A stretch of 64,000 nt of DNA from an uncultured delta proteobacterium. GTDB taxonomy: Bacteria > Desulfobacterota > Desulfobacteria > Desulfobacterales > Desulfosalsimonadaceae. Each line of letters opens with the position of its first letter. Positions within the stretch are counted from its first letter, which is position 1. The notes under the pieces were generated by a model that worked only from the letters and a program-made list of their open reading frames with translations, did not search any database and had not been told where the DNA came from. The stretch lies in contig CAWGYD010000001.1 in NCBI GenBank assembly GCA_963826785.1, positions 768,001 through 832,000 on the forward strand, in the 5' to 3' direction. This document shows, piece after piece, positions 1 to 64,000 of the stretch. The position numbers and the translations under genes are program-made.

Positions 1-2
1 AC

Positions 3-1013
3 AACAAGACCCGTCAGCGGCTGTATGTGGATCTGCAGAAAAGCCGCCTGGGGGATCTTCAGCGGCAGATCCCGATCAATGACAGCCTGCTGGAATCCGC
101 CCGGGCCGGGCAGTACACACCGGAAATCGTACGGGTGGTGGTGGATATCAAGTCATTTGAAAACTACAATATTTTCTCCCTTAAAAATCCCTTTCGCATC
201 GTCATCGATGTCCGCGGCGAATCCGACGGAAAAAAAACGCCTGCCCCGCAAGAGCAGGTTGAAACGGCCTCAGGCGCTGGGTGCGGCAACGTCTCCATTG
301 CCCGGCAGCTGGCTCTCGGGGTCGGCCGGATTGTGATCGACCCGGGGCACGGAGGAAAAGATTACGGCGCCCCCGGTTACCTGAAGGGAATTCATGAAAA
401 GCATGTGACCCTGGCTATTGCCAGAAAGCTGGCCGAAAGCATCCGCCGTCAGCTCAACTGCGAGGTGATCCTGACCCGGGACAAGGATACCTATCTGACC
501 CTTGAGGAGCGGACCGCCATCGCCAATACCCACAGTGCGGACCTGTTTATCTCCATTCATGCCAATGCCTCCAGAAACAACCGGGCCAGGGGGATCGAAA
601 CCTATTTTCTGAACCTGACCGCCGACGATGAATCCATCAACGTGGCGGCCCGGGAAAACGCCACCTCCCGGAAAAACATCAGCGAACTGCAGACCATTTT
701 AAACGACCTGCTCCAGAACGCCAAGATCAATGAATCCAGCCGGCTGGCCACCTATGTGCAGAATTCATTGTTCGGCCACATGTCCGGCAAATACCAGCAG
801 GTGAACAACAAAGGAATCAAGCAGGCCCCCTTCTATGTCCTTTTAGGCGCCCAGATGCCCGCCATCCTGGTAGAAACCGCGTTTATCAGCAACAAGCAGG
901 AGTGCCAGCGGCTGATGGATGCGGATTATCAGGATGCTTTGTGCGACGGCATCATCAGGGGCATACGGCAATATATGACGGAAAACAAGGCCACGGCTTT
1001 CCTGGATCGGTAG
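3..1013 (+). CDS. N-acetylmuramoyl-L-alanine amidase (AMIN + Amidase_3), 5'-truncated by window edge
   Basis: Frame open from window start; IDPGHGG, LEERTAIAN, SIHANA, ILVETAFISN amidase_3 motifs; AMIN-like RVVVD/PFRIVID. Confidence 0.92.
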   Translation, partial: NKTRQRLYVDLQKSRLGDLQRQIPINDSLLESARAGQYTPEIVRVVVDIKSFENYNIFSLKNPFRIVIDVRGESDGKKTPAPQEQVETASGAGCGNVSIARQLALGVGRIVIDPGHGGKDYGAPGYLKGIHEKHVTLAIARKLAESIRRQLNCEVILTRDKDTYLTLEERTAIANTHSADLFISIHANASRNNRARGIETYFLNLTADDESINVAARENATSRKNISELQTILNDLLQNAKINESSRLATYVQNSLFGHMSGKYQQVNNKGIKQAPFYVLLGAQMPAILVETAFISNKQECQRLMDADYQDALCDGIIRGIRQYMTENKATAFLDR

Positions 1014-1115
1014 TCCAGATGACGCATTCGGGTCTGCTTCAGTTCAAAAACCATTGAAATGACGGCGCATACATGCGCAATCGCTTAACCAAACAGCATA
1101 AACGGGACGAACGCA

Positions 1116-2486
1116 ATGGAACCTCTGCAAGCCATATCGGTGATAGACGGCCGGTATCTTCGCTATACCAAAGAACTGACGGACCTTTTTTCGGAATACG
1201 GGCTGATCCGGCATCGGGTACATGTCGAGGTGCAATGGCTGAAATTTCTTTTCAGCGAATTAAAGCTGGAGGCGGTCAGTCCCGCGGACATCGAACAGAT
1301 CGAATCCATCGCCAGCACATTTGATCCGACCGCCGCGCATCGGGTGAAACAGATCGAAGCCACCACCAACCACGATGTCAAGGCGGTGGAATACTATATC
1401 AAAGAGGAATTGCGCCGCATGGGGCTTGCGGACCTCAGTGAGTGGGTCCACTTTGCCTGCACGTCCGAGGATATCAACAACACGTCCTATGCGCTGATGA
1501 TCAAAGCCGGCAAGGACCTGGTCCGCCGCCAGGCCGCCGAAATGCTTGACCGGATCGAATTCCTGGGGGATCGGCACAAGAACCTGGCCATGATTTCAAG
1601 GACCCACGGCCAGCCGGCAACTCCCACCACGGTGGGAAAGGAGATGATCAATTTCGCCTGGCGGCTGCGACTGGAAATGGACCATCTGGATGCCCAGTCC
1701 ATCCAGGCGAAAATGAACGGCGCGAGCGGAAATTACAATGCCCATGCCTTCGTCTTTCCCGAAATCGACTGGATCGAGGCCAGCAGGCGGTTTATTACCG
1801 ATTATCTCGACCTGGCGCCGGGACTGTATACGACCCAGATCAATTCATACCACTATATTTCCCAATTGCTGCACATCCTGATCCGCATCGCCTCCACGGT
1901 CATCGACCTGGACCGGGACATGTGGGGATACATCTCCATCGGGTATTTCAAGCAAAAACCCGTGGCCGGCGAAATCGGCTCCTCCACCATGCCCCACAAG
2001 ATCAACCCCATCGATTTTGAAAACAGTGAAGGCAATATGGGGGTGGCCATCTCATTGATGGAACATCTGGCGGTCAAGCTGCTTAACTCCCGTTTTCAGC
2101 GGGACCTGACCGATTCCACCGTGCTGCGCAACATGGGCGCGGTGTTCGGCTACCTGATGATCGGATTTAAAAGCGCCGTCAAGGGGCTGGGCAAAGTCGA
2201 TGTCGATCCCGATGTCATCGGAAAAGACATCGAGGCCAATCCGGAACTGCTGGCCGAGGCGATTCAGACGGTGATGCGCGTGTACAAGGAGGAAAACCCC
2301 TATGAGAAGCTCAAGGAACTCACCCGGGGACACAAGATCACCCGTGACGATATCGACCGGTTTGTCGATTCGCTGCAAAAGGTGCCCCCCGCCGTTCGGG
2401 CGCGCATGAAAGCAATCACGGTGGGGAAATATACCGGTCTGGCCGCGCAGCTGGTGGAATTATACTGCAAAAGTATCAATCGGTGA
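1116..2486 (+). CDS. purB: adenylosuccinate lyase
   Basis: TNHDVKAVEY, RTHGQPA and signature GSSTMPHKINPIDFENSEGN. Confidence 0.97.
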   Translation: MEPLQAISVIDGRYLRYTKELTDLFSEYGLIRHRVHVEVQWLKFLFSELKLEAVSPADIEQIESIASTFDPTAAHRVKQIEATTNHDVKAVEYYIKEELRRMGLADLSEWVHFACTSEDINNTSYALMIKAGKDLVRRQAAEMLDRIEFLGDRHKNLAMISRTHGQPATPTTVGKEMINFAWRLRLEMDHLDAQSIQAKMNGASGNYNAHAFVFPEIDWIEASRRFITDYLDLAPGLYTTQINSYHYISQLLHILIRIASTVIDLDRDMWGYISIGYFKQKPVAGEIGSSTMPHKINPIDFENSEGNMGVAISLMEHLAVKLLNSRFQRDLTDSTVLRNMGAVFGYLMIGFKSAVKGLGKVDVDPDVIGKDIEANPELLAEAIQTVMRVYKEENPYEKLKELTRGHKITRDDIDRFVDSLQKVPPAVRARMKAITVGKYTGLAAQLVELYCKSINR

Positions 2487-2803
2487 TCATCAATTCACGG
2501 TGGCGATGTTCAGATGCCGCCCACGTCTCTTTCCGGCAGTTGATATTTCAAAATACTGAATCGTAAGTTAAATAAGAAACATACCCTGCAGAGTGAAACG
2601 GTATCCCCATACGAGAAAGAACCCTGAATCAGCCCCCTTAAATAATCGCTAATTTATTTTTTTTATTTGATTTAAGTTTTGGAATACGTTAAAGGTGGAG
2701 TACGTTTATCTTCAAAACATGGGTTCATTTCACGGATTGACCATTCAGAATCATGCATTTCCGGTAAAAAGCATAATCAGATGATGTGAAGGGGTATGGC
2801 TAA

Positions 2804-3196
2804 ATGGATTTTACGATTGAATTTGACAAGCAGCAGATAGAAGCAATCGAGAATATCCTTCAGGAAGAATTGATCGATCTTGGTGTTCAGAGCGTCATAT
2901 TGATGGACCTGGCCGGAAATGTGATTGTGAATCTGGAAAGCGGCGAAACCACTCATGACGTATATTCTCTGGCGGCGCTTGCCGCCGGCAATTACGGCGC
3001 CGTCAGCGCCATGGCAAACATCATCGGTGAACAGGAATTTTCGCTTCTCTTCCACAAGGGTGAGGAAGAGAGCATTCATTTCAGCAAGGTGGTGGAAGAC
3101 CTGCTGCTGCTGACAATCTTCAACAAGAATGTCTCCCTCGGCTTCCTGCGTCTCAAAGTGGCGGAGGCGGTCAAACGCATCCAACTTCTGGTCTGA
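2804..3196 (+). CDS. mglB: roadblock/LC7 protein, MglB-like GTPase-activating protein
   Basis: 130 aa, SLAALAAGNY..EFSLLFHKG..LGFLRLK roadblock pattern; directly upstream of mglA. Confidence 0.85.
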   Translation: MDFTIEFDKQQIEAIENILQEELIDLGVQSVILMDLAGNVIVNLESGETTHDVYSLAALAAGNYGAVSAMANIIGEQEFSLLFHKGEEESIHFSKVVEDLLLLTIFNKNVSLGFLRLKVAEAVKRIQLLV

Positions 3197-3304
3197 TTTT
3201 TTCAATGCATTGCTTCAATACCTGCTTTTCTCAACCTATGCTGCCCGGTCGTCTGGAATGGATATCGGCTTGCTGTTAACCAATTAGTGCTGGAGGTAGA
3301 GGAT

Positions 3305-3910
3305 TTGGCATTAATCAATCCGAAGAAGAAGGAGGTTCAGGTTAAGATTGTTTATTATGGCCCGGGCCGCGGTGGAAAAACAACCAACCTTGAATATATC
3401 AACCGCAAGTTTAAAAAGCGGATACAAAATGAAATGGTGACGGTCAAAACCTATGGCGACCGCACCCTGTTTTTCGATTTTCTGCCCTTTGACATCGGTG
3501 AAATCAAAGGACACAGCATCAAAGTCCAGTTGTACACCGTCCCCGGACAGGTCAAATACAACGCCACCCGCCGCCTGGTGCTCCGGGGGGTGGACGGATT
3601 GGTCTTTGTGGCCGACTCCATGGACCTGCGGCGGGAGATGAATATTCGTTCCCTTCAAAACCTGAAAGAAAATCTGGAAACCTTCAACAAGAACATTTTC
3701 AATATCCCCCTGGTTCTGCAGTACAATAAACGGGACCTGGAAGAGGAGGGGATTCCGATTCTGTCCATGGACACCATGCAGAAGGATCTGAACAGCCGCT
3801 TGAAAGCGCCCTATTTTCCCGCCAGTGCGGTCCGGGGAGACAATGTGGCCGCAACCATGAAAAAGATCATCGCACTAACGGTCAGTTCCTTAAGAAAGAA
3901 ACTCGAATAG
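3305..3910 (+). CDS. mglA: small Ras-like GTPase MglA
   Basis: KIVYYGPGRGGKTTNL, DRTLFFDFLP, TVPGQV, QYNKRD; TTG start at 3305 after GGAGG (alternative GTG 3287). Confidence 0.92.
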   Translation: MALINPKKKEVQVKIVYYGPGRGGKTTNLEYINRKFKKRIQNEMVTVKTYGDRTLFFDFLPFDIGEIKGHSIKVQLYTVPGQVKYNATRRLVLRGVDGLVFVADSMDLRREMNIRSLQNLKENLETFNKNIFNIPLVLQYNKRDLEEEGIPILSMDTMQKDLNSRLKAPYFPASAVRGDNVAATMKKIIALTVSSLRKKLE

Positions 3911-3922
3911 GAGGGCATTACA

Positions 3923-4657
3923 TTGGCGACGATTGAAGATGATGGCAGCCTCAACGCCGAGGTTTCCAACCGGCTTGATGAATTATTCGGTGACGAGGAT
4001 CCCAATGCGGGTTCACCACCCTCCCCAAAGAAAAGCGCCGCTCCCGTTGATCGTTCCCGTGCCGCCGCCAAATCCGATGTGCATATGGACGAATCCGCAT
4101 TCGATGATGACAAGGATTCCCCCATCAAAAACCTCAAGGCGCTCGTGTTTTCCATCGACTGGGAAATCACCGACGAGACCATGGTGGCCTTCCTGAAGGA
4201 GATCAAGCACCTTCAGCAGATCTATCAGAATGACAAGATCCTTTCCCTGTTTTTAAAACTCCATGAATCCATCGGAAAATACATCAAGGCGAAAAAAGCC
4301 CGAGCCAATCCGGATTCCATTAAACTGGCGGCCTCTTTTTACAAGAATTTTGAAAAGGTGCTGCTGACGCCGGGCATGAACGAAGTCCAGAAGAAAAAGC
4401 TGCTCTCCGGAGAGGTGAAGAAGTTCAAGGAATTCAAACAGCGGGTGCTGATGCGCGAAGGGGCCATGCCCCAGCGCGAGGATTTCGATGCGGCCGATGA
4501 GCGGATGGATGTCCGGGTGATCGAAAAGGCCGCGGCGGGCCCGTCCATGTCTTCGGATTCTAAAGAATTGGCTGATTACATCATCGAGGAGATCAGAAAG
4601 ACGATCAAGGCCGAGTTCCACACCCTGCGTCAGATCATCAAAAATCTGGGCGCTTGA
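3923..4657 (+). CDS. hypothetical protein of mgl cluster (helical, acidic linker)
   Basis: 244 aa ORF, GGAGG RBS then TTG, 12 nt after mglA stop; no recognised domain. Confidence 0.75.
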   Translation: MATIEDDGSLNAEVSNRLDELFGDEDPNAGSPPSPKKSAAPVDRSRAAAKSDVHMDESAFDDDKDSPIKNLKALVFSIDWEITDETMVAFLKEIKHLQQIYQNDKILSLFLKLHESIGKYIKAKKARANPDSIKLAASFYKNFEKVLLTPGMNEVQKKKLLSGEVKKFKEFKQRVLMREGAMPQREDFDAADERMDVRVIEKAAAGPSMSSDSKELADYIIEEIRKTIKAEFHTLRQIIKNLGA

Positions 4658-4699
4658 GTCTGATCTTTCGGAAATAGATTTTTAATCGGAGGCGGGTTT

Positions 4700-5170
4700 A
4701 TGGATGTGTTTGCAGGCGATGTTTCCAAGCTGGTGCTGAAAAGGACCGTGCGGGCCGATCTGGGCGAAGTTTCTCTGGATAGTGAAATGCTGCAGGTTTT
4801 GATGGAACTTGATGGAACCAAGACCCTTGGCCAGGTGTCCCGATCATTGAACATGAACATGAAGCATCTGCGATCCATTTTAGGCAGACTCCACAAGCTC
4901 AACCTCTGCGAAGCCGCAAAAGACTCCGTTCCCAAACTCAGCCGGGATTTCTTTAATTATCTGTCTTCTGAACTGTCCCGGGCTATGGGACCCATCGCCG
5001 ACGTGGTGATCGAGGACGAGGTCAGCGAAATGGGAGAAGACATGGCCCGGTTTCCCGCCCACCGAGCGGCCGAGCTGGTTGACCTTCTGGCCCGCCAGAT
5101 CCTGCGAGAGGAGCGTAAAGTGGCCTTTCAGCAGGCCATGGTCAAGAAGCTGCGCGACATTAAAACATGA
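4700..5170 (+). CDS. hypothetical protein, winged-helix-like N-terminus plus helical C-terminal domain
   Basis: GGAGG RBS; LMELDGTKTLGQVSRSL wHTH-like pattern; ELSRAMGPIADVVIED C-terminal motif. Confidence 0.7.
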   Translation: MDVFAGDVSKLVLKRTVRADLGEVSLDSEMLQVLMELDGTKTLGQVSRSLNMNMKHLRSILGRLHKLNLCEAAKDSVPKLSRDFFNYLSSELSRAMGPIADVVIEDEVSEMGEDMARFPAHRAAELVDLLARQILREERKVAFQQAMVKKLRDIKT

Positions 5171-5241
5171 GAAAGACGCCGTCATCTGATCTGCTGAGGC
5201 GATAGGATCAAGCTGCCAACATATAACAAGGAGGCTGTACT

Positions 5242-6420
5242 ATGACAGTGATTTGTGAGGAATGTGGGAAGGTTTACCATATCGATCCGGATAAGCTCGG
5301 TCGATATAAAGGTAAGGCCATCCGCGTTCGGTGCGGTGAGTGCGGGCACGTCACCCAGATTGCCAAGCTGCTGGAAGCAGCGGAAGAGCCTGAAGATGAT
5401 TTTGCCGAAGCGGCAGATGAGCATATGCCGTCCGCAGAGCCCGATATCGCCGAAGCCGAGGAACCCCCCGCCCCGATCGACACCCGGTCCGGATACGGCG
5501 TCCCCGAGATGAAGCGGGGCGGATTGCTGGGCATCCGGGGCAAAATGATGATCCTTTTTCTGGTGGTTCCGATTGTCATCATTGCGGGAATCGGTTTCTA
5601 CTCGCAAATGCAGTTAAACACACTGGCCAATGATATTACCGCCAAAAGTACGGAACTGGTGCTGCAGGAAGGCAAGGAAAAGCTGATGCAGAAATCCAGG
5701 GACGTGGCGCTGCAGTGCGAGATTTATCTGCGCAGCCATCCGGATCTTGAACGGGAAGATTTCAATTATGATCCTGAATTCAGGGGAATTGCCGTTCAGA
5801 CTGTCGGCGAGTCCGGATATACCTGTTTAATCCAGCAGCCCGAGCCCGACACCGGCCAGAACTGGACCATCTGGGCGCACCCCAATCCCAACATTATCGG
5901 CATTGATGACATCGACATGATCCGCAAGGCGCTGGGGCCGTATTTTGACGATTTCTTCGCCGTGCTGACCGCCTCAATGGGTATGAAAGAGGCCCAGGGA
6001 TTCTACCACTGGAAAGACCCCGATGGAAAAGTCCGTGAGAAATACATGGCCATCGCCCCTGTCCACCTGGAAGGCAAACCCTTTTTGTTGATGAGCACTG
6101 ACTATATTGCTGAATTTACGCAAAGAACTGAAGACCTGAAGGAAAATGCCGCGCAGTTGACCACAAGAACCCGCAACATCAATCTGGGTATTCTCATCGG
6201 CGCCATCATCCTGATCGGTCTGTGCATCACCATTTACGGCTATCGCTTGACCCGGAACATCCAGTACCTGACGGAAGCGGCCGACCGTATCAGCGTCGGC
6301 GATCTCGAAGCGGAAATCGAGGTCAAAAGCAAAGATGAAATCGGAAACCTGGCCGACGCGATTTCCCGGATGCAGGACAGCCTCCGGTTCTCCATTGAGA
6401 GATTGAGAAGAAGACGATAA
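5242..6420 (+). CDS. membrane sensor: N-terminal Zn-ribbon, TM, Cache-like periplasmic domain, TM, HAMP; no output domain
   Basis: CEECG..CGECG; two hydrophobic segments; VGESGYT/HPNP Cache motifs; terminal HAMP (DEIGNLADAISRM) then stop. Confidence 0.82.
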   Translation: MTVICEECGKVYHIDPDKLGRYKGKAIRVRCGECGHVTQIAKLLEAAEEPEDDFAEAADEHMPSAEPDIAEAEEPPAPIDTRSGYGVPEMKRGGLLGIRGKMMILFLVVPIVIIAGIGFYSQMQLNTLANDITAKSTELVLQEGKEKLMQKSRDVALQCEIYLRSHPDLEREDFNYDPEFRGIAVQTVGESGYTCLIQQPEPDTGQNWTIWAHPNPNIIGIDDIDMIRKALGPYFDDFFAVLTASMGMKEAQGFYHWKDPDGKVREKYMAIAPVHLEGKPFLLMSTDYIAEFTQRTEDLKENAAQLTTRTRNINLGILIGAIILIGLCITIYGYRLTRNIQYLTEAADRISVGDLEAEIEVKSKDEIGNLADAISRMQDSLRFSIERLRRRR

Positions 6421-6443
6421 CGAGACGGATGCGTTTGAACAAC

Positions 6444-6487
6444 ACAAACAGGCAATGCACTTGATATCGGGTGCATTGCCTGTTTGT
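6444..6487 (+). terminator. inverted-repeat terminator
   Basis: ACAAACAGGCAATGCAC / GTGCATTGCCTGTTTGT perfect 17-bp arms right after the HAMP gene. Confidence 0.7.
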
Positions 6488-6696
6488 TTCAAAAGCGCAG
6501 CAGATAAATTCGCTCGGTATAGGGTTGAACCTCGGTGGCCGGCCGGCGGCAAATGCACATGGTCAATCAAATTATAGATTAAAAGGGTTCAAATCGTCGA
6601 CGTTTAAGTTGAAACTGAAAAATGCCGGGTGGGGGCATCCGCTGCAGGAGCGGCGATGGACGGAGGGGGAGAGCCGAAGAAAGAGATGGCCTTAAA

Positions 6697-7764
6697 ATGA
6701 TTGTGATCCCAAAAGAACAGCCGGTAATAGAGGATTTAAACAGCTATTACCTGAGAATTGAAAAATTGTTTGAGCATTGTCAGGGGGCAATCGGTACGGG
6801 CGGTGTCTACTTCAAGGCGCCCACGGCGGAAGCGGCGGTTTTTTTTGATGAGGACAACCTGCTCAATGCCTATTATTCGGATAAATCAAGCCGATCCGCC
6901 GGTTCGGTGGCCTTCAAAAAGATTATCGAGACCGCCGAAACCAATAATTACCGAGTTTCCGTATACCAGATCATTCCGGAGAGAGTTTATTTCTGGGCTT
7001 ATCTGAATAATTCCGAAACCCTCTATGGCGATTTGAGCTCCGAGTTCACGGACCTGGAAAGCCTGATCAAAAAACTGGAGACAGAGCGGCTCACCGGTTA
7101 TCTTGAGGTGAAACTCCAGGAGAATGCCCATGGCGGGGTGCTGTTTTTTTATAACGGGGAAATCATCGGCGGTTCATCCGCCGCAGCCGAGGGAACGCTG
7201 GACCGGTCCAGAGAATACCGCGAAGTCCTGATTGCCAAGTCCCGCGAATCCAAGGGGACCTTTCATGTATCCAAAATCAATCTCGCCTCCCAGACGCCCC
7301 TGTCCAAAGCGAAAACCATTAACCTGGAAGTGCCGGCGGCAAAACCGGCCAGGGTTTCGCCGGGCAAGGCTCAACCCGCCAAATCGCCCCCCGCTGCCGG
7401 ACAGCGTTTAGCCGATCCGGCAAGAACGCTGGAGATGCTGCAGAATCTTTTCGGAATGCTGGATAAGATCATCCGTTCCAACAAGAAGATCAAGGCTGAT
7501 TTTGAAACCCTGCTGAAACAAAAATGCATGGAAAAAGCGGATAAATATGAGTTTCTGGATCCGTTTGCAGGGGAATTTGTCTATTCCAATGGAAAGATCA
7601 TCTTCACCGGGAAGGCATCCCAGCAGCAGTTGGTCACCTCCACTGTCGAGTGCGTCAAGGAGATTGTGGCCGGTCTGGGCATCACTTCCAGTTTCAGCAG
7701 GTATCTCGATTCCTGGAGAAGGGGTTTTGCCCGGGAAATCATCGATTTTGACATTGAAATATGA
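6697..7764 (+). CDS. protein with tandem DUF4388/PATAN-like domains
   Basis: Two repeats of the LxxxxxTGxxxx..xxFF.xG pattern (TGGVYF..VFFDED; LETERLTGYLEV..LFFYNGEI); ATG 6697 preferred to 6622. Confidence 0.65.
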   Translation: MIVIPKEQPVIEDLNSYYLRIEKLFEHCQGAIGTGGVYFKAPTAEAAVFFDEDNLLNAYYSDKSSRSAGSVAFKKIIETAETNNYRVSVYQIIPERVYFWAYLNNSETLYGDLSSEFTDLESLIKKLETERLTGYLEVKLQENAHGGVLFFYNGEIIGGSSAAAEGTLDRSREYREVLIAKSRESKGTFHVSKINLASQTPLSKAKTINLEVPAAKPARVSPGKAQPAKSPPAAGQRLADPARTLEMLQNLFGMLDKIIRSNKKIKADFETLLKQKCMEKADKYEFLDPFAGEFVYSNGKIIFTGKASQQQLVTSTVECVKEIVAGLGITSSFSRYLDSWRRGFAREIIDFDIEI

Positions 7765-7794
7765 TTTTGCAACTGAAGTTCAAGGATCGGCAAC

Positions 7795-8943
7795 ATGACA
7801 CCCATTGTATTGATTGTAGATGATGACTCCGCCTGGCTTCGCCTGATTCAAAAAGAGTTGGAACCCTTTTCGGATACCTTCAAGATGCTCACAGCGGAGA
7901 ATGGCAGCGCCGCTATGGAAATATTGGGCAAAACCAATATCGGCGTGGTGGTATCCGATATCCGCATGCCCGGGATGGACGGGTTTGATCTGCTGTCCAA
8001 TGTTTTGAATCTTTATCCTGATATTCCGGTTTATATGGTCACCGCCTATGACAAGCCCAAAACCCAGGACGTGGTATTTAAAAGCGGCGCCTCCGGCTAT
8101 ATGAAAAAGCCGTTTTCCGGAGCCGAACTGGCCCGGGAGATTATGCGGGCTTTGAATAAAAGAGCCGAAGGCGGCAACCTTCATAATGTTTCGCTGGATA
8201 CCTATCTGCAGCTGGTCGAAATGGAGCAGCAGACCTGCACGCTAAGGATCATCGAAAAAAAGCGAAAAAAATCGGGCGTCCTGTTCTTTCGGGAAGGTGA
8301 CATCGTCAATGCCCGGGTGGGAAACCGTCAGGGCATAAAAGCCGCTTACGATATTTTATCCTGGACCAGTGTTTCCCTTTCCATTGAAAGCGACTGCGTG
8401 ATCAAGGACAAGAAGATCAAGGGGGATCTCCAGGCCATCTTGCTGGATGCCATGCGCTCCAAAGACGAGAGTGTATCGGATGAAACCATAACCGAGGAGG
8501 CGACCGTCAGCAGTGAAATTCTGCTCGATACCCCAATTTCCGGCAATCCCAATGCAAATGGAGAAAAGCCGCCGCCCCAGCCGCAGGCAACTGCGCCAAA
8601 GCCCGATGTCGATCGTGTGCGACTCAAACCCGCGGCCAAGCCGAAGATTACGGAGCCGGATTTTGCTTCCATGACGCCGGTGGAGGCGGCCCGGGCGAAA
8701 ATCGCCAATGCGATGGGAAATAAAAGCGGAATTATCGCCGTCGATACCGATACGCACTGGGATGGTTTGATTTATCAGGCATCGGGACTGGGCGACACTT
8801 TTGATTTCGGTCAATTGAACGGACTTTTTATCAACAGAAGCGCCGATGAGCAGCTGGTGATCATACCCGGCAGTCAAACCGTGGTGGTTTCTATCAAACC
8901 GGAATCACCGCGGGACCGGATCATCAATATACTGATGGAATAG
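7795..8943 (+). CDS. response regulator receiver + DUF4388 (PATAN-like) protein
   Basis: VLIVDDD, SDIRMPGMDG, VTAY, KKP receiver; LQLVEMEQQTCTL..GVLFFREGDIVNA DUF4388-like; Pro-rich linker. Confidence 0.85.
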   Translation: MTPIVLIVDDDSAWLRLIQKELEPFSDTFKMLTAENGSAAMEILGKTNIGVVVSDIRMPGMDGFDLLSNVLNLYPDIPVYMVTAYDKPKTQDVVFKSGASGYMKKPFSGAELAREIMRALNKRAEGGNLHNVSLDTYLQLVEMEQQTCTLRIIEKKRKKSGVLFFREGDIVNARVGNRQGIKAAYDILSWTSVSLSIESDCVIKDKKIKGDLQAILLDAMRSKDESVSDETITEEATVSSEILLDTPISGNPNANGEKPPPQPQATAPKPDVDRVRLKPAAKPKITEPDFASMTPVEAARAKIANAMGNKSGIIAVDTDTHWDGLIYQASGLGDTFDFGQLNGLFINRSADEQLVIIPGSQTVVVSIKPESPRDRIINILME

Positions 8944-8958
8944 TGATACGGAAAATCA

Positions 8959-9327
8959 ATGAAAGACATATTCGAGGATATTCTGGGAATTGACGGTGTA
9001 CACGGCGCGTTCGTGATTTCAGGAGAGGGCGGGGTGACCATGAGCCGATTTTCTGCATCCTTTAAGGAAAAGGAAACCCGGATCGGACAGGCAAACTGGA
9101 GTCCTTTGATCATCGAACTGGAGGGCATTGCCGAGGCCGAGTTGATTTATGAGACCGCCCGGCTCTACGCGCGCAAGGCAGAAGCGGGATATCTTTTTAT
9201 TGTCATGGGAGATGCCGCCCCGATTTCGCTGATTCGCCTGAACTGCGATGTGCTGATCCCCGCCCTCGATCGGATGAAGCCGGCCGGAAAACGCATCAGC
9301 GCGCTGCTGAGGAAAAAAATATTCTGA
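8959..9327 (+). CDS. second roadblock/LC7-like protein
   Basis: 122 aa, ILGIDGVHGAFVISGEG..ISLIRLNCDV roadblock-like. Confidence 0.65.
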   Translation: MKDIFEDILGIDGVHGAFVISGEGGVTMSRFSASFKEKETRIGQANWSPLIIELEGIAEAELIYETARLYARKAEAGYLFIVMGDAAPISLIRLNCDVLIPALDRMKPAGKRISALLRKKIF

Positions 9328-9756
9328 TTCCCGAATCGGTTTTTCAGGAAAAGCAGCACTTATTTTCTGGATTTATGGGACGGGAATGCCACGCGTTGTT
9401 CGGCGGACGTCCTGATTTTTTAGCAACCGCAGGCCAAAGAAAAGCGCTGTGTCTGGCGGCGGTTTTGCGTGTTTAAAAAGGCATGTGATGCGGCCGGCGG
9501 GTCTTGGAAGGGTTTTTTCTTCCTTTTTAGAAACTTTTGACCGCCAGTTCGGCGCTCCTGCCGGTCGCCCTCGGTATCGAGTCCTGCAAACACCTGATTT
9601 ATGTGCGCAAGTTGGCTTCTTGTGCCGTCGGTCCCCTGCCTGTTTTGCCCCATTGTTTTTTTTCATTGAAGTCTTTTGCCAAATTATTTATCATTCCCGG
9701 GATATTCTTTAGCCAACGCTCTGGGATACAAGCAAATAAATATTGGGAGCCTTATA

Positions 9757-12147
9757 ATGGCAGAATTGCAGACACCTGTGGATAAGATCGACGCCAGGAT
9801 CAAATCGGCCGAAGCCTATGAAGCCCATGGCCTGCATAGTGAAGCGCTGGTGGTCTACCAGAATATCTTAGCCGAAATTTCAGATATTGACGATGAGCGG
9901 CGCCGGCAGGTCCAGGAAAAGATTAAGGATCTGGGCAGGGAAATTGAAGATCAGGACCAGGACAGTGCGTTTGAAATTTCCTCCGAGCAGGTCAACCACA
10001 TCAAAACCGGACTTTCCATCGGGGAAAGCGCCCCCGAGATTTATGACAGCGCCACCGCATTTCGAGAACTCGGCCTCTTCAAGGAAGCCATAGCGGAATA
10101 TCAAAAGCTTTTCCGGACCGACTTTCAGATAGATGACTTTCTTTCTGATTATCTGGAATGCCTGCTGGTGGTGTACGCGCCTTCTGAGGTAGTGGAAGAT
10201 GTGGAAAGAATGATCGGTGAGAATCAGATCGATGAAAAAGCCAGTGCCCACATCAAGTTTGCCCTGGGCGCGGAACTGGACCGGCGGGACTATAAAAAAC
10301 TGGCTGTCCAATGTTACGAGGCGGTTCAGAAGATCGACCCCATCTATCCCAAGCTCAAAGAAACCATCGAATCGGTCCAGCCGGAAAAAAGATTCGATTC
10401 CCGTTATGATTATCTGCTGAGAAACAACATCGTCAACACCGAACAACTCCAGAGTGCGCTGACGCTTTCCAAAAAAATCAGGAAAAGCGTCGAAGCCGTG
10501 CTGATGGAGCAGTTCAAAATCTCCAAGGAGGACATCGGCAAATCCCTGTCCGCCTATTACAACTGCGAGTTTAAAACTTTTAGCGAGGGCATGGAAGTCC
10601 CCTATGAGCTGATCAGCAATCTGAAAAAACCGTTTCTGCTCCAGGATGTGTGGGTTCCGATGAGCTGGGAAGTCGATCATATTGAAATCCTGATGGATGA
10701 TCCCAAGGACCTGCGTAAGCTTGACCATGCCAAGGCCCTGTTCAATACCAATAAATTTGTCTTTTCGGTGGGGATCAAGGAAGACATCGAATCGATTATC
10801 AACCATTTCTTTTCGGAAAAGAAGGCCCAGGCAAAATCTGCAGATTCCTCTCGCCAGATGGATGATTTCGATGGCATGCCCGACATCGCCTTTGAAGAGG
10901 AAGAAGAGGATGATCACGAACAGGAGGTGGGCGACTACGACGAAGCCTCCGGCAAGATCGTCCGTCTGGTGGATCAGGTCCTGATCACCGCATACCGCAA
11001 GAATGCATCAGATATTCATATTGAGCCGCAACCCCAGACCAAACGGACCAAAATCCGGTTTCGCATCGACGGCGTCTGTCAGGAATTTTTAGAAGTTCCG
11101 ATCTCATTTTCCAATGCCATCATTTCGCGTATTAAAATCTTGTCCAATCTGGACATTGCGGAACGCCGCATGCCCCAGGACGGCAAGATCAAATTCAAGC
11201 GCAAAGGCGTTCCCGGATTTGAACTGCGTGTGGCCACGTTGCCCACATCCGACAGCATGGAGGATGTGGTCATGCGAATCCTGGCCACCAGCGGGGCCAT
11301 GAAAATTGAAGACCTGGGGCTGACCGAGCGCAACCTGGCGGTGTTGAAAAAAGCCGTTTCAAAACCCTACGGCCTGGTCCTGTGTGTAGGGCCCACCGGA
11401 TCGGGGAAAACCACTACCCTGCATTCGGCACTCCATCACATCAATACCCCGGAGCGCAAGATCTGGACGGCGGAAGACCCGGTTGAAATTTCTCAGTTGG
11501 GACTGCGCCAGGTGGAGATCAAGAACAAGATCGGGCTTGATTTCGCCCGGATTATGCGGGCATTTCTGCGGGCGGACCCGGACGTCATCATGGTGGGTGA
11601 AATGCGGGATTACGAAACGGCATCCATCGGCATCGAGGCCTCCCTCACCGGTCACCTGGTGTTTTCCACCCTGCATACCAACAGCGCGCCGGAAACGGTT
11701 ACCCGGCTTCTGGATATGGGACTCAACCCCTTGAATTTCTCCGATGCGTTCCTGGCGGTGCTGGCCCAGCGCCTGCTCCGGAGATTGTGTAAAAAATGCC
11801 GGCAGGAATATCATCCCACCCGCGAAGAATTTGACGAAATGGTCCAGGACTATGGGGAAGCGGATTTTGCGAAACTGGGGATTTCGTATTCGAGCGATCT
11901 GAAGCTCCATGCGCCTGCCGGATGTGATCAATGCAGCGGTTCGGGTTACAAGGGCCGGATGGGCATCCATGAACTCATGGATGGGACCAAGGAAATCAAA
12001 CGGATGATCAAGAAGCAGGCCAGTGCAGAGGAACTGTTCATCCAGGCCAAAAAGGAAAACATGACCACCTTGATGCAGGACGGCATCATCAAGGTCTTGG
12101 CCGGGCATACCGACATGAGTGAAGTCCGGCGCGTTTGTATTACTTAA
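9757..12147 (+). CDS. pilB: PilB/GspE-family assembly ATPase with N-terminal TPR-like region
   Basis: ASDIHIEP, LDIAERRMPQDG, GPTGSGKTT, LRADPDVIMVGEMRD, STLHTN, CxxC..CxxC Zn site; GGGAG RBS before ATG 9757. Confidence 0.9.
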   Translation: MAELQTPVDKIDARIKSAEAYEAHGLHSEALVVYQNILAEISDIDDERRRQVQEKIKDLGREIEDQDQDSAFEISSEQVNHIKTGLSIGESAPEIYDSATAFRELGLFKEAIAEYQKLFRTDFQIDDFLSDYLECLLVVYAPSEVVEDVERMIGENQIDEKASAHIKFALGAELDRRDYKKLAVQCYEAVQKIDPIYPKLKETIESVQPEKRFDSRYDYLLRNNIVNTEQLQSALTLSKKIRKSVEAVLMEQFKISKEDIGKSLSAYYNCEFKTFSEGMEVPYELISNLKKPFLLQDVWVPMSWEVDHIEILMDDPKDLRKLDHAKALFNTNKFVFSVGIKEDIESIINHFFSEKKAQAKSADSSRQMDDFDGMPDIAFEEEEEDDHEQEVGDYDEASGKIVRLVDQVLITAYRKNASDIHIEPQPQTKRTKIRFRIDGVCQEFLEVPISFSNAIISRIKILSNLDIAERRMPQDGKIKFKRKGVPGFELRVATLPTSDSMEDVVMRILATSGAMKIEDLGLTERNLAVLKKAVSKPYGLVLCVGPTGSGKTTTLHSALHHINTPERKIWTAEDPVEISQLGLRQVEIKNKIGLDFARIMRAFLRADPDVIMVGEMRDYETASIGIEASLTGHLVFSTLHTNSAPETVTRLLDMGLNPLNFSDAFLAVLAQRLLRRLCKKCRQEYHPTREEFDEMVQDYGEADFAKLGISYSSDLKLHAPAGCDQCSGSGYKGRMGIHELMDGTKEIKRMIKKQASAEELFIQAKKENMTTLMQDGIIKVLAGHTDMSEVRRVCIT

Positions 12148-12198
12148 TCATTTATTTAATCATCCCGACATCCGGCAGGCTGCCGGATTGAGTTTACT

Positions 12199-12639
12199 AT
12201 GGAATCAGCAGCGCACATGTTTTCATCCCGAAACCGGATAACGGATCTTTTAAAACGATTTTTCAGGCGGCAGCCGAATTCATCCGCGCCTTCAGATCGG
12301 TGCCAGCGGAATTATGACCGGTTTCCCATAGAGTTTCGCCTGGAGGCCGCCTTCCTGGATGAAAACGGCCAGGAGCAGACGGACCGTGCGGAATTGCATG
12401 ATATTTCCGCCAGTGGGGCGCTGTTTAAAACCCAATTATACCGGCAATATTCCCCGGGTCAGCGAGTGCGGGTAACCGTATTTCTGGCCGGGACCGACGA
12501 CGTCAAGGCCAATCTGCACACTGAGGCGACGGTGGTGCGGATCCATTCGCTGGAGCAGGACCCGGAGCATACCGGCGTGGCCGTCAAGTTCGACAAATCC
12601 TTTGAATTCCAAAGGGTAAATTCCCACAATTGGCGATAG
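12199..12639 (+). CDS. stand-alone PilZ domain protein
   Basis: QRNYDRF (RxxxR) and DISASG (DxSxxG) c-di-GMP-binding motifs; ATVVR, GVAVKF. Confidence 0.88.
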   Translation: MESAAHMFSSRNRITDLLKRFFRRQPNSSAPSDRCQRNYDRFPIEFRLEAAFLDENGQEQTDRAELHDISASGALFKTQLYRQYSPGQRVRVTVFLAGTDDVKANLHTEATVVRIHSLEQDPEHTGVAVKFDKSFEFQRVNSHNWR

Positions 12640-12644
12640 GGCAG

Positions 12645-13787
12645 ATGAAAGCTTCATATCGGGGAGAATATAATACCATCGGCGGCAAAGTGCTGATCGC
12701 CTTTGTGCTGATGGCCGTTATTCCCTATCTTATACTCATTTATCTGGTGGTATACGCCCAGATTAATATCAGTCAGACCCTGATCTTGTCGGCACCCGTC
12801 GTGCTCTTTTCCATTCTGGTGGGATTTATGATGATCAGGCGGTCTGCCGACCAGATCGTCCATCTGAGCCGGGAAACCAGCATGCTCGAATCAGGGGAAA
12901 AGCACGGCCCCATCGAGATCCAGGGGGACAGGGAATTGACCGAGATCGCGTCTCATTTTAATTCGCTGTATAACAAACTGGAGCGGATGAACCGGAAAAG
13001 CCAGGAGCAGGCGACCCAGCTGATGGTCTATTCCCGCGATCTGGCCCTTTCATACCAGAAAACCAAACAGGAAGAGGAGCTTCGAAACCGCCTGAGCCGG
13101 TATGTGGGAAACAACCTGGTGGAAAAGCTGGTGAATTCAAAAGACGGCGTTCTGGTGGAAACGGAGCGGCGTGAGGTGACGGTCCTGTTTGCAGACATCC
13201 GCTCCTTTACCATGATCGCCGAAAGAATGTCCGCAGAAGAGGTGGTTCTGATGCTGAATCAGTACTTTAGCGTGATGGTGGACATCGTCTTTAAAAATAA
13301 TGGATTGCTGGACAAGTTCGTCGGCGATCAGCTGATCGCTGTTTTCGGCCTGGTGGACGCATCCGGGAATGCAGCCGAAAACGCCATTCGCACGGCCATC
13401 GAGATGCAGGAAGCCATCGAGGACATGATGCGCAAACGGGCCAAGGCGGTCCAGGAAATATTCGAAGTGGGGGTCGGCATCAATACCGGAGCAGCCATTA
13501 TCGGCAATATCGGATCGTCCAACCGGATGGACTATACGGTCATTGGAGATTGCGTCAATACCGCCGCACGCCTGGAGCAGATGGCCCTGGGAGGCGAGAT
13601 CATCATCGGAGAGCAGACCTTCCTTCAAAACACGGAGGATTTCATTATCGAAAGCCGGGGGGAGGTCCATGTGAAAAACAAAATGGAACCCGTGGTCTGC
13701 TACAATGTTTTGAGAAATCAGATCCAGTCAGATGAATTTTCATCCCCGGACCTGATGGCCGCCCCGCTGAAAAGAAATATCCCTTGA
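12645..13787 (+). CDS. membrane class III adenylate cyclase (2 TM, HAMP)
   Basis: LFADIRSFT, DKFVGD (ATP-specifying Lys), DYTVIGDCVNTAARLE. Confidence 0.92.
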   Translation: MKASYRGEYNTIGGKVLIAFVLMAVIPYLILIYLVVYAQINISQTLILSAPVVLFSILVGFMMIRRSADQIVHLSRETSMLESGEKHGPIEIQGDRELTEIASHFNSLYNKLERMNRKSQEQATQLMVYSRDLALSYQKTKQEEELRNRLSRYVGNNLVEKLVNSKDGVLVETERREVTVLFADIRSFTMIAERMSAEEVVLMLNQYFSVMVDIVFKNNGLLDKFVGDQLIAVFGLVDASGNAAENAIRTAIEMQEAIEDMMRKRAKAVQEIFEVGVGINTGAAIIGNIGSSNRMDYTVIGDCVNTAARLEQMALGGEIIIGEQTFLQNTEDFIIESRGEVHVKNKMEPVVCYNVLRNQIQSDEFSSPDLMAAPLKRNIP

Positions 13788-13862
13788 ACAACATACGCAA
13801 TAGCCCGGTATATATTAATTTTAAGTTTGCATAACGGTTTTATTTCTGAAGGGAAACTGAAG

Positions 13863-14222
13863 ATGAAAAAGCAAATCATCGTATTTTTATGGAGCATGCT
13901 GGCGGCCGGAATTCTGATGGTCGGCCTGTGCGTGAACGGGATTTGCGCTGAAGGGATCGTCGTCAAGAACATCAGCGCCCAGATTGCTGAAAAGGGCGCG
14001 GACACCTATTCGATTACGGTAAGCGCATTTGTAACCAACCAGACGTCGCCCCTTGATGATGTCATCGTCGACATTATCGCCGTGGACAAGCAAGGCTATC
14101 AGCTTGAGAGCATCTCCCTGAGGGGAAAGGTCAAGCCGGGAAAGACCCGGGTGCTGATGGACATGATGAAAATTTCAACCGCTGTCTACGGTCAGATCGA
14201 CCGGTGGGAAGTAAAGCATTGA
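13863..14222 (+). CDS. exported hypothetical protein (beta-rich, Ig-like)
   Basis: MKKQ + hydrophobic signal; followed by terminator. Confidence 0.65.
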   Translation: MKKQIIVFLWSMLAAGILMVGLCVNGICAEGIVVKNISAQIAEKGADTYSITVSAFVTNQTSPLDDVIVDIIAVDKQGYQLESISLRGKVKPGKTRVLMDMMKISTAVYGQIDRWEVKH

Positions 14223-14241
14223 TCGGCTGACCGTCTTTGGG

Positions 14242-14276
14242 GGCCCTTTTTTCCTGACGGATAAGGGCCTTTTTTA
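14242..14276 (+). terminator. intrinsic terminator
   Basis: GGCCCTT..TCC / GGA..AAGGGCC hairpin followed by T-run, between convergent genes. Confidence 0.6.
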
Positions 14277-14353
14277 TCATCCCCAATTTTTTCCCGAAAA
14301 ATTAAAAAATTCTTGTCCGACGGCATTCATCCAATCCCGGCTGCAAAAATGGT

Positions 14354-16159
14354 TTAATCGATGAAATGGCCGGTTTCTGCTTCCAGGGTGGGATACGTGC
14401 TGCTCGTCAGCCGTTTGGAGAGTCCTTCTATCTTTGGCAGCTCATACTGGTAGAAGTATTCGCAGGTCAGGCGTTTTCCCTGAAAAAATTGAGTGTCCCT
14501 CAAGGTTCGGGCGCCGGATACGCCCTGTTGTGCGGCGATTGCCTGTTTCAGCCATTGCCAGGCAACGGCAATGATTCCGAAAAATTCCAGATACAGGGTG
14601 GCATCCGCCAGGTAAGCCTCCGGGCCGTGTGTCTGTGCGACATCGATCAGATGCAGGGTCACTTTTTCAAGCAGGGCAAGACTTCCCTCCAGTGTTCCGG
14701 CAAGGTGCGAGACTTCGTTTTTCCCGGCGGCGGTTTCAATTGTTTTTCGCACCTCTTCAAGATAAAGGCGCAGTGCTTCCCCTTTTTCCATGATGACCTT
14801 TCGGCCGAGCAGGTCTATCCCCTGGATGCCCGTGGTCCCCTCGTGGATGGGGTGAATCCGGACATCCCGGTAATATTGCGCCACCGGGAAATCGTCGCAG
14901 TAGCCGTACCCGCCGAGGCACTGAATGGCCGCGCTGGTGGAAAGAACGCCGGTTTCAGACGGATAGGATTTGGCCACCGGTGTCAAAACATCCAGCAGGA
15001 GCCGGGCCCTTTCTTTTTCCGCTTCTTTGCCGGCATGACGCATATCCCGGTAAAGGCAGCATTGCAGCAGTAGCGACAATGAACCCTCCACTACGGCACG
15101 CTGGAACAGCAGCATCCGTTTGATATCGGCGTGTTCGATAATCGATACCTGGGGCTTCAGCGGATCCTTTGATGATATTTTCCGGCCCTGGGGACGGGAT
15201 TTGGCATAATCGAGGGCCGCGTAATAGGCCGCAGAGGCAATGGCTGCCGCCCCCATGCCCACGCCGATGCGCGCTTCATTCATCATCTGGAACATGTACT
15301 TGAGTCCCTGGTGAGGTTCCCCGATTCGATATCCCCGGCAGTCATCTTTATCCCCGATGACCAACTCGGTGATGGGCGCACCCCGATAGCCAAGCTTGTG
15401 ATAAATCTGGCTGACAATGACGTCATTGCCGGTCAATTTCCCGTTTTTCTCCGGTCGCAGCTTGGGAACCACAAACAAAGAAATCCCTTTGACGCCCGCA
15501 GGTGCGCCTTCCACGCGGGCCAGCATGAGGTGAACCACATTTTCCACCCCGTCGTGGTCGCCGGCGGAAATGAAAATCTTTTGCCCCTTCATCCGGTAAG
15601 ATCCGTCTTCAAGCGGCGTTGCCGTAGTGGTAATATCGGATAGAGAACTGCCGGCCTGGGGCTCGGTCAAAGCCATGGTTCCCTGCCATTTCCCGGAAAG
15701 CATATTGGGCACATAGGTGTCGAAGAGTTCCCGACTGCCGAAAGCGGCAATCAGGTGGGCCGCACCTGCAGAAAGATGGGGGTAAACCGATGTGGAATAA
15801 TTCGCCGCGGCAAAAATAAAGTAGCATGCGCCACCGATGACGGACGGCAATTGCTCGCCCCCGTCTTTTTCGGGAAATTCCAAGCCGATCCATCCGCCTT
15901 CACCGGCTTCCTTCATAATCCGTTTGACTGCCGGATGCACCTTGACCTGCCCGTCTGTGAGTTCAGGCTGCAGGCGGTCCATCTCTTCAAGCAGGGGCCT
16001 GTGAAAATCCCTGGCCAGCCTGATGCAGGCATCGATTACCATATCGAACATTTTCCGGTTATGCTGATGAAATGGATCAAATTGGGTGACCCGCTCGGAA
16101 TCAAGCACGTCATAGAGCAAAAACTTCAGGTTCCGTTCGCTGAAAAATTTATCCGTCAT
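14354..16159 (-). CDS. acyl-CoA dehydrogenase (long, ~600 aa type)
   Basis: GTMALTEPQAGS, GQKIFISAG, MMNEARIGVG, QCLGGYGY, IHEGTTGIQ; GGAG RBS before ATG 16159. Confidence 0.93.
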   Translation of the reverse strand: MTDKFFSERNLKFLLYDVLDSERVTQFDPFHQHNRKMFDMVIDACIRLARDFHRPLLEEMDRLQPELTDGQVKVHPAVKRIMKEAGEGGWIGLEFPEKDGGEQLPSVIGGACYFIFAAANYSTSVYPHLSAGAAHLIAAFGSRELFDTYVPNMLSGKWQGTMALTEPQAGSSLSDITTTATPLEDGSYRMKGQKIFISAGDHDGVENVVHLMLARVEGAPAGVKGISLFVVPKLRPEKNGKLTGNDVIVSQIYHKLGYRGAPITELVIGDKDDCRGYRIGEPHQGLKYMFQMMNEARIGVGMGAAAIASAAYYAALDYAKSRPQGRKISSKDPLKPQVSIIEHADIKRMLLFQRAVVEGSLSLLLQCCLYRDMRHAGKEAEKERARLLLDVLTPVAKSYPSETGVLSTSAAIQCLGGYGYCDDFPVAQYYRDVRIHPIHEGTTGIQGIDLLGRKVIMEKGEALRLYLEEVRKTIETAAGKNEVSHLAGTLEGSLALLEKVTLHLIDVAQTHGPEAYLADATLYLEFFGIIAVAWQWLKQAIAAQQGVSGARTLRDTQFFQGKRLTCEYFYQYELPKIEGLSKRLTSSTYPTLEAETGHFID

Positions 16160-16382
16160 CCGTTTCTCCTTCGTTGTCTTCGCAAAATATACTGTCTTTG
16201 AACTCACATAAACACTTCACCCGCAATCCCATTTGAATCCTCCGGGGCGGGAAATACATTTTTGAATTTTTGGAGGAGTCGTGTAAGGTGATCATGCGAT
16301 GTGTTCTTCGGTTGCTTTTGCAAATTCAATTTAGCAGAATCCGGCCGCGCGTTCAACAATGCCTTATTGAATATTAAAATAG

Positions 16383-18110
16383 ATGCAACCTTCGAATTTA
16401 AAATTGAATCCGCCCAACCCCCTGCAGTCGGCAGACGGCGTTGTCGTTCTTTCTCCAACATTGGCCATCATGAGCGCCAATCATGTCATACGTTGGATCA
16501 TCGGCCGCGAGCCAAAGCCGGGAAAACCATTTCCTTTAGACAAGCTGTTCAGGGAACCCGAATTGACCCGGATGCGGGCGTCCATTCAGTATACCATCGA
16601 AACCGGCCAGCCGCAGACCCGCCGCGAGACTGAAATTCTCTGCGATGCCGGGTTTGCCCATCATTGTACATATTCGGTTTATCCCCTTTTCGGGACGGGC
16701 CAGGCGATCATCGGAGGACTTCTGTCCTTTCAGAACCTGCCGGAAATGCCATTTGAGCGGGGCGTCCCCCAGAGCCGGCTGTCGCAGCGGCACAGCGCGT
16801 TTGAAAATGATCTGCTGATCGAGAGGCTGCCGGAAGCCGTCTTTACGATAACGACCCACTGGCGGATATCCTCCTTTAACCTGATGGCGGAAAAACTGAC
16901 CGGATACCGGCGGGAAGAGGCCATCGGCAAGTACTGCTGGGAAATTTTCCGCTCGGATAAATGTAAACTGTCCTGCCCCTTGCGCACGGCCCTGGAGAGC
17001 GGGCAGGGGACCATGGATCAGGAAGTGCGGATATTGAACAAGCAAGGGGCGCGGCAGGTGATCCTGGTCAACACCAATGTGCTGCGTGATGGTACCGGAC
17101 TGGTAATGGGTGCAGTGGAAACATTCAGGCCGATCACCGGCGAGGTGCATCCACCCGAAGGGGTCCATTACAACTTTTCGTTTGACAACATTGTGGGAAA
17201 GTCAAAAGGGATGCGGCGCCTCTTTGAAATGGTGCCCGACCTTTCCGCAAGCGACGTCAACGTGCTGATCACCGGTGAGAGCGGTACCGGAAAAGACCTG
17301 TTTGCACGGGCGATTCACAACCATTCCCTCCGGGCCAAGGGGCCCTTTGTGGCGGTGAACTGTTCGGCCCTTGCGGAAACGCTGCTGGAATCGGAACTGT
17401 TCGGTCACGAAAAGTCCGCCTTTACCGGTGCGGACCGGGTGAGGATCGGCCGTTTCGAGATGGCCAAGGCCGGCACCATTTTCCTGGATGAAATCGGGGA
17501 TCTCAAGACCGACCTGCAGGTCAAACTTCTCCGGGTGATCGAGCAGCGGGAATTTGAGCGGGTGGGCGGAAGCCGGCCCATCCCCATGGATGCCCGCGTC
17601 ATCAGCGCCACCAACCGGAACCTGGCCGAGTCCATCCGCAGCGGAACCTTCCGGGAGGATTTTTATTACCGGCTGCGCACCGTGCCGCTGAACCTGCCGC
17701 CCCTGCGGGAAAGAAGGGAAGACATCCCGCTTCTGGTCAGTTATTTTATCAAGCGCTTCAACCAGAAATACCATAAAAGCGTACGTGCCGTGGATGTGAA
17801 GGTGAGCCGGTTTTTCCAGAATTATCATTTTCCGGGCAATGTCCGGGAACTGGAACGGACCCTGGAACATGCATTCGTCTTTGTCAAAGGTCCGGTAATA
17901 TTCATGAGCAATCTCCCCGATCCTGAAGAGTTCGATCTGGCGGAAAGGGCCGATTTAAAAACGACTCCCCCCATGTCCGATACCCGGAGCAGGGATGCAG
18001 TTCTCTGGGCACTGGCCCAGAGCGGGGGCAAACGCGTTCAAGCCGCCGACCTGCTGAAAATGAGCCGGACCTCCTTCTGGCGGCTGATGAAAAAGCATGG
18101 AATCGAATAA
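16383..18110 (+). CDS. PAS-PAS sigma54-dependent transcriptional activator (NtrC/Fis family)
   Basis: [39 protein letters not shown]-terminal HTH. Confidence 0.93.
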
Positions 18111-18464
18111 ATACCAGGCGTTCGGAAGCCGGAATGTCATGATGCGCTTTTTTCTCATATTTTGACATCCATTGAGCAACCGCGCATGAATCCCTTCTTC
18201 CATCGAAATAGCGGATCAATTAAGCCGGATTTGTTTCAAAGCGTTTCAATCGTTTCATCTGTCGTTTCATCTCCCTGAAGGCAAGATCTGACATAGTTTA
18301 CGGCATCATACATACCAAAACAGCGCTTTTGTCCCCCGTATTGGAACAATTTTCCTTTTGAATTTGCGTTTCCTTTCCACCGTTTCACCTGCCCCCCTGC
18401 GCACGGTGTCTTTCCCGATGTCCTGCTTCATCTAATTATTTTTAAATTCAGCTAATTACTCACT

Positions 18465-18480
18465 TGGCACGCTAATTGCC
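18465..18480 (+). promoter_or_regulatory. sigma54 (-24/-12) promoter of nuoE-like operon
   Basis: TGGCAC-GCTAA-TTGC, consensus spacing, 59 nt upstream of the ATG and just downstream of a sigma54 activator gene. Confidence 0.88.
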
Positions 18481-18538
18481 TTAGAAACTGCCTCCATCTG
18501 GACGAATATTAACCGACGACGACACAGGAGGACAGATT

Positions 18539-19003
18539 ATGATTCATCAACCCGAATTCTTAGAAGATATTCTGGAGCGATATCCGGCCAAACCCGAATA
18601 TCTGATTTTTCTGCTCCAGGACATCCAGTCCGATTGCGGCTACATCTCCTCTGAATCCATGAAGCGGGTGTGCGACCACACCGGCGTCCCCCTCACCCAG
18701 GCGTATTCGGTGGCCACCTTTTACCAGTCCTTCCGCCTGGAACCCCAGGGCGAGCATGAAATCCGGGTATGCCTCGGCACCGCCTGTCATCTGAAGGGCG
18801 GGCAGCGAATCGTGGAGGCCCTGGAAAGGCGCCTGGGCATCAGCGCCGGTGAAACATCGGAGGACCTCATGTATACGCTGGATACGGTCAATTGCGTGGG
18901 CGCCTGTGCGCTGGCGCCGGTGATGGTGGTGGATGATGAATATGAATCCAATGTCACCGCCGGGAAAGTGGAAAAAATGATCAAAAGGCTTCAGCCGCAA
19001 TAA
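18539..19003 (+). CDS. NuoE/HydC-like 2Fe-2S subunit
   Basis: SVATFY, CLGTACHLKG, CVGACALAP. Confidence 0.93.
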   Translation: MIHQPEFLEDILERYPAKPEYLIFLLQDIQSDCGYISSESMKRVCDHTGVPLTQAYSVATFYQSFRLEPQGEHEIRVCLGTACHLKGGQRIVEALERRLGISAGETSEDLMYTLDTVNCVGACALAPVMVVDDEYESNVTAGKVEKMIKRLQPQ

Positions 19004-19027
19004 TTTCTGCCACGGAAGGAAGATAAA

Positions 19028-20926
19028 ATGAATCCGAGCACAGCATTGAAGATCGACACCCGGCGCCTGAATTCTGCCGAGGATGTAAACGCGCTGAGAC
19101 AACAGATTCTTGGAAGCCGGGACCCGGACCGGCTCGAAATCGTTGTCTGCCATGGAACCGGGTGCATGGCCAACGGCAGCGCCAGGGTGGCCCGCTCCTT
19201 AAAAACCGCCCTGGAAGCCGCGGGAATCGATGCCAAAGTCATGCCGGGAATCAAGACCACCGGCTGCCAGGGGTTCTGCTCCCGCGGGCCGCTGGTGCTG
19301 ATCAAGCCGAAAGGCTTGTTTTATCAGCGCGTAAAGCCCGAGGATGCCGAGGAAATCGTCGCAAAAACCATTGTGGAAAATGAAACAATCAAACGGCTGC
19401 TGTACAAGGACCCCCATACGGGCGACACCATCGAGACCGAGCAGGAGATCCCGTTCTATCATCTCCAGGAGCGGATTGTATTGCATAACATCGGCAAGAT
19501 CGATCCCACCGATATCGAGGATACCATCGCCGCCGGTGGATACCAGGCACTGGCCAAAGCCCTGTCCGCGATGACACCGGAACAGGTGGTGGCGGAAATT
19601 GAAAAATCGGGCCTCCGGGGCCGGGGCGGCGCGGGTTTTCCCACCGGCCGCAAATGGCGCGGAGCGCTTGCGGCCGTGAAGAAAAAGGGGCGGCCCGTGT
19701 ATGTGGTGGTCAACGGGGACGAGGGGGATCCGGGCGCCTTCATGGACCGCACCATCATGGAAGGCGACCCCCATGCCGTGCTCGAAGGCCTGATTCTGGG
19801 CGCCTATGCCCTGGGCGCCGAAAAAGGGTATCTCTATGTGCGGGCGGAATACCCGCTGGCCATCAAGCATCTGGAGATGGCCATGGCCCAGGCCCGGGCA
19901 TACGGACTGCTGGGAGAAAACATATTAAATTCCGGGTTTTCCTTCGATGCCCAGATCAACCGCGGGGCCGGCGCTTTTGTGTGCGGTGAATCCACCGCCC
20001 TGTTTACTTCCATCGAAGGAAAACCCGGCAATCCGAGACCCAAATATGTGCGCTCCGTGGAAGAGGGCCTCTGGGGCCGGCCCACGGTGCTCAATAACGT
20101 GGAAACCTGGGCCAATGTCCCCCTCATCATCGACAGGGGCGCGGACTGGTATTCCGGCCTGGGCGTGTCCACCTCCACCGGCACCAAGGTCTTTTCCCTG
20201 GTGGGCAAGGTCAACAACGTCGGCCTGGTGGAAGTGCCCATGGGAACGCCCCTGGGTAAAATCGTGGAAGATATCGGCGGTGGGCTGCCTTCCGGCAAAC
20301 CGTTCAAGGCGGTGCAGACCGGCGGCCCTTCCGGCGGATGCATCCCCTATGATTTGAAGGATCTGCCCGTTGATTTCGATTCCCTCACCAATGCCGGTTC
20401 CATGATGGGCTCGGGCGCCATGATCGTCATGGATGACCGGGACTGTGTTGTGGACGTGGCCCGCTATTTTCTGCGGTTTCTGGAGGAGGAATCCTGCGGC
20501 AAGTGCCTTCCCTGCCGTTTGGGGCTTACCCGGATGCGGGAAATCCTGGACAATTTTTCACATGGCTGCGGCAGCGAGCAGGACATCGACGACCTGACCA
20601 GCCTGGCCCAGGCCGTTCAGGATGGGGCGCTGTGCGCCCTGGGCAGCAGTGCGCCCAACCCCTGTCTCACCACCATCAAGTTCTTCAAGGACGAATATAT
20701 CGCCCATGTGCAGGATCATAAATGCCCGGCCGGCGTCTGCAAGGATTTGATTACCTACAGCATCGATCCCGAGGCCTGCACCGGATGCCGCAGCTGCGCG
20801 CGCCAGTGCCCCCAGGGATGCATCAGCGGTGAAAAGAAAAAGCCGCATCAGATCGATGCGGATCAGTGCATCCGGTGCGGCATCTGCATGGAAAGCTGCA
20901 AGTTCGACGCTGTGCGCGTAATTTAG
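19028..20926 (+). CDS. NuoF/HydB-like FMN/NADH-binding subunit with thioredoxin-like 2Fe-2S and C-terminal 2x4Fe-4S
   Basis: GLRGRGGAGFPTG, NGDEGDPGAFMDR, GAFVCGES, ESCGKCLPCR. Confidence 0.95.
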   Translation: MNPSTALKIDTRRLNSAEDVNALRQQILGSRDPDRLEIVVCHGTGCMANGSARVARSLKTALEAAGIDAKVMPGIKTTGCQGFCSRGPLVLIKPKGLFYQRVKPEDAEEIVAKTIVENETIKRLLYKDPHTGDTIETEQEIPFYHLQERIVLHNIGKIDPTDIEDTIAAGGYQALAKALSAMTPEQVVAEIEKSGLRGRGGAGFPTGRKWRGALAAVKKKGRPVYVVVNGDEGDPGAFMDRTIMEGDPHAVLEGLILGAYALGAEKGYLYVRAEYPLAIKHLEMAMAQARAYGLLGENILNSGFSFDAQINRGAGAFVCGESTALFTSIEGKPGNPRPKYVRSVEEGLWGRPTVLNNVETWANVPLIIDRGADWYSGLGVSTSTGTKVFSLVGKVNNVGLVEVPMGTPLGKIVEDIGGGLPSGKPFKAVQTGGPSGGCIPYDLKDLPVDFDSLTNAGSMMGSGAMIVMDDRDCVVDVARYFLRFLEEESCGKCLPCRLGLTRMREILDNFSHGCGSEQDIDDLTSLAQAVQDGALCALGSSAPNPCLTTIKFFKDEYIAHVQDHKCPAGVCKDLITYSIDPEACTGCRSCARQCPQGCISGEKKKPHQIDADQCIRCGICMESCKFDAVRVI

Positions 20927-20956
20927 GAACCTCAACAGAACGGGAGATCTATCAAA

Positions 20957-21562
20957 ATGATCAAATTCCATATCAACGGATCTGAAGTCGAAGCGGAACC
21001 GGGCTGGACGGTGCTCGAAACTGCGCGCCATTACGGGATTGAAATCCCCACGCTCTGTTACCATGAAGCGGTGTCCGCCAGCGGCGCCTGCCGGCTCTGC
21101 ATGGTGGAACTCAGAGAAGGCAAATGGTCGAAGCTGGTGGCGTCCTGTATCTACCCGGTCAAGGACGGCATCGAGATCCACACGGAAACCGAGCGTGTCA
21201 GCAACGTCCGCCGCTGGATATTCGAAATGCTGCTGGCCCAGTGCCCGGCAAGCCCTGAAATCCGGGAGATGGCCAAAAAATACGGCGTGGTGTCCACCCG
21301 CTTTTCGGCGAACAACCCGGATGAGGACTGCATGGTCTGCGGTCTGTGCACCCGGGCCTGCGAGGAAATCGTGGGCCTGTCCGCCATTTCCGTCATGGAC
21401 CGGGGCGTGTACAAAAAAATCGGTGCGCCCTTTTCAAGGCCCACTGAGATCTGCGTGGCCTGCGGCTGCTGCGTGACCATCTGCCCCACCGGCGCCATGC
21501 GCCGGCTGATCGAGTCGGTCCGTGAAACCCCGGCCGTTAAACTGACCCCTTTGGCCCTGTAA
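20957..21562 (+). CDS. NuoG N-terminal-like Fe-S protein (no catalytic domain)
   Basis: IPTLCYH, GACRLCMVE, CMVCGLCTRAC, CVACGCCVTICP; only 201 aa. Confidence 0.9.
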   Translation: MIKFHINGSEVEAEPGWTVLETARHYGIEIPTLCYHEAVSASGACRLCMVELREGKWSKLVASCIYPVKDGIEIHTETERVSNVRRWIFEMLLAQCPASPEIREMAKKYGVVSTRFSANNPDEDCMVCGLCTRACEEIVGLSAISVMDRGVYKKIGAPFSRPTEICVACGCCVTICPTGAMRRLIESVRETPAVKLTPLAL

Positions 21563-21576
21563 ATAAGGAGAGAGCC

Positions 21577-24012
21577 ATGAGCAATCCCAGAATCGGCGTA
21601 TTTTTGTGCAGATGCGGAGAAAAGATCGAACCCTTGGTCGATCTGGCCGCATTCAAGGAAAAAGTGAAAAAAGATCCGGCGGTCGCCTGCTGCGACATCC
21701 TGCCGTATCCCTGCCTGGAACCCGGCATGGACCACATATTGAAGCAGATCCGGGAAAAGGGCATCAACCGGCTCATCGTGGCCGGGTGTGAAAACCGGCT
21801 GATGCTGAAAAAATTCGAGCGGAAAATGGAACCGGAAGGAATCAAAAAAGGGCAGGTGGATGTGATCAATATCCGGGGCCATGTGGCCGCGGTCAGCGAT
21901 GAAACCCCGGCCCGGAAAGCGGAGAAGGGCGCCAAGCTGGTCCTCGCCTCGGTGGCTGAAATGGCCGCCATGCAGCCGAGCATCCAGAAATCCGTTTCCG
22001 TAACTTATCCGCCCCTCATCGTGGGCGGCGGCATCGCCTCGTTCAGCGCGGCCCAGGAACTGGTCCGCCAGGGGATCGACTGCCTGATCTCAGTTGAAGA
22101 AACAGATCCGGAGGTCATCCTTCAGAATCTGTACAGGACCTATCCAGGGGAGCGCATCAATTACGGCCGTTTGAAGAGCCTGATCTCTACTGTGGTTGAA
22201 AATCCCCATGTCACCATCCTTCCGCCGGGGCAGCTGTCCGGGCTGGCCGGAGTGACCGGGGACTATGCCCTCACCTTTTCGGATGCAGAGACCATGACCG
22301 GCCGGACATACAGGGCCGGCACCGTTATCGCCTGTCTGGACGGCGAATTGTCGTCTCCCGGCCCGGAATTTGGATATGACGGAAAGACGGTGGTGTGCCA
22401 GACAGAGTTTGAACACAGGGTTTTCAATCAGCAGCTTCCCGAAGGAAACACGGTTTTCTGGATCAATGACTACGAGCACGGCCAGCCGGAAAACGCCCAG
22501 CTTTCGGGCCGGACCGCCTGGAACATCGGGAGGCACATCCTGGAAAATTCACCCAAAGCCCGGGTGGTCATTTTGTACAACGAGCAGATGGCCCTTCCCA
22601 TCAGCACGGCGGAGCGCAACATCAGCCGAAAACTCGGGATGATCTGGGTTCCCTATGATAAGTCGGTCCAGCCGATCCTCCAGGCCGGGTTTATCAATTT
22701 CGGGGGCATCAACGATCACCTGGAGCATGAGCTGCCCTGGGATCACCTGGTGCTCTCCCCCGTGCGCAAGATCGGCCCCGCGGCCATGAAGACGGCCCGG
22801 ATACTGGGCATCGTCCATGAGGACAGCCAGTTTCTGGGCATCCACCATGCCCGGGTGCGGCCGGAAATGGTCGGCCGCGAAGAAACCTACCTGGCCGGCA
22901 GTGCCCGGTATGCCTGTGATCTGACCGATGCGCTCGGCCAGGGGAGAAAAGCCGGAAAAAAGAACGCGGAAATGATCGAAAAATCGAAAGCCGGCAATTT
23001 ATTTGCGCCCCGGGTGGTGTGCGTGGTGGATACGGACAAGTGCGTGGGGTGCGGACAGTGCCAGGAGCTGTGCGACTGCGGCGGCATCGGCGTGGCCGAA
23101 GGGAACGGCGGCGGCCTGCCCCGGGTTGTGGACCCCATGGTCTGCACCGGCGGGGGCACCTGCGCGGCGGCCTGCCCGTACAATGCCCTGACGCTTCAAA
23201 ACAATACCAATGACCAGCGGGAAGCCCGGGTGGCCGCCCTGGCCAGGCAGATGGCCGATGATGAGTTCGTGGCCTTTGCCTGCTCCTGGGCGGGACTCCC
23301 GGCGGCGGACAATGCCGGAAACCGGGGCATGAAATACAACCCCCGGATTCACATGATCGGGGTGCCCTGCCTGGGGCAGATCGATCCGAGCGTCATGGCA
23401 CGGGCTTTTGTGGAAGGAGCACCGGGGCTGCTGCTGGTGGGGTGCGTACCCGAGGACTGCCATCATTCCTTTGGCATCGACCATGCCTGGAGCCGGGTCA
23501 ACCTGATGAAAAAGCTTTTCCTTTTGTGCGGGTTTGACCGGAACCGGATCACCATCGCCCATGCCGACCTGAACCAGCCGGAGGAATTCATCAAGACCGT
23601 GGACAGCTTTTCCAAGATGATCACCGCCCTGGGGCCCATTGAAAAATCTCCGGCCAATCAGGAGAAGCTGGAAAGCATCTACCGTCTGGTCAAATACAAC
23701 TCGCGCATCCGCCTGCTGCTTTCCGCCGGACTGCGGCGGCCCTGGGAGAATACCTACCGGGGGGATCAGCGGTTTGCGCTGCAGTACGACCGGGAGGATT
23801 TCATCACCGCAGTCAAGGAGGAACTGGTCAAGTCCCGCCTGGAAGGGATCTTCCTGACATCGAAAACGCAGCCATTCGACATTGATCACCTGAAGGAACT
23901 CATCTGCGAAGAAAAGCAGCAGGTGCTTTCACAGCTGTCGGAAATGGTCTCGGAAGGCACGATCAGCGTCCGATATCAGAAGGGCAAACCCTACTACCTG
24001 TGGCCCAATTAG
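21577..24012 (+). CDS. HdrA-like/MvhD fusion protein with C-terminal helical extension
   Basis: RIGVFLCRCG, IVAGC, IVGGGIA, two 4Fe-4S motifs, MvhD motifs FACSWAG/VPCLG/GCVPEDCHH. Confidence 0.85.
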   Translation: MSNPRIGVFLCRCGEKIEPLVDLAAFKEKVKKDPAVACCDILPYPCLEPGMDHILKQIREKGINRLIVAGCENRLMLKKFERKMEPEGIKKGQVDVINIRGHVAAVSDETPARKAEKGAKLVLASVAEMAAMQPSIQKSVSVTYPPLIVGGGIASFSAAQELVRQGIDCLISVEETDPEVILQNLYRTYPGERINYGRLKSLISTVVENPHVTILPPGQLSGLAGVTGDYALTFSDAETMTGRTYRAGTVIACLDGELSSPGPEFGYDGKTVVCQTEFEHRVFNQQLPEGNTVFWINDYEHGQPENAQLSGRTAWNIGRHILENSPKARVVILYNEQMALPISTAERNISRKLGMIWVPYDKSVQPILQAGFINFGGINDHLEHELPWDHLVLSPVRKIGPAAMKTARILGIVHEDSQFLGIHHARVRPEMVGREETYLAGSARYACDLTDALGQGRKAGKKNAEMIEKSKAGNLFAPRVVCVVDTDKCVGCGQCQELCDCGGIGVAEGNGGGLPRVVDPMVCTGGGTCAAACPYNALTLQNNTNDQREARVAALARQMADDEFVAFACSWAGLPAADNAGNRGMKYNPRIHMIGVPCLGQIDPSVMARAFVEGAPGLLLVGCVPEDCHHSFGIDHAWSRVNLMKKLFLLCGFDRNRITIAHADLNQPEEFIKTVDSFSKMITALGPIEKSPANQEKLESIYRLVKYNSRIRLLLSAGLRRPWENTYRGDQRFALQYDREDFITAVKEELVKSRLEGIFLTSKTQPFDIDHLKELICEEKQQVLSQLSEMVSEGTISVRYQKGKPYYLWPN

Positions 24013-24513
24013 CCTTGTGCCGGATTCGATGCATGCCCCGTCCTGCTGCAGATTTCATGTTTGGTTTCGGAAGGTGCATGCATCAGCCAGGCATTTCGGT
24101 TTTGTTTTTCCGGAGAAATTCGTGTGAACATATTTTCAAAAGATCTCGTAACGTATTTTCACGTCATGCCTGGGAAGGCAGCCTTTCGTAAATACCCGTC
24201 ATCACGGTGTTCCCGTCTTAACGGGAATGGCGGCAGCCAGGCTTTCCATGCTTTTTACGATTTTATCAAATTTATTATTGCAAAAAGAAGGTGTTGATTA
24301 TAAAAAATGCAGTTCCGTGCGGAACGCCATCATCTCAAAGGCCGATATTGTTCGAATATCAACGCCTGTGAATAAGTTCTTGATGCAAATAAGTCCCACA
24401 GTGTGGTATAAGATTTTTTAAAAAGTTTATCAAACACTGGCGAAAATTTCATGGAACCGCCGTTTTATTTATTAGGCTGCACCCCTGGTCGGTGGGTTCC
24501 TGGACGCATTCAA

Positions 24514-24559
24514 CGGCTTCCTGCCCGCGGATATCTCACAGGCAGGAAGCCGCAATTTT
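24514..24559 (+). terminator. strong hairpin/terminator between the nuo-hdrA and hmc operons
   Basis: CGGCTTCCTGCC / GGCAGGAAGCCG perfect 12-bp arms followed by AATTTT. Confidence 0.6.
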
Positions 24560-24904
24560 AATTATTTGAAAAGTAAGCATGGAGCCTGCCCGAGATCATT
24601 TGCACCGCTCGATGGATCGGTTTTTCCGCCAGGGGCGATGGGACATCTGTTTTCCTGTCCGGCAAAAGCACACCCGCTGCCGGACAGAGGCGCTGAAGCG
24701 CAAGATGTATTCAATGCGTTTCAGTCCGCCTGTCCTTTATTCAAAACACATTTACGGGCGCAGGGTTTTCCTTCCATATATTTGTCATCCAGATCACAAA
24801 ACTTCATTGCTGCCCTTCCTTTTGTCCGGAGGCCATATCTTTCCGGATGTGCGATTTGGGGCAGGCTTGAACCGTTTGTAATATTTTTGAAGGATTAGTG
24901 GAAT

Positions 24905-26494
24905 ATGAAGAGGAGAAAACATCTGGTGGGTTTGGCCTGTATGTTATCGATTGCCAGTGTCGGTATTTTTTGTACCCACCTGTACGGGGTGCAGCAGAAT
25001 TTGACGGATTCTGCCCGGTCCCGTACCGACCTGATCAAAATTGACGGCATGAGTGCTTTCGGCCCGCTTGAAAAATCGCCTGTCGAATTTCTCCATGACG
25101 CGCACACCAAAGCCCTGTCCGGGAAGAACAAGGACTGCAGCGTCTGCCACCTGAAAGACAATGAGGGCATGTCCGTAAAGTTCCTGCGAATCAAGGATAC
25201 GGACCGGATCGAGGTGATGAACGTTTACCATAAAGGATGCATTTCCTGCCACGGGGAAATGAAACTGGCCAACGAGAAGGCCGGGCCCACCGAATGCGAT
25301 GAATGTCATCGGGACAAATCAGAATATTCATCCGCGCAGCAACCCATGGGTTTTGATAAATCCCTGCACTTTCGCCACGTGGAGGCACAGCAGAAGAAAT
25401 GTGAACGGTGCCATCACGAGTACGATGAAAAGCAGAAAAAGCTTTTTTACGCCAAGGGAAAAGAAGGGACCTGCCGCTACTGCCATCTGCCGGAAACCCG
25501 AGACAATGTTATCTCCATGCGCCTGGCATCCCATACGGCCTGCGTCAACTGCCACAGCAAAAATATTTCGCAGAATCTGAGCAGCGGCCCGGTAACGTGC
25601 GCGGGGTGCCATGATCGGGCGGCCCAGGCAAAAATCAAAAAAATATCTCCCGTGCCGAGAATGGATCGAAACCAGCCGGATATGGTCTTGATCAAGACGC
25701 AGGCGAAAGCGGCGGCTGCCGATGTCAATCAAGAGCCAAACCGGATGAAATTCGTTCCTTTTGATCACAAATTGCACGAACAATATAACGAAACCTGCCG
25801 GGTCTGCCACCATGAAAGCCTGCAGCCGTGCAATGAATGCCATACCCTTGCCGGAAAAAAGGAGGGCGAGGGCGTCAATCTCGAAAATGCCATGCATCGG
25901 GTTGACGCATCAGAAAGCTGCATGGGATGCCATGAGATCCGGCAGGCATCGCAGGACTGCGCGGGCTGCCATGCCCCCATGGGCAGGACCCGCGTAAAAG
26001 AAGACGATTCCTGCCAAAGCTGCCACATGATGCCGGTGCCTGAAACGAAACAGGGGATGAGCCCCGATCAGGAAAAATTGCTGGCATCGGCAATGCTGAA
26101 GAACAGAAAACCGGTAAGCGGCACATACCCGGAAAATGATATACCGGAAAAGGTGACCGTCGGGCATCTTTCCAAAGAATATGAACCGGTTGAGTTTCCG
26201 CACCGCAAAATCGTTCATGCCCTTGCCGAAAGAATCAAGGATGACAAGCTGGCCGGCTATTTTCACAGCGGGGAAGGGACCCTCTGCAAGGGATGCCACC
26301 ATCACAGCCCGGCCGCCAAAAAGCCGCCGCAATGCAGAAGTTGTCATGGCCAGTCCTTTGATGAAACCAATCCGTTAAAACCCGGGATCATGGGCGCCTA
26401 TCACCAGCAGTGCATGGGTTGCCACCAGGAGATGGGCATCAAAAAACCCGCCGGGTGCACTGAATGCCATCAAAAAAAGACGAATCAATTGTAG
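24905..26494 (+). CDS. hmcA: high-molecular-weight 16-haem cytochrome c
   Basis: 16 CxxCH motifs counted; signal peptide; c3-type FxH motifs. Confidence 0.93.
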   Translation: MKRRKHLVGLACMLSIASVGIFCTHLYGVQQNLTDSARSRTDLIKIDGMSAFGPLEKSPVEFLHDAHTKALSGKNKDCSVCHLKDNEGMSVKFLRIKDTDRIEVMNVYHKGCISCHGEMKLANEKAGPTECDECHRDKSEYSSAQQPMGFDKSLHFRHVEAQQKKCERCHHEYDEKQKKLFYAKGKEGTCRYCHLPETRDNVISMRLASHTACVNCHSKNISQNLSSGPVTCAGCHDRAAQAKIKKISPVPRMDRNQPDMVLIKTQAKAAAADVNQEPNRMKFVPFDHKLHEQYNETCRVCHHESLQPCNECHTLAGKKEGEGVNLENAMHRVDASESCMGCHEIRQASQDCAGCHAPMGRTRVKEDDSCQSCHMMPVPETKQGMSPDQEKLLASAMLKNRKPVSGTYPENDIPEKVTVGHLSKEYEPVEFPHRKIVHALAERIKDDKLAGYFHSGEGTLCKGCHHHSPAAKKPPQCRSCHGQSFDETNPLKPGIMGAYHQQCMGCHQEMGIKKPAGCTECHQKKTNQL

Positions 26495-26509
26495 GCTGAG
26501 GTATTTCGT

Positions 26510-27550
26510 ATGTCCATATCACGAAGAAAGTTTCTATGGTGGATCGGCGCAGCGGGCCTGGGAACCACCGTGGGCAAATCGGCGATTGCCGGCGGCAATA
26601 AACATTTCGAGGGATACCCCGACAGTTTCGGCGTTCTGCACGACATCACCCAGTGCGTCGGATGCCGGAGCTGCGAGGCGGCCTGTGCCCGGGTCAATGA
26701 CCTCCCCACGCCGGACAGGCCGTTTACGGATCTTTCCGTTCTCAAGGAGAAAAGAAGAACAACGGCTTCTTCCTATACAGTGGTCAATAAATTTGAAGTC
26801 CCGGGTCAAAAATCACCTCTGTTTGTCAAAAAGCAGTGCAATCACTGCCTGGAGCCCGCATGTGCATCGGCATGTTTTGTGAGGGCTTTTCAAAAAACGG
26901 AAACCGGGGCGGTCACCTATGATCCCGGCGTATGCGTAGGGTGCCGGTACTGCATGATTGCCTGCCCGTTCGAGATCCCGACCTATGAATATGATGAGGC
27001 GTTTTCCCCCCGGGTCATGAAATGCACCATGTGCTATCCCCGGGTGATCAAGGGGGAGCTTCCCGCATGTGTCGCGGCCTGCCCGAAAGAGGCGCTTACC
27101 TTCGGACGGCGGGAAGATCTGATCACCATCGCCCGGTCCCGGATCCGCAAATACCCGGACAGGTATGTCGATCACATCTACGGCGAAACCGAAATGGGCG
27201 GGACCAGCTGGCTGTATCTTTCGAGCGTGCCGTTTTCTCAAATCGGCATGCGCGAGGACCTGGGCATTACGCCGGCGCCCGAACTGACGTCCGGCGCGCT
27301 GTCGGCGGTTCCCGTGGTGGTCGGGCTGTGGCCGGTCCTGTTGATGGGATTGTTCGCCGTGTCCAAACGCAAGGAGAGCATTGCGCGGCAGGAAGTTGCC
27401 GAGGCGGTCCGGGCGGCTTCCGAAGATGCAGATTTAAAACTGGAAAAAGCCCTGGCAGATGCCGAACGCGAAAAAGCGGCGGCGGTTGAAAAAGCGGTTA
27501 AAAACGCACTTGGAAAAGATGACCGGCCCCGGAACAAGGAGGAAAACTGA
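26510..27550 (+). CDS. hmcB: Hmc Fe-S subunit (Tat-exported, NrfC/HybA-like)
   Basis: SRRKFL Tat motif; [37 protein letters not shown]-terminal TM. Confidence 0.9.
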
Positions 27551-28722
27551 TGTCCGACAGCTCTGCCCTGGCGGCCAGATCATGGCTGACCCCTTTTAAT
27601 ATCGTGGCCGGCGCCATCATCATCCTGGGGATGATTCTCACCGTCATGAGATTCACCATGGGATTGGGGGCGGTCACCCATCTGTCCAATGACAACCCCT
27701 GGGGAATATGGATCGGGTTTGATCTGATGGTGGGCGTGGCGCTGGCGGCCGGCGGCTACGTCACATCGGCGGCCGTCTACCTTCTGGGAATGAAAAAATA
27801 TCACAGCGCGGTGCGGCCGGCGGTGCTGACGGGGTTTCTCGGTTATTCCCTGGTGGTGTTCGCGTTGACCTACGATGTGGGGCGGCCGTGGCGTCTGCCG
27901 TATCCATTTCTCGTACAGCAGGGGACCACCTCCTTTTTGTTTGAAGTGGCCCTGTGTGTTGCGCTCTACCTGACGGTTTTGTTCCTCGAGTTCATGCCGG
28001 CTCCCCTGGAATGGCTGGGCCTGAAAAAAGTAAGACAACTTGCCGTCCGGCTGACGCTGGCGCTGACGGTTTTAGGGGTTGTGCTTTCCACCCTCCATCA
28101 GTCTTCCCTGGGCGCCCTTTTCCTGATCGCGCCGTCAAAGCTTCACCCCCTGTGGTACTCGCCCTACCTGCCCGTATTTTTCTTCATCTCCAGCATCATC
28201 GCCGGATTGTCCATGGTGATCTTCGAGAGCACGCTTTCACATCGGTATTTCGCGGACAAAATGGATGCGGCGCATGAAAAGGAACATGAAGGCGTGACTC
28301 TTGGTTTCGGAAAAGCCGCGTCTTTGGTGCTTGCCGGCTACTTTTCCATAAAGGTGATGGGGATTGCCGGTTCAAATACCTGGAACCTGCTGACCACCCC
28401 CTATGGGCTCTGGTTTCTGGTCGAGTTGATGGGGTTCGTGGCCCTGCCTTCATTTTTGTATGCGGTCGGGGTTCGAAACCGGGATATTAAACTGATAAAA
28501 TGGACCGCCGCCTGGACGGTGCTCGGCATTGTCGTCAACCGGCTCAATGTCAGTCTGATTGCGTTCAACTGGCAGCTTCCGGCCAGCCAGCGATATTTCC
28601 CCAGCTGGATGGAAATCGCCACCTCGGTTTTTATCGTCACCGTCGGCATCGTTGTTTTCCGGTTTATCGTGACGCGAATGCCGATTTTCTATGCGCACCC
28701 GGATTACAAGGATACCCACTAG
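27550..28722 (+). CDS. hmcC: Hmc integral membrane subunit (NrfD/HybB family)
   Basis: PWGIWIGFD, DVGRPWR, LSTLHQSSLG, ~10 TM. Confidence 0.9.
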   Translation: MSDSSALAARSWLTPFNIVAGAIIILGMILTVMRFTMGLGAVTHLSNDNPWGIWIGFDLMVGVALAAGGYVTSAAVYLLGMKKYHSAVRPAVLTGFLGYSLVVFALTYDVGRPWRLPYPFLVQQGTTSFLFEVALCVALYLTVLFLEFMPAPLEWLGLKKVRQLAVRLTLALTVLGVVLSTLHQSSLGALFLIAPSKLHPLWYSPYLPVFFFISSIIAGLSMVIFESTLSHRYFADKMDAAHEKEHEGVTLGFGKAASLVLAGYFSIKVMGIAGSNTWNLLTTPYGLWFLVELMGFVALPSFLYAVGVRNRDIKLIKWTAAWTVLGIVVNRLNVSLIAFNWQLPASQRYFPSWMEIATSVFIVTVGIVVFRFIVTRMPIFYAHPDYKDTH

Positions 28723-28788
28723 CCGCATGGGCGAGGAAACCGGAAGGGGCAAGGCACCCAAAAAAGAATTCAAGGAGTCATTTTTCTG

Positions 28789-28929
28789 ATGGAAACCGTT
28801 TATTTCACTTCTCAGGACTTTTATACCCATACCAAAGGGGTTCTGTATCTGTTGATGTTTGCGGCTGTGATCGGGACTGCATTTTTCTGGAAATTCCTGT
28901 CCGGAAAGGATGACGAGGAAGCATCTTGA
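28789..28929 (+). CDS. hmcD: small single-TM Hmc subunit (46 aa; not in ORF track)
   Basis: METVYFTSQDFYTHTKGVLYLLMFAAVIGTAFFWKFLSGKDDEEAS; AGGAG upstream; position between hmcC and hmcE-like gene. Confidence 0.8.
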   Translation: METVYFTSQDFYTHTKGVLYLLMFAAVIGTAFFWKFLSGKDDEEAS

Positions 28930-28988
28930 ACCCGCATAAACGCAATCTGTCCGCTCACGGAAAAGGAATCTAAAAGGAAATCCGACAC

Positions 28989-30500
28989 ATGTTTTACAAC
29001 GTCATCCTGTACATGGCCCTGGCCGTTTTCGGGGTTGGTCTGATCTATAAAATTTCAGGCTGGTTCCGTTTCAGCATCGGTGTCAACCCCTGGAACGAAA
29101 ACAGGCCGGCAAGGTTTCGGACCGCCCTGAAAGGCATGCTGTCGGCCGTCTTCAGTAAAAAAGGCAAGGTGCTGGTCCGGGTGTTTATCACGGACGTGCT
29201 GCTGCAGCTGCAGATACTGAGAAAAAGCAGGCTGCGCTGGCTCATGCACATGCTCATTTTTGCGCCTTTCCTGTTCCTCTTGTTTACGCATGCCCTGGCC
29301 AAAATCATCCCGGTTTCGTTTTATGGCCGCTATTATCTGAAGCCCAATCCCTTCCTGCTCCTTGCCGGATGCATGATACTGGCCGGGCTGGGCATCGCCC
29401 TATACCGCCGATTCGTTTTGAAAGTGCCGCGGCTTCAGACCCGTTCCATGGATCTTTCCATCATCGTCATACTGGCCGTTATTATCGTTTCCGGCATCGC
29501 CATGGAACTGACCAAGCTCACCTCCTACAACCATTATCAGCCGATCTGGAACATTCATGTCCTGACCTGCTTTTTCGGGCTTGCCTATGTGCCGTTCAGC
29601 AAAATGCTGCATGTGTTCACCACGCCGGCAAGCCTGCTCTCCAATGCCGTCATGGATCAAAACGCCGCTCCGGGCAACATCATGACCCGTCAGGCAATGG
29701 AACTGGACGCCTGCACCCGCTGCAGCACCTGCAGCCTTCAGTGCTCCGTTGCAACTGCCGCCGACAGCATCGGAAACCCGCATATCCTGCCGTCGGAAAG
29801 AATGATGTTTCTGAAGGATTATATCGCGGACAAGCGGATCAGCGCGCGGGGTCTTGCCGCGATTCAGCAGGGAATATACCTCTGCACGAATTGTGATCGC
29901 TGCACCGTGGCCTGTCCTGCGGGAATCAATCTGCGGGACCTGTGGTTCAATGTCCGGGAAGAAATGATTCAGCGCGGGGGGGGCGTTCCCCTGATGCTGA
30001 CGCCCTTTTCGTTTTACCGGGGACTCAAGCAGGACAAACTGGATCGGCAAGCATATGACCATCCGCTGGACATCACAGAAAAAGCCCTGACCGGGCACTT
30101 TGAACTGCTCAACCAGACCGATGCCGTCATCGAGCTGACATCCGCCGGCCGGGAATTCAAGACATCAGCCGGACTTTCGCTCCGGGCACGCACCAGTTCC
30201 TATTGCTTCACCTGTGAAAACTGCTCGACCGTGTGCCCGGTGGTCGGCAATTATGACGACCCGAAGGCGCATCTCGACCTGCTGCCGCACCAGATTATAC
30301 GGTCCCTGGGTTTTGGCCTCAAAGACCTGGCGCTGGGTTCCCGGATGCTGTGGTACTGTCTGACCTGCTACCAGTGCCAGGAGCACTGCCCCCAGGGTGT
30401 GAAAGTGACGGATGTCTTCTATGAACTGAAAAACCTTGCGGTAAAAAAGGCCAATCCTTCCCCCCAGAACATCGCAATGGATGAACGCGCTGTAAATTAG
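28989..30500 (+). CDS. HmcE/NarI-like membrane cytochrome b fused to two HdrC-like 2x[4Fe-4S] modules
   Basis: RWLMH, IHVL, PFSKMLHVF NarI motifs; four CxxCxxCxxxC motifs. Confidence 0.85.
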   Translation: MFYNVILYMALAVFGVGLIYKISGWFRFSIGVNPWNENRPARFRTALKGMLSAVFSKKGKVLVRVFITDVLLQLQILRKSRLRWLMHMLIFAPFLFLLFTHALAKIIPVSFYGRYYLKPNPFLLLAGCMILAGLGIALYRRFVLKVPRLQTRSMDLSIIVILAVIIVSGIAMELTKLTSYNHYQPIWNIHVLTCFFGLAYVPFSKMLHVFTTPASLLSNAVMDQNAAPGNIMTRQAMELDACTRCSTCSLQCSVATAADSIGNPHILPSERMMFLKDYIADKRISARGLAAIQQGIYLCTNCDRCTVACPAGINLRDLWFNVREEMIQRGGGVPLMLTPFSFYRGLKQDKLDRQAYDHPLDITEKALTGHFELLNQTDAVIELTSAGREFKTSAGLSLRARTSSYCFTCENCSTVCPVVGNYDDPKAHLDLLPHQIIRSLGFGLKDLALGSRMLWYCLTCYQCQEHCPQGVKVTDVFYELKNLAVKKANPSPQNIAMDERAVN

Positions 30501-30507
30501 GAACTCG

Positions 30508-31371
30508 ATGATGAAATATGCCTTATTTCTCGGATGTAATATTCCGGTCAGAGTCGCGCAGTATGAACTTTCCGCCAGAGCCGTGTTGAATCATCTCGGC
30601 ATAGAGGCGGCGGATAACGCTGAATTCAAGTGCTGCGGCAATCCCATCCGGAATACGGACAACAAGACATTTGTCCTGATGGCCGCCCGGAATCTTGCGC
30701 TGGCGGAGCAGCAGGGGCTGGAAATGATGGTGCTTTGCAAATGCTGCTACGGCAGCCTGAAAAAAGCGGCCCACCTGATGAATCAAGACCCCGGCCTGAA
30801 AGAAGAAGTCAACGCGGTGCTTGCCCGGGAGGGATTGCAGTACACGGGGGATGCCAGGGTGAAGCATTTCCTTTCCGTCCTGTATCATGACATGGGGTTG
30901 GATGTCATTTCAGAAAAAGTGACCCGGCCCTTCAAAGGGCTGAAGATCGCCACCCATTACGGCTGTCATGCCCTGCGGCCCAGTGATGTCACCGAATTTG
31001 ACGACCCGGTCGCACCGGTATTGTTTGACAAACTGGTCTCCGCCACCGGTGCCCAGAGCATCAACTGGCCCATGAAGCTGGAATGCTGCGGCGCTCCGCT
31101 CACGGGTGTCAATGACCGTCTGGCCATGGATTTGACCGAAAAAAAACTGGCCGATGGAAAACGGGCCGGGGCCGACTTTCTGTGTGTCGCCTGCCCCTAT
31201 TGCCAGATGCAGTTCGACCGGGTCCAGCAAATGATGCCACCTGCCGGTATGGGCCTCGCCAGCATGGTTTTTCCCCAGCTTCTCGGGCTTGCCATGGGCA
31301 TCAGCGGGGATGCCCTGGGGATCGCCATGAACAAAATTAATAACAACAGTATTGAATCCTTTCTGGAGTAA
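30508..31371 (+). CDS. hdrB: heterodisulfide reductase subunit B (CCG domains)
   Basis: [42 protein letters not shown]. Confidence 0.92.
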
Positions 31372-31379
31372 GAGGAAAA

Positions 31380-34300
31380 ATGTCTCAAAAAGAAATTGGC
31401 GCTGTGATGGTTGTCGGCGGCGGCATCGCCGGCATGCAGGCGGCCCTGGATGCGGCTGATTCCGGTTATTACGTCTATCTGGTCGAAAGGTCGTCTTCCA
31501 TCGGCGGGGTGATGTCCCAACTGGACAAGACCTTTCCCACCAATGATTGCGCCATGTGAGTCATCTCGCCCAAACTGGTCGAGGTCGGCCGGCACATCAA
31601 CATCGAGTTAATGACCCTGTCCGAAGTTTCCAGCATTTCCGGCGAACAGGGAAATTTTGCGGTCTCCCTGCGGCAGTATCCCCGCTACGTGGATCTGGAG
31701 AAATGTATCGCCTGCGGGCTGTGTTCGGACAAGTGCCCCAGGCGGGTCAAAAATGAATATGACGGCAGCCTGAGTGAACGCAAGGCCATTTACGTCAAAT
31801 ATGCCCAGGCGGTTCCCCTCAAATACGCCATTGATCCGACCCAGTGCCTTTTTCTGACCAAGGGAAAATGCAAGGCGTGTGAAAAATTCTGCCCCGCCGG
31901 CGCCATTAATTATGACGAGCAGCCCAAAGACATCGACCTGAATGTGGGCGCCGTCATCCTGGCCGGCGGCTGCACCCCGTACGATCCGAAGATGCATGAC
32001 GTCTATGGCTACGGCAAGTCCAAGAACATCGTCACCAGCCTGGAATATGAGCGCATCCTCTCGTCGTCGGGCCCCTATGGCGGGCACCTGGTCCGCCCCT
32101 CGGACAAAAAGGAACCCGAAAAGATCGCATGGCTTCAGTGCATCGGATCAAGAGATGTGCACATCGGCGCCAGGGGATACTGTTCATCGGTCTGCTGCAC
32201 CTATGCCATCAAGGAAGCCATGCTTTCCAAGGAGCACAGCAAAAACCCGCTGGATACGGCTATCTTTTACATGGATATCCGCGCCCATGGAAAAGACTTC
32301 GAGCGATACTACAACCGGGCCCGGGATGAATACGGCGTCCGGTTCGTCAAATCAAAAATCACTCATATTGTTCCGACGGAGGGCGGCGGTCAGCTGATCC
32401 GCTATTTCGATGAATCCGGCAGGCGGGTGGAAGAGGAATTTGACATCGTGGTGCTTTCGGTGGGGCTGGGCGCCAGTGAAGCCGCCGTCGCCCAGGCCCG
32501 GGCCGCTCACATCGGCATGGATGCCTATGGGTTTGTCAAAACCAGCAGCTTTGCCCCCGTCAAGACATCCCGGCCCGGCATCTTCGTCTGCGGCGCTTTC
32601 GAGGCCCCCAAGGATATCCCTTCTTCGGTGATTGAAGCAAGCGCATCCGCCGGAAGCGCCGGAAGCTGCCTGACCAGTGCGCGCTGGTCCCTGACCCGGA
32701 AGAAACAGCCGCCCACAGAACTGGATACGCGCGGCGTCCCCCCCCGGATCGGCGTATTTGTCTGCTGCTGCGGCACCAATATCGCCGGTGTCATCGATGT
32801 GCCGGCGGTGGTTGAATACGCAAAAACCCTGAAAGATGTCGTCTTTACAGAGCAGAACATGTTTTCCTGTTCCCAGGACACCCAGGACAATATGGCCCGG
32901 ATTATCAAGGAGCAGAAATTGAACCGGGTGGTGGTGGCGGCCTGCACCCCTAAAACCCACGAACCGCTTTTCCAGGAGACCCTGATTAATGCCGGCCTGA
33001 ACAAGTATGTTTTTGAGATGGCCAACATCCGGAACCATTGCTCCTGGGTCAATAAAAGCAACCCTGAAACCGCGACCGACAAGGTGAAAGATCTTGTCCG
33101 GATGGCAGTGGCCAAGGTGGGGCTTATGGAGCCCCTCAAGGAAGCCGAACTCCAGATCAATCCGTCGGCCCTGGTCATCGGCGGCGGCATTGCCGGCATC
33201 ACGGCCGCAAAGACCCTTTCCGACCAGGGGTATCACGCGTATCTGGTGGAAAAAAGCGATCGGCTGGGGGGGCAGGCCCTTCAGATTCATGAGACCTGGC
33301 AGGGGGAGAATGTCGCAGAGAATGTAAACCGCATGATCGAGGAGATTTCCGCGGACAGCAACATCGATATTTTCACGAATGCCGAAATCATCGGAACGGA
33401 CGGATTCGTCGGAAACTTCAACACCACCATCCAGATTGCGGACCAAAAAACGGAGCTGCCGCACGGGGTTGCGATCATCGCGTCCGGTGCGGTGGAGTTA
33501 AAGCCGGATCAGTATCTGTACGGCCGGGATGATCGGGTTCTCACCGCACTTGAACTGGACCGCCGGCTCATTGATGATGATCCGGCTCTGTCGAAGAACA
33601 AAACCGCCCTTTTCATTCAGTGCGTCGGGTCCAGAATCCCCGAGCGGCCCTATTGTTCCAAAGTCTGCTGCACCCATTCCATCAAAAACGCCCTTGCGCT
33701 TCGAAAACTCAACCCGGAAATGGATATATACATTCTCTACCGGGATATGCGCGCCTATGGGCTTCGCGAGGACCTGTACCGGGAGGCAAGAGAAAAGGGC
33801 ATCATTTTCATCCGTTATGATGCGGACCCGGGGCTGGATGTTTATCGCGAAGAAGAAGATCTAAAGGTCGCCTTTTCCGACACGGTCCTTCGCCGCAAAC
33901 TGGAGATCAACCCGGATCTGCTGGTGCTGGCCACGGCCATCACACCGCCCATGGAAAATCCGCTCGCGCAGCAGTATAAAGTGACCTTGAACAACGACGG
34001 GTTCTTCATGGAAGCCCATGCCAAACTCAGGCCGGTGGACTGCGCAACCGACGGTATTTTCATCTGCGGACTGGCGCATGCACCCAAGCCGATTGACGAA
34101 TCCGTGGCCCAGGCCATCGCGGCGGCAACCCGGGCGGTGACCCTGCTGGCCCGAAAATCCATTCAGACCAGCGGAAATATCGCCGAAGTGGTCCCGGCGG
34201 CATGCAGCAGCTGCGGGGTCTGCGTTTCACTTTGCCCGTATTCGGCCCCTTCCTTTATCGATCAAAGCGCACGGTTTTTCCCCGGAAAAGCCACCATCAA

Positions 34301-34424
34301 CCCCGTGCTTTGCAAAGGGTGCGGATTGTGCGCGGCCTCCTGCCGCTCCGGCGCCATCCGGCTGAAGGGGTTTGACAATGATCAGATATTCGCGCAGATA
34401 AACGCGCTGACCGAAATCGCATAG
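31380..34424 (+). CDS. hdrA: selenocysteine-containing HdrA-like flavoprotein with two FAD modules (1014 aa, U60)
   Basis: ATG 31380 after GAGG, in frame with 31611 [22 protein letters not shown][TGA 31557-31559]VISPKL; two GGGIAG and two CxGSR..CSxVCC motifs. Confidence 0.92.
31575..31592 (+). promoter_or_regulatory. bacterial SECIS hairpin
   Basis: CTGGTCG-AGGT-CGGCCGG stem-loop with G-containing loop beginning 15 nt after the in-frame TGA. Confidence 0.78.
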
Positions 34425-34520
34425 CACAGCAATATTTTTAAGATTGTTGATAAAGATCACATTTCGCCGTATCGTTGGTAATAGCGGTATCCTGTCATTT
34501 TAAAATGAGCGGAGGGCGTT

Positions 34521-35621
34521 ATGAAAACTTTTTCCGATCTGATCGAGGAAGTTCAAAAACCGGGTCTCTGCCAGCGCTGCGGCGGCTGTGTCGCCTTTTG
34601 CACCGCCATTAATTACGGCGCCCTGGAATTGGATGAAGAAGGCCGGCCCCGGTATAAATCGGCAGAAAAGTGCATCGAAGGCGGTCTGTGCTACTCCATC
34701 TGCCCGGAGACCCATGAGCAGGATGAGGAAATCAAGAAGCTCGTGGGATGGCGTCCGCCCATGGGACGCGTTTTAAACACATTCGTCGCCCGGGCCAACC
34801 AGCCGGCCATTCAGCAGCGGGCCACCGATGGCGGTGTGGTGACCGCCCTGCTGCTCCATTTATATGATAAGGGCGATATTGACGGGGCCATTGTCACCAA
34901 AGAGACCGGATTGTTTCAGCGGTCGCCCTGGGTGGCCTTCTCCCGGGAGGAAATCCTGGAATCCGCCGGGTTCCACTTCGATGCGTCCCACGGCCTGGAG
35001 CTTTTTTCGGAACTGTATTCAACCTATTCCCCTGCATTTGTTAAAGCCGGATATTTAGGCGCAAAACGGCTGGAGCGGGTCGCCTTTGTTGGCTCCCCCT
35101 GCCAGGTAAACGCACTCCGACGAATCCAGGCGCTGAGCCTGGAACCCTCCAATTCCATTACCATCGTCTTCGGGCTCTTCTGTACGGGCAATTTTATCTT
35201 CGGCCCCGAACAACGGCTCCGGCTGGAAGAAATCGGCCGTTTTAACTGGAGCGAGGTCTCACGGATCAATGTGAAGGAAGATTTCATGATCCATCTTCGC
35301 AACGGGGAGGTTCGCCATCTTCCCATTGACCAGCTTGAATTCATGAAACGCCATGCCTGCCATTTCTGCTCCGATTACAGTGCCGAATACGCGGATTTAT
35401 CTTTCGGAGGCCTGGGCTCGCCGGAAGGGTGGACGACCGTTCTTACGCGCACACCCCTGGGGCAAACTGTATTAAACGATGCCCTGGGCGGGGCTGTGGA
35501 AACAATGCACAAGCGCAATCCCCAATTGGCGGCGGCTGCTTTTCAAAAAATCACCGGGCAATCCGAGAAGAAGAAGCAGTCGGCGAAAAACAGCAGGATG
35601 GAGGAAATGCGGCGTCAATAG
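34521..35621 (+). CDS. FrhB/FdhB-family (F420 hydrogenase beta-like) flavoprotein
   Basis: CQRCGGCVAFC, TDGGVVTALL, VGSPCQ, GLFC, CHFCSDYSAEYADLSFGG. Confidence 0.88.
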   Translation: MKTFSDLIEEVQKPGLCQRCGGCVAFCTAINYGALELDEEGRPRYKSAEKCIEGGLCYSICPETHEQDEEIKKLVGWRPPMGRVLNTFVARANQPAIQQRATDGGVVTALLLHLYDKGDIDGAIVTKETGLFQRSPWVAFSREEILESAGFHFDASHGLELFSELYSTYSPAFVKAGYLGAKRLERVAFVGSPCQVNALRRIQALSLEPSNSITIVFGLFCTGNFIFGPEQRLRLEEIGRFNWSEVSRINVKEDFMIHLRNGEVRHLPIDQLEFMKRHACHFCSDYSAEYADLSFGGLGSPEGWTTVLTRTPLGQTVLNDALGGAVETMHKRNPQLAAAAFQKITGQSEKKKQSAKNSRMEEMRRQ

Positions 35622-35750
35622 CGCCCGTCGGCAGTCGGTCTTTGCATTCGGGCCCGTTTCGCACCCCTTGACTTTTGGTTAAGGGATCACCTGGGACTCT
35701 CGGTTTTCCGGGCACTTTCCGGAAATGGCCATCAGAACAGGAGGACGATA

Positions 35751-36665
35751 ATGTTCAGCAAAATTCTGTTTGCCACCAACGCATCCCCCACATGCGACGA
35801 GGCGGCCCGGGTGGCTTTTGATCTGGCCAGAAAATACGGGTCAAAACTTGTCCTGTTTCATGTCATGGGGATTCCCACCCGCGGGTTCAGCCCGTTTATC
35901 AAGGACATCCGCACGGGTGAGGAAGAAACCTACGATCAGGACTACACCGCCTGGGTGGTGGAAGAAATGGAAACCACCTATGCAAAGCAGCTGGCCGAGT
36001 GCAGGGATTTCAAGATCATCACCCGGATCGGCCAGCCGCACACGGAAATTTTACGGCTGTCCCGGGAGGAGGATGTCGACCTGATCGTCATGGGGGCGCA
36101 TTCCCGGTCGGAAAAGACAGGGGAGGCAAGCTACCGGGGAATGGCGGGCAATACCATGCGGAAGGTGACCAAATTCGCCAAGTGCCCCGTATTTATCATC
36201 AGCAGGCCTTGCATGACCTGTTTCTGTTATTTTTCCAATATCGTATTCGGAACCGATTTTTCAAAGGCATCTGACGCAGCATTTCTTTTTGCACGCAAGA
36301 CGGCGCTGGAAATCGGCTGCCGGTTGTTTTTGTTTCACGCCCTGGATGTAAATCCATTCAATCCGATCCGGATGATGCGCCAGGAGGAAATCGAAAAAGC
36401 ACTGGAGACGGCCCGAAAGAAAATCACGCATCGGTATGTGTCCAAAATGGATGGCTTCGACAACTACCAGGTGGATGTCCTGGAGGGAATACCCCATGTG
36501 GAAATCATCAAATATGCCAGGGAGAAGAAGGCCGATCTGATTGTCATGGCCCATCATGCCCGGGACATCGATCCGGAAGAAGCCGAACTGGGAAGTACGG
36601 TGGAACAGGTGGTGCTCAGAGCCTCCTGCCCGGTGGCCAGCGTGAACCGCCCGGATAAAATTTAG
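35751..36665 (+). CDS. tandem universal stress protein (2 UspA domains)
   Basis: KILFAT..DLIVMGAH..CPV and NIVFGTDFS..DLIVMAH..LGSTVEQVV..CPV. Confidence 0.9.
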   Translation: MFSKILFATNASPTCDEAARVAFDLARKYGSKLVLFHVMGIPTRGFSPFIKDIRTGEEETYDQDYTAWVVEEMETTYAKQLAECRDFKIITRIGQPHTEILRLSREEDVDLIVMGAHSRSEKTGEASYRGMAGNTMRKVTKFAKCPVFIISRPCMTCFCYFSNIVFGTDFSKASDAAFLFARKTALEIGCRLFLFHALDVNPFNPIRMMRQEEIEKALETARKKITHRYVSKMDGFDNYQVDVLEGIPHVEIIKYAREKKADLIVMAHHARDIDPEEAELGSTVEQVVLRASCPVASVNRPDKI

Positions 36666-36738
36666 GAAGATCTTCACAGAACTTCGCACACCAGTCTCCT
36701 TCAATCTGTTCGCTTTCAGAAATGGGGAGATAGCCCTT

Positions 36739-36952
36739 AAACCTGCGATCCATGGGCGGTTTACAGTGCCCAAAATCTTCAAGCCCTGTCCGGTTCATCC
36801 CTGACGGCGATGCAGCCCGTGATCATCGGTTATCCTGGAAAAAACGGGCCGACATCGCCGGAAAAACTTGCATCCGACCTGAACCTGAGCAGGTCCGGGT
36901 TCGAGCGGGCAATGGCTTGCAGGAAGGCCGGAAACTGATCTGCCTGTGGTAA
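36739..36952 (+). pseudogene. decayed copy of the 55688..56041 Zn-finger/wHTH gene
   Basis: TCDPWAVYSA..KNGPT.PEKLASDLNLS..FER.MA then 34-nt deletion/frameshift; no 5' part. Confidence 0.85.
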
Positions 36953-36963
36953 AAGGAAAACGC

Positions 36964-37581
36964 ATGACTTCAATGGCACCCGTATTTGAGAAGATATACA
37001 GAGATTATGTCGCGCAGGTGGCGGCCCTGGATCTGACCGGAAGGGCCGAAAAGCTCGGCATCCAGGTCGACGGGAACACCGCCCGGATCCCTTTTTTTCA
37101 TGAATTGTATACCATTGCCCCCGACGGGATCACGGATCGGCAGAAAAAGCGTCCCCCGCACGCCGTCAGCGTCATCCTCTGCAAATATCTCCTGCTCTGC
37201 CCCGAAAACGCCGGAAATGACCGTGATCTGGTAACCTACAAGGATTTCAGGGATGCCGCCCCCTATGTCGAAGGGTTCAAAAACACCGCGGAGAAGCCTG
37301 TCACCCGGCATTTTTCCGGAAAAATCGATGCGCTTGAAAAATGCTGCCGAAAACTGGGAGGATCACCCCACGATCTGGGCATCTCCTCTGAACTTTCCGA
37401 CCGCTTCCTGCCCCTGCCGGAGGTGCCTGTATATCTGCTCTTCAATGATAAAGACGATGAATTCCCAGCGGACTGCTCGCTGCTGTTTGAGCGCCGCGCT
37501 GCAAATTACCAGGATATGGAATGTCTGGCCATGATCGGGATGGTGCTGGCGGAGTGGCTGGTGAATGCGGATCGGCCCTGA
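36964..37581 (+). CDS. DUF3786 family protein
   Basis: VILCKYLL, LPEVPVYLLFNDKDDEFPADCSLLF..YQDMECLA pattern. Confidence 0.82.
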   Translation: MTSMAPVFEKIYRDYVAQVAALDLTGRAEKLGIQVDGNTARIPFFHELYTIAPDGITDRQKKRPPHAVSVILCKYLLLCPENAGNDRDLVTYKDFRDAAPYVEGFKNTAEKPVTRHFSGKIDALEKCCRKLGGSPHDLGISSELSDRFLPLPEVPVYLLFNDKDDEFPADCSLLFERRAANYQDMECLAMIGMVLAEWLVNADRP

Positions 37582-37700
37582 CCACCGGGCACATGCTAAC
37601 GAAAGATCGACCGCCAGGTCCCGCTGGACCCGCTTCATCCATTCGGGCAGACAGATCCGGTCGGAAATGAACGGATCCGATAAGGTTTATTGGCTTTCCC

Positions 37701-37716
37701 GGGCATTGCAAGTGCA
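37701..37716 (+). promoter_or_regulatory. possible sigma54 promoter of acyl-CoA synthetase
   Basis: GGGCATTGCAAGTGCA has GG-N10-GC but imperfect flanks. Confidence 0.35.
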
Positions 37717-37838
37717 ATGTAAACGATGTTTAATGAAGTGAACCGATTTTTGTTGTCTGCCATTAAATAAGATGATATTTTTTCTTTCCCACTGGTGCTC
37801 GACAAGAATGGAACACTCAAACAATATAAGGAGAGCTT

Positions 37839-39443
37839 ATGAACGACCCATCTGTTAATTATGAAGTTGAAACGCCGATCAGTTTTCTGGAACGCAGTGT
37901 GCAGGTGTATCCGGAGAAGACCGCCGTTGTTTACAATGAGAAACGATACAGCTACCAGGAATTTAACAACCGGATCAATCAGCTGGCCAGCGCATTGAAG
38001 AAAGCGGGGGTTGGCAGAGGAGACAAGGTTGCGTTTATCTGTCCCAACACCCCGCCTCTTTTAGAAGCCCATTACGCGGTGCCGCTCATCGGGGCCGCCC
38101 TGGTCAGCGTGAACATACGGCTCAGCCAGGGGGAAGTCGCCTACATCCTGGAGCATTCGGACAGCAAAATCGTTTTTGTCGACAATGAGTTCGCGCCCGT
38201 CGTACAGCCTTCCCTGGATCAACTCCACAAGGTCGAAGCCTTTGTCAACATATGCGACCAGTCCCCGGACCGCCCGCTTCCCGGCATGGAATATGAAGAG
38301 TTCCTCCTTACCGGTGACACCGCCCCAGTTGAGAGGGAAATAGACGATGAACGGGGGGTGATCACCATCAATTACACCAGCGGGACCACCGGTATGCCCA
38401 AGGGGGTCATGTACCATCACCGGGGCGCCTATCTCACGGCGATAGACGATGCCCTGGAAACGCTGATGTCCTATGAGTCGGTCTACCTGTGGACTCTGCC
38501 GATGTTTCACTGCAACGGCTGGTGCTTTACCTGGGGCGTGACCGCGGTCGGGGGCACCCATGTCTGTCTTCGAAAAGTCGATCCGGCGGAGATTTTCAAA
38601 CTCGTCGAAAGGGAAAAGGTGACCCACATGTGCGGCGCCCCGATCGTTTTGATCGGCATGGCCGATTACGCCAAGAACCATGAAGTCAAGCTGGAAAAGC
38701 CGCTGAAGATCGTCACCGGCGGTGCCCCGCCGTCACCCTCCATTATCGAGGCGATGGAATCGCTGGGGGCGCGGATTACCCATGTCTACGGTCTGACCGA
38801 GGTGTACGGCCCCAACACCATTTGCGCCTGGAACTCGGAATGGGACAACCTTTCCGCCGAAGCGCAGGCGAAGCTGAGATCGCGGCAGGGCGTACCCTAT
38901 ATCGTTTCGAAGAACATGGATGTCGTCCATCAGGAAACCATGGAACCGGTGCCCAAAGACGGGAAAACCATCGGTGAAATCGTCATGAAAGGCAATCTCG
39001 TGATGCTCGGGTATTACAAAGACCCCGAAGCAACCGAAAAAGCATTTCGCGGCGGATGGTTTCACACGGGCGACCTCGCGGTGACGCACCCGGACAATTA
39101 CATTCAGATCATGGACCGGGAAAAGGACATCATCATCAGCGGCGGCGAAAATATTTCCAGCGTAGAGGTGGAAAACACCCTGTACAAGCATCCGGATGTT
39201 CTGGAAGTGGCCGTGGTGGCCACCGCGGATCCGAAATGGGGGGAAGTGCCCAAGGCCTTCATCACCCTGAGGGCGGGCAGCAGCGCCACCGAAGAAGAGA
39301 TCATTTCATTTTGCAAGCAGCACCTCGCCCGATTCAAGGCGCCCAAGAAGATCGAGTTTACCGCGCTGCCCAAGACGGCGACCGGCAAGATCCAGAAATA
39401 CGTGCTCCGGCAGCAGGAGCGGGAGAAAAGTAAACAAAATTAG
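37839..39443 (+). CDS. acyl-CoA synthetase (AMP-forming)
   Basis: YTSGTTGMPKG, YGLTE, FHTGDL, PKTATGKIQK. Confidence 0.95.
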   Translation: MNDPSVNYEVETPISFLERSVQVYPEKTAVVYNEKRYSYQEFNNRINQLASALKKAGVGRGDKVAFICPNTPPLLEAHYAVPLIGAALVSVNIRLSQGEVAYILEHSDSKIVFVDNEFAPVVQPSLDQLHKVEAFVNICDQSPDRPLPGMEYEEFLLTGDTAPVEREIDDERGVITINYTSGTTGMPKGVMYHHRGAYLTAIDDALETLMSYESVYLWTLPMFHCNGWCFTWGVTAVGGTHVCLRKVDPAEIFKLVEREKVTHMCGAPIVLIGMADYAKNHEVKLEKPLKIVTGGAPPSPSIIEAMESLGARITHVYGLTEVYGPNTICAWNSEWDNLSAEAQAKLRSRQGVPYIVSKNMDVVHQETMEPVPKDGKTIGEIVMKGNLVMLGYYKDPEATEKAFRGGWFHTGDLAVTHPDNYIQIMDREKDIIISGGENISSVEVENTLYKHPDVLEVAVVATADPKWGEVPKAFITLRAGSSATEEEIISFCKQHLARFKAPKKIEFTALPKTATGKIQKYVLRQQEREKSKQN

Positions 39444-39538
39444 AAGCGGCAGGCAAACAGGTTTAAAAAAAAAATCACCTGAACCGTCCGATCCCATATC
39501 CTGCCGGACAAAATTAATGAAGTCGTAAAGTAAATCAG

Positions 39539-39587
39539 AAAGATCTGCTCACTGGGCATCAGCAAACTGTCAATGAGCAGATCTTTT
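39539..39587. terminator. bidirectional terminator between convergent genes
   Basis: AAGATCTGCTCA / TGAGCAGATCTT inverted repeat. Confidence 0.6.
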
Positions 39588-39591
39588 ATTT

Positions 39592-41025
39592 TCATCCGGA
39601 AGGCCGGATGTTCTGGTTGACGTGAAAGAAGTTGTCCGGGTCGTATTTATTCTTCAGTTCAACAAGCCGGGAATGGTTTTGCTGATAGCTGGCACGGATG
39701 CGCTCCTGGCCTTCCTCCATCATGAAATTCACGTATGCGCCCCCGGCATCGACCGCAAACGGGTGCAGCGCTTTCCAGTAGTCATCCGCCCATGCAATCA
39801 TACGCTCATTATTGGCCGGGTCCGGATCAACGGCGATAATGACCTCCGACCACACCACGTCACGATAGCTGAACGCAGTGTCCTGTTGTTCGATCCGATG
39901 TACGGCACCGTCAATCGGGTACAGGTGCATTCCGGACTGGAGTGTGGGCAGCTTCCGGGCATGCTCGACATGCTTCTTCACGGCTTCATCATTGATCTCT
40001 TTGACGAAATCTCCCTTCCAGTACCACTGATTGCCCGGAGGATAAATGCCGTCAAAGAGACTTTGCAAAACGGGATACGGCATCGGGCCGACCATGTCCA
40101 GCACCGGCGGACCGATTTTGCGTATCTCCTTGAAAATGTTTTCCGCCTCCGCAATCGACCCGGTATAGGACCAGGCCACACCGCAGACTTTCTGGTTGTG
40201 AAGACTTTCCGGAAAATGCGGTGATGGCGGAACGGTCATGAAAACGAAAAATCCGGAGAGCTCTTCGGGGGCAGCCGGCAGAAAATCCCGGTACCAGGAA
40301 AGGACTTGCCCGGCTTTGTCCATCGGCCAGAGCATGGGGCCGCCATAGACCGTCTGCACCGGATGCAGCCGGAACAGAAAAGACGTTACAATACCGAAAT
40401 TACCGCCGCCGCCCCGGATGCCCCAGAACAGATCCGGGTTTTCATCGACACTGGCGGTCACAAATTTTCCATCCGCCAGCACGACATCCACCGACAGCAG
40501 ATTGTCGATGGTCAGGCCGTACTTCCGGCTGAGATGGCCATGGCCGCCGCCAAGTGTCAGCCCCCCCACGCCGGTGGTGGAAACGACGCCGCTCACGGTG
40601 GCCAGGCCGAAGGGGTGGGTCGCATGATCCACATCTCCCCAGTTGGCCCCGGGCTGCACTCTCACTGTCCGGGATTTTGGATCGACATGGATGCCTTTCA
40701 TCGTGGAAAGGTCAATCACCAGCCCGTCATCGCAAAGGGCCAGGCCCGGCCCGTTGTGCCCCCCGCTTCGCACCGCAACCAGAAGGTTGTTTTTCCGGGC
40801 AAAAACAACGGACGCAATGACGTCGGCCTCGTCCCGGCAGCGGATGATCATCGCAGGCCGTTTATCGATCATGGCATTGTAGATCTGCCGCACTTCATCA
40901 TACTGCTCATCGTCAGGCAGGATGAGTTCCCCCCTCAGCTGATTCCGGAATGCGTCGATGCTTTCGGAAGGCAGATCCAGATATTGTTCTGATGAACTTT
41001 TGATTTGTATTTCAGGAATATACAT
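39592..41025 (-). CDS. FAD-linked oxidoreductase (berberine bridge enzyme/VAO family)
   Basis: VRSGGHN, GLTLGGG, RGGGGNFGIVT, YVNF, KNKYDPDNFF. Confidence 0.93.
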   Translation of the reverse strand: MYIPEIQIKSSSEQYLDLPSESIDAFRNQLRGELILPDDEQYDEVRQIYNAMIDKRPAMIIRCRDEADVIASVVFARKNNLLVAVRSGGHNGPGLALCDDGLVIDLSTMKGIHVDPKSRTVRVQPGANWGDVDHATHPFGLATVSGVVSTTGVGGLTLGGGHGHLSRKYGLTIDNLLSVDVVLADGKFVTASVDENPDLFWGIRGGGGNFGIVTSFLFRLHPVQTVYGGPMLWPMDKAGQVLSWYRDFLPAAPEELSGFFVFMTVPPSPHFPESLHNQKVCGVAWSYTGSIAEAENIFKEIRKIGPPVLDMVGPMPYPVLQSLFDGIYPPGNQWYWKGDFVKEINDEAVKKHVEHARKLPTLQSGMHLYPIDGAVHRIEQQDTAFSYRDVVWSEVIIAVDPDPANNERMIAWADDYWKALHPFAVDAGGAYVNFMMEEGQERIRASYQQNHSRLVELKNKYDPDNFFHVNQNIRPSG

Positions 41026-41623
41026 AATGTCACCTCCTTGAAGGTCTAAACGTCTGTTGTTTCGAAGGACTTCAAAATCCTGTTCAACATTCGTTTCTGC
41101 CGGACCGGGCTTACGGCTTTACCTTCAAAAGGCGAAATTCATATTTTCCAAATCTGTGTCCGGTAATCTGAACTTTGACATTTTACATCCAGCAGGCCCT
41201 CCTGTCAGGATTAACACAAAGTCCTTCTCGATGTCGCCAGTATCCGAAATATTCTAAAAATCACAGCTTCAACTTGCGGCATCGATTCGTCTGACTTTAG
41301 CGTAATGTTGATCAGGAACATGTCAACCCGCTTTTTGAACCGTTGGTATAAACCTCACATGTTGAGTCTTCGGATCATCCTTAGCGTTATACATGGGCGC
41401 ATTCTTTTCGTACAATTCTATGAGATGCTAAAAGGAATTTCAGGCGCTGATCGATTGCAAGCGGCTATTTTTATTGAACACGCATATGAAAAAATACTTA
41501 AAATTTTAGGAACTATTTACTGGCGTTATTATATGAAATAATGGTAAATCACGGACAATGGTGCCAATGAGTAGGATAAATCGGTATTTTTATATTTGAA
41601 CCATTTCATATGTGGAGGTTCGC

Positions 41624-43045
41624 ATGCATCCCACTGAAAAAGCAAACAAGCTTATCATCACACGCCGAAAGTTCTTAAAAGGTGCAAGCGCCTTAGCAGC
41701 AGCACCACTTTTGGCCGGTTTTAATAAAGAAGCGCTGGCGCAACCATCCCAAATGAATTCAAACAAATCCCCTGCAGGAAATTGCAGAACAAGGCTGATA
41801 CTTTTAGGAACTTCGGGAGGCGTATCATGGTGGCCGGGAACAAGCCGCACAAGTTCCTCATCGGCCCTGGTCGTTGGAGATGCCATTTATCTTATTGACC
41901 TGGGTCAAAACTCCACCTACCGGCTCTCGCAAGCCTTTAATTCGGGCTCTTTTGTGAATTCAAATACCATAGAAGATCCCGACAACTTCACCTTTCCTGG
42001 CGGAAAAGTTGAAGACGGCTCTCCAAACTTCCTTAATAAGATAAAAGCCCTCTTCTTTACGCATCTCCATCCGGATCATATTTCGGATTATCCCGCTTTT
42101 CTGCTTATTGGCAGTGGGGCAAGCCTTGGCAATCCTCAAAGAGACCCCGTTACAAAAGAGATGCTTTACAATCCACTGCAGGTTTTCGGCCCCTGCAGCC
42201 GGGGAGAACTGGAGGAAGATAAATCCAATTACCTTGGAGCTCCAACCAATGGAACTATCGTTCAGACTGATATGGCTGATCTGAATTCCATTGCGTATCC
42301 TGGTGTTGTAACCCCCACGCCCGGCACCCGGCAAATGACAAAAATTATCTGGCAGGCCTTTGCCCAATCAATTAATGATATGGCGTTGGACAACGGCTAT
42401 CCTGATTTTACAAAACTCATAAAAGTCAAAGAGATTGGAGGCACTGATTCCGATGCCGGAGACATTCCATGGCCCGCGGGTTTCTCCCCGGACCCAAACA
42501 CGAACACCTGTCCGGCGATTGATAAGTTTCTGATTTACCCTGAAGATGAAAACGGCGTCAGTGTCTGGGCTACGCTTGTTGACCATCATCAGGTATTTCC
42601 GGCGTTTGCATTTCGATTCGATACGCCTGATGGATCAGTGGTATTCTCGGGTGACACCGGTCACAACACTACGGGCATAACCAATCCCACCAATCAACAA
42701 CTTGCAGATGGCAATATACAGAAATTGGCCGACGGTGCAGACATTTTAGTACATGAAGTTATTGACCGGGCCTGGATCGATCAGAAGTTTGGACCCGCAC
42801 CGACAGGCAATCTGGCAGCACTGAAAACGCATATGTTAGGGTCGCACACGACGATTGATGAAGTGGGGACGGTTGCAGCAAATTGTAATGTAAAGACCTT
42901 GGTTCTAAATCATATCGTACCCGGTAATACACCGATTTCACATCTTCTGCAGGCAAAACAGAACTTCCCGGGAAAGCTAATAATCGGGGAGGACCTTATG
43001 CAGATTGGAATGGGTAAGGAAAGAAGAAGGATATCAGAAAAATAA
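41624..43045 (+). CDS. Tat-exported metallo-beta-lactamase-fold hydrolase (RNase Z/arylsulfatase-like)
   Basis: TRRKFLKG; LLGTSGG, THLHPDH, VFSGDTG, LVHE, LNHIVP. Confidence 0.85.
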   Translation: MHPTEKANKLIITRRKFLKGASALAAAPLLAGFNKEALAQPSQMNSNKSPAGNCRTRLILLGTSGGVSWWPGTSRTSSSSALVVGDAIYLIDLGQNSTYRLSQAFNSGSFVNSNTIEDPDNFTFPGGKVEDGSPNFLNKIKALFFTHLHPDHISDYPAFLLIGSGASLGNPQRDPVTKEMLYNPLQVFGPCSRGELEEDKSNYLGAPTNGTIVQTDMADLNSIAYPGVVTPTPGTRQMTKIIWQAFAQSINDMALDNGYPDFTKLIKVKEIGGTDSDAGDIPWPAGFSPDPNTNTCPAIDKFLIYPEDENGVSVWATLVDHHQVFPAFAFRFDTPDGSVVFSGDTGHNTTGITNPTNQQLADGNIQKLADGADILVHEVIDRAWIDQKFGPAPTGNLAALKTHMLGSHTTIDEVGTVAANCNVKTLVLNHIVPGNTPISHLLQAKQNFPGKLIIGEDLMQIGMGKERRRISEK

Positions 43046-43099
43046 GGCCTATTCAGTTGTCAGGCAAAAGCTGAATTACGGCTGAGCCATTGCCGGAAT

Positions 43100-43707
43100 A
43101 TGCATACAAGTCTAGTGCTGAAGCGTTATGAAGATAAGCCGGTCGAACCGCCGGTGCCAAACAGATTGTTAATGCCATACCATGAGGATGTGGTGCTGGA
43201 ACAGGAAGGAAAGCGGATTCTTCGGATTGGCAGCGCCCACGGCCACTTGCCCTTGAACGCCAGGGAGGGAAAAAGCTTTGACGGAAGCGAGCTTCTCCTC
43301 TGGCGGAAAGTCCAGCTGCGCAGTGAAGTGACGGGGAATCTGAACCGGAGCAGGGGGGCGGCCGGCCTTCAAAGCGGCGAAGCCGACCCGGTCATGATCC
43401 TCGGATTCGAGGTCCCCCGGGAGAGCAACATACTTGCTGCCGCAAAAAAAAGCATTTTTTTGACGCTGGTCACGGCACTCCTGTTCATATCCGTCAGTCT
43501 CATTACCTGGATCACGGTGATCCGGAGCCGTCTGCTGGCCGGGCAGCTCGAGGCTGAGCGGGCCCGCCGCGCCCACCTGGAAGAGTTGGGACTGGCCGCG
43601 GCCGGTCTGGCCCATGAAACCAAAAATCCCCTTGGCATCATCCTGGGACTGGCCCAGCAGATCTCCGCAAACCCAGGTGAGCCGGTGCAGAGCCGGAGGA
43701 TGCGTCG
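43100..43707 (+). pseudogene. sensor histidine kinase fragment (TM + HisKA, no HATPase)
   Basis: ELGLAAAGLAHETKNPLG H-box, then stops within ~25 codons. Confidence 0.8.
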
Positions 43708-44304
43708 CTCTTAAGGGCCATCGAGACCGGCCGCATCAGGCCCGTGGGCGGCGACAGGGAAGTCGAGGTGGATTACCGGCTTTTATCGGCGACCAACCGG
43801 ATCCTGATGCAGGAGATCGAAAACGGCCGATTCCGCCAGGATCTCTATTACCGGTTGAATGTCATTTCCATCGAAATCCCTCCCCTTCGCCAACGGCCGG
43901 AGGACATCCTTCCGCTGGCGCGGCATTTTCTGCTTCAAGGGCAAACCGAAGCCCGGCGGCTTTCCCAGGCGGCGGCCAGAACGCTGACGGCCTATCCCTG
44001 GCCCGGAAACGTCCGTGAACTCATCAATGCCCTGGAACACGCCCGATTTCTCTCCCAGTCCGATGTCATCCTCCCCGAGCACCTTCCGCCCGCTGTTCGC
44101 AGTGCTGCGGCACATGGAAACACGGCGCATTCGGATAGTGGAGCAGACATGCCGGCGGAGGTCAAAACCCTGGGCGAAACTGAAATGGAAACCATACGGC
44201 ACGCCCTGGAGCAGACTGCGGGCAACCGAACCCGGGCCGCCAAACTGCTGGGCATTACCCGGCGCGGGCTTATCTACAAGCTGAAGCGGCTGGGAATCAA
44301 ATAG
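43708..44304 (+). pseudogene. C-terminal fragment of a sigma54 response regulator
   Basis: LLRAIETGRIRPVG, SATNR, FRQDLYYRLNV, WPGNVREL, HTH; lacks receiver, Walker A and GAFTGA. Confidence 0.82.
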
Positions 44305-44476
44305 AGCCCTCGGATTCTTTCACCGGCCCGGCGCAGTTTTCCCATGCAAAAATTTCACACCGGCCTCCCGGTGAGAAATTCTTTCCCACCCCATTTTTGC
44401 ATTCAAGATGATCCCCATGCGGCAGAAAGGAGGCGACCGGTAAAACCTTTCCGGCAATTCGCCTCTTTCCTGTGAC

Positions 44477-44492
44477 TGGCACATTTGTTGCT
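44477..44492 (+). promoter_or_regulatory. sigma54 promoter
   Basis: TGGCAC-ATTTG-TTGCT consensus match downstream of regulator fragment. Confidence 0.8.
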
Positions 44493-44719
44493 CCATTTAA
44501 GCCACTGATCGCGGCAAAAAGATCGTGTTAAACGAGATGGAGTGCATAATGACCCGGACATTGTCGATGGCCGCAGCGCCTGGTCGCGGGTGCAGCAGGC
44601 CGACGCCATTTACGCGCCAGGCGGCTGCAGTGCTGAAACCGGCCCTGTTCTGCACGGCCAGCGCCGAAAAGAACCGGCTGCAAACAAAGGAATCGAGCGC
44701 TGAAGCCGGGCGATCGAAC

Positions 44720-44884
44720 ACCGAAACCTTAGCTGCCGGATTGGGGGCATCTTATGAAATCGACCTGTGGGGCCGCCTCAATGCATTGCGCCACTCCGAG
44801 GTCTCAAGTTTTCAGGCGGCCCGGGAAGACCTGGCTTTTGCCGCAGTCACCGTTTCGGCGGAAGTCGCCTTCATTTGGATTTAA
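44720..44884 (+). pseudogene. NodT/OprM-type outer membrane efflux protein fragment
   Basis: GLGASYEIDLWGRL..AAREDL..VSAEVA motif, then premature stop. Confidence 0.72.
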
Positions 44885-44908
44885 ACTGAACACATGATAG
44901 GAGGTTAA

Positions 44909-45199
44909 ATGATGAATTGCCCGATATGCAACATTTCGTTGGTCATGAGTGAAAGACAGGGGATTGAAATTGATTATTGTCCGCAATGCCGGGGGATCTG
45001 GCTGGACCGGGGTGAACTGGACAAAATTATCCAGCGATCGGCCCCGGAGATGGTCCGTGATTCCGGCGGGGAAATTGAGAGTTTGCATCCCGGTAAACTC
45101 CACGACCATGATCACGATCATAACCGCGGTCATGGTAAAAAGCATGGCAAAGGTTACTATAAGAAAAAAAACCTCCTTGCCGATCTGTTTGATTTCTAA
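44909..45199 (+). CDS. zf-TFIIB-type Zn-ribbon protein with His-rich insert
   Basis: CPIC..EIDYCPQCRGIWLDRGELDKII..LFDF; GGAGG RBS. Confidence 0.88.
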   Translation: MMNCPICNISLVMSERQGIEIDYCPQCRGIWLDRGELDKIIQRSAPEMVRDSGGEIESLHPGKLHDHDHDHNRGHGKKHGKGYYKKKNLLADLFDF

Positions 45200-45226
45200 T
45201 GTTAAGCTGCAGAATCCGCGCCGATC

Positions 45227-46720
45227 ATGAATATCCAAAAATACAGATTAAACCGGTATATCATCACGGAATATGAAGGCAATGTCTTTACCTGGGAGAC
45301 GCACATCGCGCTGGGGTCTCAACTCTCGGGGAATTGTTTCATCATAGGGGATATCCTGGTGTTAGGGCCGCGCGAACATGAGGATTCCGGGTTTCTGATT
45401 CTGGAATTTCATGAACATCTTCGTAAATTGAGGGCTTGGGACCAGACACGGTATTACTGCCCGAGTTCAAGTTTGCAAGATATCGAATCCGGACAGAACC
45501 TTTGCCGGCATTTTAATCCTCAGCGCCTTAAAACCGCAGACAATGTTCAGTCGCCGGGTGTATTTCGCCTGGGAAAATATAAGATTGAAGTTGGGCAAAA
45601 TGGGAATATATCATGGCATGCCTATGAAGGCGTAAACCAGATCATCAGCGGAAAGTGCATGATTGAATCCGGCATCCTGTTCATTGGAAACAGGGAATCC
45701 GAGCGCTGCGACAGCCGGAAGAAGAAGGAATGGTTCAAGGCACTGAGTGCTTTTCCAAAATGGGACAAAACTTTTGCCTGGGGGCATTCGAGGGTTTTGC
45801 AGGATTGCCGGCATAAGGAAATTAAAAGGCGGTCCATCTGGGATTATGCGGACGGTAAAGACAGGATAAAAAGTAAAGATCAACTTTCAAGCCGGGAAAA
45901 GGATCATCCAGATCAGCAGATTGATCCATTACCGGATCTTGGAAGTATTTGGCGCCGCTTCCGGGACTGGGAGGGATGGCGAAATTGGGTGCTGCCTTTC
46001 CTCATCAAAAGTCTGTCGGCTTTCCTTTTCGTCCTCTGGTTCGTAATTGAAAAATCATTGAAATTGTTTGGCAAAATGATGAGGTGGAAAATGAATAAAT
46101 CCTTAAAGATATTATTGCTGTCATTTGCGCTTATGACCCCCACCGGATCGATGAATATGGCTGTGGCAGATGACCATGGAACAGACAGGCACAGCCATGA
46201 AATGGATTTCGAACATGATGATGAGCATAACAAAGGGGAAGAGGGCCATCAGGAAAGGCATAAACACCACGGAGATGGGGATGATGAGGAGAAGGGAGAA
46301 GACAAGCTGAAAGCCGTCGATAATCCGGTCTATAAAGAAAATTGCGGCGCATGCCACCTCGCATATCAGCCGGAACTCCTGCCTTCGGCTTCCTGGATGG
46401 AAATCATGAGCAGCCTCGATGGCCATTTCGGGGAGACGGTTGAACTCGGGGACGATTCCAAAAAAATCATTTCAGAATATCTCAAGGCCAACAGCGCTGA
46501 AAACAGCTCCGCCGAAGAAGCGGCTAAAATCATGCGCAGCCTGGGCGGCCGGACGCCCATGAGAATCACAGATATCCCCTATATTCAAGAAAAGCATCAC
46601 GATATTTCCCAAAGTCGCATAAGCAACCAGGCCGTTGGTTCGCTCTCAAATTGTTCAGCATGCCATCAAACTGCTGAAAATGGAAATTATGATGATGATA
46701 ATGTTACAGTCCCCAGATAA
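45227..46720 (+). CDS. unknown tandem-repeat domain in frame with a dihaem cytochrome c (probable own start at 46091)
   Basis: YKENCGACHLAYQPELLP..SNCSACH DHC motifs; GAGG-ATG and signal-like peptide at 46091. Confidence 0.75.
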   Translation: MNIQKYRLNRYIITEYEGNVFTWETHIALGSQLSGNCFIIGDILVLGPREHEDSGFLILEFHEHLRKLRAWDQTRYYCPSSSLQDIESGQNLCRHFNPQRLKTADNVQSPGVFRLGKYKIEVGQNGNISWHAYEGVNQIISGKCMIESGILFIGNRESERCDSRKKKEWFKALSAFPKWDKTFAWGHSRVLQDCRHKEIKRRSIWDYADGKDRIKSKDQLSSREKDHPDQQIDPLPDLGSIWRRFRDWEGWRNWVLPFLIKSLSAFLFVLWFVIEKSLKLFGKMMRWKMNKSLKILLLSFALMTPTGSMNMAVADDHGTDRHSHEMDFEHDDEHNKGEEGHQERHKHHGDGDDEEKGEDKLKAVDNPVYKENCGACHLAYQPELLPSASWMEIMSSLDGHFGETVELGDDSKKIISEYLKANSAENSSAEEAAKIMRSLGGRTPMRITDIPYIQEKHHDISQSRISNQAVGSLSNCSACHQTAENGNYDDDNVTVPR

Positions 46721-46851
46721 TCTTATGCGCCCATTTTGATATTGTTTGCCCGAAACATAGCATTTTCGCCTTAATCATTTACCAATATTGGCTCAGGATT
46801 TAGATGAGCAGTAAAATATTTGGAGAACCCATGCGATAGCCGAATAACAGC

Positions 46852-49470
46852 ATGGGCAGGGAATCCGTAAATATGAAAAAAACAGACCGCTCCACCCTCG
46901 ATCTGAACGGTATGAAGGGGCTGAGCGAGCAAAGCGCGCGCAAGCGGCTGGAAGCGGAAGGACCGAATGAACTTCCGGCTCAGAAAAAACGGAGCCTGTT
47001 GGCCATCGGCCTTGAGGTCGTCCGTGAGCCCATGTTCATCATGCTGGTGGCGGCCGGAAGTATTTATCTCTTCATGGGCGAGCCGGCGGATGCCCTGATG
47101 CTGCTTGGATTTGTGGTCATCGTCATCGCCATTACCATCGTCCAGGAGCGGCGCACGGAGCGGGCACTGGATGCGCTGCGGGATCTATCCAGTCCCCGGG
47201 CGCTTGTCATCCGGGACGGACAGCAGCAGCGAATTGCCGGGCGCGAGGTGGTCAGGGGCGATTTCGTGGTGCTGTCCGAGGGAGACCGCGTCCCCGCCGA
47301 TGGCCTCCTGCGGCGGGGGATCAACCTTTCAGCCGACGAGTCCCTGCTGACCGGAGAGTCCGTGCCGGTCAGAAAGCTGCCCTCCATTAAAAGCGGGGAA
47401 CTCGAAAAGCCCGGAGGAGACGATCTTCCCTCGATGTTTTCCGGAACATTGGTCACCGCCGGGCAGGGTATCATTGAAATCCTGGCCACGGGGCCACGCT
47501 CGGAACTGGGCAAAATCGGCAAGGCGATAGAGAAAGTCAACCCGGAACGAACCCTTTTGCAGAAAGAGACAGGCCGCCTGGTCCGCACTTTTACCATCGT
47601 CGGGCTCACGGCTTGTGCGCTGGTGGTGGTGGCCTTTGCGATGACCCGCGGCGGTGGTCTTGGGATGTGGAAAGAGGGCCTGCTTGCCGGAATTGCCATG
47701 GCCATGGCGACGCTCCCGGAGGAATTTCCTGTTGTGCTCACGGTTTTTCTGGCCATGGGGGCGTGGCGGATTTCGCGCCGCAACGTGTTGACGCGGCGGA
47801 TGCCGGCCATTGAAATGCTGGGGGCGGCGACAGTCCTTTGCGTCGACAAGACCGGGACGCTCACCCAAAACCAAATGGGATTGCGCAGGCTTGCCGTGTC
47901 CGGAGATGCCATCGATCTTGCTGCAGATGGGTTGCCGGAAAAAATGCACAATCTTCTGGAATATGCCATTCTGGCGAGTAAACGCGACCCTTTCGACCCG
48001 ATGGAGCGGGCACTGCAGGAGACCGGTGATCGTTTGATCAAGGGTACCGAGCACCTGCATCCGGGCTGGTCACTTATACGCGAGTATCCATTAACCCCCG
48101 GCCTGCTTGCGGTAAGCCATGCCTGGCGGACCGGGAACGGGGAGGACGTCATGATTGCAGCCAAAGGTGCGCCCGAGGCCATAATGGATCTCTGCCACCT
48201 GACACCCTCTCAGCGCGAGTCCATGTCCCATGACGTGGCCGACCTCGCGTCCCGGGGACTCCGGGTACTGGGCGTCGCCCGGGGAGAAACCGCCCTGGGG
48301 GATCTTCCGGAGGCGCATCACGACCTTAGCCTTGATCTCGTCGGTTTTTTGGGTTTTGAGGACCCGCTGCGGCCGGATGTGCCTGCCGCTGTCGCTGAGT
48401 GCCGGGCCGCTGGCGTGCGTGTGGTGATGGTCACGGGTGATTACCCCCGGACAGCCCAGAGCATTGCCCGGCAGGCAGGCCTTGCACAATGCGGCAATGT
48501 GATTTCCGGGCCTGAACTTGACCGGATGTCTGACCAGGATCTTTCCGACAGAATCAAGGATGTGCAGATATTCGCCCGTGTCGTCCCCGAGCAGAAGCTG
48601 CGCATCGTCAGTGCGCTGAAGGCAAACGGAGAGGTGGTGGCCATGACCGGGGATGGCGTTAATGACGCCCCCGCCCTCAAGGCAGCGCATATCGGCATTG
48701 CCATGGGCGGCCGGGGAACGGATGTGGCCCGCGAGGCGGCCTCGCTGGTCCTGCTCGACGATGATTTTTCCTCCATTGTGGCCGCTATTCGGCTTGGCCG
48801 GCGTATTTTCGACAATATCAAGAAGGCCGTCGCGTTTATTCTGGCGGTGCATGTGCCCATTGCCGGCCTGTCCATGATCCCGGTCTTTTTTGCCGACTGG
48901 CCGTTGCTCCTTTTGCCGGTCCACATCGTTTTTCTGGAACTGATCATCGACCCCTCGTGCTCTCTTATTTTTGAGGCCGAGCATGCCGAAGCCGATGTGA
49001 TGAACCGGCCGCCCAGGAAACCGGATGAGCGGCTCTTCTCCATGCAGACCATCGGTATTGCCGTGATGCAGGGCCTGAGCACACTTGCGGTCTGTCTGGG
49101 TGTTTTCATGCTCGCCCGCAGCAGCCATTCAGCCGGGGCCGCCCGGGCCCTGACTTTTGTGACCCTGGTGATGGCCTTTCTAATGATTATTCTGGTCAAC
49201 CGGTCCTGGACAAGATCCCTGTTCGAGATGCTGCGTACGCCCAATGCCGCCCTTCACTGGGTGGTATTGGGCACCAGCGTTTTCCTCGCTGTTGTCCTGT
49301 CAGTCCCTTTTGCCCGGCGAATTTTTCATTTCGCTCCCCTTCACCCGACGGATCTTATCATCAGTCTCGGGGCCGGCCTGCTCTGCGTTTTGTGGTTCGA
49401 GCTGGTCAAGTTCGCCAGAAAGCGCCGCAAACCGGCCCTGCATTATGACAACCGGAGTGCCGCTCAGTAG
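46852..49470 (+). CDS. cation-transporting P-type ATPase (type II)
   Basis: LTGES, PEEFP, DKTGT, TGDGVNDAPALK. Confidence 0.95.
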   Translation: MGRESVNMKKTDRSTLDLNGMKGLSEQSARKRLEAEGPNELPAQKKRSLLAIGLEVVREPMFIMLVAAGSIYLFMGEPADALMLLGFVVIVIAITIVQERRTERALDALRDLSSPRALVIRDGQQQRIAGREVVRGDFVVLSEGDRVPADGLLRRGINLSADESLLTGESVPVRKLPSIKSGELEKPGGDDLPSMFSGTLVTAGQGIIEILATGPRSELGKIGKAIEKVNPERTLLQKETGRLVRTFTIVGLTACALVVVAFAMTRGGGLGMWKEGLLAGIAMAMATLPEEFPVVLTVFLAMGAWRISRRNVLTRRMPAIEMLGAATVLCVDKTGTLTQNQMGLRRLAVSGDAIDLAADGLPEKMHNLLEYAILASKRDPFDPMERALQETGDRLIKGTEHLHPGWSLIREYPLTPGLLAVSHAWRTGNGEDVMIAAKGAPEAIMDLCHLTPSQRESMSHDVADLASRGLRVLGVARGETALGDLPEAHHDLSLDLVGFLGFEDPLRPDVPAAVAECRAAGVRVVMVTGDYPRTAQSIARQAGLAQCGNVISGPELDRMSDQDLSDRIKDVQIFARVVPEQKLRIVSALKANGEVVAMTGDGVNDAPALKAAHIGIAMGGRGTDVAREAASLVLLDDDFSSIVAAIRLGRRIFDNIKKAVAFILAVHVPIAGLSMIPVFFADWPLLLLPVHIVFLELIIDPSCSLIFEAEHAEADVMNRPPRKPDERLFSMQTIGIAVMQGLSTLAVCLGVFMLARSSHSAGAARALTFVTLVMAFLMIILVNRSWTRSLFEMLRTPNAALHWVVLGTSVFLAVVLSVPFARRIFHFAPLHPTDLIISLGAGLLCVLWFELVKFARKRRKPALHYDNRSAAQ

Positions 49471-49884
49471 ACCGCCGTCCTGTCCAAAAAACTTTCCGGT
49501 TCGTGGAGAAAGTCTATCGACTCCATACGCAGCCTCTTATTTTCTTTGCAATGATTCTGCTTGTGCTGGTGGGGCATCTGGTTGTGGATTAAAGCGGGAA
49601 GTGCGGCCCGGCTTCTGTGCATAAATCAGCATACTGAAAGGCCATGGCCGTTATGCCCGCGGTGGAAGAAAATAGCATGTACAAGACAATTACGGGGTAG
49701 GGATGAAGAAGGAAATACTTGCTTTCTGCATGACCTGGTCCCCGCCGGCAGTCGCTTTTTATTGTCACAGTGGTTTTCATATTCCAGAGGGCTAAAAGGG
49801 GTCTTGATTGCTATATCCGAACGAGGGCCTCCGGCACCCAGGTCGATTCTTTTAATCACAACTTCAACGGAATAAGAGGAAAAG

Positions 49885-50433
49885 ATGAAGCCATCTTTAA
49901 AAACCAATGATTCCAGAAAATTAACACTCAATAAGAAGCAGTACTACCGATTTCATGTCTCAAGTCTTCACCTCAGTTCGGCTTTCGGCAGTGATTGGTT
50001 TGGATTGAAGGCGGAAGCATTCGCCAGGTTTTTTGGGACGCCGACTTTTCTCATCTCCCAGACCGTGTTGGTGGGGATCTGGATCATCTCAAACGCGCTG
50101 GGCATTACCCATTTTGATGTTTACCCCTTCATTCTGCTCAATCTGGCATTCAGCCTGCAGGCGGCTTATGCGGCCCCCCTTATCCTTCTGGCGCAGACGC
50201 GGCAGGCAGATCGGGACAAGGCGCTCTCCGAGTCTGATGCCCAACATCGTGAAGCCCTGGCCCAAGCTGCCGAGCAGCGTCAGATCATTGCCGAACAGCA
50301 TTCAGCCCGCATTGTCGAGTTGGTCCAGCAGAATACCGATCTGACCGAAATGATCAAGAAAATGAGTCAGCATATCGAATCGCTGACAGTCGAGCTGCAC
50401 CGCACCGTCATTGCAGAAAGAAACGCTGATTAA
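49885..50433 (+). CDS. DUF1003 membrane protein
   Basis: FDVYPFILLNLAFSLQAAYAAPLILLAQTRQ. Confidence 0.88.
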   Translation: MKPSLKTNDSRKLTLNKKQYYRFHVSSLHLSSAFGSDWFGLKAEAFARFFGTPTFLISQTVLVGIWIISNALGITHFDVYPFILLNLAFSLQAAYAAPLILLAQTRQADRDKALSESDAQHREALAQAAEQRQIIAEQHSARIVELVQQNTDLTEMIKKMSQHIESLTVELHRTVIAERNAD

Positions 50434-50441
50434 TCTTTTCG

Positions 50442-51239
50442 TCAAGAATGATTTTGGTCCACTCGGCTCACCCGCAAAAGAGGATCCTGTCGGTAATATT
50501 CCTTAAGCACCCGATAGAGTTCAGGCGCATGTTGGTGCATTTGCCGGGGTTGATCGAAAAACTGTTCTGTGGCTACAGCAAAGAATTCAGCTTCATTGGT
50601 CGCACCATAAGAATCGAGAAATGATTTTTTTCCATGCTGGGCGTCATGCCTGAGGCGGAGATATTCAAGGGAACATATTTTCACCCAATCCTTGTATTCC
50701 TTGCGGTCCCGCATCGGCGGGGTGCCGTCGGCCGCGCCATCGAGCATATCCAGCTTGTGGGCGAATTCATGATATATGACATTGTGGCCCAGCTCCGGAT
50801 GGCGTCCGCCCTTTAGCGCAGCATCCCAGATAATGATGACAGGCCCTTGCCGGAAGGCCTGCCCGATAACGGGCCGGCTGATTTCCACAGGCGCCACGAC
50901 ATTTTCAAAAAAGCCCGGATGATGCTGAGGCGGAATGACCGTAGAGGGGTAAACGATGATAGATTGAACATTCCGATAATAGTCATGAGGGATCCCCAGC
51001 AGCAATAGACAAGCCTGGGCGGATATGGTGACCCGTATCTCATCGCTAAGCACCAGCCCCCCGGCCCCCTCCCAGTTTTTTTCGGCGATGAAAACTTGAA
51101 TCAAAGCACGCAACTGTGCGCGTTCATCAGAATTCAGCATGCAATAATGAGCCACATTATGCTGGATAATGGCTTCCCATGAGGAAGGAAATGGAGTTGC
51201 CATTAATTTTTTGCGCCGACCATGATCAAAAAAGCGCAT
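50442..51239 (-). CDS. MtfA-like zinc metallopeptidase (M90)
   Basis: AQACLLLL, HEFAHKLD, YGATNEAEFFAVATE. Confidence 0.9.
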   Translation of the reverse strand: MRFFDHGRRKKLMATPFPSSWEAIIQHNVAHYCMLNSDERAQLRALIQVFIAEKNWEGAGGLVLSDEIRVTISAQACLLLLGIPHDYYRNVQSIIVYPSTVIPPQHHPGFFENVVAPVEISRPVIGQAFRQGPVIIIWDAALKGGRHPELGHNVIYHEFAHKLDMLDGAADGTPPMRDRKEYKDWVKICSLEYLRLRHDAQHGKKSFLDSYGATNEAEFFAVATEQFFDQPRQMHQHAPELYRVLKEYYRQDPLLRVSRVDQNHS

Positions 51240-51365
51240 GTTTTGATCCTCATCAAATTTAATTGAAACAGAAACCGGGAAAGATTGAATCTGTTCACTC
51301 TTTTACAAGATGCCAAATATCCAGGCAATAATTATCGAAGATTATGATAGAGACTGTATTCGATA

Positions 51366-51401
51366 GGCGACCCTCTTAGCTTGAAAGAGAAGAGGGTCGC
51401 C
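51366..51401 (-). terminator. terminator after nucleotidase gene
   Basis: AGGCGACCCTCTT / AAGAGGGTCGCCT inverted repeat. Confidence 0.65.
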
Positions 51402-51414
51402 TTGGAAAAAATAC

Positions 51415-53607
51415 TTATGGCGTCACATAGGTTACCCGCCCAAGGGCAGTCCCTTCGGGGCCATAGACAACCGCGGGAACGGCGCCGCCGAATGTCGGGA
51501 GATAGTTGAGCAGGGCCATCCATTCCTTGAGTTCCATCACGCCGGCATCAGGAGTGGCATCGATGCGGTAGTTGATGAAGTCGGCTGACGCAAGGGGCGT
51601 TCCATCCGCCTTTTTGGGCTCAAGAGGGAATCCGTAGCCGGTAACCACGTTGAGCATCTGCAGGGCATAGAGGTCGACGGCTATGTGGTAGAGCCTGTCC
51701 GGATCAAATGGGTTGATAAATACCGGTGTACCGGTGCAGAACGGGTCGGCCGGCGAATAGAGGTACACGGCCTGAACCCCGTGAAAACTCGCCGCCTGGG
51801 AAGGATCATAGACGATGTTGAGCCCCGAAAAATTCAGGTAATAATCCGACCCGATCATCCGGGAAAGCGTCATCCCGACCTCGCACATGGTGTAGACTTC
51901 CATGCCGTTCAAGTATGCATGCATTAATGGGTAACCGGGAGGGGATGTCTGGTAGGGGGAAATCCCCAGGGGCAGGCAGTTGTAGGTGTCCATAAAGGAT
52001 ATCACCCCCGTGTTTCCGGCAAGGATCGGATCACGGATCACCCCGCTGGGCACAACACCGATCTCGACGGGGCTGGCCGGATAATTAAACGGCGCCACTG
52101 CATTGGCCACGTTTCGCACCGCGTCCGCGCAGAGGCTGCCCAGTCCGGTCACCTGGAAGGGGGCAAGATTAAGGTCGAAGCCGGTGGTGGAGACGGGATC
52201 GCTCAATGTCGGCAGGCCGGAATCGGTAAGCGTCGCATCGATGGCGGCATTATAACCTGCCACCATCCCCTGAACAGTGGAATTCCCCGGCACCGTATCG
52301 TTTACATCCAGCAGGTTTAACTCAAACCCCACCACCCGGTCCAGGTCCGGGCTGAAGATTGCATCAAGCCGGCTCAAGTACTCGCCATACTCGCCGGGAG
52401 AAAAGATGATGGTGTTGGAACCGCCTGTCACCACCGCCTCATGAGTGGCCGTGTGGAAGTGCCCGGAAGCAATGATATCGATACCGGAGACATTTTCGGC
52501 CAGGTCGGCATCGTCTCCGGTCCCGTTGTTTTCCACTCCGCCGTGGGACAGGACCACCACCAGATCAACCCCGTCGTTGTCTCGCAGATCGTTGACGCAA
52601 CTCTGGATGAATGCATAATCGTGATTGAAGGTCACCGGCGTAGCCACGGGGGCCTTTTCATCTGAATCGGGGCCTGTCAGCCCGAGAAGTCCGATTTTGA
52701 TGCCGTTGGGCAGTGTCATGATCTTCTTGCTGACGATTGTGCCTGACGGAAGATAATCGAGTGCTGAACCATTTGAAGCCATATTAGAAGCCACGATGGG
52801 CACCGAAAATCCGTTAGCCAGCCCGTTTCCCAGCAGCATCGCCAATCCCTGGGGCCCCCAGTCGAATTCATGGTTGCCGAGGGTGACCGCATCGTATCCC
52901 ATCGCCTGGAAAAACTGGAGAATAATGGGATTGTCGGCGGCAAGATCATAGGCGGTTCCCATGAAGAAATCCCCGGAATCAAACAGCAGCGTGGGGATTC
53001 CAGCCGCTGCCTGACTCTGCCGGACCATGCCGATCAAGGTCGCCAGCCGGGCGAATCCGCCCCGGATGCCGTCATCGTTTAGAGTAAGCGGGGTGTAATC
53101 AATAAACGGTCCATACCCGCTGGCATGGTCATGGACATCTGAGGTCTGCATGATCGTGAACTGCAGATCATTCTTCCCCGCCAGAATGACTTTGACCGTA
53201 TCGGTCCCGGTAAAGGTGTCTGTATCGGTCAGGCTGCCGGAGACCGTTAGTGTCTGGAGCCCCAAAAATAAATGGTCTTGAAGCTCCTGGCGGTCGAATT
53301 TGACCATCAGGTCGGGAACGCCGTCCTCGTCATAGTCGCCGATGCAGGTCGGCTCGGATTTAGCGGATATGTCGGTCCCGTTCGCTTTCAGGGCGACCGT
53401 GTTGACATCGATATCGGCGACATCGTAAGTATCAGGCAGCTCGATATAGGCGGTTACATTGTTGCCATTTGAATTCAGGATGATGGTTTTGGGGTTCAGG
53501 TCCACTACCGAAGAGATGATACCGGCCGCTGCATCAGCCGGATGCATTCCGGTGAACGCGGCAAAATACAAAATGCCAAGCGCCAGTGTTGTAATCGCTT
53601 TTTTCAT
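51415..53607 (-). CDS. secreted bifunctional metallophosphatase/5'-nucleotidase with extra N-terminal domain
   Basis: signal peptide; TSDVH, DSGD, GNHEFD, LSH, GHFH metallophosphoesterase motifs; DYDEDGVPD Ca-binding-like loop. Confidence 0.88.
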   Translation of the reverse strand: MKKAITTLALGILYFAAFTGMHPADAAAGIISSVVDLNPKTIILNSNGNNVTAYIELPDTYDVADIDVNTVALKANGTDISAKSEPTCIGDYDEDGVPDLMVKFDRQELQDHLFLGLQTLTVSGSLTDTDTFTGTDTVKVILAGKNDLQFTIMQTSDVHDHASGYGPFIDYTPLTLNDDGIRGGFARLATLIGMVRQSQAAAGIPTLLFDSGDFFMGTAYDLAADNPIILQFFQAMGYDAVTLGNHEFDWGPQGLAMLLGNGLANGFSVPIVASNMASNGSALDYLPSGTIVSKKIMTLPNGIKIGLLGLTGPDSDEKAPVATPVTFNHDYAFIQSCVNDLRDNDGVDLVVVLSHGGVENNGTGDDADLAENVSGIDIIASGHFHTATHEAVVTGGSNTIIFSPGEYGEYLSRLDAIFSPDLDRVVGFELNLLDVNDTVPGNSTVQGMVAGYNAAIDATLTDSGLPTLSDPVSTTGFDLNLAPFQVTGLGSLCADAVRNVANAVAPFNYPASPVEIGVVPSGVIRDPILAGNTGVISFMDTYNCLPLGISPYQTSPPGYPLMHAYLNGMEVYTMCEVGMTLSRMIGSDYYLNFSGLNIVYDPSQAASFHGVQAVYLYSPADPFCTGTPVFINPFDPDRLYHIAVDLYALQMLNVVTGYGFPLEPKKADGTPLASADFINYRIDATPDAGVMELKEWMALLNYLPTFGGAVPAVVYGPEGTALGRVTYVTP

Positions 53608-53840
53608 AAGATACCTCCATTTGCGGACCTTCATAGTCCGCCATCATGTGATTGGCAAAAAAAACGAAATCTGATAAAGATCCGCCTGTCTGCCTTGCGG
53701 GGGGATCCCGGGTATGCGGATTAGATACAGGAAGAAATCGTGTGTATAGAATATTTCTGGTGTTCATTTCATTTCTTTCCTTTGATTCAAACCAATCGTA
53801 AAAACCATAACCGACAGAAAAGGACTTTGTCGGTTTCAGG

Positions 53841-53880
53841 AAAATAAAAAAGCCGGGCGCTTTTCAGGCAACCCGGCTTT
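53841..53880 (-). terminator. riboswitch expression-platform terminator
   Basis: AAAGCCGGG / CCCGGCTTT stem plus U-tract, overlapping the aptamer 3' half. Confidence 0.8.
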
Positions 53881-53937
53881 CTAAATAGATCCGTGGCTTT
53901 CCGTCTCCGAATTACATTCGGAGTTGGCTTTTTCTGA
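53864..53937 (-). ncRNA. cyclic di-GMP-I (GEMM) riboswitch aptamer
   Basis: minus strand TCAGAAAAAG-CC-AAC-TCCGAATGTAATTCGGA-GAC-GG-AAAGCCACGGATC..AGCCGGGTTGCCTGA; matches GEMM-I architecture. Confidence 0.85.
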
Positions 53938-54102
53938 TCTGTCGAGACGATATATTATGTGGTATTTCAATTATGAGGTACTGATAAGCAATATGTCAAA
54001 TATCCATTGTGCTAAGCGAATGGGGAAAGGTATGCAATATCAAGGGCTCAGATCATTGACAGGCTGGCATAGCGACGCCCTTGCGGGCACATTCCCAACT
54101 TA

Positions 54103-54768
54103 GTGAATCACTTATCTCACATGCGGAAAATGGCAAATCAAAGGTCAGGTCGGCGAAAGTATTACGATATCTTTTCCCACTTCTATGATGGATTTATAAG
54201 GCTGCATTCCCGCAATGACAATGCGGAAACCCGCGCCTTTTTAGTCGATTCGGCAGGGCTTGAGGGCCAGAAAAGCCCCGGCGTCCTGGATGTCTGCTGC
54301 GGCACCGGATCGGTGATTCTGGCGTTTGCGGAGCGGTTTGCCGAGATTGTACCCGTGGGCTGTGATTTTTCCCGGGGCATGCTGCGCCGGGCGCAGGAGA
54401 AGGACGCTTCCGGCAGACTGATCCTGGTGGAGGGGGATGCCGCGGCGCTGCCGTTTGAAAGCGACCTGTTCGATGCGGTCTGCTGCTCCCATGCGCTCTA
54501 TGAACTGAAAGGCCGGGCCAGGGAAGCGGCGCTTTTTGAAATGCGGCGGGTGGTCAAGCCCGGCGGCCGGGTGCTGATCATGGAGCATGAAGTCCCGGCC
54601 AAATTGTGGGTCAGGGTTCTGTTTCACATCCGGATGCGGATGGTGGGGTCAAAGGAGGCTTCCGCGTTTTTAAGGCAGGGCAGGGCGGCCTTCGAGAAAA
54701 TCTTTGCCGAAGTCTCCCTGTCGCACACCCCGTCCGGAAAAAGCCGGCTGTTTACGTGCCGGAAATAA
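54103..54768 (+). CDS. class I SAM-dependent methyltransferase (UbiE-like)
   Basis: VLDVCCGTG, DFSRGML, GDAAALPF, RVVKPGG; start uncertain (54103/54121/54130). Confidence 0.88.
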   Translation: MNHLSHMRKMANQRSGRRKYYDIFSHFYDGFIRLHSRNDNAETRAFLVDSAGLEGQKSPGVLDVCCGTGSVILAFAERFAEIVPVGCDFSRGMLRRAQEKDASGRLILVEGDAAALPFESDLFDAVCCSHALYELKGRAREAALFEMRRVVKPGGRVLIMEHEVPAKLWVRVLFHIRMRMVGSKEASAFLRQGRAAFEKIFAEVSLSHTPSGKSRLFTCRK

Positions 54769-54852
54769 GCAATTCGCGTTTTGCCGCCCACATCAAAAAA
54801 TCCGCCTGACCGACACCCGAAGGGCTTTTTAAACTTCCGGCTTGCATCATTT

Positions 54853-54868
54853 ATGAGTATATGCTTAT
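54853..54868. promoter_or_regulatory. palindromic operator copy 1
   Basis: ATGAGTATATGCTTAT; similar to copies at 56819 and 62264. Confidence 0.55.
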
Positions 54869-54948
54869 TATTCAAAATCAGTATCGAGAAAACAGTTACA
54901 TCCCCGGTTTCGGTTTCAAAATTTCTGAAAGGTACGATCGAAAAATCA

Positions 54949-55665
54949 ATGGATATTTATGAGCAATTGAAACAGGCGCTGAAAGAACAGATCCGCACCC
55001 GCCACCTTGCCGGAAAGCGGATTCACGTCAACTGCCGCGCCCTTTCCGCCCGGGAGGCCATCGGCGACCCCGAGCACGACGATTACCCCATCATCAAGGG
55101 CAAAGAATCGATGGTGGAGGCCGAGTTCTGCGGCGCCAGGGGCCAGGCGTTCTCTGATGATTTTGAAAACACCACCCTCGATATCGAGGATCTGCTCAGT
55201 CTCGATCTGGATTCGAACCGATCCAGGGCCACGTTTGTCGCCGCTTTGAATGCGATTTACCGGCATCTCGGACTGATCGAAAAGACGGTGCACTGCCGGG
55301 ACCAGGAGCCCGTGGAATGCGCCTCGCATCTTTCCGACATCATCGCCCCGGGGAAAAGGGTGCTTCTGGTGGGGCACCAGCCCAGATTTCTGGAAGCGCT
55401 TTCGGCAGGCAATCGGGTGCGGGCGGTGGATATGGATGCAGGCAATATCGGCAAAGCATTTTCCGGCATCATCATAGAGCCGCCGGAAAACACCGATGAT
55501 GCCATCGGGTGGGCGGATTTGATCTTCGCCACCGGCTCAACCCTGGTAAACGGCACTATTACGGTGCTTTTGAACCAGGATACGCCGGTGATCTTTTACG
55601 GGGTGAGTATTTCAGCGGCGGCCAGGATTTTGGGCCTTAATGTCTACTGCCGGTGCGGTCATTGA
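54949..55665 (+). CDS. DUF364/Rossmann-like domain protein
   Basis: LLVGHQP, WADLIFATGSTLVNGTI..FYG pattern. Confidence 0.78.
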   Translation: MDIYEQLKQALKEQIRTRHLAGKRIHVNCRALSAREAIGDPEHDDYPIIKGKESMVEAEFCGARGQAFSDDFENTTLDIEDLLSLDLDSNRSRATFVAALNAIYRHLGLIEKTVHCRDQEPVECASHLSDIIAPGKRVLLVGHQPRFLEALSAGNRVRAVDMDAGNIGKAFSGIIIEPPENTDDAIGWADLIFATGSTLVNGTITVLLNQDTPVIFYGVSISAAARILGLNVYCRCGH

Positions 55666-55687
55666 TGGATGCCAGAAAGGATTTCAA

Positions 55688-56041
55688 ATGAAATGTCAAA
55701 AATGCGAAGTGGAGATAAAGGCGGATGACGCCATGGAAATCCATGGACAGGTCGTCTGCGAAGATTGTTATATCGATATGATGGCAAAACCGAAAACCTG
55801 TGATCCATGGGCGGTTTACAGCGCCAAAAACCTGGAGTCCCTGTCCGGCTCCAATATAACGGAATCACAGCAGGCGATCATCGATTATCTGGAAAAAAAC
55901 GGGCCGACTCCGCCGGAAAAACTCGCCTCCGATCTGAACCTGAGCCTCTCCGAGTTCGAGCGGGAAATGGCCGCCCTGCGGCACATGGAAAAAATACGGG
56001 CCCAGCTGCAGGAAGGCCGCAAGGTGATCTGCCTCTGGTAG
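55688..56041 (+). CDS. Zn-finger + winged-helix small protein
   Basis: CQKC..CEDC, TCDPWAVYSA, wHTH-like C-terminus; AAGGA RBS. Confidence 0.8.
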   Translation: MKCQKCEVEIKADDAMEIHGQVVCEDCYIDMMAKPKTCDPWAVYSAKNLESLSGSNITESQQAIIDYLEKNGPTPPEKLASDLNLSLSEFEREMAALRHMEKIRAQLQEGRKVICLW

Positions 56042-56193
56042 CGGCGATTCGCAAATCCGGTACCGCAAAATTCCCCGCCAGGGGCGCACTTGTCAGTGGC
56101 GACGCTATATGGCGTTCAATGTGCCCTTATGGGCGCGGGACACGACGAACGGGTTGTTCAAGAAATGACGCCGCAGAGAACCCGTAATCGGAC

Positions 56194-56745
56194 TCACGAC
56201 AGATCGATCTCCAGGTCCCGGTGGATCTTTTTCATCCATTCGGGTATTTTCCGGTCGTCCGCTTTGTAAAAAGGCTGCACATAGGGCTTGATGTCGATAA
56301 TGGGGCTGCCGTCCACCGCGTCCAGTCCCTTTACGTTCAGCACATTGCCGTTGCGGCCGAGCAGCGGTACGGCCGACACCAGCACGGGATTGGGCCGGGC
56401 CGGGCTGCAGGTGGCGAAAATTCCCTGCAGGGGCAGGTCTTTGCGCCCCATGGGGTGCACCTTCTGAAGTTCCCGGCGCCCCGGTTCCACCAGGTGCGGC
56501 CAGTAAAGCACCAGGATGTGCGAAAAATCCTCGATGCCGTCCAGCAGGGCCGTCCATTTCGAAAAGATGATCAGTTCGCTGGTGCCCGCTTTGACCTTTT
56601 CGTGGTTTTCGCGGATTTTTTCAATCCGCTCCTCAAGCGCAATTCCTGATTCGCCCGCCGTCAGAAAGGGCTTTTTGATGCTGCTGCTCACCCGGCCGAT
56701 GGGGGTCAGCTGCATTTCCGGCCAGTTGTTCTGAATGTCGTCCAT
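56194..56745 (-). CDS. tsaA: TrmO/TsaA-family tRNA methyltransferase
   Basis: LTPIG, FSHILVLYW, GIFATCSPARPNP, GLDAVDGSPIIDIKPY. Confidence 0.9.
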   Translation of the reverse strand: MDDIQNNWPEMQLTPIGRVSSSIKKPFLTAGESGIALEERIEKIRENHEKVKAGTSELIIFSKWTALLDGIEDFSHILVLYWPHLVEPGRRELQKVHPMGRKDLPLQGIFATCSPARPNPVLVSAVPLLGRNGNVLNVKGLDAVDGSPIIDIKPYVQPFYKADDRKIPEWMKKIHRDLEIDLS

Positions 56746-56818
56746 TCGGAATTCTCCTTTGAAGAATATTGATCAACATCATAAATATTGGCAGAGTTTG
56801 ACTTGAAATTCAAGTTTT

Positions 56819-56834
56819 ATGAGCATATGCTTAA
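56819..56834. promoter_or_regulatory. palindromic operator copy 2
   Basis: ATGAGCATATGCTTAA in the divergent tsaA/MBL promoter, downstream of TTGACT. Confidence 0.6.
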
Positions 56835-56927
56835 AAACTAAGCATAGCACGCGAAGGGGGAAAAAGAAATTTCTGGTCATCGGCGCAGATGCCGCAGGAG
56901 TCACGGGCAACACAGAAGGATCCGTTC

Positions 56928-57614
56928 ATGAAAATCACCATCCTCTATGACAATACCGCATGGGATAAAGATCTGATCGCCGACTGGGGCTTTGCCTGCC
57001 TGGTGGAGGCCCACGGCCGGTGCGTATTGTTTGACACCGGCGCCAGGTGGCCCATTCTTGATACGAACATGAAGACACTCGGCATCGATTCTTCCCGGAT
57101 CGACTGCGTCTTTATCTCGCATGACCACTGGGACCACACCGGCGGGCTTGCCGGGATGCTCAAGCAAATCCGGGTTCCGGTCTATGTCCCCGATTCCTTC
57201 AAGGGCGCCGGCAATATCGACGGCGCAGTCAGCATCCTGGAATCGCAGGCGATCGGTGAACATATTTTCTCCACGGGGGAGCTCAAGCACATCGAGCAGG
57301 CGCTTGTCATCCAAAACGGGGATGAACTGGTCGTGGTGGCCGGGTGCGCCCACCCGGGCGTGGGAGAGATTCTCGCAGCCGCATCGGAATTCGGAACTGT
57401 CGCCCACCTGGTCGGCGGATTGCACGGGTTTGATCAATTTTCCCTGGCCAATGATCTGAAAAGCATCTGCCCCACCCACTGCACCCGGCACATCCGGGAG
57501 ATTGCCGCCTACTGCCCGGACAAATACATCCCCGGCGGCGCAGGAAAGGTCATTTCAATTGATCAGACCGGCGGAATCAACCCGGACGCTAAACAGGCAG
57601 TAAATCCTCCATGA
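56928..57614 (+). CDS. metallo-beta-lactamase-fold protein
   Basis: ITILYDN, LFDTG, SHDHWDHTGG, GCAHPG, GGLH, PTHC. Confidence 0.88.
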   Translation: MKITILYDNTAWDKDLIADWGFACLVEAHGRCVLFDTGARWPILDTNMKTLGIDSSRIDCVFISHDHWDHTGGLAGMLKQIRVPVYVPDSFKGAGNIDGAVSILESQAIGEHIFSTGELKHIEQALVIQNGDELVVVAGCAHPGVGEILAAASEFGTVAHLVGGLHGFDQFSLANDLKSICPTHCTRHIREIAAYCPDKYIPGGAGKVISIDQTGGINPDAKQAVNPP

Positions 57615-58135
57615 GAAAAGGATATGTCCAAATCTATACCGGCGACGGCAAAGGAAAAACCACGGCAGCCCTGGGTCTGGCCCTTCGTGCGGCCGGCGCC
57701 GGCCTGAAAGTCTATTTCGGCCAGTTCTTAAAGAAATGGGACTACTGCGAGTTAAAAGCCCCGGAGCGCTGCGCAGACCTGATCACCATCGAGCAGTTCG
57801 GCAGCGGTGAACACATCATCGGCGCCCCCAAACCGCAGGACATCGAAGCCGCCCGGCGCGGCGTGTCCGCGGTCCGCGAGGCCATGGCCTCCGGCAGATG
57901 CGACATGGTGGTCATGGACGAGGCCGGCGTGGCCGAACACTTCGGCGTCATCCCAACCGGCGAGATCCTGAAGATCATCAGAGAAAAGCCGGACAGCATG
58001 GAGCTGGTCATCACCGGCCGATGGGTTTCGGAACAAATCCTCGTCGCGGCCGACCTGGTCACCGAAATGAAAATGATCCGCCACTACTACAACAAACCCC
58101 TGTGCGCCCGGGCGCGCAAAGGGATCGAAAACTGA
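57611..58135 (+). CDS. cobO: cob(I)alamin adenosyltransferase
   Basis: YTGDGKGKTTAALG, QFLK, ELVITGR, ADLVTEM, ARKGIE. Confidence 0.9.
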   Translation: MRKGYVQIYTGDGKGKTTAALGLALRAAGAGLKVYFGQFLKKWDYCELKAPERCADLITIEQFGSGEHIIGAPKPQDIEAARRGVSAVREAMASGRCDMVVMDEAGVAEHFGVIPTGEILKIIREKPDSMELVITGRWVSEQILVAADLVTEMKMIRHYYNKPLCARARKGIEN

Positions 58136-58429
58136 TTGTCGGCCCCTGAGACCCGGAACCGCCCCTTCCGATTTGTCCTTCCTGGGATGCCGGAGTTTCC
58201 AAAATTTCCTTCTTCAAAGCACCAGATCTGTTTGCCCCCGCGTAAAAATATCTCTTTAAATCGATATGTTTAATTGATATGCTCGAAGCAAAAGACAGAA
58301 GAAAATGACCATTTGGTCATTTACCATGAAAGCAACATATTGGAGAATGTGATATCGAGAACTTTTTCTGAATATCACCCTTCTGAAGTGAGATATTGAC
58401 CGAATTCGCTCGATATGAAGATTTCGTAA

Positions 58430-58482
58430 GCGAATTGGCTGTAAAATTAATGAGCGATTAGTACATTCATTTCTTGTTGGGC
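58430..58482 (+). mobile_element. putative integron attI / array start (core GTTGGGC)
   Basis: GTTRRRY at 58476-58482 with no matching upstream RYYYAAC; AT-rich; precedes first cassette. Confidence 0.5.
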
Positions 58483-58503
58483 GTATAAACAAGGGAGGGA
58501 AAT

Positions 58504-59028
58504 ATGATCGACATTTCGTTTGAAATCGGTGGGAAGAAAGTTAATCCCAACAATATAGGTGATGCGCTTGAAAAAGCAATTCTGCAATCAGTAGTCGAAA
58601 ATATTACAAAGAAACTTAGCACTGTTCGTTGCGCAGAGCATGGTCGTCAACCTCAAGTGAAAGTGAAGGGGCATAGTACTGATAAATTATCATTTGAAGT
58701 CAAAGGGTGTTGCCAGACACTCATTGACAACTCTCTCAAAAAATTAAGGAAAATATCAGGAGAAAACAATGAATGGTCCGCCGGAAGTACCTCCTCATGT
58801 CAAGCTCGCTCAAGAAAAGGCCGAATGGGATGCAAAACAAAAGGAAAAAACAAAATCTCAATATGTTGTTATCACCGACATAGACATCCCATTCACGAAG
58901 CTTATAGGGTTTCTGGTAAAATTGGCAATTGCGGCCGTTCCTGCCGGTATAATTTTTGGCATTTTATGGATGATACTTGCAACAGTATTTTTTGGTGGGG
59001 CAATGAAGTAGCAATCCAATTTGATTAA
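58504..59028 (+). CDS. cassette 1 hypothetical protein (CxxH..GCC); 3' half probably run-on
   Basis: GGGAGG RBS; low GC; last 86 codons overlap the next ORF. Confidence 0.65.
   Translation: MIDISFEIGGKKVNPNNIGDALEKAILQSVVENITKKLSTVRCAEHGRQPQVKVKGHSTDKLSFEVKGCCQTLIDNSLKKLRKISGENNEWSAGSTSSCQARSRKGRMGCKTKGKNKISICCYHRHRHPIHEAYRVSGKIGNCGRSCRYNFWHFMDDTCNSIFWWGNEVAIQFD
58769..59011 (+). CDS. cassette 1 small membrane protein
   Basis: AGGAG RBS; VVITDIDIPF..LVKLAIAAVPA hydrophobic segment. Confidence 0.7.
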   Translation: MNGPPEVPPHVKLAQEKAEWDAKQKEKTKSQYVVITDIDIPFTKLIGFLVKLAIAAVPAGIIFGILWMILATVFFGGAMK

Positions 59029-59072
59029 CCTATATTTGAAAGCGTCCTAATACTAACAAACTGAACGGAGTC

Positions 59073-59145
59073 GCCGAACGATCGGTTGCACATGGATTGC
59101 AATTCCGCTGCACTCCATTGCAAACCGTGAACCGAAGCGTTGGGC
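59073..59145 (+). mobile_element. integron attC site 1
   Basis: GCCGAAC..TCGGTTGCAC..TTGCAAT/ATTGCAA..GTGAACCGA..GTTGGGC imperfect palindrome, 73 bp. Confidence 0.85.
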
Positions 59146-59165
59146 TTGAAATGAAAAGTTTGCTC

Positions 59166-59783
59166 ATGAGTAATGATATTCAAGCTATTTTTGAAAATAT
59201 AAAGACTCAGTACGGAGATGTTGCAAGCTGGGCAGTATGGAAACGTCATAGAGGCAATAGTTTGGTATCGAATATGGAAATAGAAGGTCTTTTTGATTTA
59301 GACATCAATTCTGAAATATTAGACCAGCTCAATAATAATATCATTATGGTTGGTTACAACTTTTCAATACCGCTGAATAATCCACCGAGATTTCATAATT
59401 TCCACACCTACAATGGTGCAAATATGAAACATAAGACCTTATGGAATGCATCAAAAATAAGATATGCTTTAACAGGCACTCCGTGTTATGGAGCATACAT
59501 GACTGATATAATAAAAAACTATGTTGAATCTAAATCGGAAAATGTGAAAACAGCCGACATTGATAACGACTTTAGGGTATTCCGCAAGGAACTTAAAACC
59601 TTACAATCTGATAAACCAACCATTATCGCTTTTGGAAGTAAAGTGTATAATTTGTTAAATAAACATTTAAAATCTTATGAATATTCAAAATTAATTGGTG
59701 TAACACACTATGCTCATTACGGTGATGGCTGCGCAACTCATGAAGGATACAGAGCAAAAGTACTAGACCAATTATCAAAATAA
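59166..59783 (+). CDS. cassette 2 hypothetical protein, possibly UDG-superfamily fold
   Basis: very AT-rich ORF between attC1 and attC2; MVGYN, YMTDIIK, IIAFG, THY; alternative ATG 59151. Confidence 0.7.
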   Translation: MSNDIQAIFENIKTQYGDVASWAVWKRHRGNSLVSNMEIEGLFDLDINSEILDQLNNNIIMVGYNFSIPLNNPPRFHNFHTYNGANMKHKTLWNASKIRYALTGTPCYGAYMTDIIKNYVESKSENVKTADIDNDFRVFRKELKTLQSDKPTIIAFGSKVYNLLNKHLKSYEYSKLIGVTHYAHYGDGCATHEGYRAKVLDQLSK

Positions 59784-59789
59784 ATGATG

Positions 59790-59877
59790 GCCCAACCACC
59801 GTCTCAACCAGATGCCGGATACTATGCGGTTTTTTAGCTGGCGTCCTTGGCGGCGCTGGTTAGCCGGAATGTTGGGC
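59790..59877 (+). mobile_element. integron attC site 2
   Basis: GCCCAAC..CTCAACCAG..CTGGTTAG..GTTGGGC, 88 bp, 6 nt after stop codon. Confidence 0.85.
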
Positions 59878-59926
59878 GTTAAGGCAGGTACGGTTCAGAG
59901 AGCTATAAACGGAGGAGAACGCGCCT

Positions 59927-60610
59927 ATGAAAGAACGCGAGATGGAGGATCTTCTGTGGGAGCATCCCGAAAAGCTCCTCAACGAGCCGCTGAAGCAATT
60001 TCGCCGGCAGCCTCGGCGGCCCGGGATTGGACGAGCGGACCTAGTATTTACGGATAGGCTCGACCGTCTTCTCGTGATCGAAATAAAGCACGGCACTCTA
60101 CCGCGGGGCGCGGTCCCGCAGGTGATCGATTATTTCGGCATGATGAAGAGGGAATTCCCCGATCGTCCGGTGGAAATGATGGTGGTTGCTAACGTGATTC
60201 CTGCCGAACGGCGAATCTCGTGCGAGCAGCATCACATTGAGCCGCGCGAGATCAGTGACAAAAAGTTTCGGGACGTCGCGAATGAAGTCGGCTACCTCAT
60301 CCAGTCTGAACAGGGTCAATCGGCCGAACCGGTTGCCGTTGGCAATACACAGCCGGTCCCGTCAGGCCGCCTCGTCACAACACCCCCCGCCACTCCACAC
60401 CCCCTCAAGGGCGAGGCCAAAGGGTTAGCGCGGAGCGGGATGCCGAGGTACGATGCGAATGGACGGATGTCCCCGGAGCGGAAGCGTCGAGTGGCCCTGA
60501 GGAAGGCGTTTGCAGCGAAAGGTTTGAGAATCGGGGCTGACCGCATTGATCCCCTCATCATGGCGGGGCTATCGGACGACGAGATTATTCGCCGTCTGAC
60601 CAACGTCTAA
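59927..60610 (+). CDS. cassette 3 PD-(D/E)XK endonuclease, NucS/DUF91-like
   Basis: EREMEDLL..RADLVFTD..LVIEIK..QVIDY; GGAGG RBS. Confidence 0.78.
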   Translation: MKEREMEDLLWEHPEKLLNEPLKQFRRQPRRPGIGRADLVFTDRLDRLLVIEIKHGTLPRGAVPQVIDYFGMMKREFPDRPVEMMVVANVIPAERRISCEQHHIEPREISDKKFRDVANEVGYLIQSEQGQSAEPVAVGNTQPVPSGRLVTTPPATPHPLKGEAKGLARSGMPRYDANGRMSPERKRRVALRKAFAAKGLRIGADRIDPLIMAGLSDDEIIRRLTNV

Positions 60611-60663
60611 GCCAAGGACGATAGGCGGTGTCGGGTTTGCGAAGAGTCATACCAATTCGGATC

Positions 60664-60723
60664 GCCCAACAAGTCTAATGCAGCCGGCGCAAAAAGCAGC
60701 GCGGCTGATTAGCAGCGTTGGGC
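60664..60723 (+). mobile_element. integron attC site 3
   Basis: GCCCAAC-AAGT-CTAATGCAGCCG..CGGCTGATTAG-CAGC-GTTGGGC, 60 bp with extrahelical G. Confidence 0.9.
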
Positions 60724-60831
60724 TCTTATATGCTGCGAGCTGGGATTCCGGGGACACCTTACTAAATTCCAACCAGAAAATGCACCGAATAAAACCGGCG
60801 ATAAATGGTGGTCAAATTTTAATTTTTGCTA

Positions 60832-61098
60832 TCAGGGTAGGTTTCTATAAATATCTTTTCGGTGACCGATCCTGACAACCAGTATTAAGAGGTCATCCTC
60901 TTGAATCTCATAAATTATCCGATAATCTCCCACACGGATTTTGTGAAAAGGATTGTCGCCCTTCATTTTGGTTGTATCCGGATTTGGAGGGCCTTCAGTC
61001 AGGCTGTCAATTTTCTCGGCGATACGCTTTCTGTCAGCTTTCGGGATTTTTTTGAGCGTTCCTGCAGCAGACCTTTTGACCTCTATCCGATAACTCAA
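60832..61098 (-). CDS. relE: RelE/ParE-family toxin
   Basis: YRIEV..IRVGDYRIIYEI..VRIGHRKDIYR. Confidence 0.92.
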   Translation of the reverse strand: MSYRIEVKRSAAGTLKKIPKADRKRIAEKIDSLTEGPPNPDTTKMKGDNPFHKIRVGDYRIIYEIQEDDLLILVVRIGHRKDIYRNLP

Positions 61099-61346
61099 AG
61101 TTCAAGGTCCTTTTTCAACTCTTCCCAGGGTATTGGATCACCTGGTTCTTTTTTGGCCTTCCAGGCATCCTCGATATCTATTTGATCTTCTAATTCCTGC
61201 AATAGTTTAAGTTCCTTCATCGAAACAAGAGCGGCAATCGGCTCCCCCCGGCGTGTCAGAACAAATGATTCATTTCCGAAGGCAACTCTGTTGATGATGT
61301 TTGAAAACTTTTTTCTGGCGTCGGCGGTCGTGATTTTGTTGAGCAT
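61095..61346 (-). CDS. Phd/YefM-family antitoxin
   Basis: DARKKFSNIINRV..LTRRGEPIAALVS; ATGA overlap with toxin. Confidence 0.9.
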   Translation of the reverse strand: MLNKITTADARKKFSNIINRVAFGNESFVLTRRGEPIAALVSMKELKLLQELEDQIDIEDAWKAKKEPGDPIPWEELKKDLEL

Positions 61347-61361
61347 AACAAGCACCTCAAA

Positions 61362-61394
61362 TGTACAATTTGGTTAATTTGTACAAAATGTAAA
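61362..61394. promoter_or_regulatory. TA autoregulatory operator
   Basis: TGTACA (61362), TGTACA (61380), TGTAAA (61389) upstream of antitoxin. Confidence 0.6.
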
Positions 61395-61423
61395 TATATA
61401 TTCGTAAATTGTCAACCAATACA

Positions 61424-61579
61424 ATCGATCACCTCAATGAATCTGCACGCGCAATAGCGGAGGCGGAAAACCGGGAAATCCGGCTGTATGAGAAATACAA
61501 AGCGCATTGCAGCTACGGTGTATATATTCTAAGAAAGCTGGATCCGCAAAACGCCGGCACAAATTCTTCTGGCACATGA
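61424..61579 (+). pseudogene. 3' remnant of a class I methyltransferase gene
   Basis: ARAIAEAENREIRLYEKYKAHCSYGVYILRK resembles methyltransferase C-termini (from recall); no start. Confidence 0.5.
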
Positions 61580-61611
61580 ACCCTTGCTGCATCAATGAAT
61601 GGAGTGACGCC

Positions 61612-62145
61612 ATGTTTATCGAACTTGCCACCAGACGCAGAAGCATTCGACAGTTCCAGAATCGGCCAATTGAAAAGGAAAAGGTCGATTTGCTCCTCGA
61701 GGCGGCCCTGCGGTCGCCTTCTTCCCGCGGACTCAACCCCTGGCGGTTTATCGTGGTGGACGATCCCAGAATCATTGCAAACCTGTCTGCGGCCAAACCC
61801 CACGGAGCGGCTTTTTTGAAAAATGCCCCCCTTGCCGTGGTGATCTGTGCCGAGCCGGAAATTTCGGACGTGTGGGTGGAGGACGCGGCCATCGCATCGA
61901 TTTTTGTTCACCTGGCGGCAACCGATCTGGGGCTGGGCAGCTGCTGGATCCAGATCCGGGGCCGCGACCACGATGCAAAGCAGTCGGCGGGCGCCTTTAT
62001 CGCCGGACTTCTGGGCATCCCGGAAGGGGTCGAAGTCGAATCGATCATGGCCATCGGCTATGCCGCCGAGGAAAAAGCGGCCCATCCCACAGACCGCCTG
62101 CTCTACGACAGGGTGAGTTACAACGCCTATGGCCGCACGCGCTGA
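61612..62145 (+). CDS. nitroreductase family protein
   Basis: RRSIRQF, SPSSRGLNPWRFIVV, LGLGSCWI, IGY. Confidence 0.92.
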   Translation: MFIELATRRRSIRQFQNRPIEKEKVDLLLEAALRSPSSRGLNPWRFIVVDDPRIIANLSAAKPHGAAFLKNAPLAVVICAEPEISDVWVEDAAIASIFVHLAATDLGLGSCWIQIRGRDHDAKQSAGAFIAGLLGIPEGVEVESIMAIGYAAEEKAAHPTDRLLYDRVSYNAYGRTR

Positions 62146-62263
62146 TATGCCCGTCAGCTTATAGGCATTGAACGCGCGCGCCGGGAAGTGCCAGGGGGGG
62201 CTTAAAATTTTCATCGGATCATCATTTTCAGGTTGACAACAAAATCTTTTTCCGGTTATTTTT

Positions 62264-62279
62264 TCGAGCATATGCACAA
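62264..62279. promoter_or_regulatory. palindromic operator copy 3
   Basis: TCGAGCATATGCACAA just downstream of TTGACA(62233)-N18-TATTTT. Confidence 0.55.
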
Positions 62280-62399
62280 TATGAAATTGTGCGGGTAAGC
62301 CGTTTTTTGCTGTCCTGATCGATGCGCCTGTGAAAGGCGTTGCCCAATTTTTGTGATCAAGCGGCAGCATTATTCAAAATAGTAATTATAGCCAATTTC

Positions 62400-62448
62400 A
62401 AGCCACGAAGGCCGTATTCCGATGGATCGGGTCTTCGTGGCTTTTTTT
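62400..62448 (+). terminator. leader terminator/attenuator upstream of TonB receptor
   Basis: AAGCCACGAAGGCC / GGTCTTCGTGGCTT plus T7. Confidence 0.75.
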
Positions 62449-62504
62449 GTGCGCAGAACCCGGATCCGATTGACATGCAAACTGATACGGAAAGGTACTG
62501 TGAC

Positions 62505-64000
62505 ATGAAAAAATTGAAGCACCTGCTGGCGGCCATGATGATTTTTTTATCCGGCGCCGGCGGTATGGACGTTCATGCGGAGGAGGCCGCGGCCCAAAGC
62601 GTTGAACTGGAGGAAATCAAAATCACGGCATCGCCCATCATCGAGGGAAACCAGGTGGACCGGTATGCCGCTCCGAAAACCGTGGTCAGCCAAACCCAGA
62701 TCGAGGACCTGAATGCACAGGATCTGAGCGCTGCGCTTCGAATGTCGCCCGGGGTGAACATTTCCCGCTACAATCCGGTGGGGGCGTTCGGCGGCGGGGA
62801 GGGGGGCGCCGTGTTCATCCGCGGGATGGGCTCCAGCCGGCCGGGCGCGGAAATCAAGACCTATGTGGACGGCGTCCCCATGTACATGAGCGTGTGGAAC
62901 CATCCGCTGCTCGACCTGCTGGCCGTGGACCCGGCCGCGGCCATCGAGGTCTACAAATCCCCCCAGCCCCAGTATTTCGGCAATGCGGCCGCAGCCATCA
63001 ATATTGTCCCCAAACAGAAAACGACCCCGGGCTTCACCACACATGCGGAACTGGCGGGCGGCAGCTTCGGCACCGCCGTGGGACGTGCGGAGACCGGCGG
63101 AAGGGTCGATCGGTTCGATTACTACCTGGGCGGGGGATACCGGCGTTCAGACGGGCACCGGGACCATAGCGAAGGCAAAACCGGCAACGTGTTCGGCCGC
63201 ACGGGATACGAGATGTCTCAAAACTGGGACCTCTACTTTTTCGGGCTGTATACGGATAATTCCGCCGAGGACCCGGGGGCGAAGGGTGCAAAACCGGCCG
63301 AACGGCTGGGAACGTATGAGACCCGCGCCTGGCTGGCCAGCATGACCCTGTCCAACCACTATGCCCATGCGAACGGATATCTGAAGGTCTACCGCAACGC
63401 CGGGGAGGGGGACTGGCTCGATCAGCCGTATGATGAAAATCTCAGGGAGGACCTGTACAACGACTTCAGGTTTTACGGTATTAAGGCCAAAGAGACGTTT
63501 GGGTTCGGGGAAGGGGGCGAACTGATCACCGGCCTGGACTGGGAGAATACCCAGGGGGACTACAATGAAGCGCTCAGCGACGGCACCTCGGATCGATGGG
63601 ACGGTGAAGATTTTTCTCTGCTGATGCCCTATGCGGCCTTAAGCCAGCGTTTCGGTGATGAAAATGGCTGCTATGTTATTCCCTCGGCAGGGGCTCGGTA
63701 TTATGACCATACGGATTTCGAAGCTAAATGGGCCCCCTTTGCCGGCCTGGTGGTCGGCTACGGAAACATCAAGACCCATGCGGGATATTCGCGGGGCGTA
63801 GTCTATCCGGGTCTGGATGTGGTGGTCTTTTCCGAAAAGGTGATCCCCATGCTGGCAGACACCTGGAAAAACCTGGACCCGGAAATCGTGGACCATTATG
63901 AAGCCGGAATATCGTACCTGCTCGGGGAAAAGGCCGCTGTCGACCTGACCTGGTTTTACAATGACGGAAAAGACCGGTACGTGGTGGTCCCCCCGCCGCC
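62505..64000 (+). CDS. TonB-dependent receptor (3'-truncated by window; not in ORF track)
   Basis: MKKLKHLL signal, LEEIKITAS TonB box, LRMSPGV..IRG..YVDGVP plug domain, IEVYKSP. Confidence 0.92.
   Translation, partial: MKKLKHLLAAMMIFLSGAGGMDVHAEEAAAQSVELEEIKITASPIIEGNQVDRYAAPKTVVSQTQIEDLNAQDLSAALRMSPGVNISRYNPVGAFGGGEGGAVFIRGMGSSRPGAEIKTYVDGVPMYMSVWNHPLLDLLAVDPAAAIEVYKSPQPQYFGNAAAAINIVPKQKTTPGFTTHAELAGGSFGTAVGRAETGGRVDRFDYYLGGGYRRSDGHRDHSEGKTGNVFGRTGYEMSQNWDLYFFGLYTDNSAEDPGAKGAKPAERLGTYETRAWLASMTLSNHYAHANGYLKVYRNAGEGDWLDQPYDENLREDLYNDFRFYGIKAKETFGFGEGGELITGLDWENTQGDYNEALSDGTSDRWDGEDFSLLMPYAALSQRFGDENGCYVIPSAGARYYDHTDFEAKWAPFAGLVVGYGNIKTHAGYSRGVVYPGLDVVVFSEKVIPMLADTWKNLDPEIVDHYEAGISYLLGEKAAVDLTWFYNDGKDRYVVVPPP

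Follow-up and report, generated by a model that had tools for sequence, protein, structure and literature searches.

An operon joining HmcABCD to a membrane-anchored HdrCBA module in several lineages of sulfate-reducing bacteria

The window analysed here, a stretch of 64,000 nucleotides from an uncultured member of the Desulfobacterales, contains a run of genes on the + strand, at 24905..35621, that comprises hmcABCD, the gene for a cytochrome b–HdrC membrane anchor, hdrB, hdrA and an frhB-like gene, and which we refer to as the hybrid operon. The first-pass annotation had described hmcABCD, an anchor with four 4Fe-4S motifs, a separate hdrB, a double-flavin selenoprotein hdrA and an FrhB-like gene with short gaps between them, and all of these are present, with gaps ranging from -1 to 96 bases (in order from hmcA to the frhB-like gene: 15, -1, 66, 59, 7, 8 and 96). 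The first gene, hmcA (24905..26494), encodes a periplasmic cytochrome c of 529 residues with 16 CxxCH motifs (NF045713, 626 bits, cut-off 400). It is followed by hmcB (26510..27550; NF045715, 529 bits, cut-off 420), coding for an Fe-S subunit with four cluster motifs, a twin-arginine leader (SRRKF) and one C-terminal membrane helix (residues 266-284), by hmcC (27550..28722; NF045714, 679 bits, cut-off 550), coding for an NrfD-family integral membrane subunit, and by hmcD (28789..28929), found in the ORF list, whose product is a single-helix subunit of 46 residues (NF045712, 54 bits, cut-off 34). The anchor (28989..30500) is a protein of 503 residues with a NarI-type membrane domain and two HdrC-like modules, which together contain four CxxCxxCxxxC motifs. 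Downstream lie hdrB (30508..31371; two PF02754 matches), hdrA (31380..34424; 1014 residues) and the gene of an FrhB/FpoF-like flavoprotein (34521..35621; PF04422 and PF04432), which combines the FrhB fold with an N-terminal ferredoxin domain. A universal stress protein gene (35751..36665, + strand; PF00582) is possibly the last of the run; it is a recurrent neighbour, as genes 48-55% identical to it are found just 5' of hmcA in two other loci (L084 and L089). The promoter and terminator scan came out near the shuffled level (10 observed versus 8.8 shuffled, and 22 versus 16.4), and no sigma-54 pattern was found upstream of hmcA.

The window HdrB has two complete five-Cys CCG motifs, all Cys being kept in 30/30 hybrid HdrB sequences, and the presence of a two-cluster HdrC domain in the anchor agrees with an HdrABC-type module. 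The hdrB gene is separate and next to the anchor gene in all 31 related hybrids, and in 67 of the 71 loci of hmc-unlinked anchors (see below). The T/GECGH cysteine, reported in PMC10861901 as common to DsrK, HmcF and TmcB, is absent from the window HdrB and present in the HmcF of this genome. HdrA contains two thioredoxin-reductase-like flavin domains with two GxGxxG motifs, an inserted ferredoxin domain and an in-frame TGA at codon 60 (31557-31559). The assignment of this codon to Sec is supported because, of the 85 related hdrA genes in which the motif was found, 72 have TGA in the equivalent column and 13 have a Cys codon, and because tRNA-Sec is present in the genome. For the bifurcation ascribed to HdrA in the first-pass annotation, the sequence signature is present at one flavin site of the two: the first has E224/K278, equivalent to the E356/K409 pair that marks bifurcating flavins according to PMC9430772 and kept in 27/27 hybrid HdrA sequences, whereas the second has D727/K769 and lacks the signature.

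The membrane domain of the anchor is a five-helix cytochrome b of the NarI/EMO type, with H87, H101, H190 and H208 as haem ligand candidates, invariant in all 103 anchors compared (32 short and 71 long forms), and residues 404-491 match a solved HdrC structure. This gene had been taken for an HmcE fusion, which we rule out, since the protein scores 22.9 bits with the HmcE profile (cut-off 275) and shows 23.6% identity (E 0.001) to the HmcE of this genome. It is instead an EMO/EtfD/HdrF-type protein, from a separate and widespread membrane hdrCBA(-flxDCBA-dsrC) operon. Modelling of the anchor encoded in the window gave a poor overall structure (mean pLDDT 55), and a fold search with it gave no match at E 0.001, NarI and EtfD being ranked first. 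The fold comparison thus rests on the model of a long-form anchor instead (pLDDT 81), whose best match is EtfD (PDB 9ojn; Z 23.8, rmsd 4.0, 341 residues aligned). PF02665 was found in 51/51 long anchors.

The long forms are relatives of the anchor that are not linked to hmc, and they carry an 87-residue periplasmic CxxCH domain that is missing in the window's anchor, deleted after residue 185. Among the matches listed, this domain is absent in 32/32 distinct hmc-linked anchors and present in 71/71 unlinked ones; the set consists of 103 distinct sequences, with 311 further anchor matches outside it, and 48 of the 71 long-anchor loci include at least 1 kb of upstream sequence for the hmc check. 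In the alignment the deletion borders are identical in all short anchors, and the positive-inside pattern together with the predicted helices places the deleted region on the periplasmic side. It is likely that the 16-haem Hmc module replaced the built-in haem c of the anchor, a domain swap which suggests that HmcA and the single haem c fill the same role. The coupling of haem-c domain loss to hmc linkage argues for a functional link between Hmc and the anchor.

The synteny search proposed in the first-pass annotation showed the hmcABCD-anchor-hdrB-hdrA core to be kept together in 32 distinct loci, the window and 31 relatives, with a gap of -4 to 175 bases between the last hmc gene and the anchor in the relatives. 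The hybrid is found in 13 of the 401 genomes of the order sample, from nine families, and in Desulfocapsaceae and Syntrophobacteraceae records, while a phylum sample of 401 genomes gave no hybrid besides this genome. The short anchors form one clade (support 1.0, insertion columns removed), as do the hybrid HdrB (30/30, support 0.999) and the hybrid HdrA (27/27, support 1.0), each nested among unlinked forms. This indicates that the graft occurred once, long ago, and has persisted in several families and orders; the 32/32 count is consequently one evolutionary observation maintained since then and should not be read as 32 independent events. The core varies in places: hmcA alone precedes the anchor in two loci (L061 and L085) whose genomes have a second hmcA, hmcD is missing in L057, L059 and L079, and L062/L087 have divergent hmcB/hmcC (46-47% identity) on a long branch. 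In the genomes G217, G370 and G208 (99% complete) no hmcA was found outside the hybrid, and HmcF matches above the cut-off are absent. Conversely, canonical hmcE follows hmcC in 29 of the best 30 of 243 HmcC matches, the remaining locus ending before it. The present genome also has a canonical hmcABCDEF (C4:433352-439891). A recent copying of it was rejected as the source of the hybrid genes, the HmcC of the two being separate in the tree, with 69% identity; the hybrid HmcC sequences as a whole are separate from 31 canonical ones.

The cytoplasmic partners vary, with flanking genes being freely exchanged among hybrid loci. In the joint Hmc–Hdr unit of the first-pass annotation, the core up to hdrA stands, whereas the frhB-like gene is optional, following hdrA in 6/32 hybrids, and FrhB was rejected as a core subunit. 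A record titled Desulfobacterium sp. N47 (L074) shares the gene order of the window, frhB included. A search for PF01996 (F420 ligase), which matched in three archaea used as controls, gave no hit in this genome, which is 88% complete. The commoner flxDCBA is present in 10/32 hybrids, and is absent from this window, as mvhD is from this operon; in this genome flxDCBA is located on C8, behind another hdrA. Upstream of hmcA, and set apart from it by an 892-base gap, domain and profile matches identify nuoE, nuoF, nuoG-N and a degenerate hdrA-mvhD fusion (18539..24012, + strand). The same neighbours occur in one other hybrid locus (L084) and in four loci of the unlinked form (L033, L034, L039 and L044), and this set is a candidate NADH input in trans. 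The parent, unlinked operon has the order hdrC-hdrB-hdrA-flxDCBA, with dsrC at its end in 12/71 loci, which makes the link of the hybrid to DsrC, also put forward in the first-pass annotation, plausible.

From gene content and motifs, we give about an even chance to hmcABCD and the membrane-bound hdrC-hdrB-hdrA forming one transmembrane wire that would link the flavin of HdrA with the pool of periplasmic cytochromes. A NADH-oxidising partner would feed the first HdrA flavin, this partner being FlxDCBA where the hybrid encodes it and here possibly the FrhB-like protein, NuoEFG/HdrA-MvhD or the FlxDCBA encoded elsewhere. The flavin would split the pair, with one electron going to ferredoxin via the inserted ferredoxin domain and the other to the HdrC hub. 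There would be two exits from the hub: the non-cubane clusters of HdrB, leading to a disulfide, likely that of DsrC, and the extra HdrC module with the two b haems, leading to HmcA either directly or via menaquinone, HmcC and HmcB. In this host electrons would most likely flow outward on balance, the membrane arm acting as an extra high-potential sink; for canonical Hmc, outward flow is what genetics point to (PMC4215793). Several observations count against such a wire: the cytoplasmic input is not conserved, since flx and frhB are both lacking after hdrA in 13/32 hybrids; dsrC follows only 1/31 related hybrids; and HdrB-type clusters can be pure electron relays, as described for EMO (bioRxiv 10.64898/2026.08.18.745454), so thiol chemistry is not assured.

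More tentatively, the hybrid might be a respiratory bifurcating complex with its high-potential arm outside the membrane, in which the HdrA flavin would split NADH electrons between ferredoxin and a path of four Fe-S clusters and two b haems straight to the 16-haem HmcA, HdrB/DsrC being a switchable side exit.

It is somewhat doubtful that the same complex works mainly inward, from periplasmic cytochromes through HmcA (with HmcBC/menaquinone) and the two b haems to the DsrC disulfide at HdrB, with HdrA adding or drawing electrons by confurcation. Tmc has been proposed to use such a route to DsrC, and DsrMKJOP has been shown to do so, menadiol electrons reaching a non-cubane cluster and DsrC by way of b haems (PMC10861901). 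The route would suit the two full CCG motifs of HdrB, the dsrC at the end of the parent operon, and the unlinked forms in EthSRB1 records (L109 and L119), these being partners that are inferred to receive electrons from outside. However, HdrB lacks the T/GECGH cysteine, and loci for DsrMKJOP, a Qrc-like complex and canonical Hmc are already present in the host. The only NiFe hydrogenase match in the genome sits in an hdr-mvh cluster, and none of the periplasmic type was found, but at 88% completeness missing periplasmic donors prove little.

We consider it unlikely that the operon encodes two unbound half-complexes sharing a promoter and the quinone pool, HmcABC(D) as a cytochrome c:menaquinone oxidoreductase and anchor-HdrB-HdrA as a menaquinone-linked flavoenzyme like EMO or EtfABCX. 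The proposed contact of the NrfD-family HmcC with menaquinone (PMC4215793), the structural match of the anchor to EtfD, from a quinone reductase family, and the missing hmcD and divergent hmcB/hmcC of some loci agree with this arrangement, which nevertheless leaves unexplained why the haem c is lost only where hmcA is adjacent, and why hmcA alone stands beside the anchor in two loci. Very improbable is a frozen accident, in which a single rearrangement removed the haem-c loop and brought hmcABCD nearby with no shared electron flow between independent modules, as would fit the single origin and rarity of the hybrid, given that the junction was kept in anchors diverged to 56-73% identity, across all the families named above, while flanking genes were exchanged.

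The cytoplasmic partner and the direction of Hmc are presented in PMC4215793 as long-standing questions. The hybrid ties Hmc and Hdr together in one operon, whereas Hdr-Flx is described as soluble, and offers a defined subunit set for asking whether flavin bifurcation couples across the membrane. If the bifurcating wire is real, the exchange of haem c for HmcA would reveal the docking site of HmcA on the membrane anchor. In addition, the anchor membrane domain is matched in 162/401 genomes of the order, so many Desulfobacterales complexes annotated as cytoplasmic Flx-Hdr may be membrane-anchored. A literature search, which did not extend to key reviews, found no description of the hybrid operon.

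The HmcABCDEF complex of sulfate reducers was reportedly described by Rossi in 1993, as cited in PMC5109826 and PMC10861901. HmcABCD of the window genuinely belong to this system and are likewise followed by a di-haem b anchor and a CCG-type subunit, but HmcE (a separate protein of ~226 residues, with no counterpart in the hybrid) and HmcF are replaced by an anchor of unrelated lineage with four Fe-S motifs, HdrB and HdrA. HmcF has one CCG motif plus T/GECGH, by the criterion in PMC10861901, whereas HdrB has two CCG motifs. The FlxABCD-HdrABC (Hdr/flox) system of Desulfovibrio, proposed to bifurcate NADH electrons to ferredoxin and DsrC and called soluble or cytoplasmic in PMC4215793, PMC5539420 and PMC6491731, shares the hdrC-hdrB-hdrA-flxDCBA order, often with dsrC, with the parent operon and with the ten flx-containing hybrids. 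In contrast, the hybrid has two HdrC modules as part of a five-helix membrane cytochrome b protein and no free HdrC, its HdrA has two flavin domains, and the window has an FrhB-like gene in place of flx. In the EMO/EtfD/HdrF proteins (PDB 9ojn; bioRxiv 10.64898/2026.08.18.745454; HdrF in PMC2702500), too, an HdrC-like domain comes after a five-helix NarI-type domain, and the His spacings of 14 and 18 in the anchor match H87/A101 and H233/H251 of SaEMO. The differences are that the CCG domain resides in its own protein, HdrB, which has all ten Cys, that there is a second HdrC module, that position 101 is His, predicting an ordinary two-His distal haem, and that the partner is HdrA and not ETF. 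QmoABC similarly ties an HdrA-type flavoprotein to a membrane cytochrome b/HdrC fusion, but QmoC has the reverse domain order (N-terminal Fe-S, C-terminal membrane), the anchor scores 90 with the QmoC profile against a cut-off of 300, and HdrB is present here; the genome also has a qmoC of its own. The class II benzoyl-CoA reductase BamB-I and MetVF-HdrABC-MvhD resemble the hybrid in double-flavin HdrA, membrane association and NuoEFG-like neighbours, although, in the account of PMC9430772, they have no identified integral membrane subunit, and the Geobacter enzyme has the bifurcation signature at both flavin sites, versus one in the window HdrA.

The window carries eight genes in the same direction (24905-35621), separated by 15, -1, 66, 59, 7, 8 and 96 bases, the short gaps recorded in the first-pass annotation. 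The first four encode HmcA, HmcB, HmcC and HmcD, as had been claimed, each scoring above its curated NCBIfam cut-off. The fifth (28989-30500) encodes a 503-aa protein, here termed the anchor, with a NarI-type membrane domain and HdrC-like modules, in which the four expected 4Fe-4S motifs (CxxCxxCxxxC) were found. It is followed by hdrB, carrying two CCG domains, by hdrA (1014 aa, with a single in-frame TGA at codon 60), and finally by the gene of an FrhB-like protein. Upstream, at a distance of 892 bases from hmcA, lies a nuoE-nuoF-nuoG(N)-hdrA/mvhD set, placed behind a sigma-54 activator (16383-18110) and ending with an HdrA-MvhD fusion (21577-24012), whose degenerate HdrA part shows 24% identity to the second half of the operon HdrA and lacks the cysteines of the flavin-domain cluster. 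The available parts of PMC4046663 and PMC2702500 report nuoEFG-mvhD-hdrA clusters and FdhB-like genes in hdr loci, respectively, and we thus consider such neighbours ordinary.

The anchor had been read as HmcE fused to HdrC-like modules. This identification was rejected, as the protein scores 22.9 bits, below the cut-off of 275, and shares just 23.6% identity with the HmcE of the canonical hmcABCDEF operon, a second hmc set of the host genome (contig C4:433352-439891), whose HmcF presents a TECGH motif and one CCG. Most of the strong matches to the anchor in 60 related genomes are proteins of ~590 aa that align as two pieces, residues 1-185 and 186-490; at the break they carry an insert of 87 residues, in which a CxxCH is invariant. 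From the charge distribution and predicted helices, this insert is predicted to be periplasmic, between helices IV and V. A confident model of one such long anchor has EtfD as its best structural match.

Within the order sample of 401 genomes, insert-free anchors accounted for 14 matches, found in 13 genomes from nine families, and in all 13 such loci outside the window the hmc genes are directly upstream. In a GTDB genome scan that found 391 relatives, 27 of the best 80 were short forms of full length, each one hmc-linked, and contig ends truncated another two. Removal of 10 duplicate rows and of anchors below 450 aa left 103 distinct anchors: 32/32 short anchors are hmc-linked, as against 0/71 long ones, 48 of which have 1 kb or more of DNA upstream. 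The deletion borders are identical in the 32 short anchors, which group as a single clade (FastTree support 1.0) within the long forms when the insert columns are removed and the tree is midpoint-rooted; HdrB and HdrA of the hybrids gave the same one-clade outcome. That the short form derives from the long one is suggested by the midpoint rooting, by the HdrA outgroup and by the broader distribution of long anchors. The evolutionary signal for a functional link is unusually clean.

The proposed synteny search recovered hmcA, the short anchor and hdrB in 31/31 related hybrids, and hdrA in 28, that is, in every one whose contig extends that far. In two hybrids (L061 and L085) hmcA is immediately 5' of the anchor, without hmcBCD, and each of these genomes has a second hmcA; in three genomes that are 99% complete, no hmcA was found besides that of the hybrid. 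The suggested hmc-hdr-FrhB unit thus stands for its core, but the FrhB-like gene is not a constant member: 3' of hdrA it occurs in 6/32 hybrids, flxDCBA in 10, neither in 13, and three are cut off. The FrhB-like protein (34521-35621) is similar to F420-binding subunits, and no F420 ligase gene was found in the host genome (88% complete). In its residues 48-62, a Cys of the second cluster motif is replaced by Gly, likewise in L052 and L055, and is Cys in five others. A frhB paralogue, 56% identical and with a frame change near 352760, lies in an hdrA-mvhD-hdrC/B-frhB-mvhG-mvhA cluster (C4:346862-355400), whose hdrA begins with a fused helix-turn-helix-like N-terminus. Two other hybrids (L062:2696-4842 and L087) have divergent hmcB and hmcC (46-47% identity, long branch), which suggests that the quinone module was replaced later. 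In Desulfocapsaceae hybrids (L090-L096, L142) a conserved ~158-aa ferritin/rubrerythrin-like gene ends the run after flxA in 6/8 loci, and a similar gene lies between hdrA and flxD in L062.

The long anchor is the first gene of a separate operon, anchor-hdrB-hdrA, after which flxDCBA-like genes (named from gene order and family matches, with no curated match), dsrC and ahbA often occur; a divergent miaA lies upstream. The long form is widespread, anchor matches being present in 162/401 genomes of the order and 49/401 of the phylum sample (both counts including the host). One hybrid, L054, retains the entire parent tail, hmcABCD-anchor-hdrBA-flxDCBA-dsrC-ahbA. The host itself retains the parent locus (C8:37511-46597) with miaA, hdrA(Sec), flxD(Sec), flxC, flxB, flxA, dsrC and ahbA, but no anchor or hdrB, so that its Flx-HdrA has no adjacent HdrBC. 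In L043 and L046, the long anchor and hdrB stand behind a large hdrA, mvhD, a 680-aa molybdopterin-type gene and an FdhB/FlxC-like gene. A 717-aa variant, in which the haem-c anchor and just two Fe-S motifs precede a different C-terminus, sits between glycine-cleavage-H-like genes (L048:830-2983).

Anchor residues H87, H101, H190 and H208 are invariant (103/103) and are spaced like the haem ligands of EMO, and we therefore predict two b haems. All ten CCG cysteines of HdrB are kept in 30/30 hybrids. The first flavin domain of HdrA keeps E224 and K278, together with the inserted ferredoxin domain, and the second has D727 in 25/27 sequences; by the E/K residue criterion in the available part of PMC9430772, one flavin is predicted to bifurcate, so that the bifurcation proposed earlier for the double-FAD HdrA is predicted for the first flavin only. 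The selenoprotein assignment is supported: the TGA column of hdrA, which lines up with C197 in the solved HdrA structure 5odc (counted by hand from the alignment), is TGA in 72/85 related genes and a Cys codon in 13, and the genome encodes tRNA-Sec. Judging from its dsrA, dsrC, qmoC and dsrO genes, the host is of the sulfate-reducer type, and the named relatives are for the most part Desulfobacterales. It also has a nitrate-reductase-like narGHJI run with a selenocysteine formate-dehydrogenase-like gene (C1:511140-525436), the latter with an apparent frame change near its start.

In the simplest reading, the parent complex would already have tied HdrABC to the periplasm through its built-in haem c, and HmcA(BCD) would have assumed that role once the haem-c domain was lost, the doubled HdrC acting as a hub that joins HdrA, HdrB and the membrane haems. 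We favour an outward flow, in which electrons of NADH would go to ferredoxin and to either DsrC or the membrane arm, since canonical Hmc appears to export electrons (available part of PMC4215793) and no periplasmic-type hydrogenase was found in the host genome. Electrons may instead flow inward to DsrC, or the modules may be linked by quinone only. An acyl-CoA dehydrogenase-like gene on the - strand (14354-16207, family read from sequence) and an acyl-CoA ligase-like gene (37839-39443) in the window point tentatively to fatty-acid oxidation as the source of the electrons.

The operon is a real and conserved hybrid of two known systems, apparently undescribed so far. The literature searched, as far as available, yielded no description of hmc genes joined to hdrBA, an earlier mention being possible, e.g. 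in supplements, and the available parts of PMC5109826, PMC2702500, PMC10861901, PMC10553843, PMC13490349, PMC13343851, PMC10504309, PMC6491731, PMC3739170, PMC4046663, PMC5539420, PMC4215793, PMC9430772 and the EMO preprint mention neither the hybrid nor the haem-c anchor. Among known systems, EtfD has the fold nearest to the modelled long anchor and EMO the haem-ligand spacing of its histidines. The available part of PMC10553843 notes a different pair in HotSeep-1, HdrA plus haem c/CCG.
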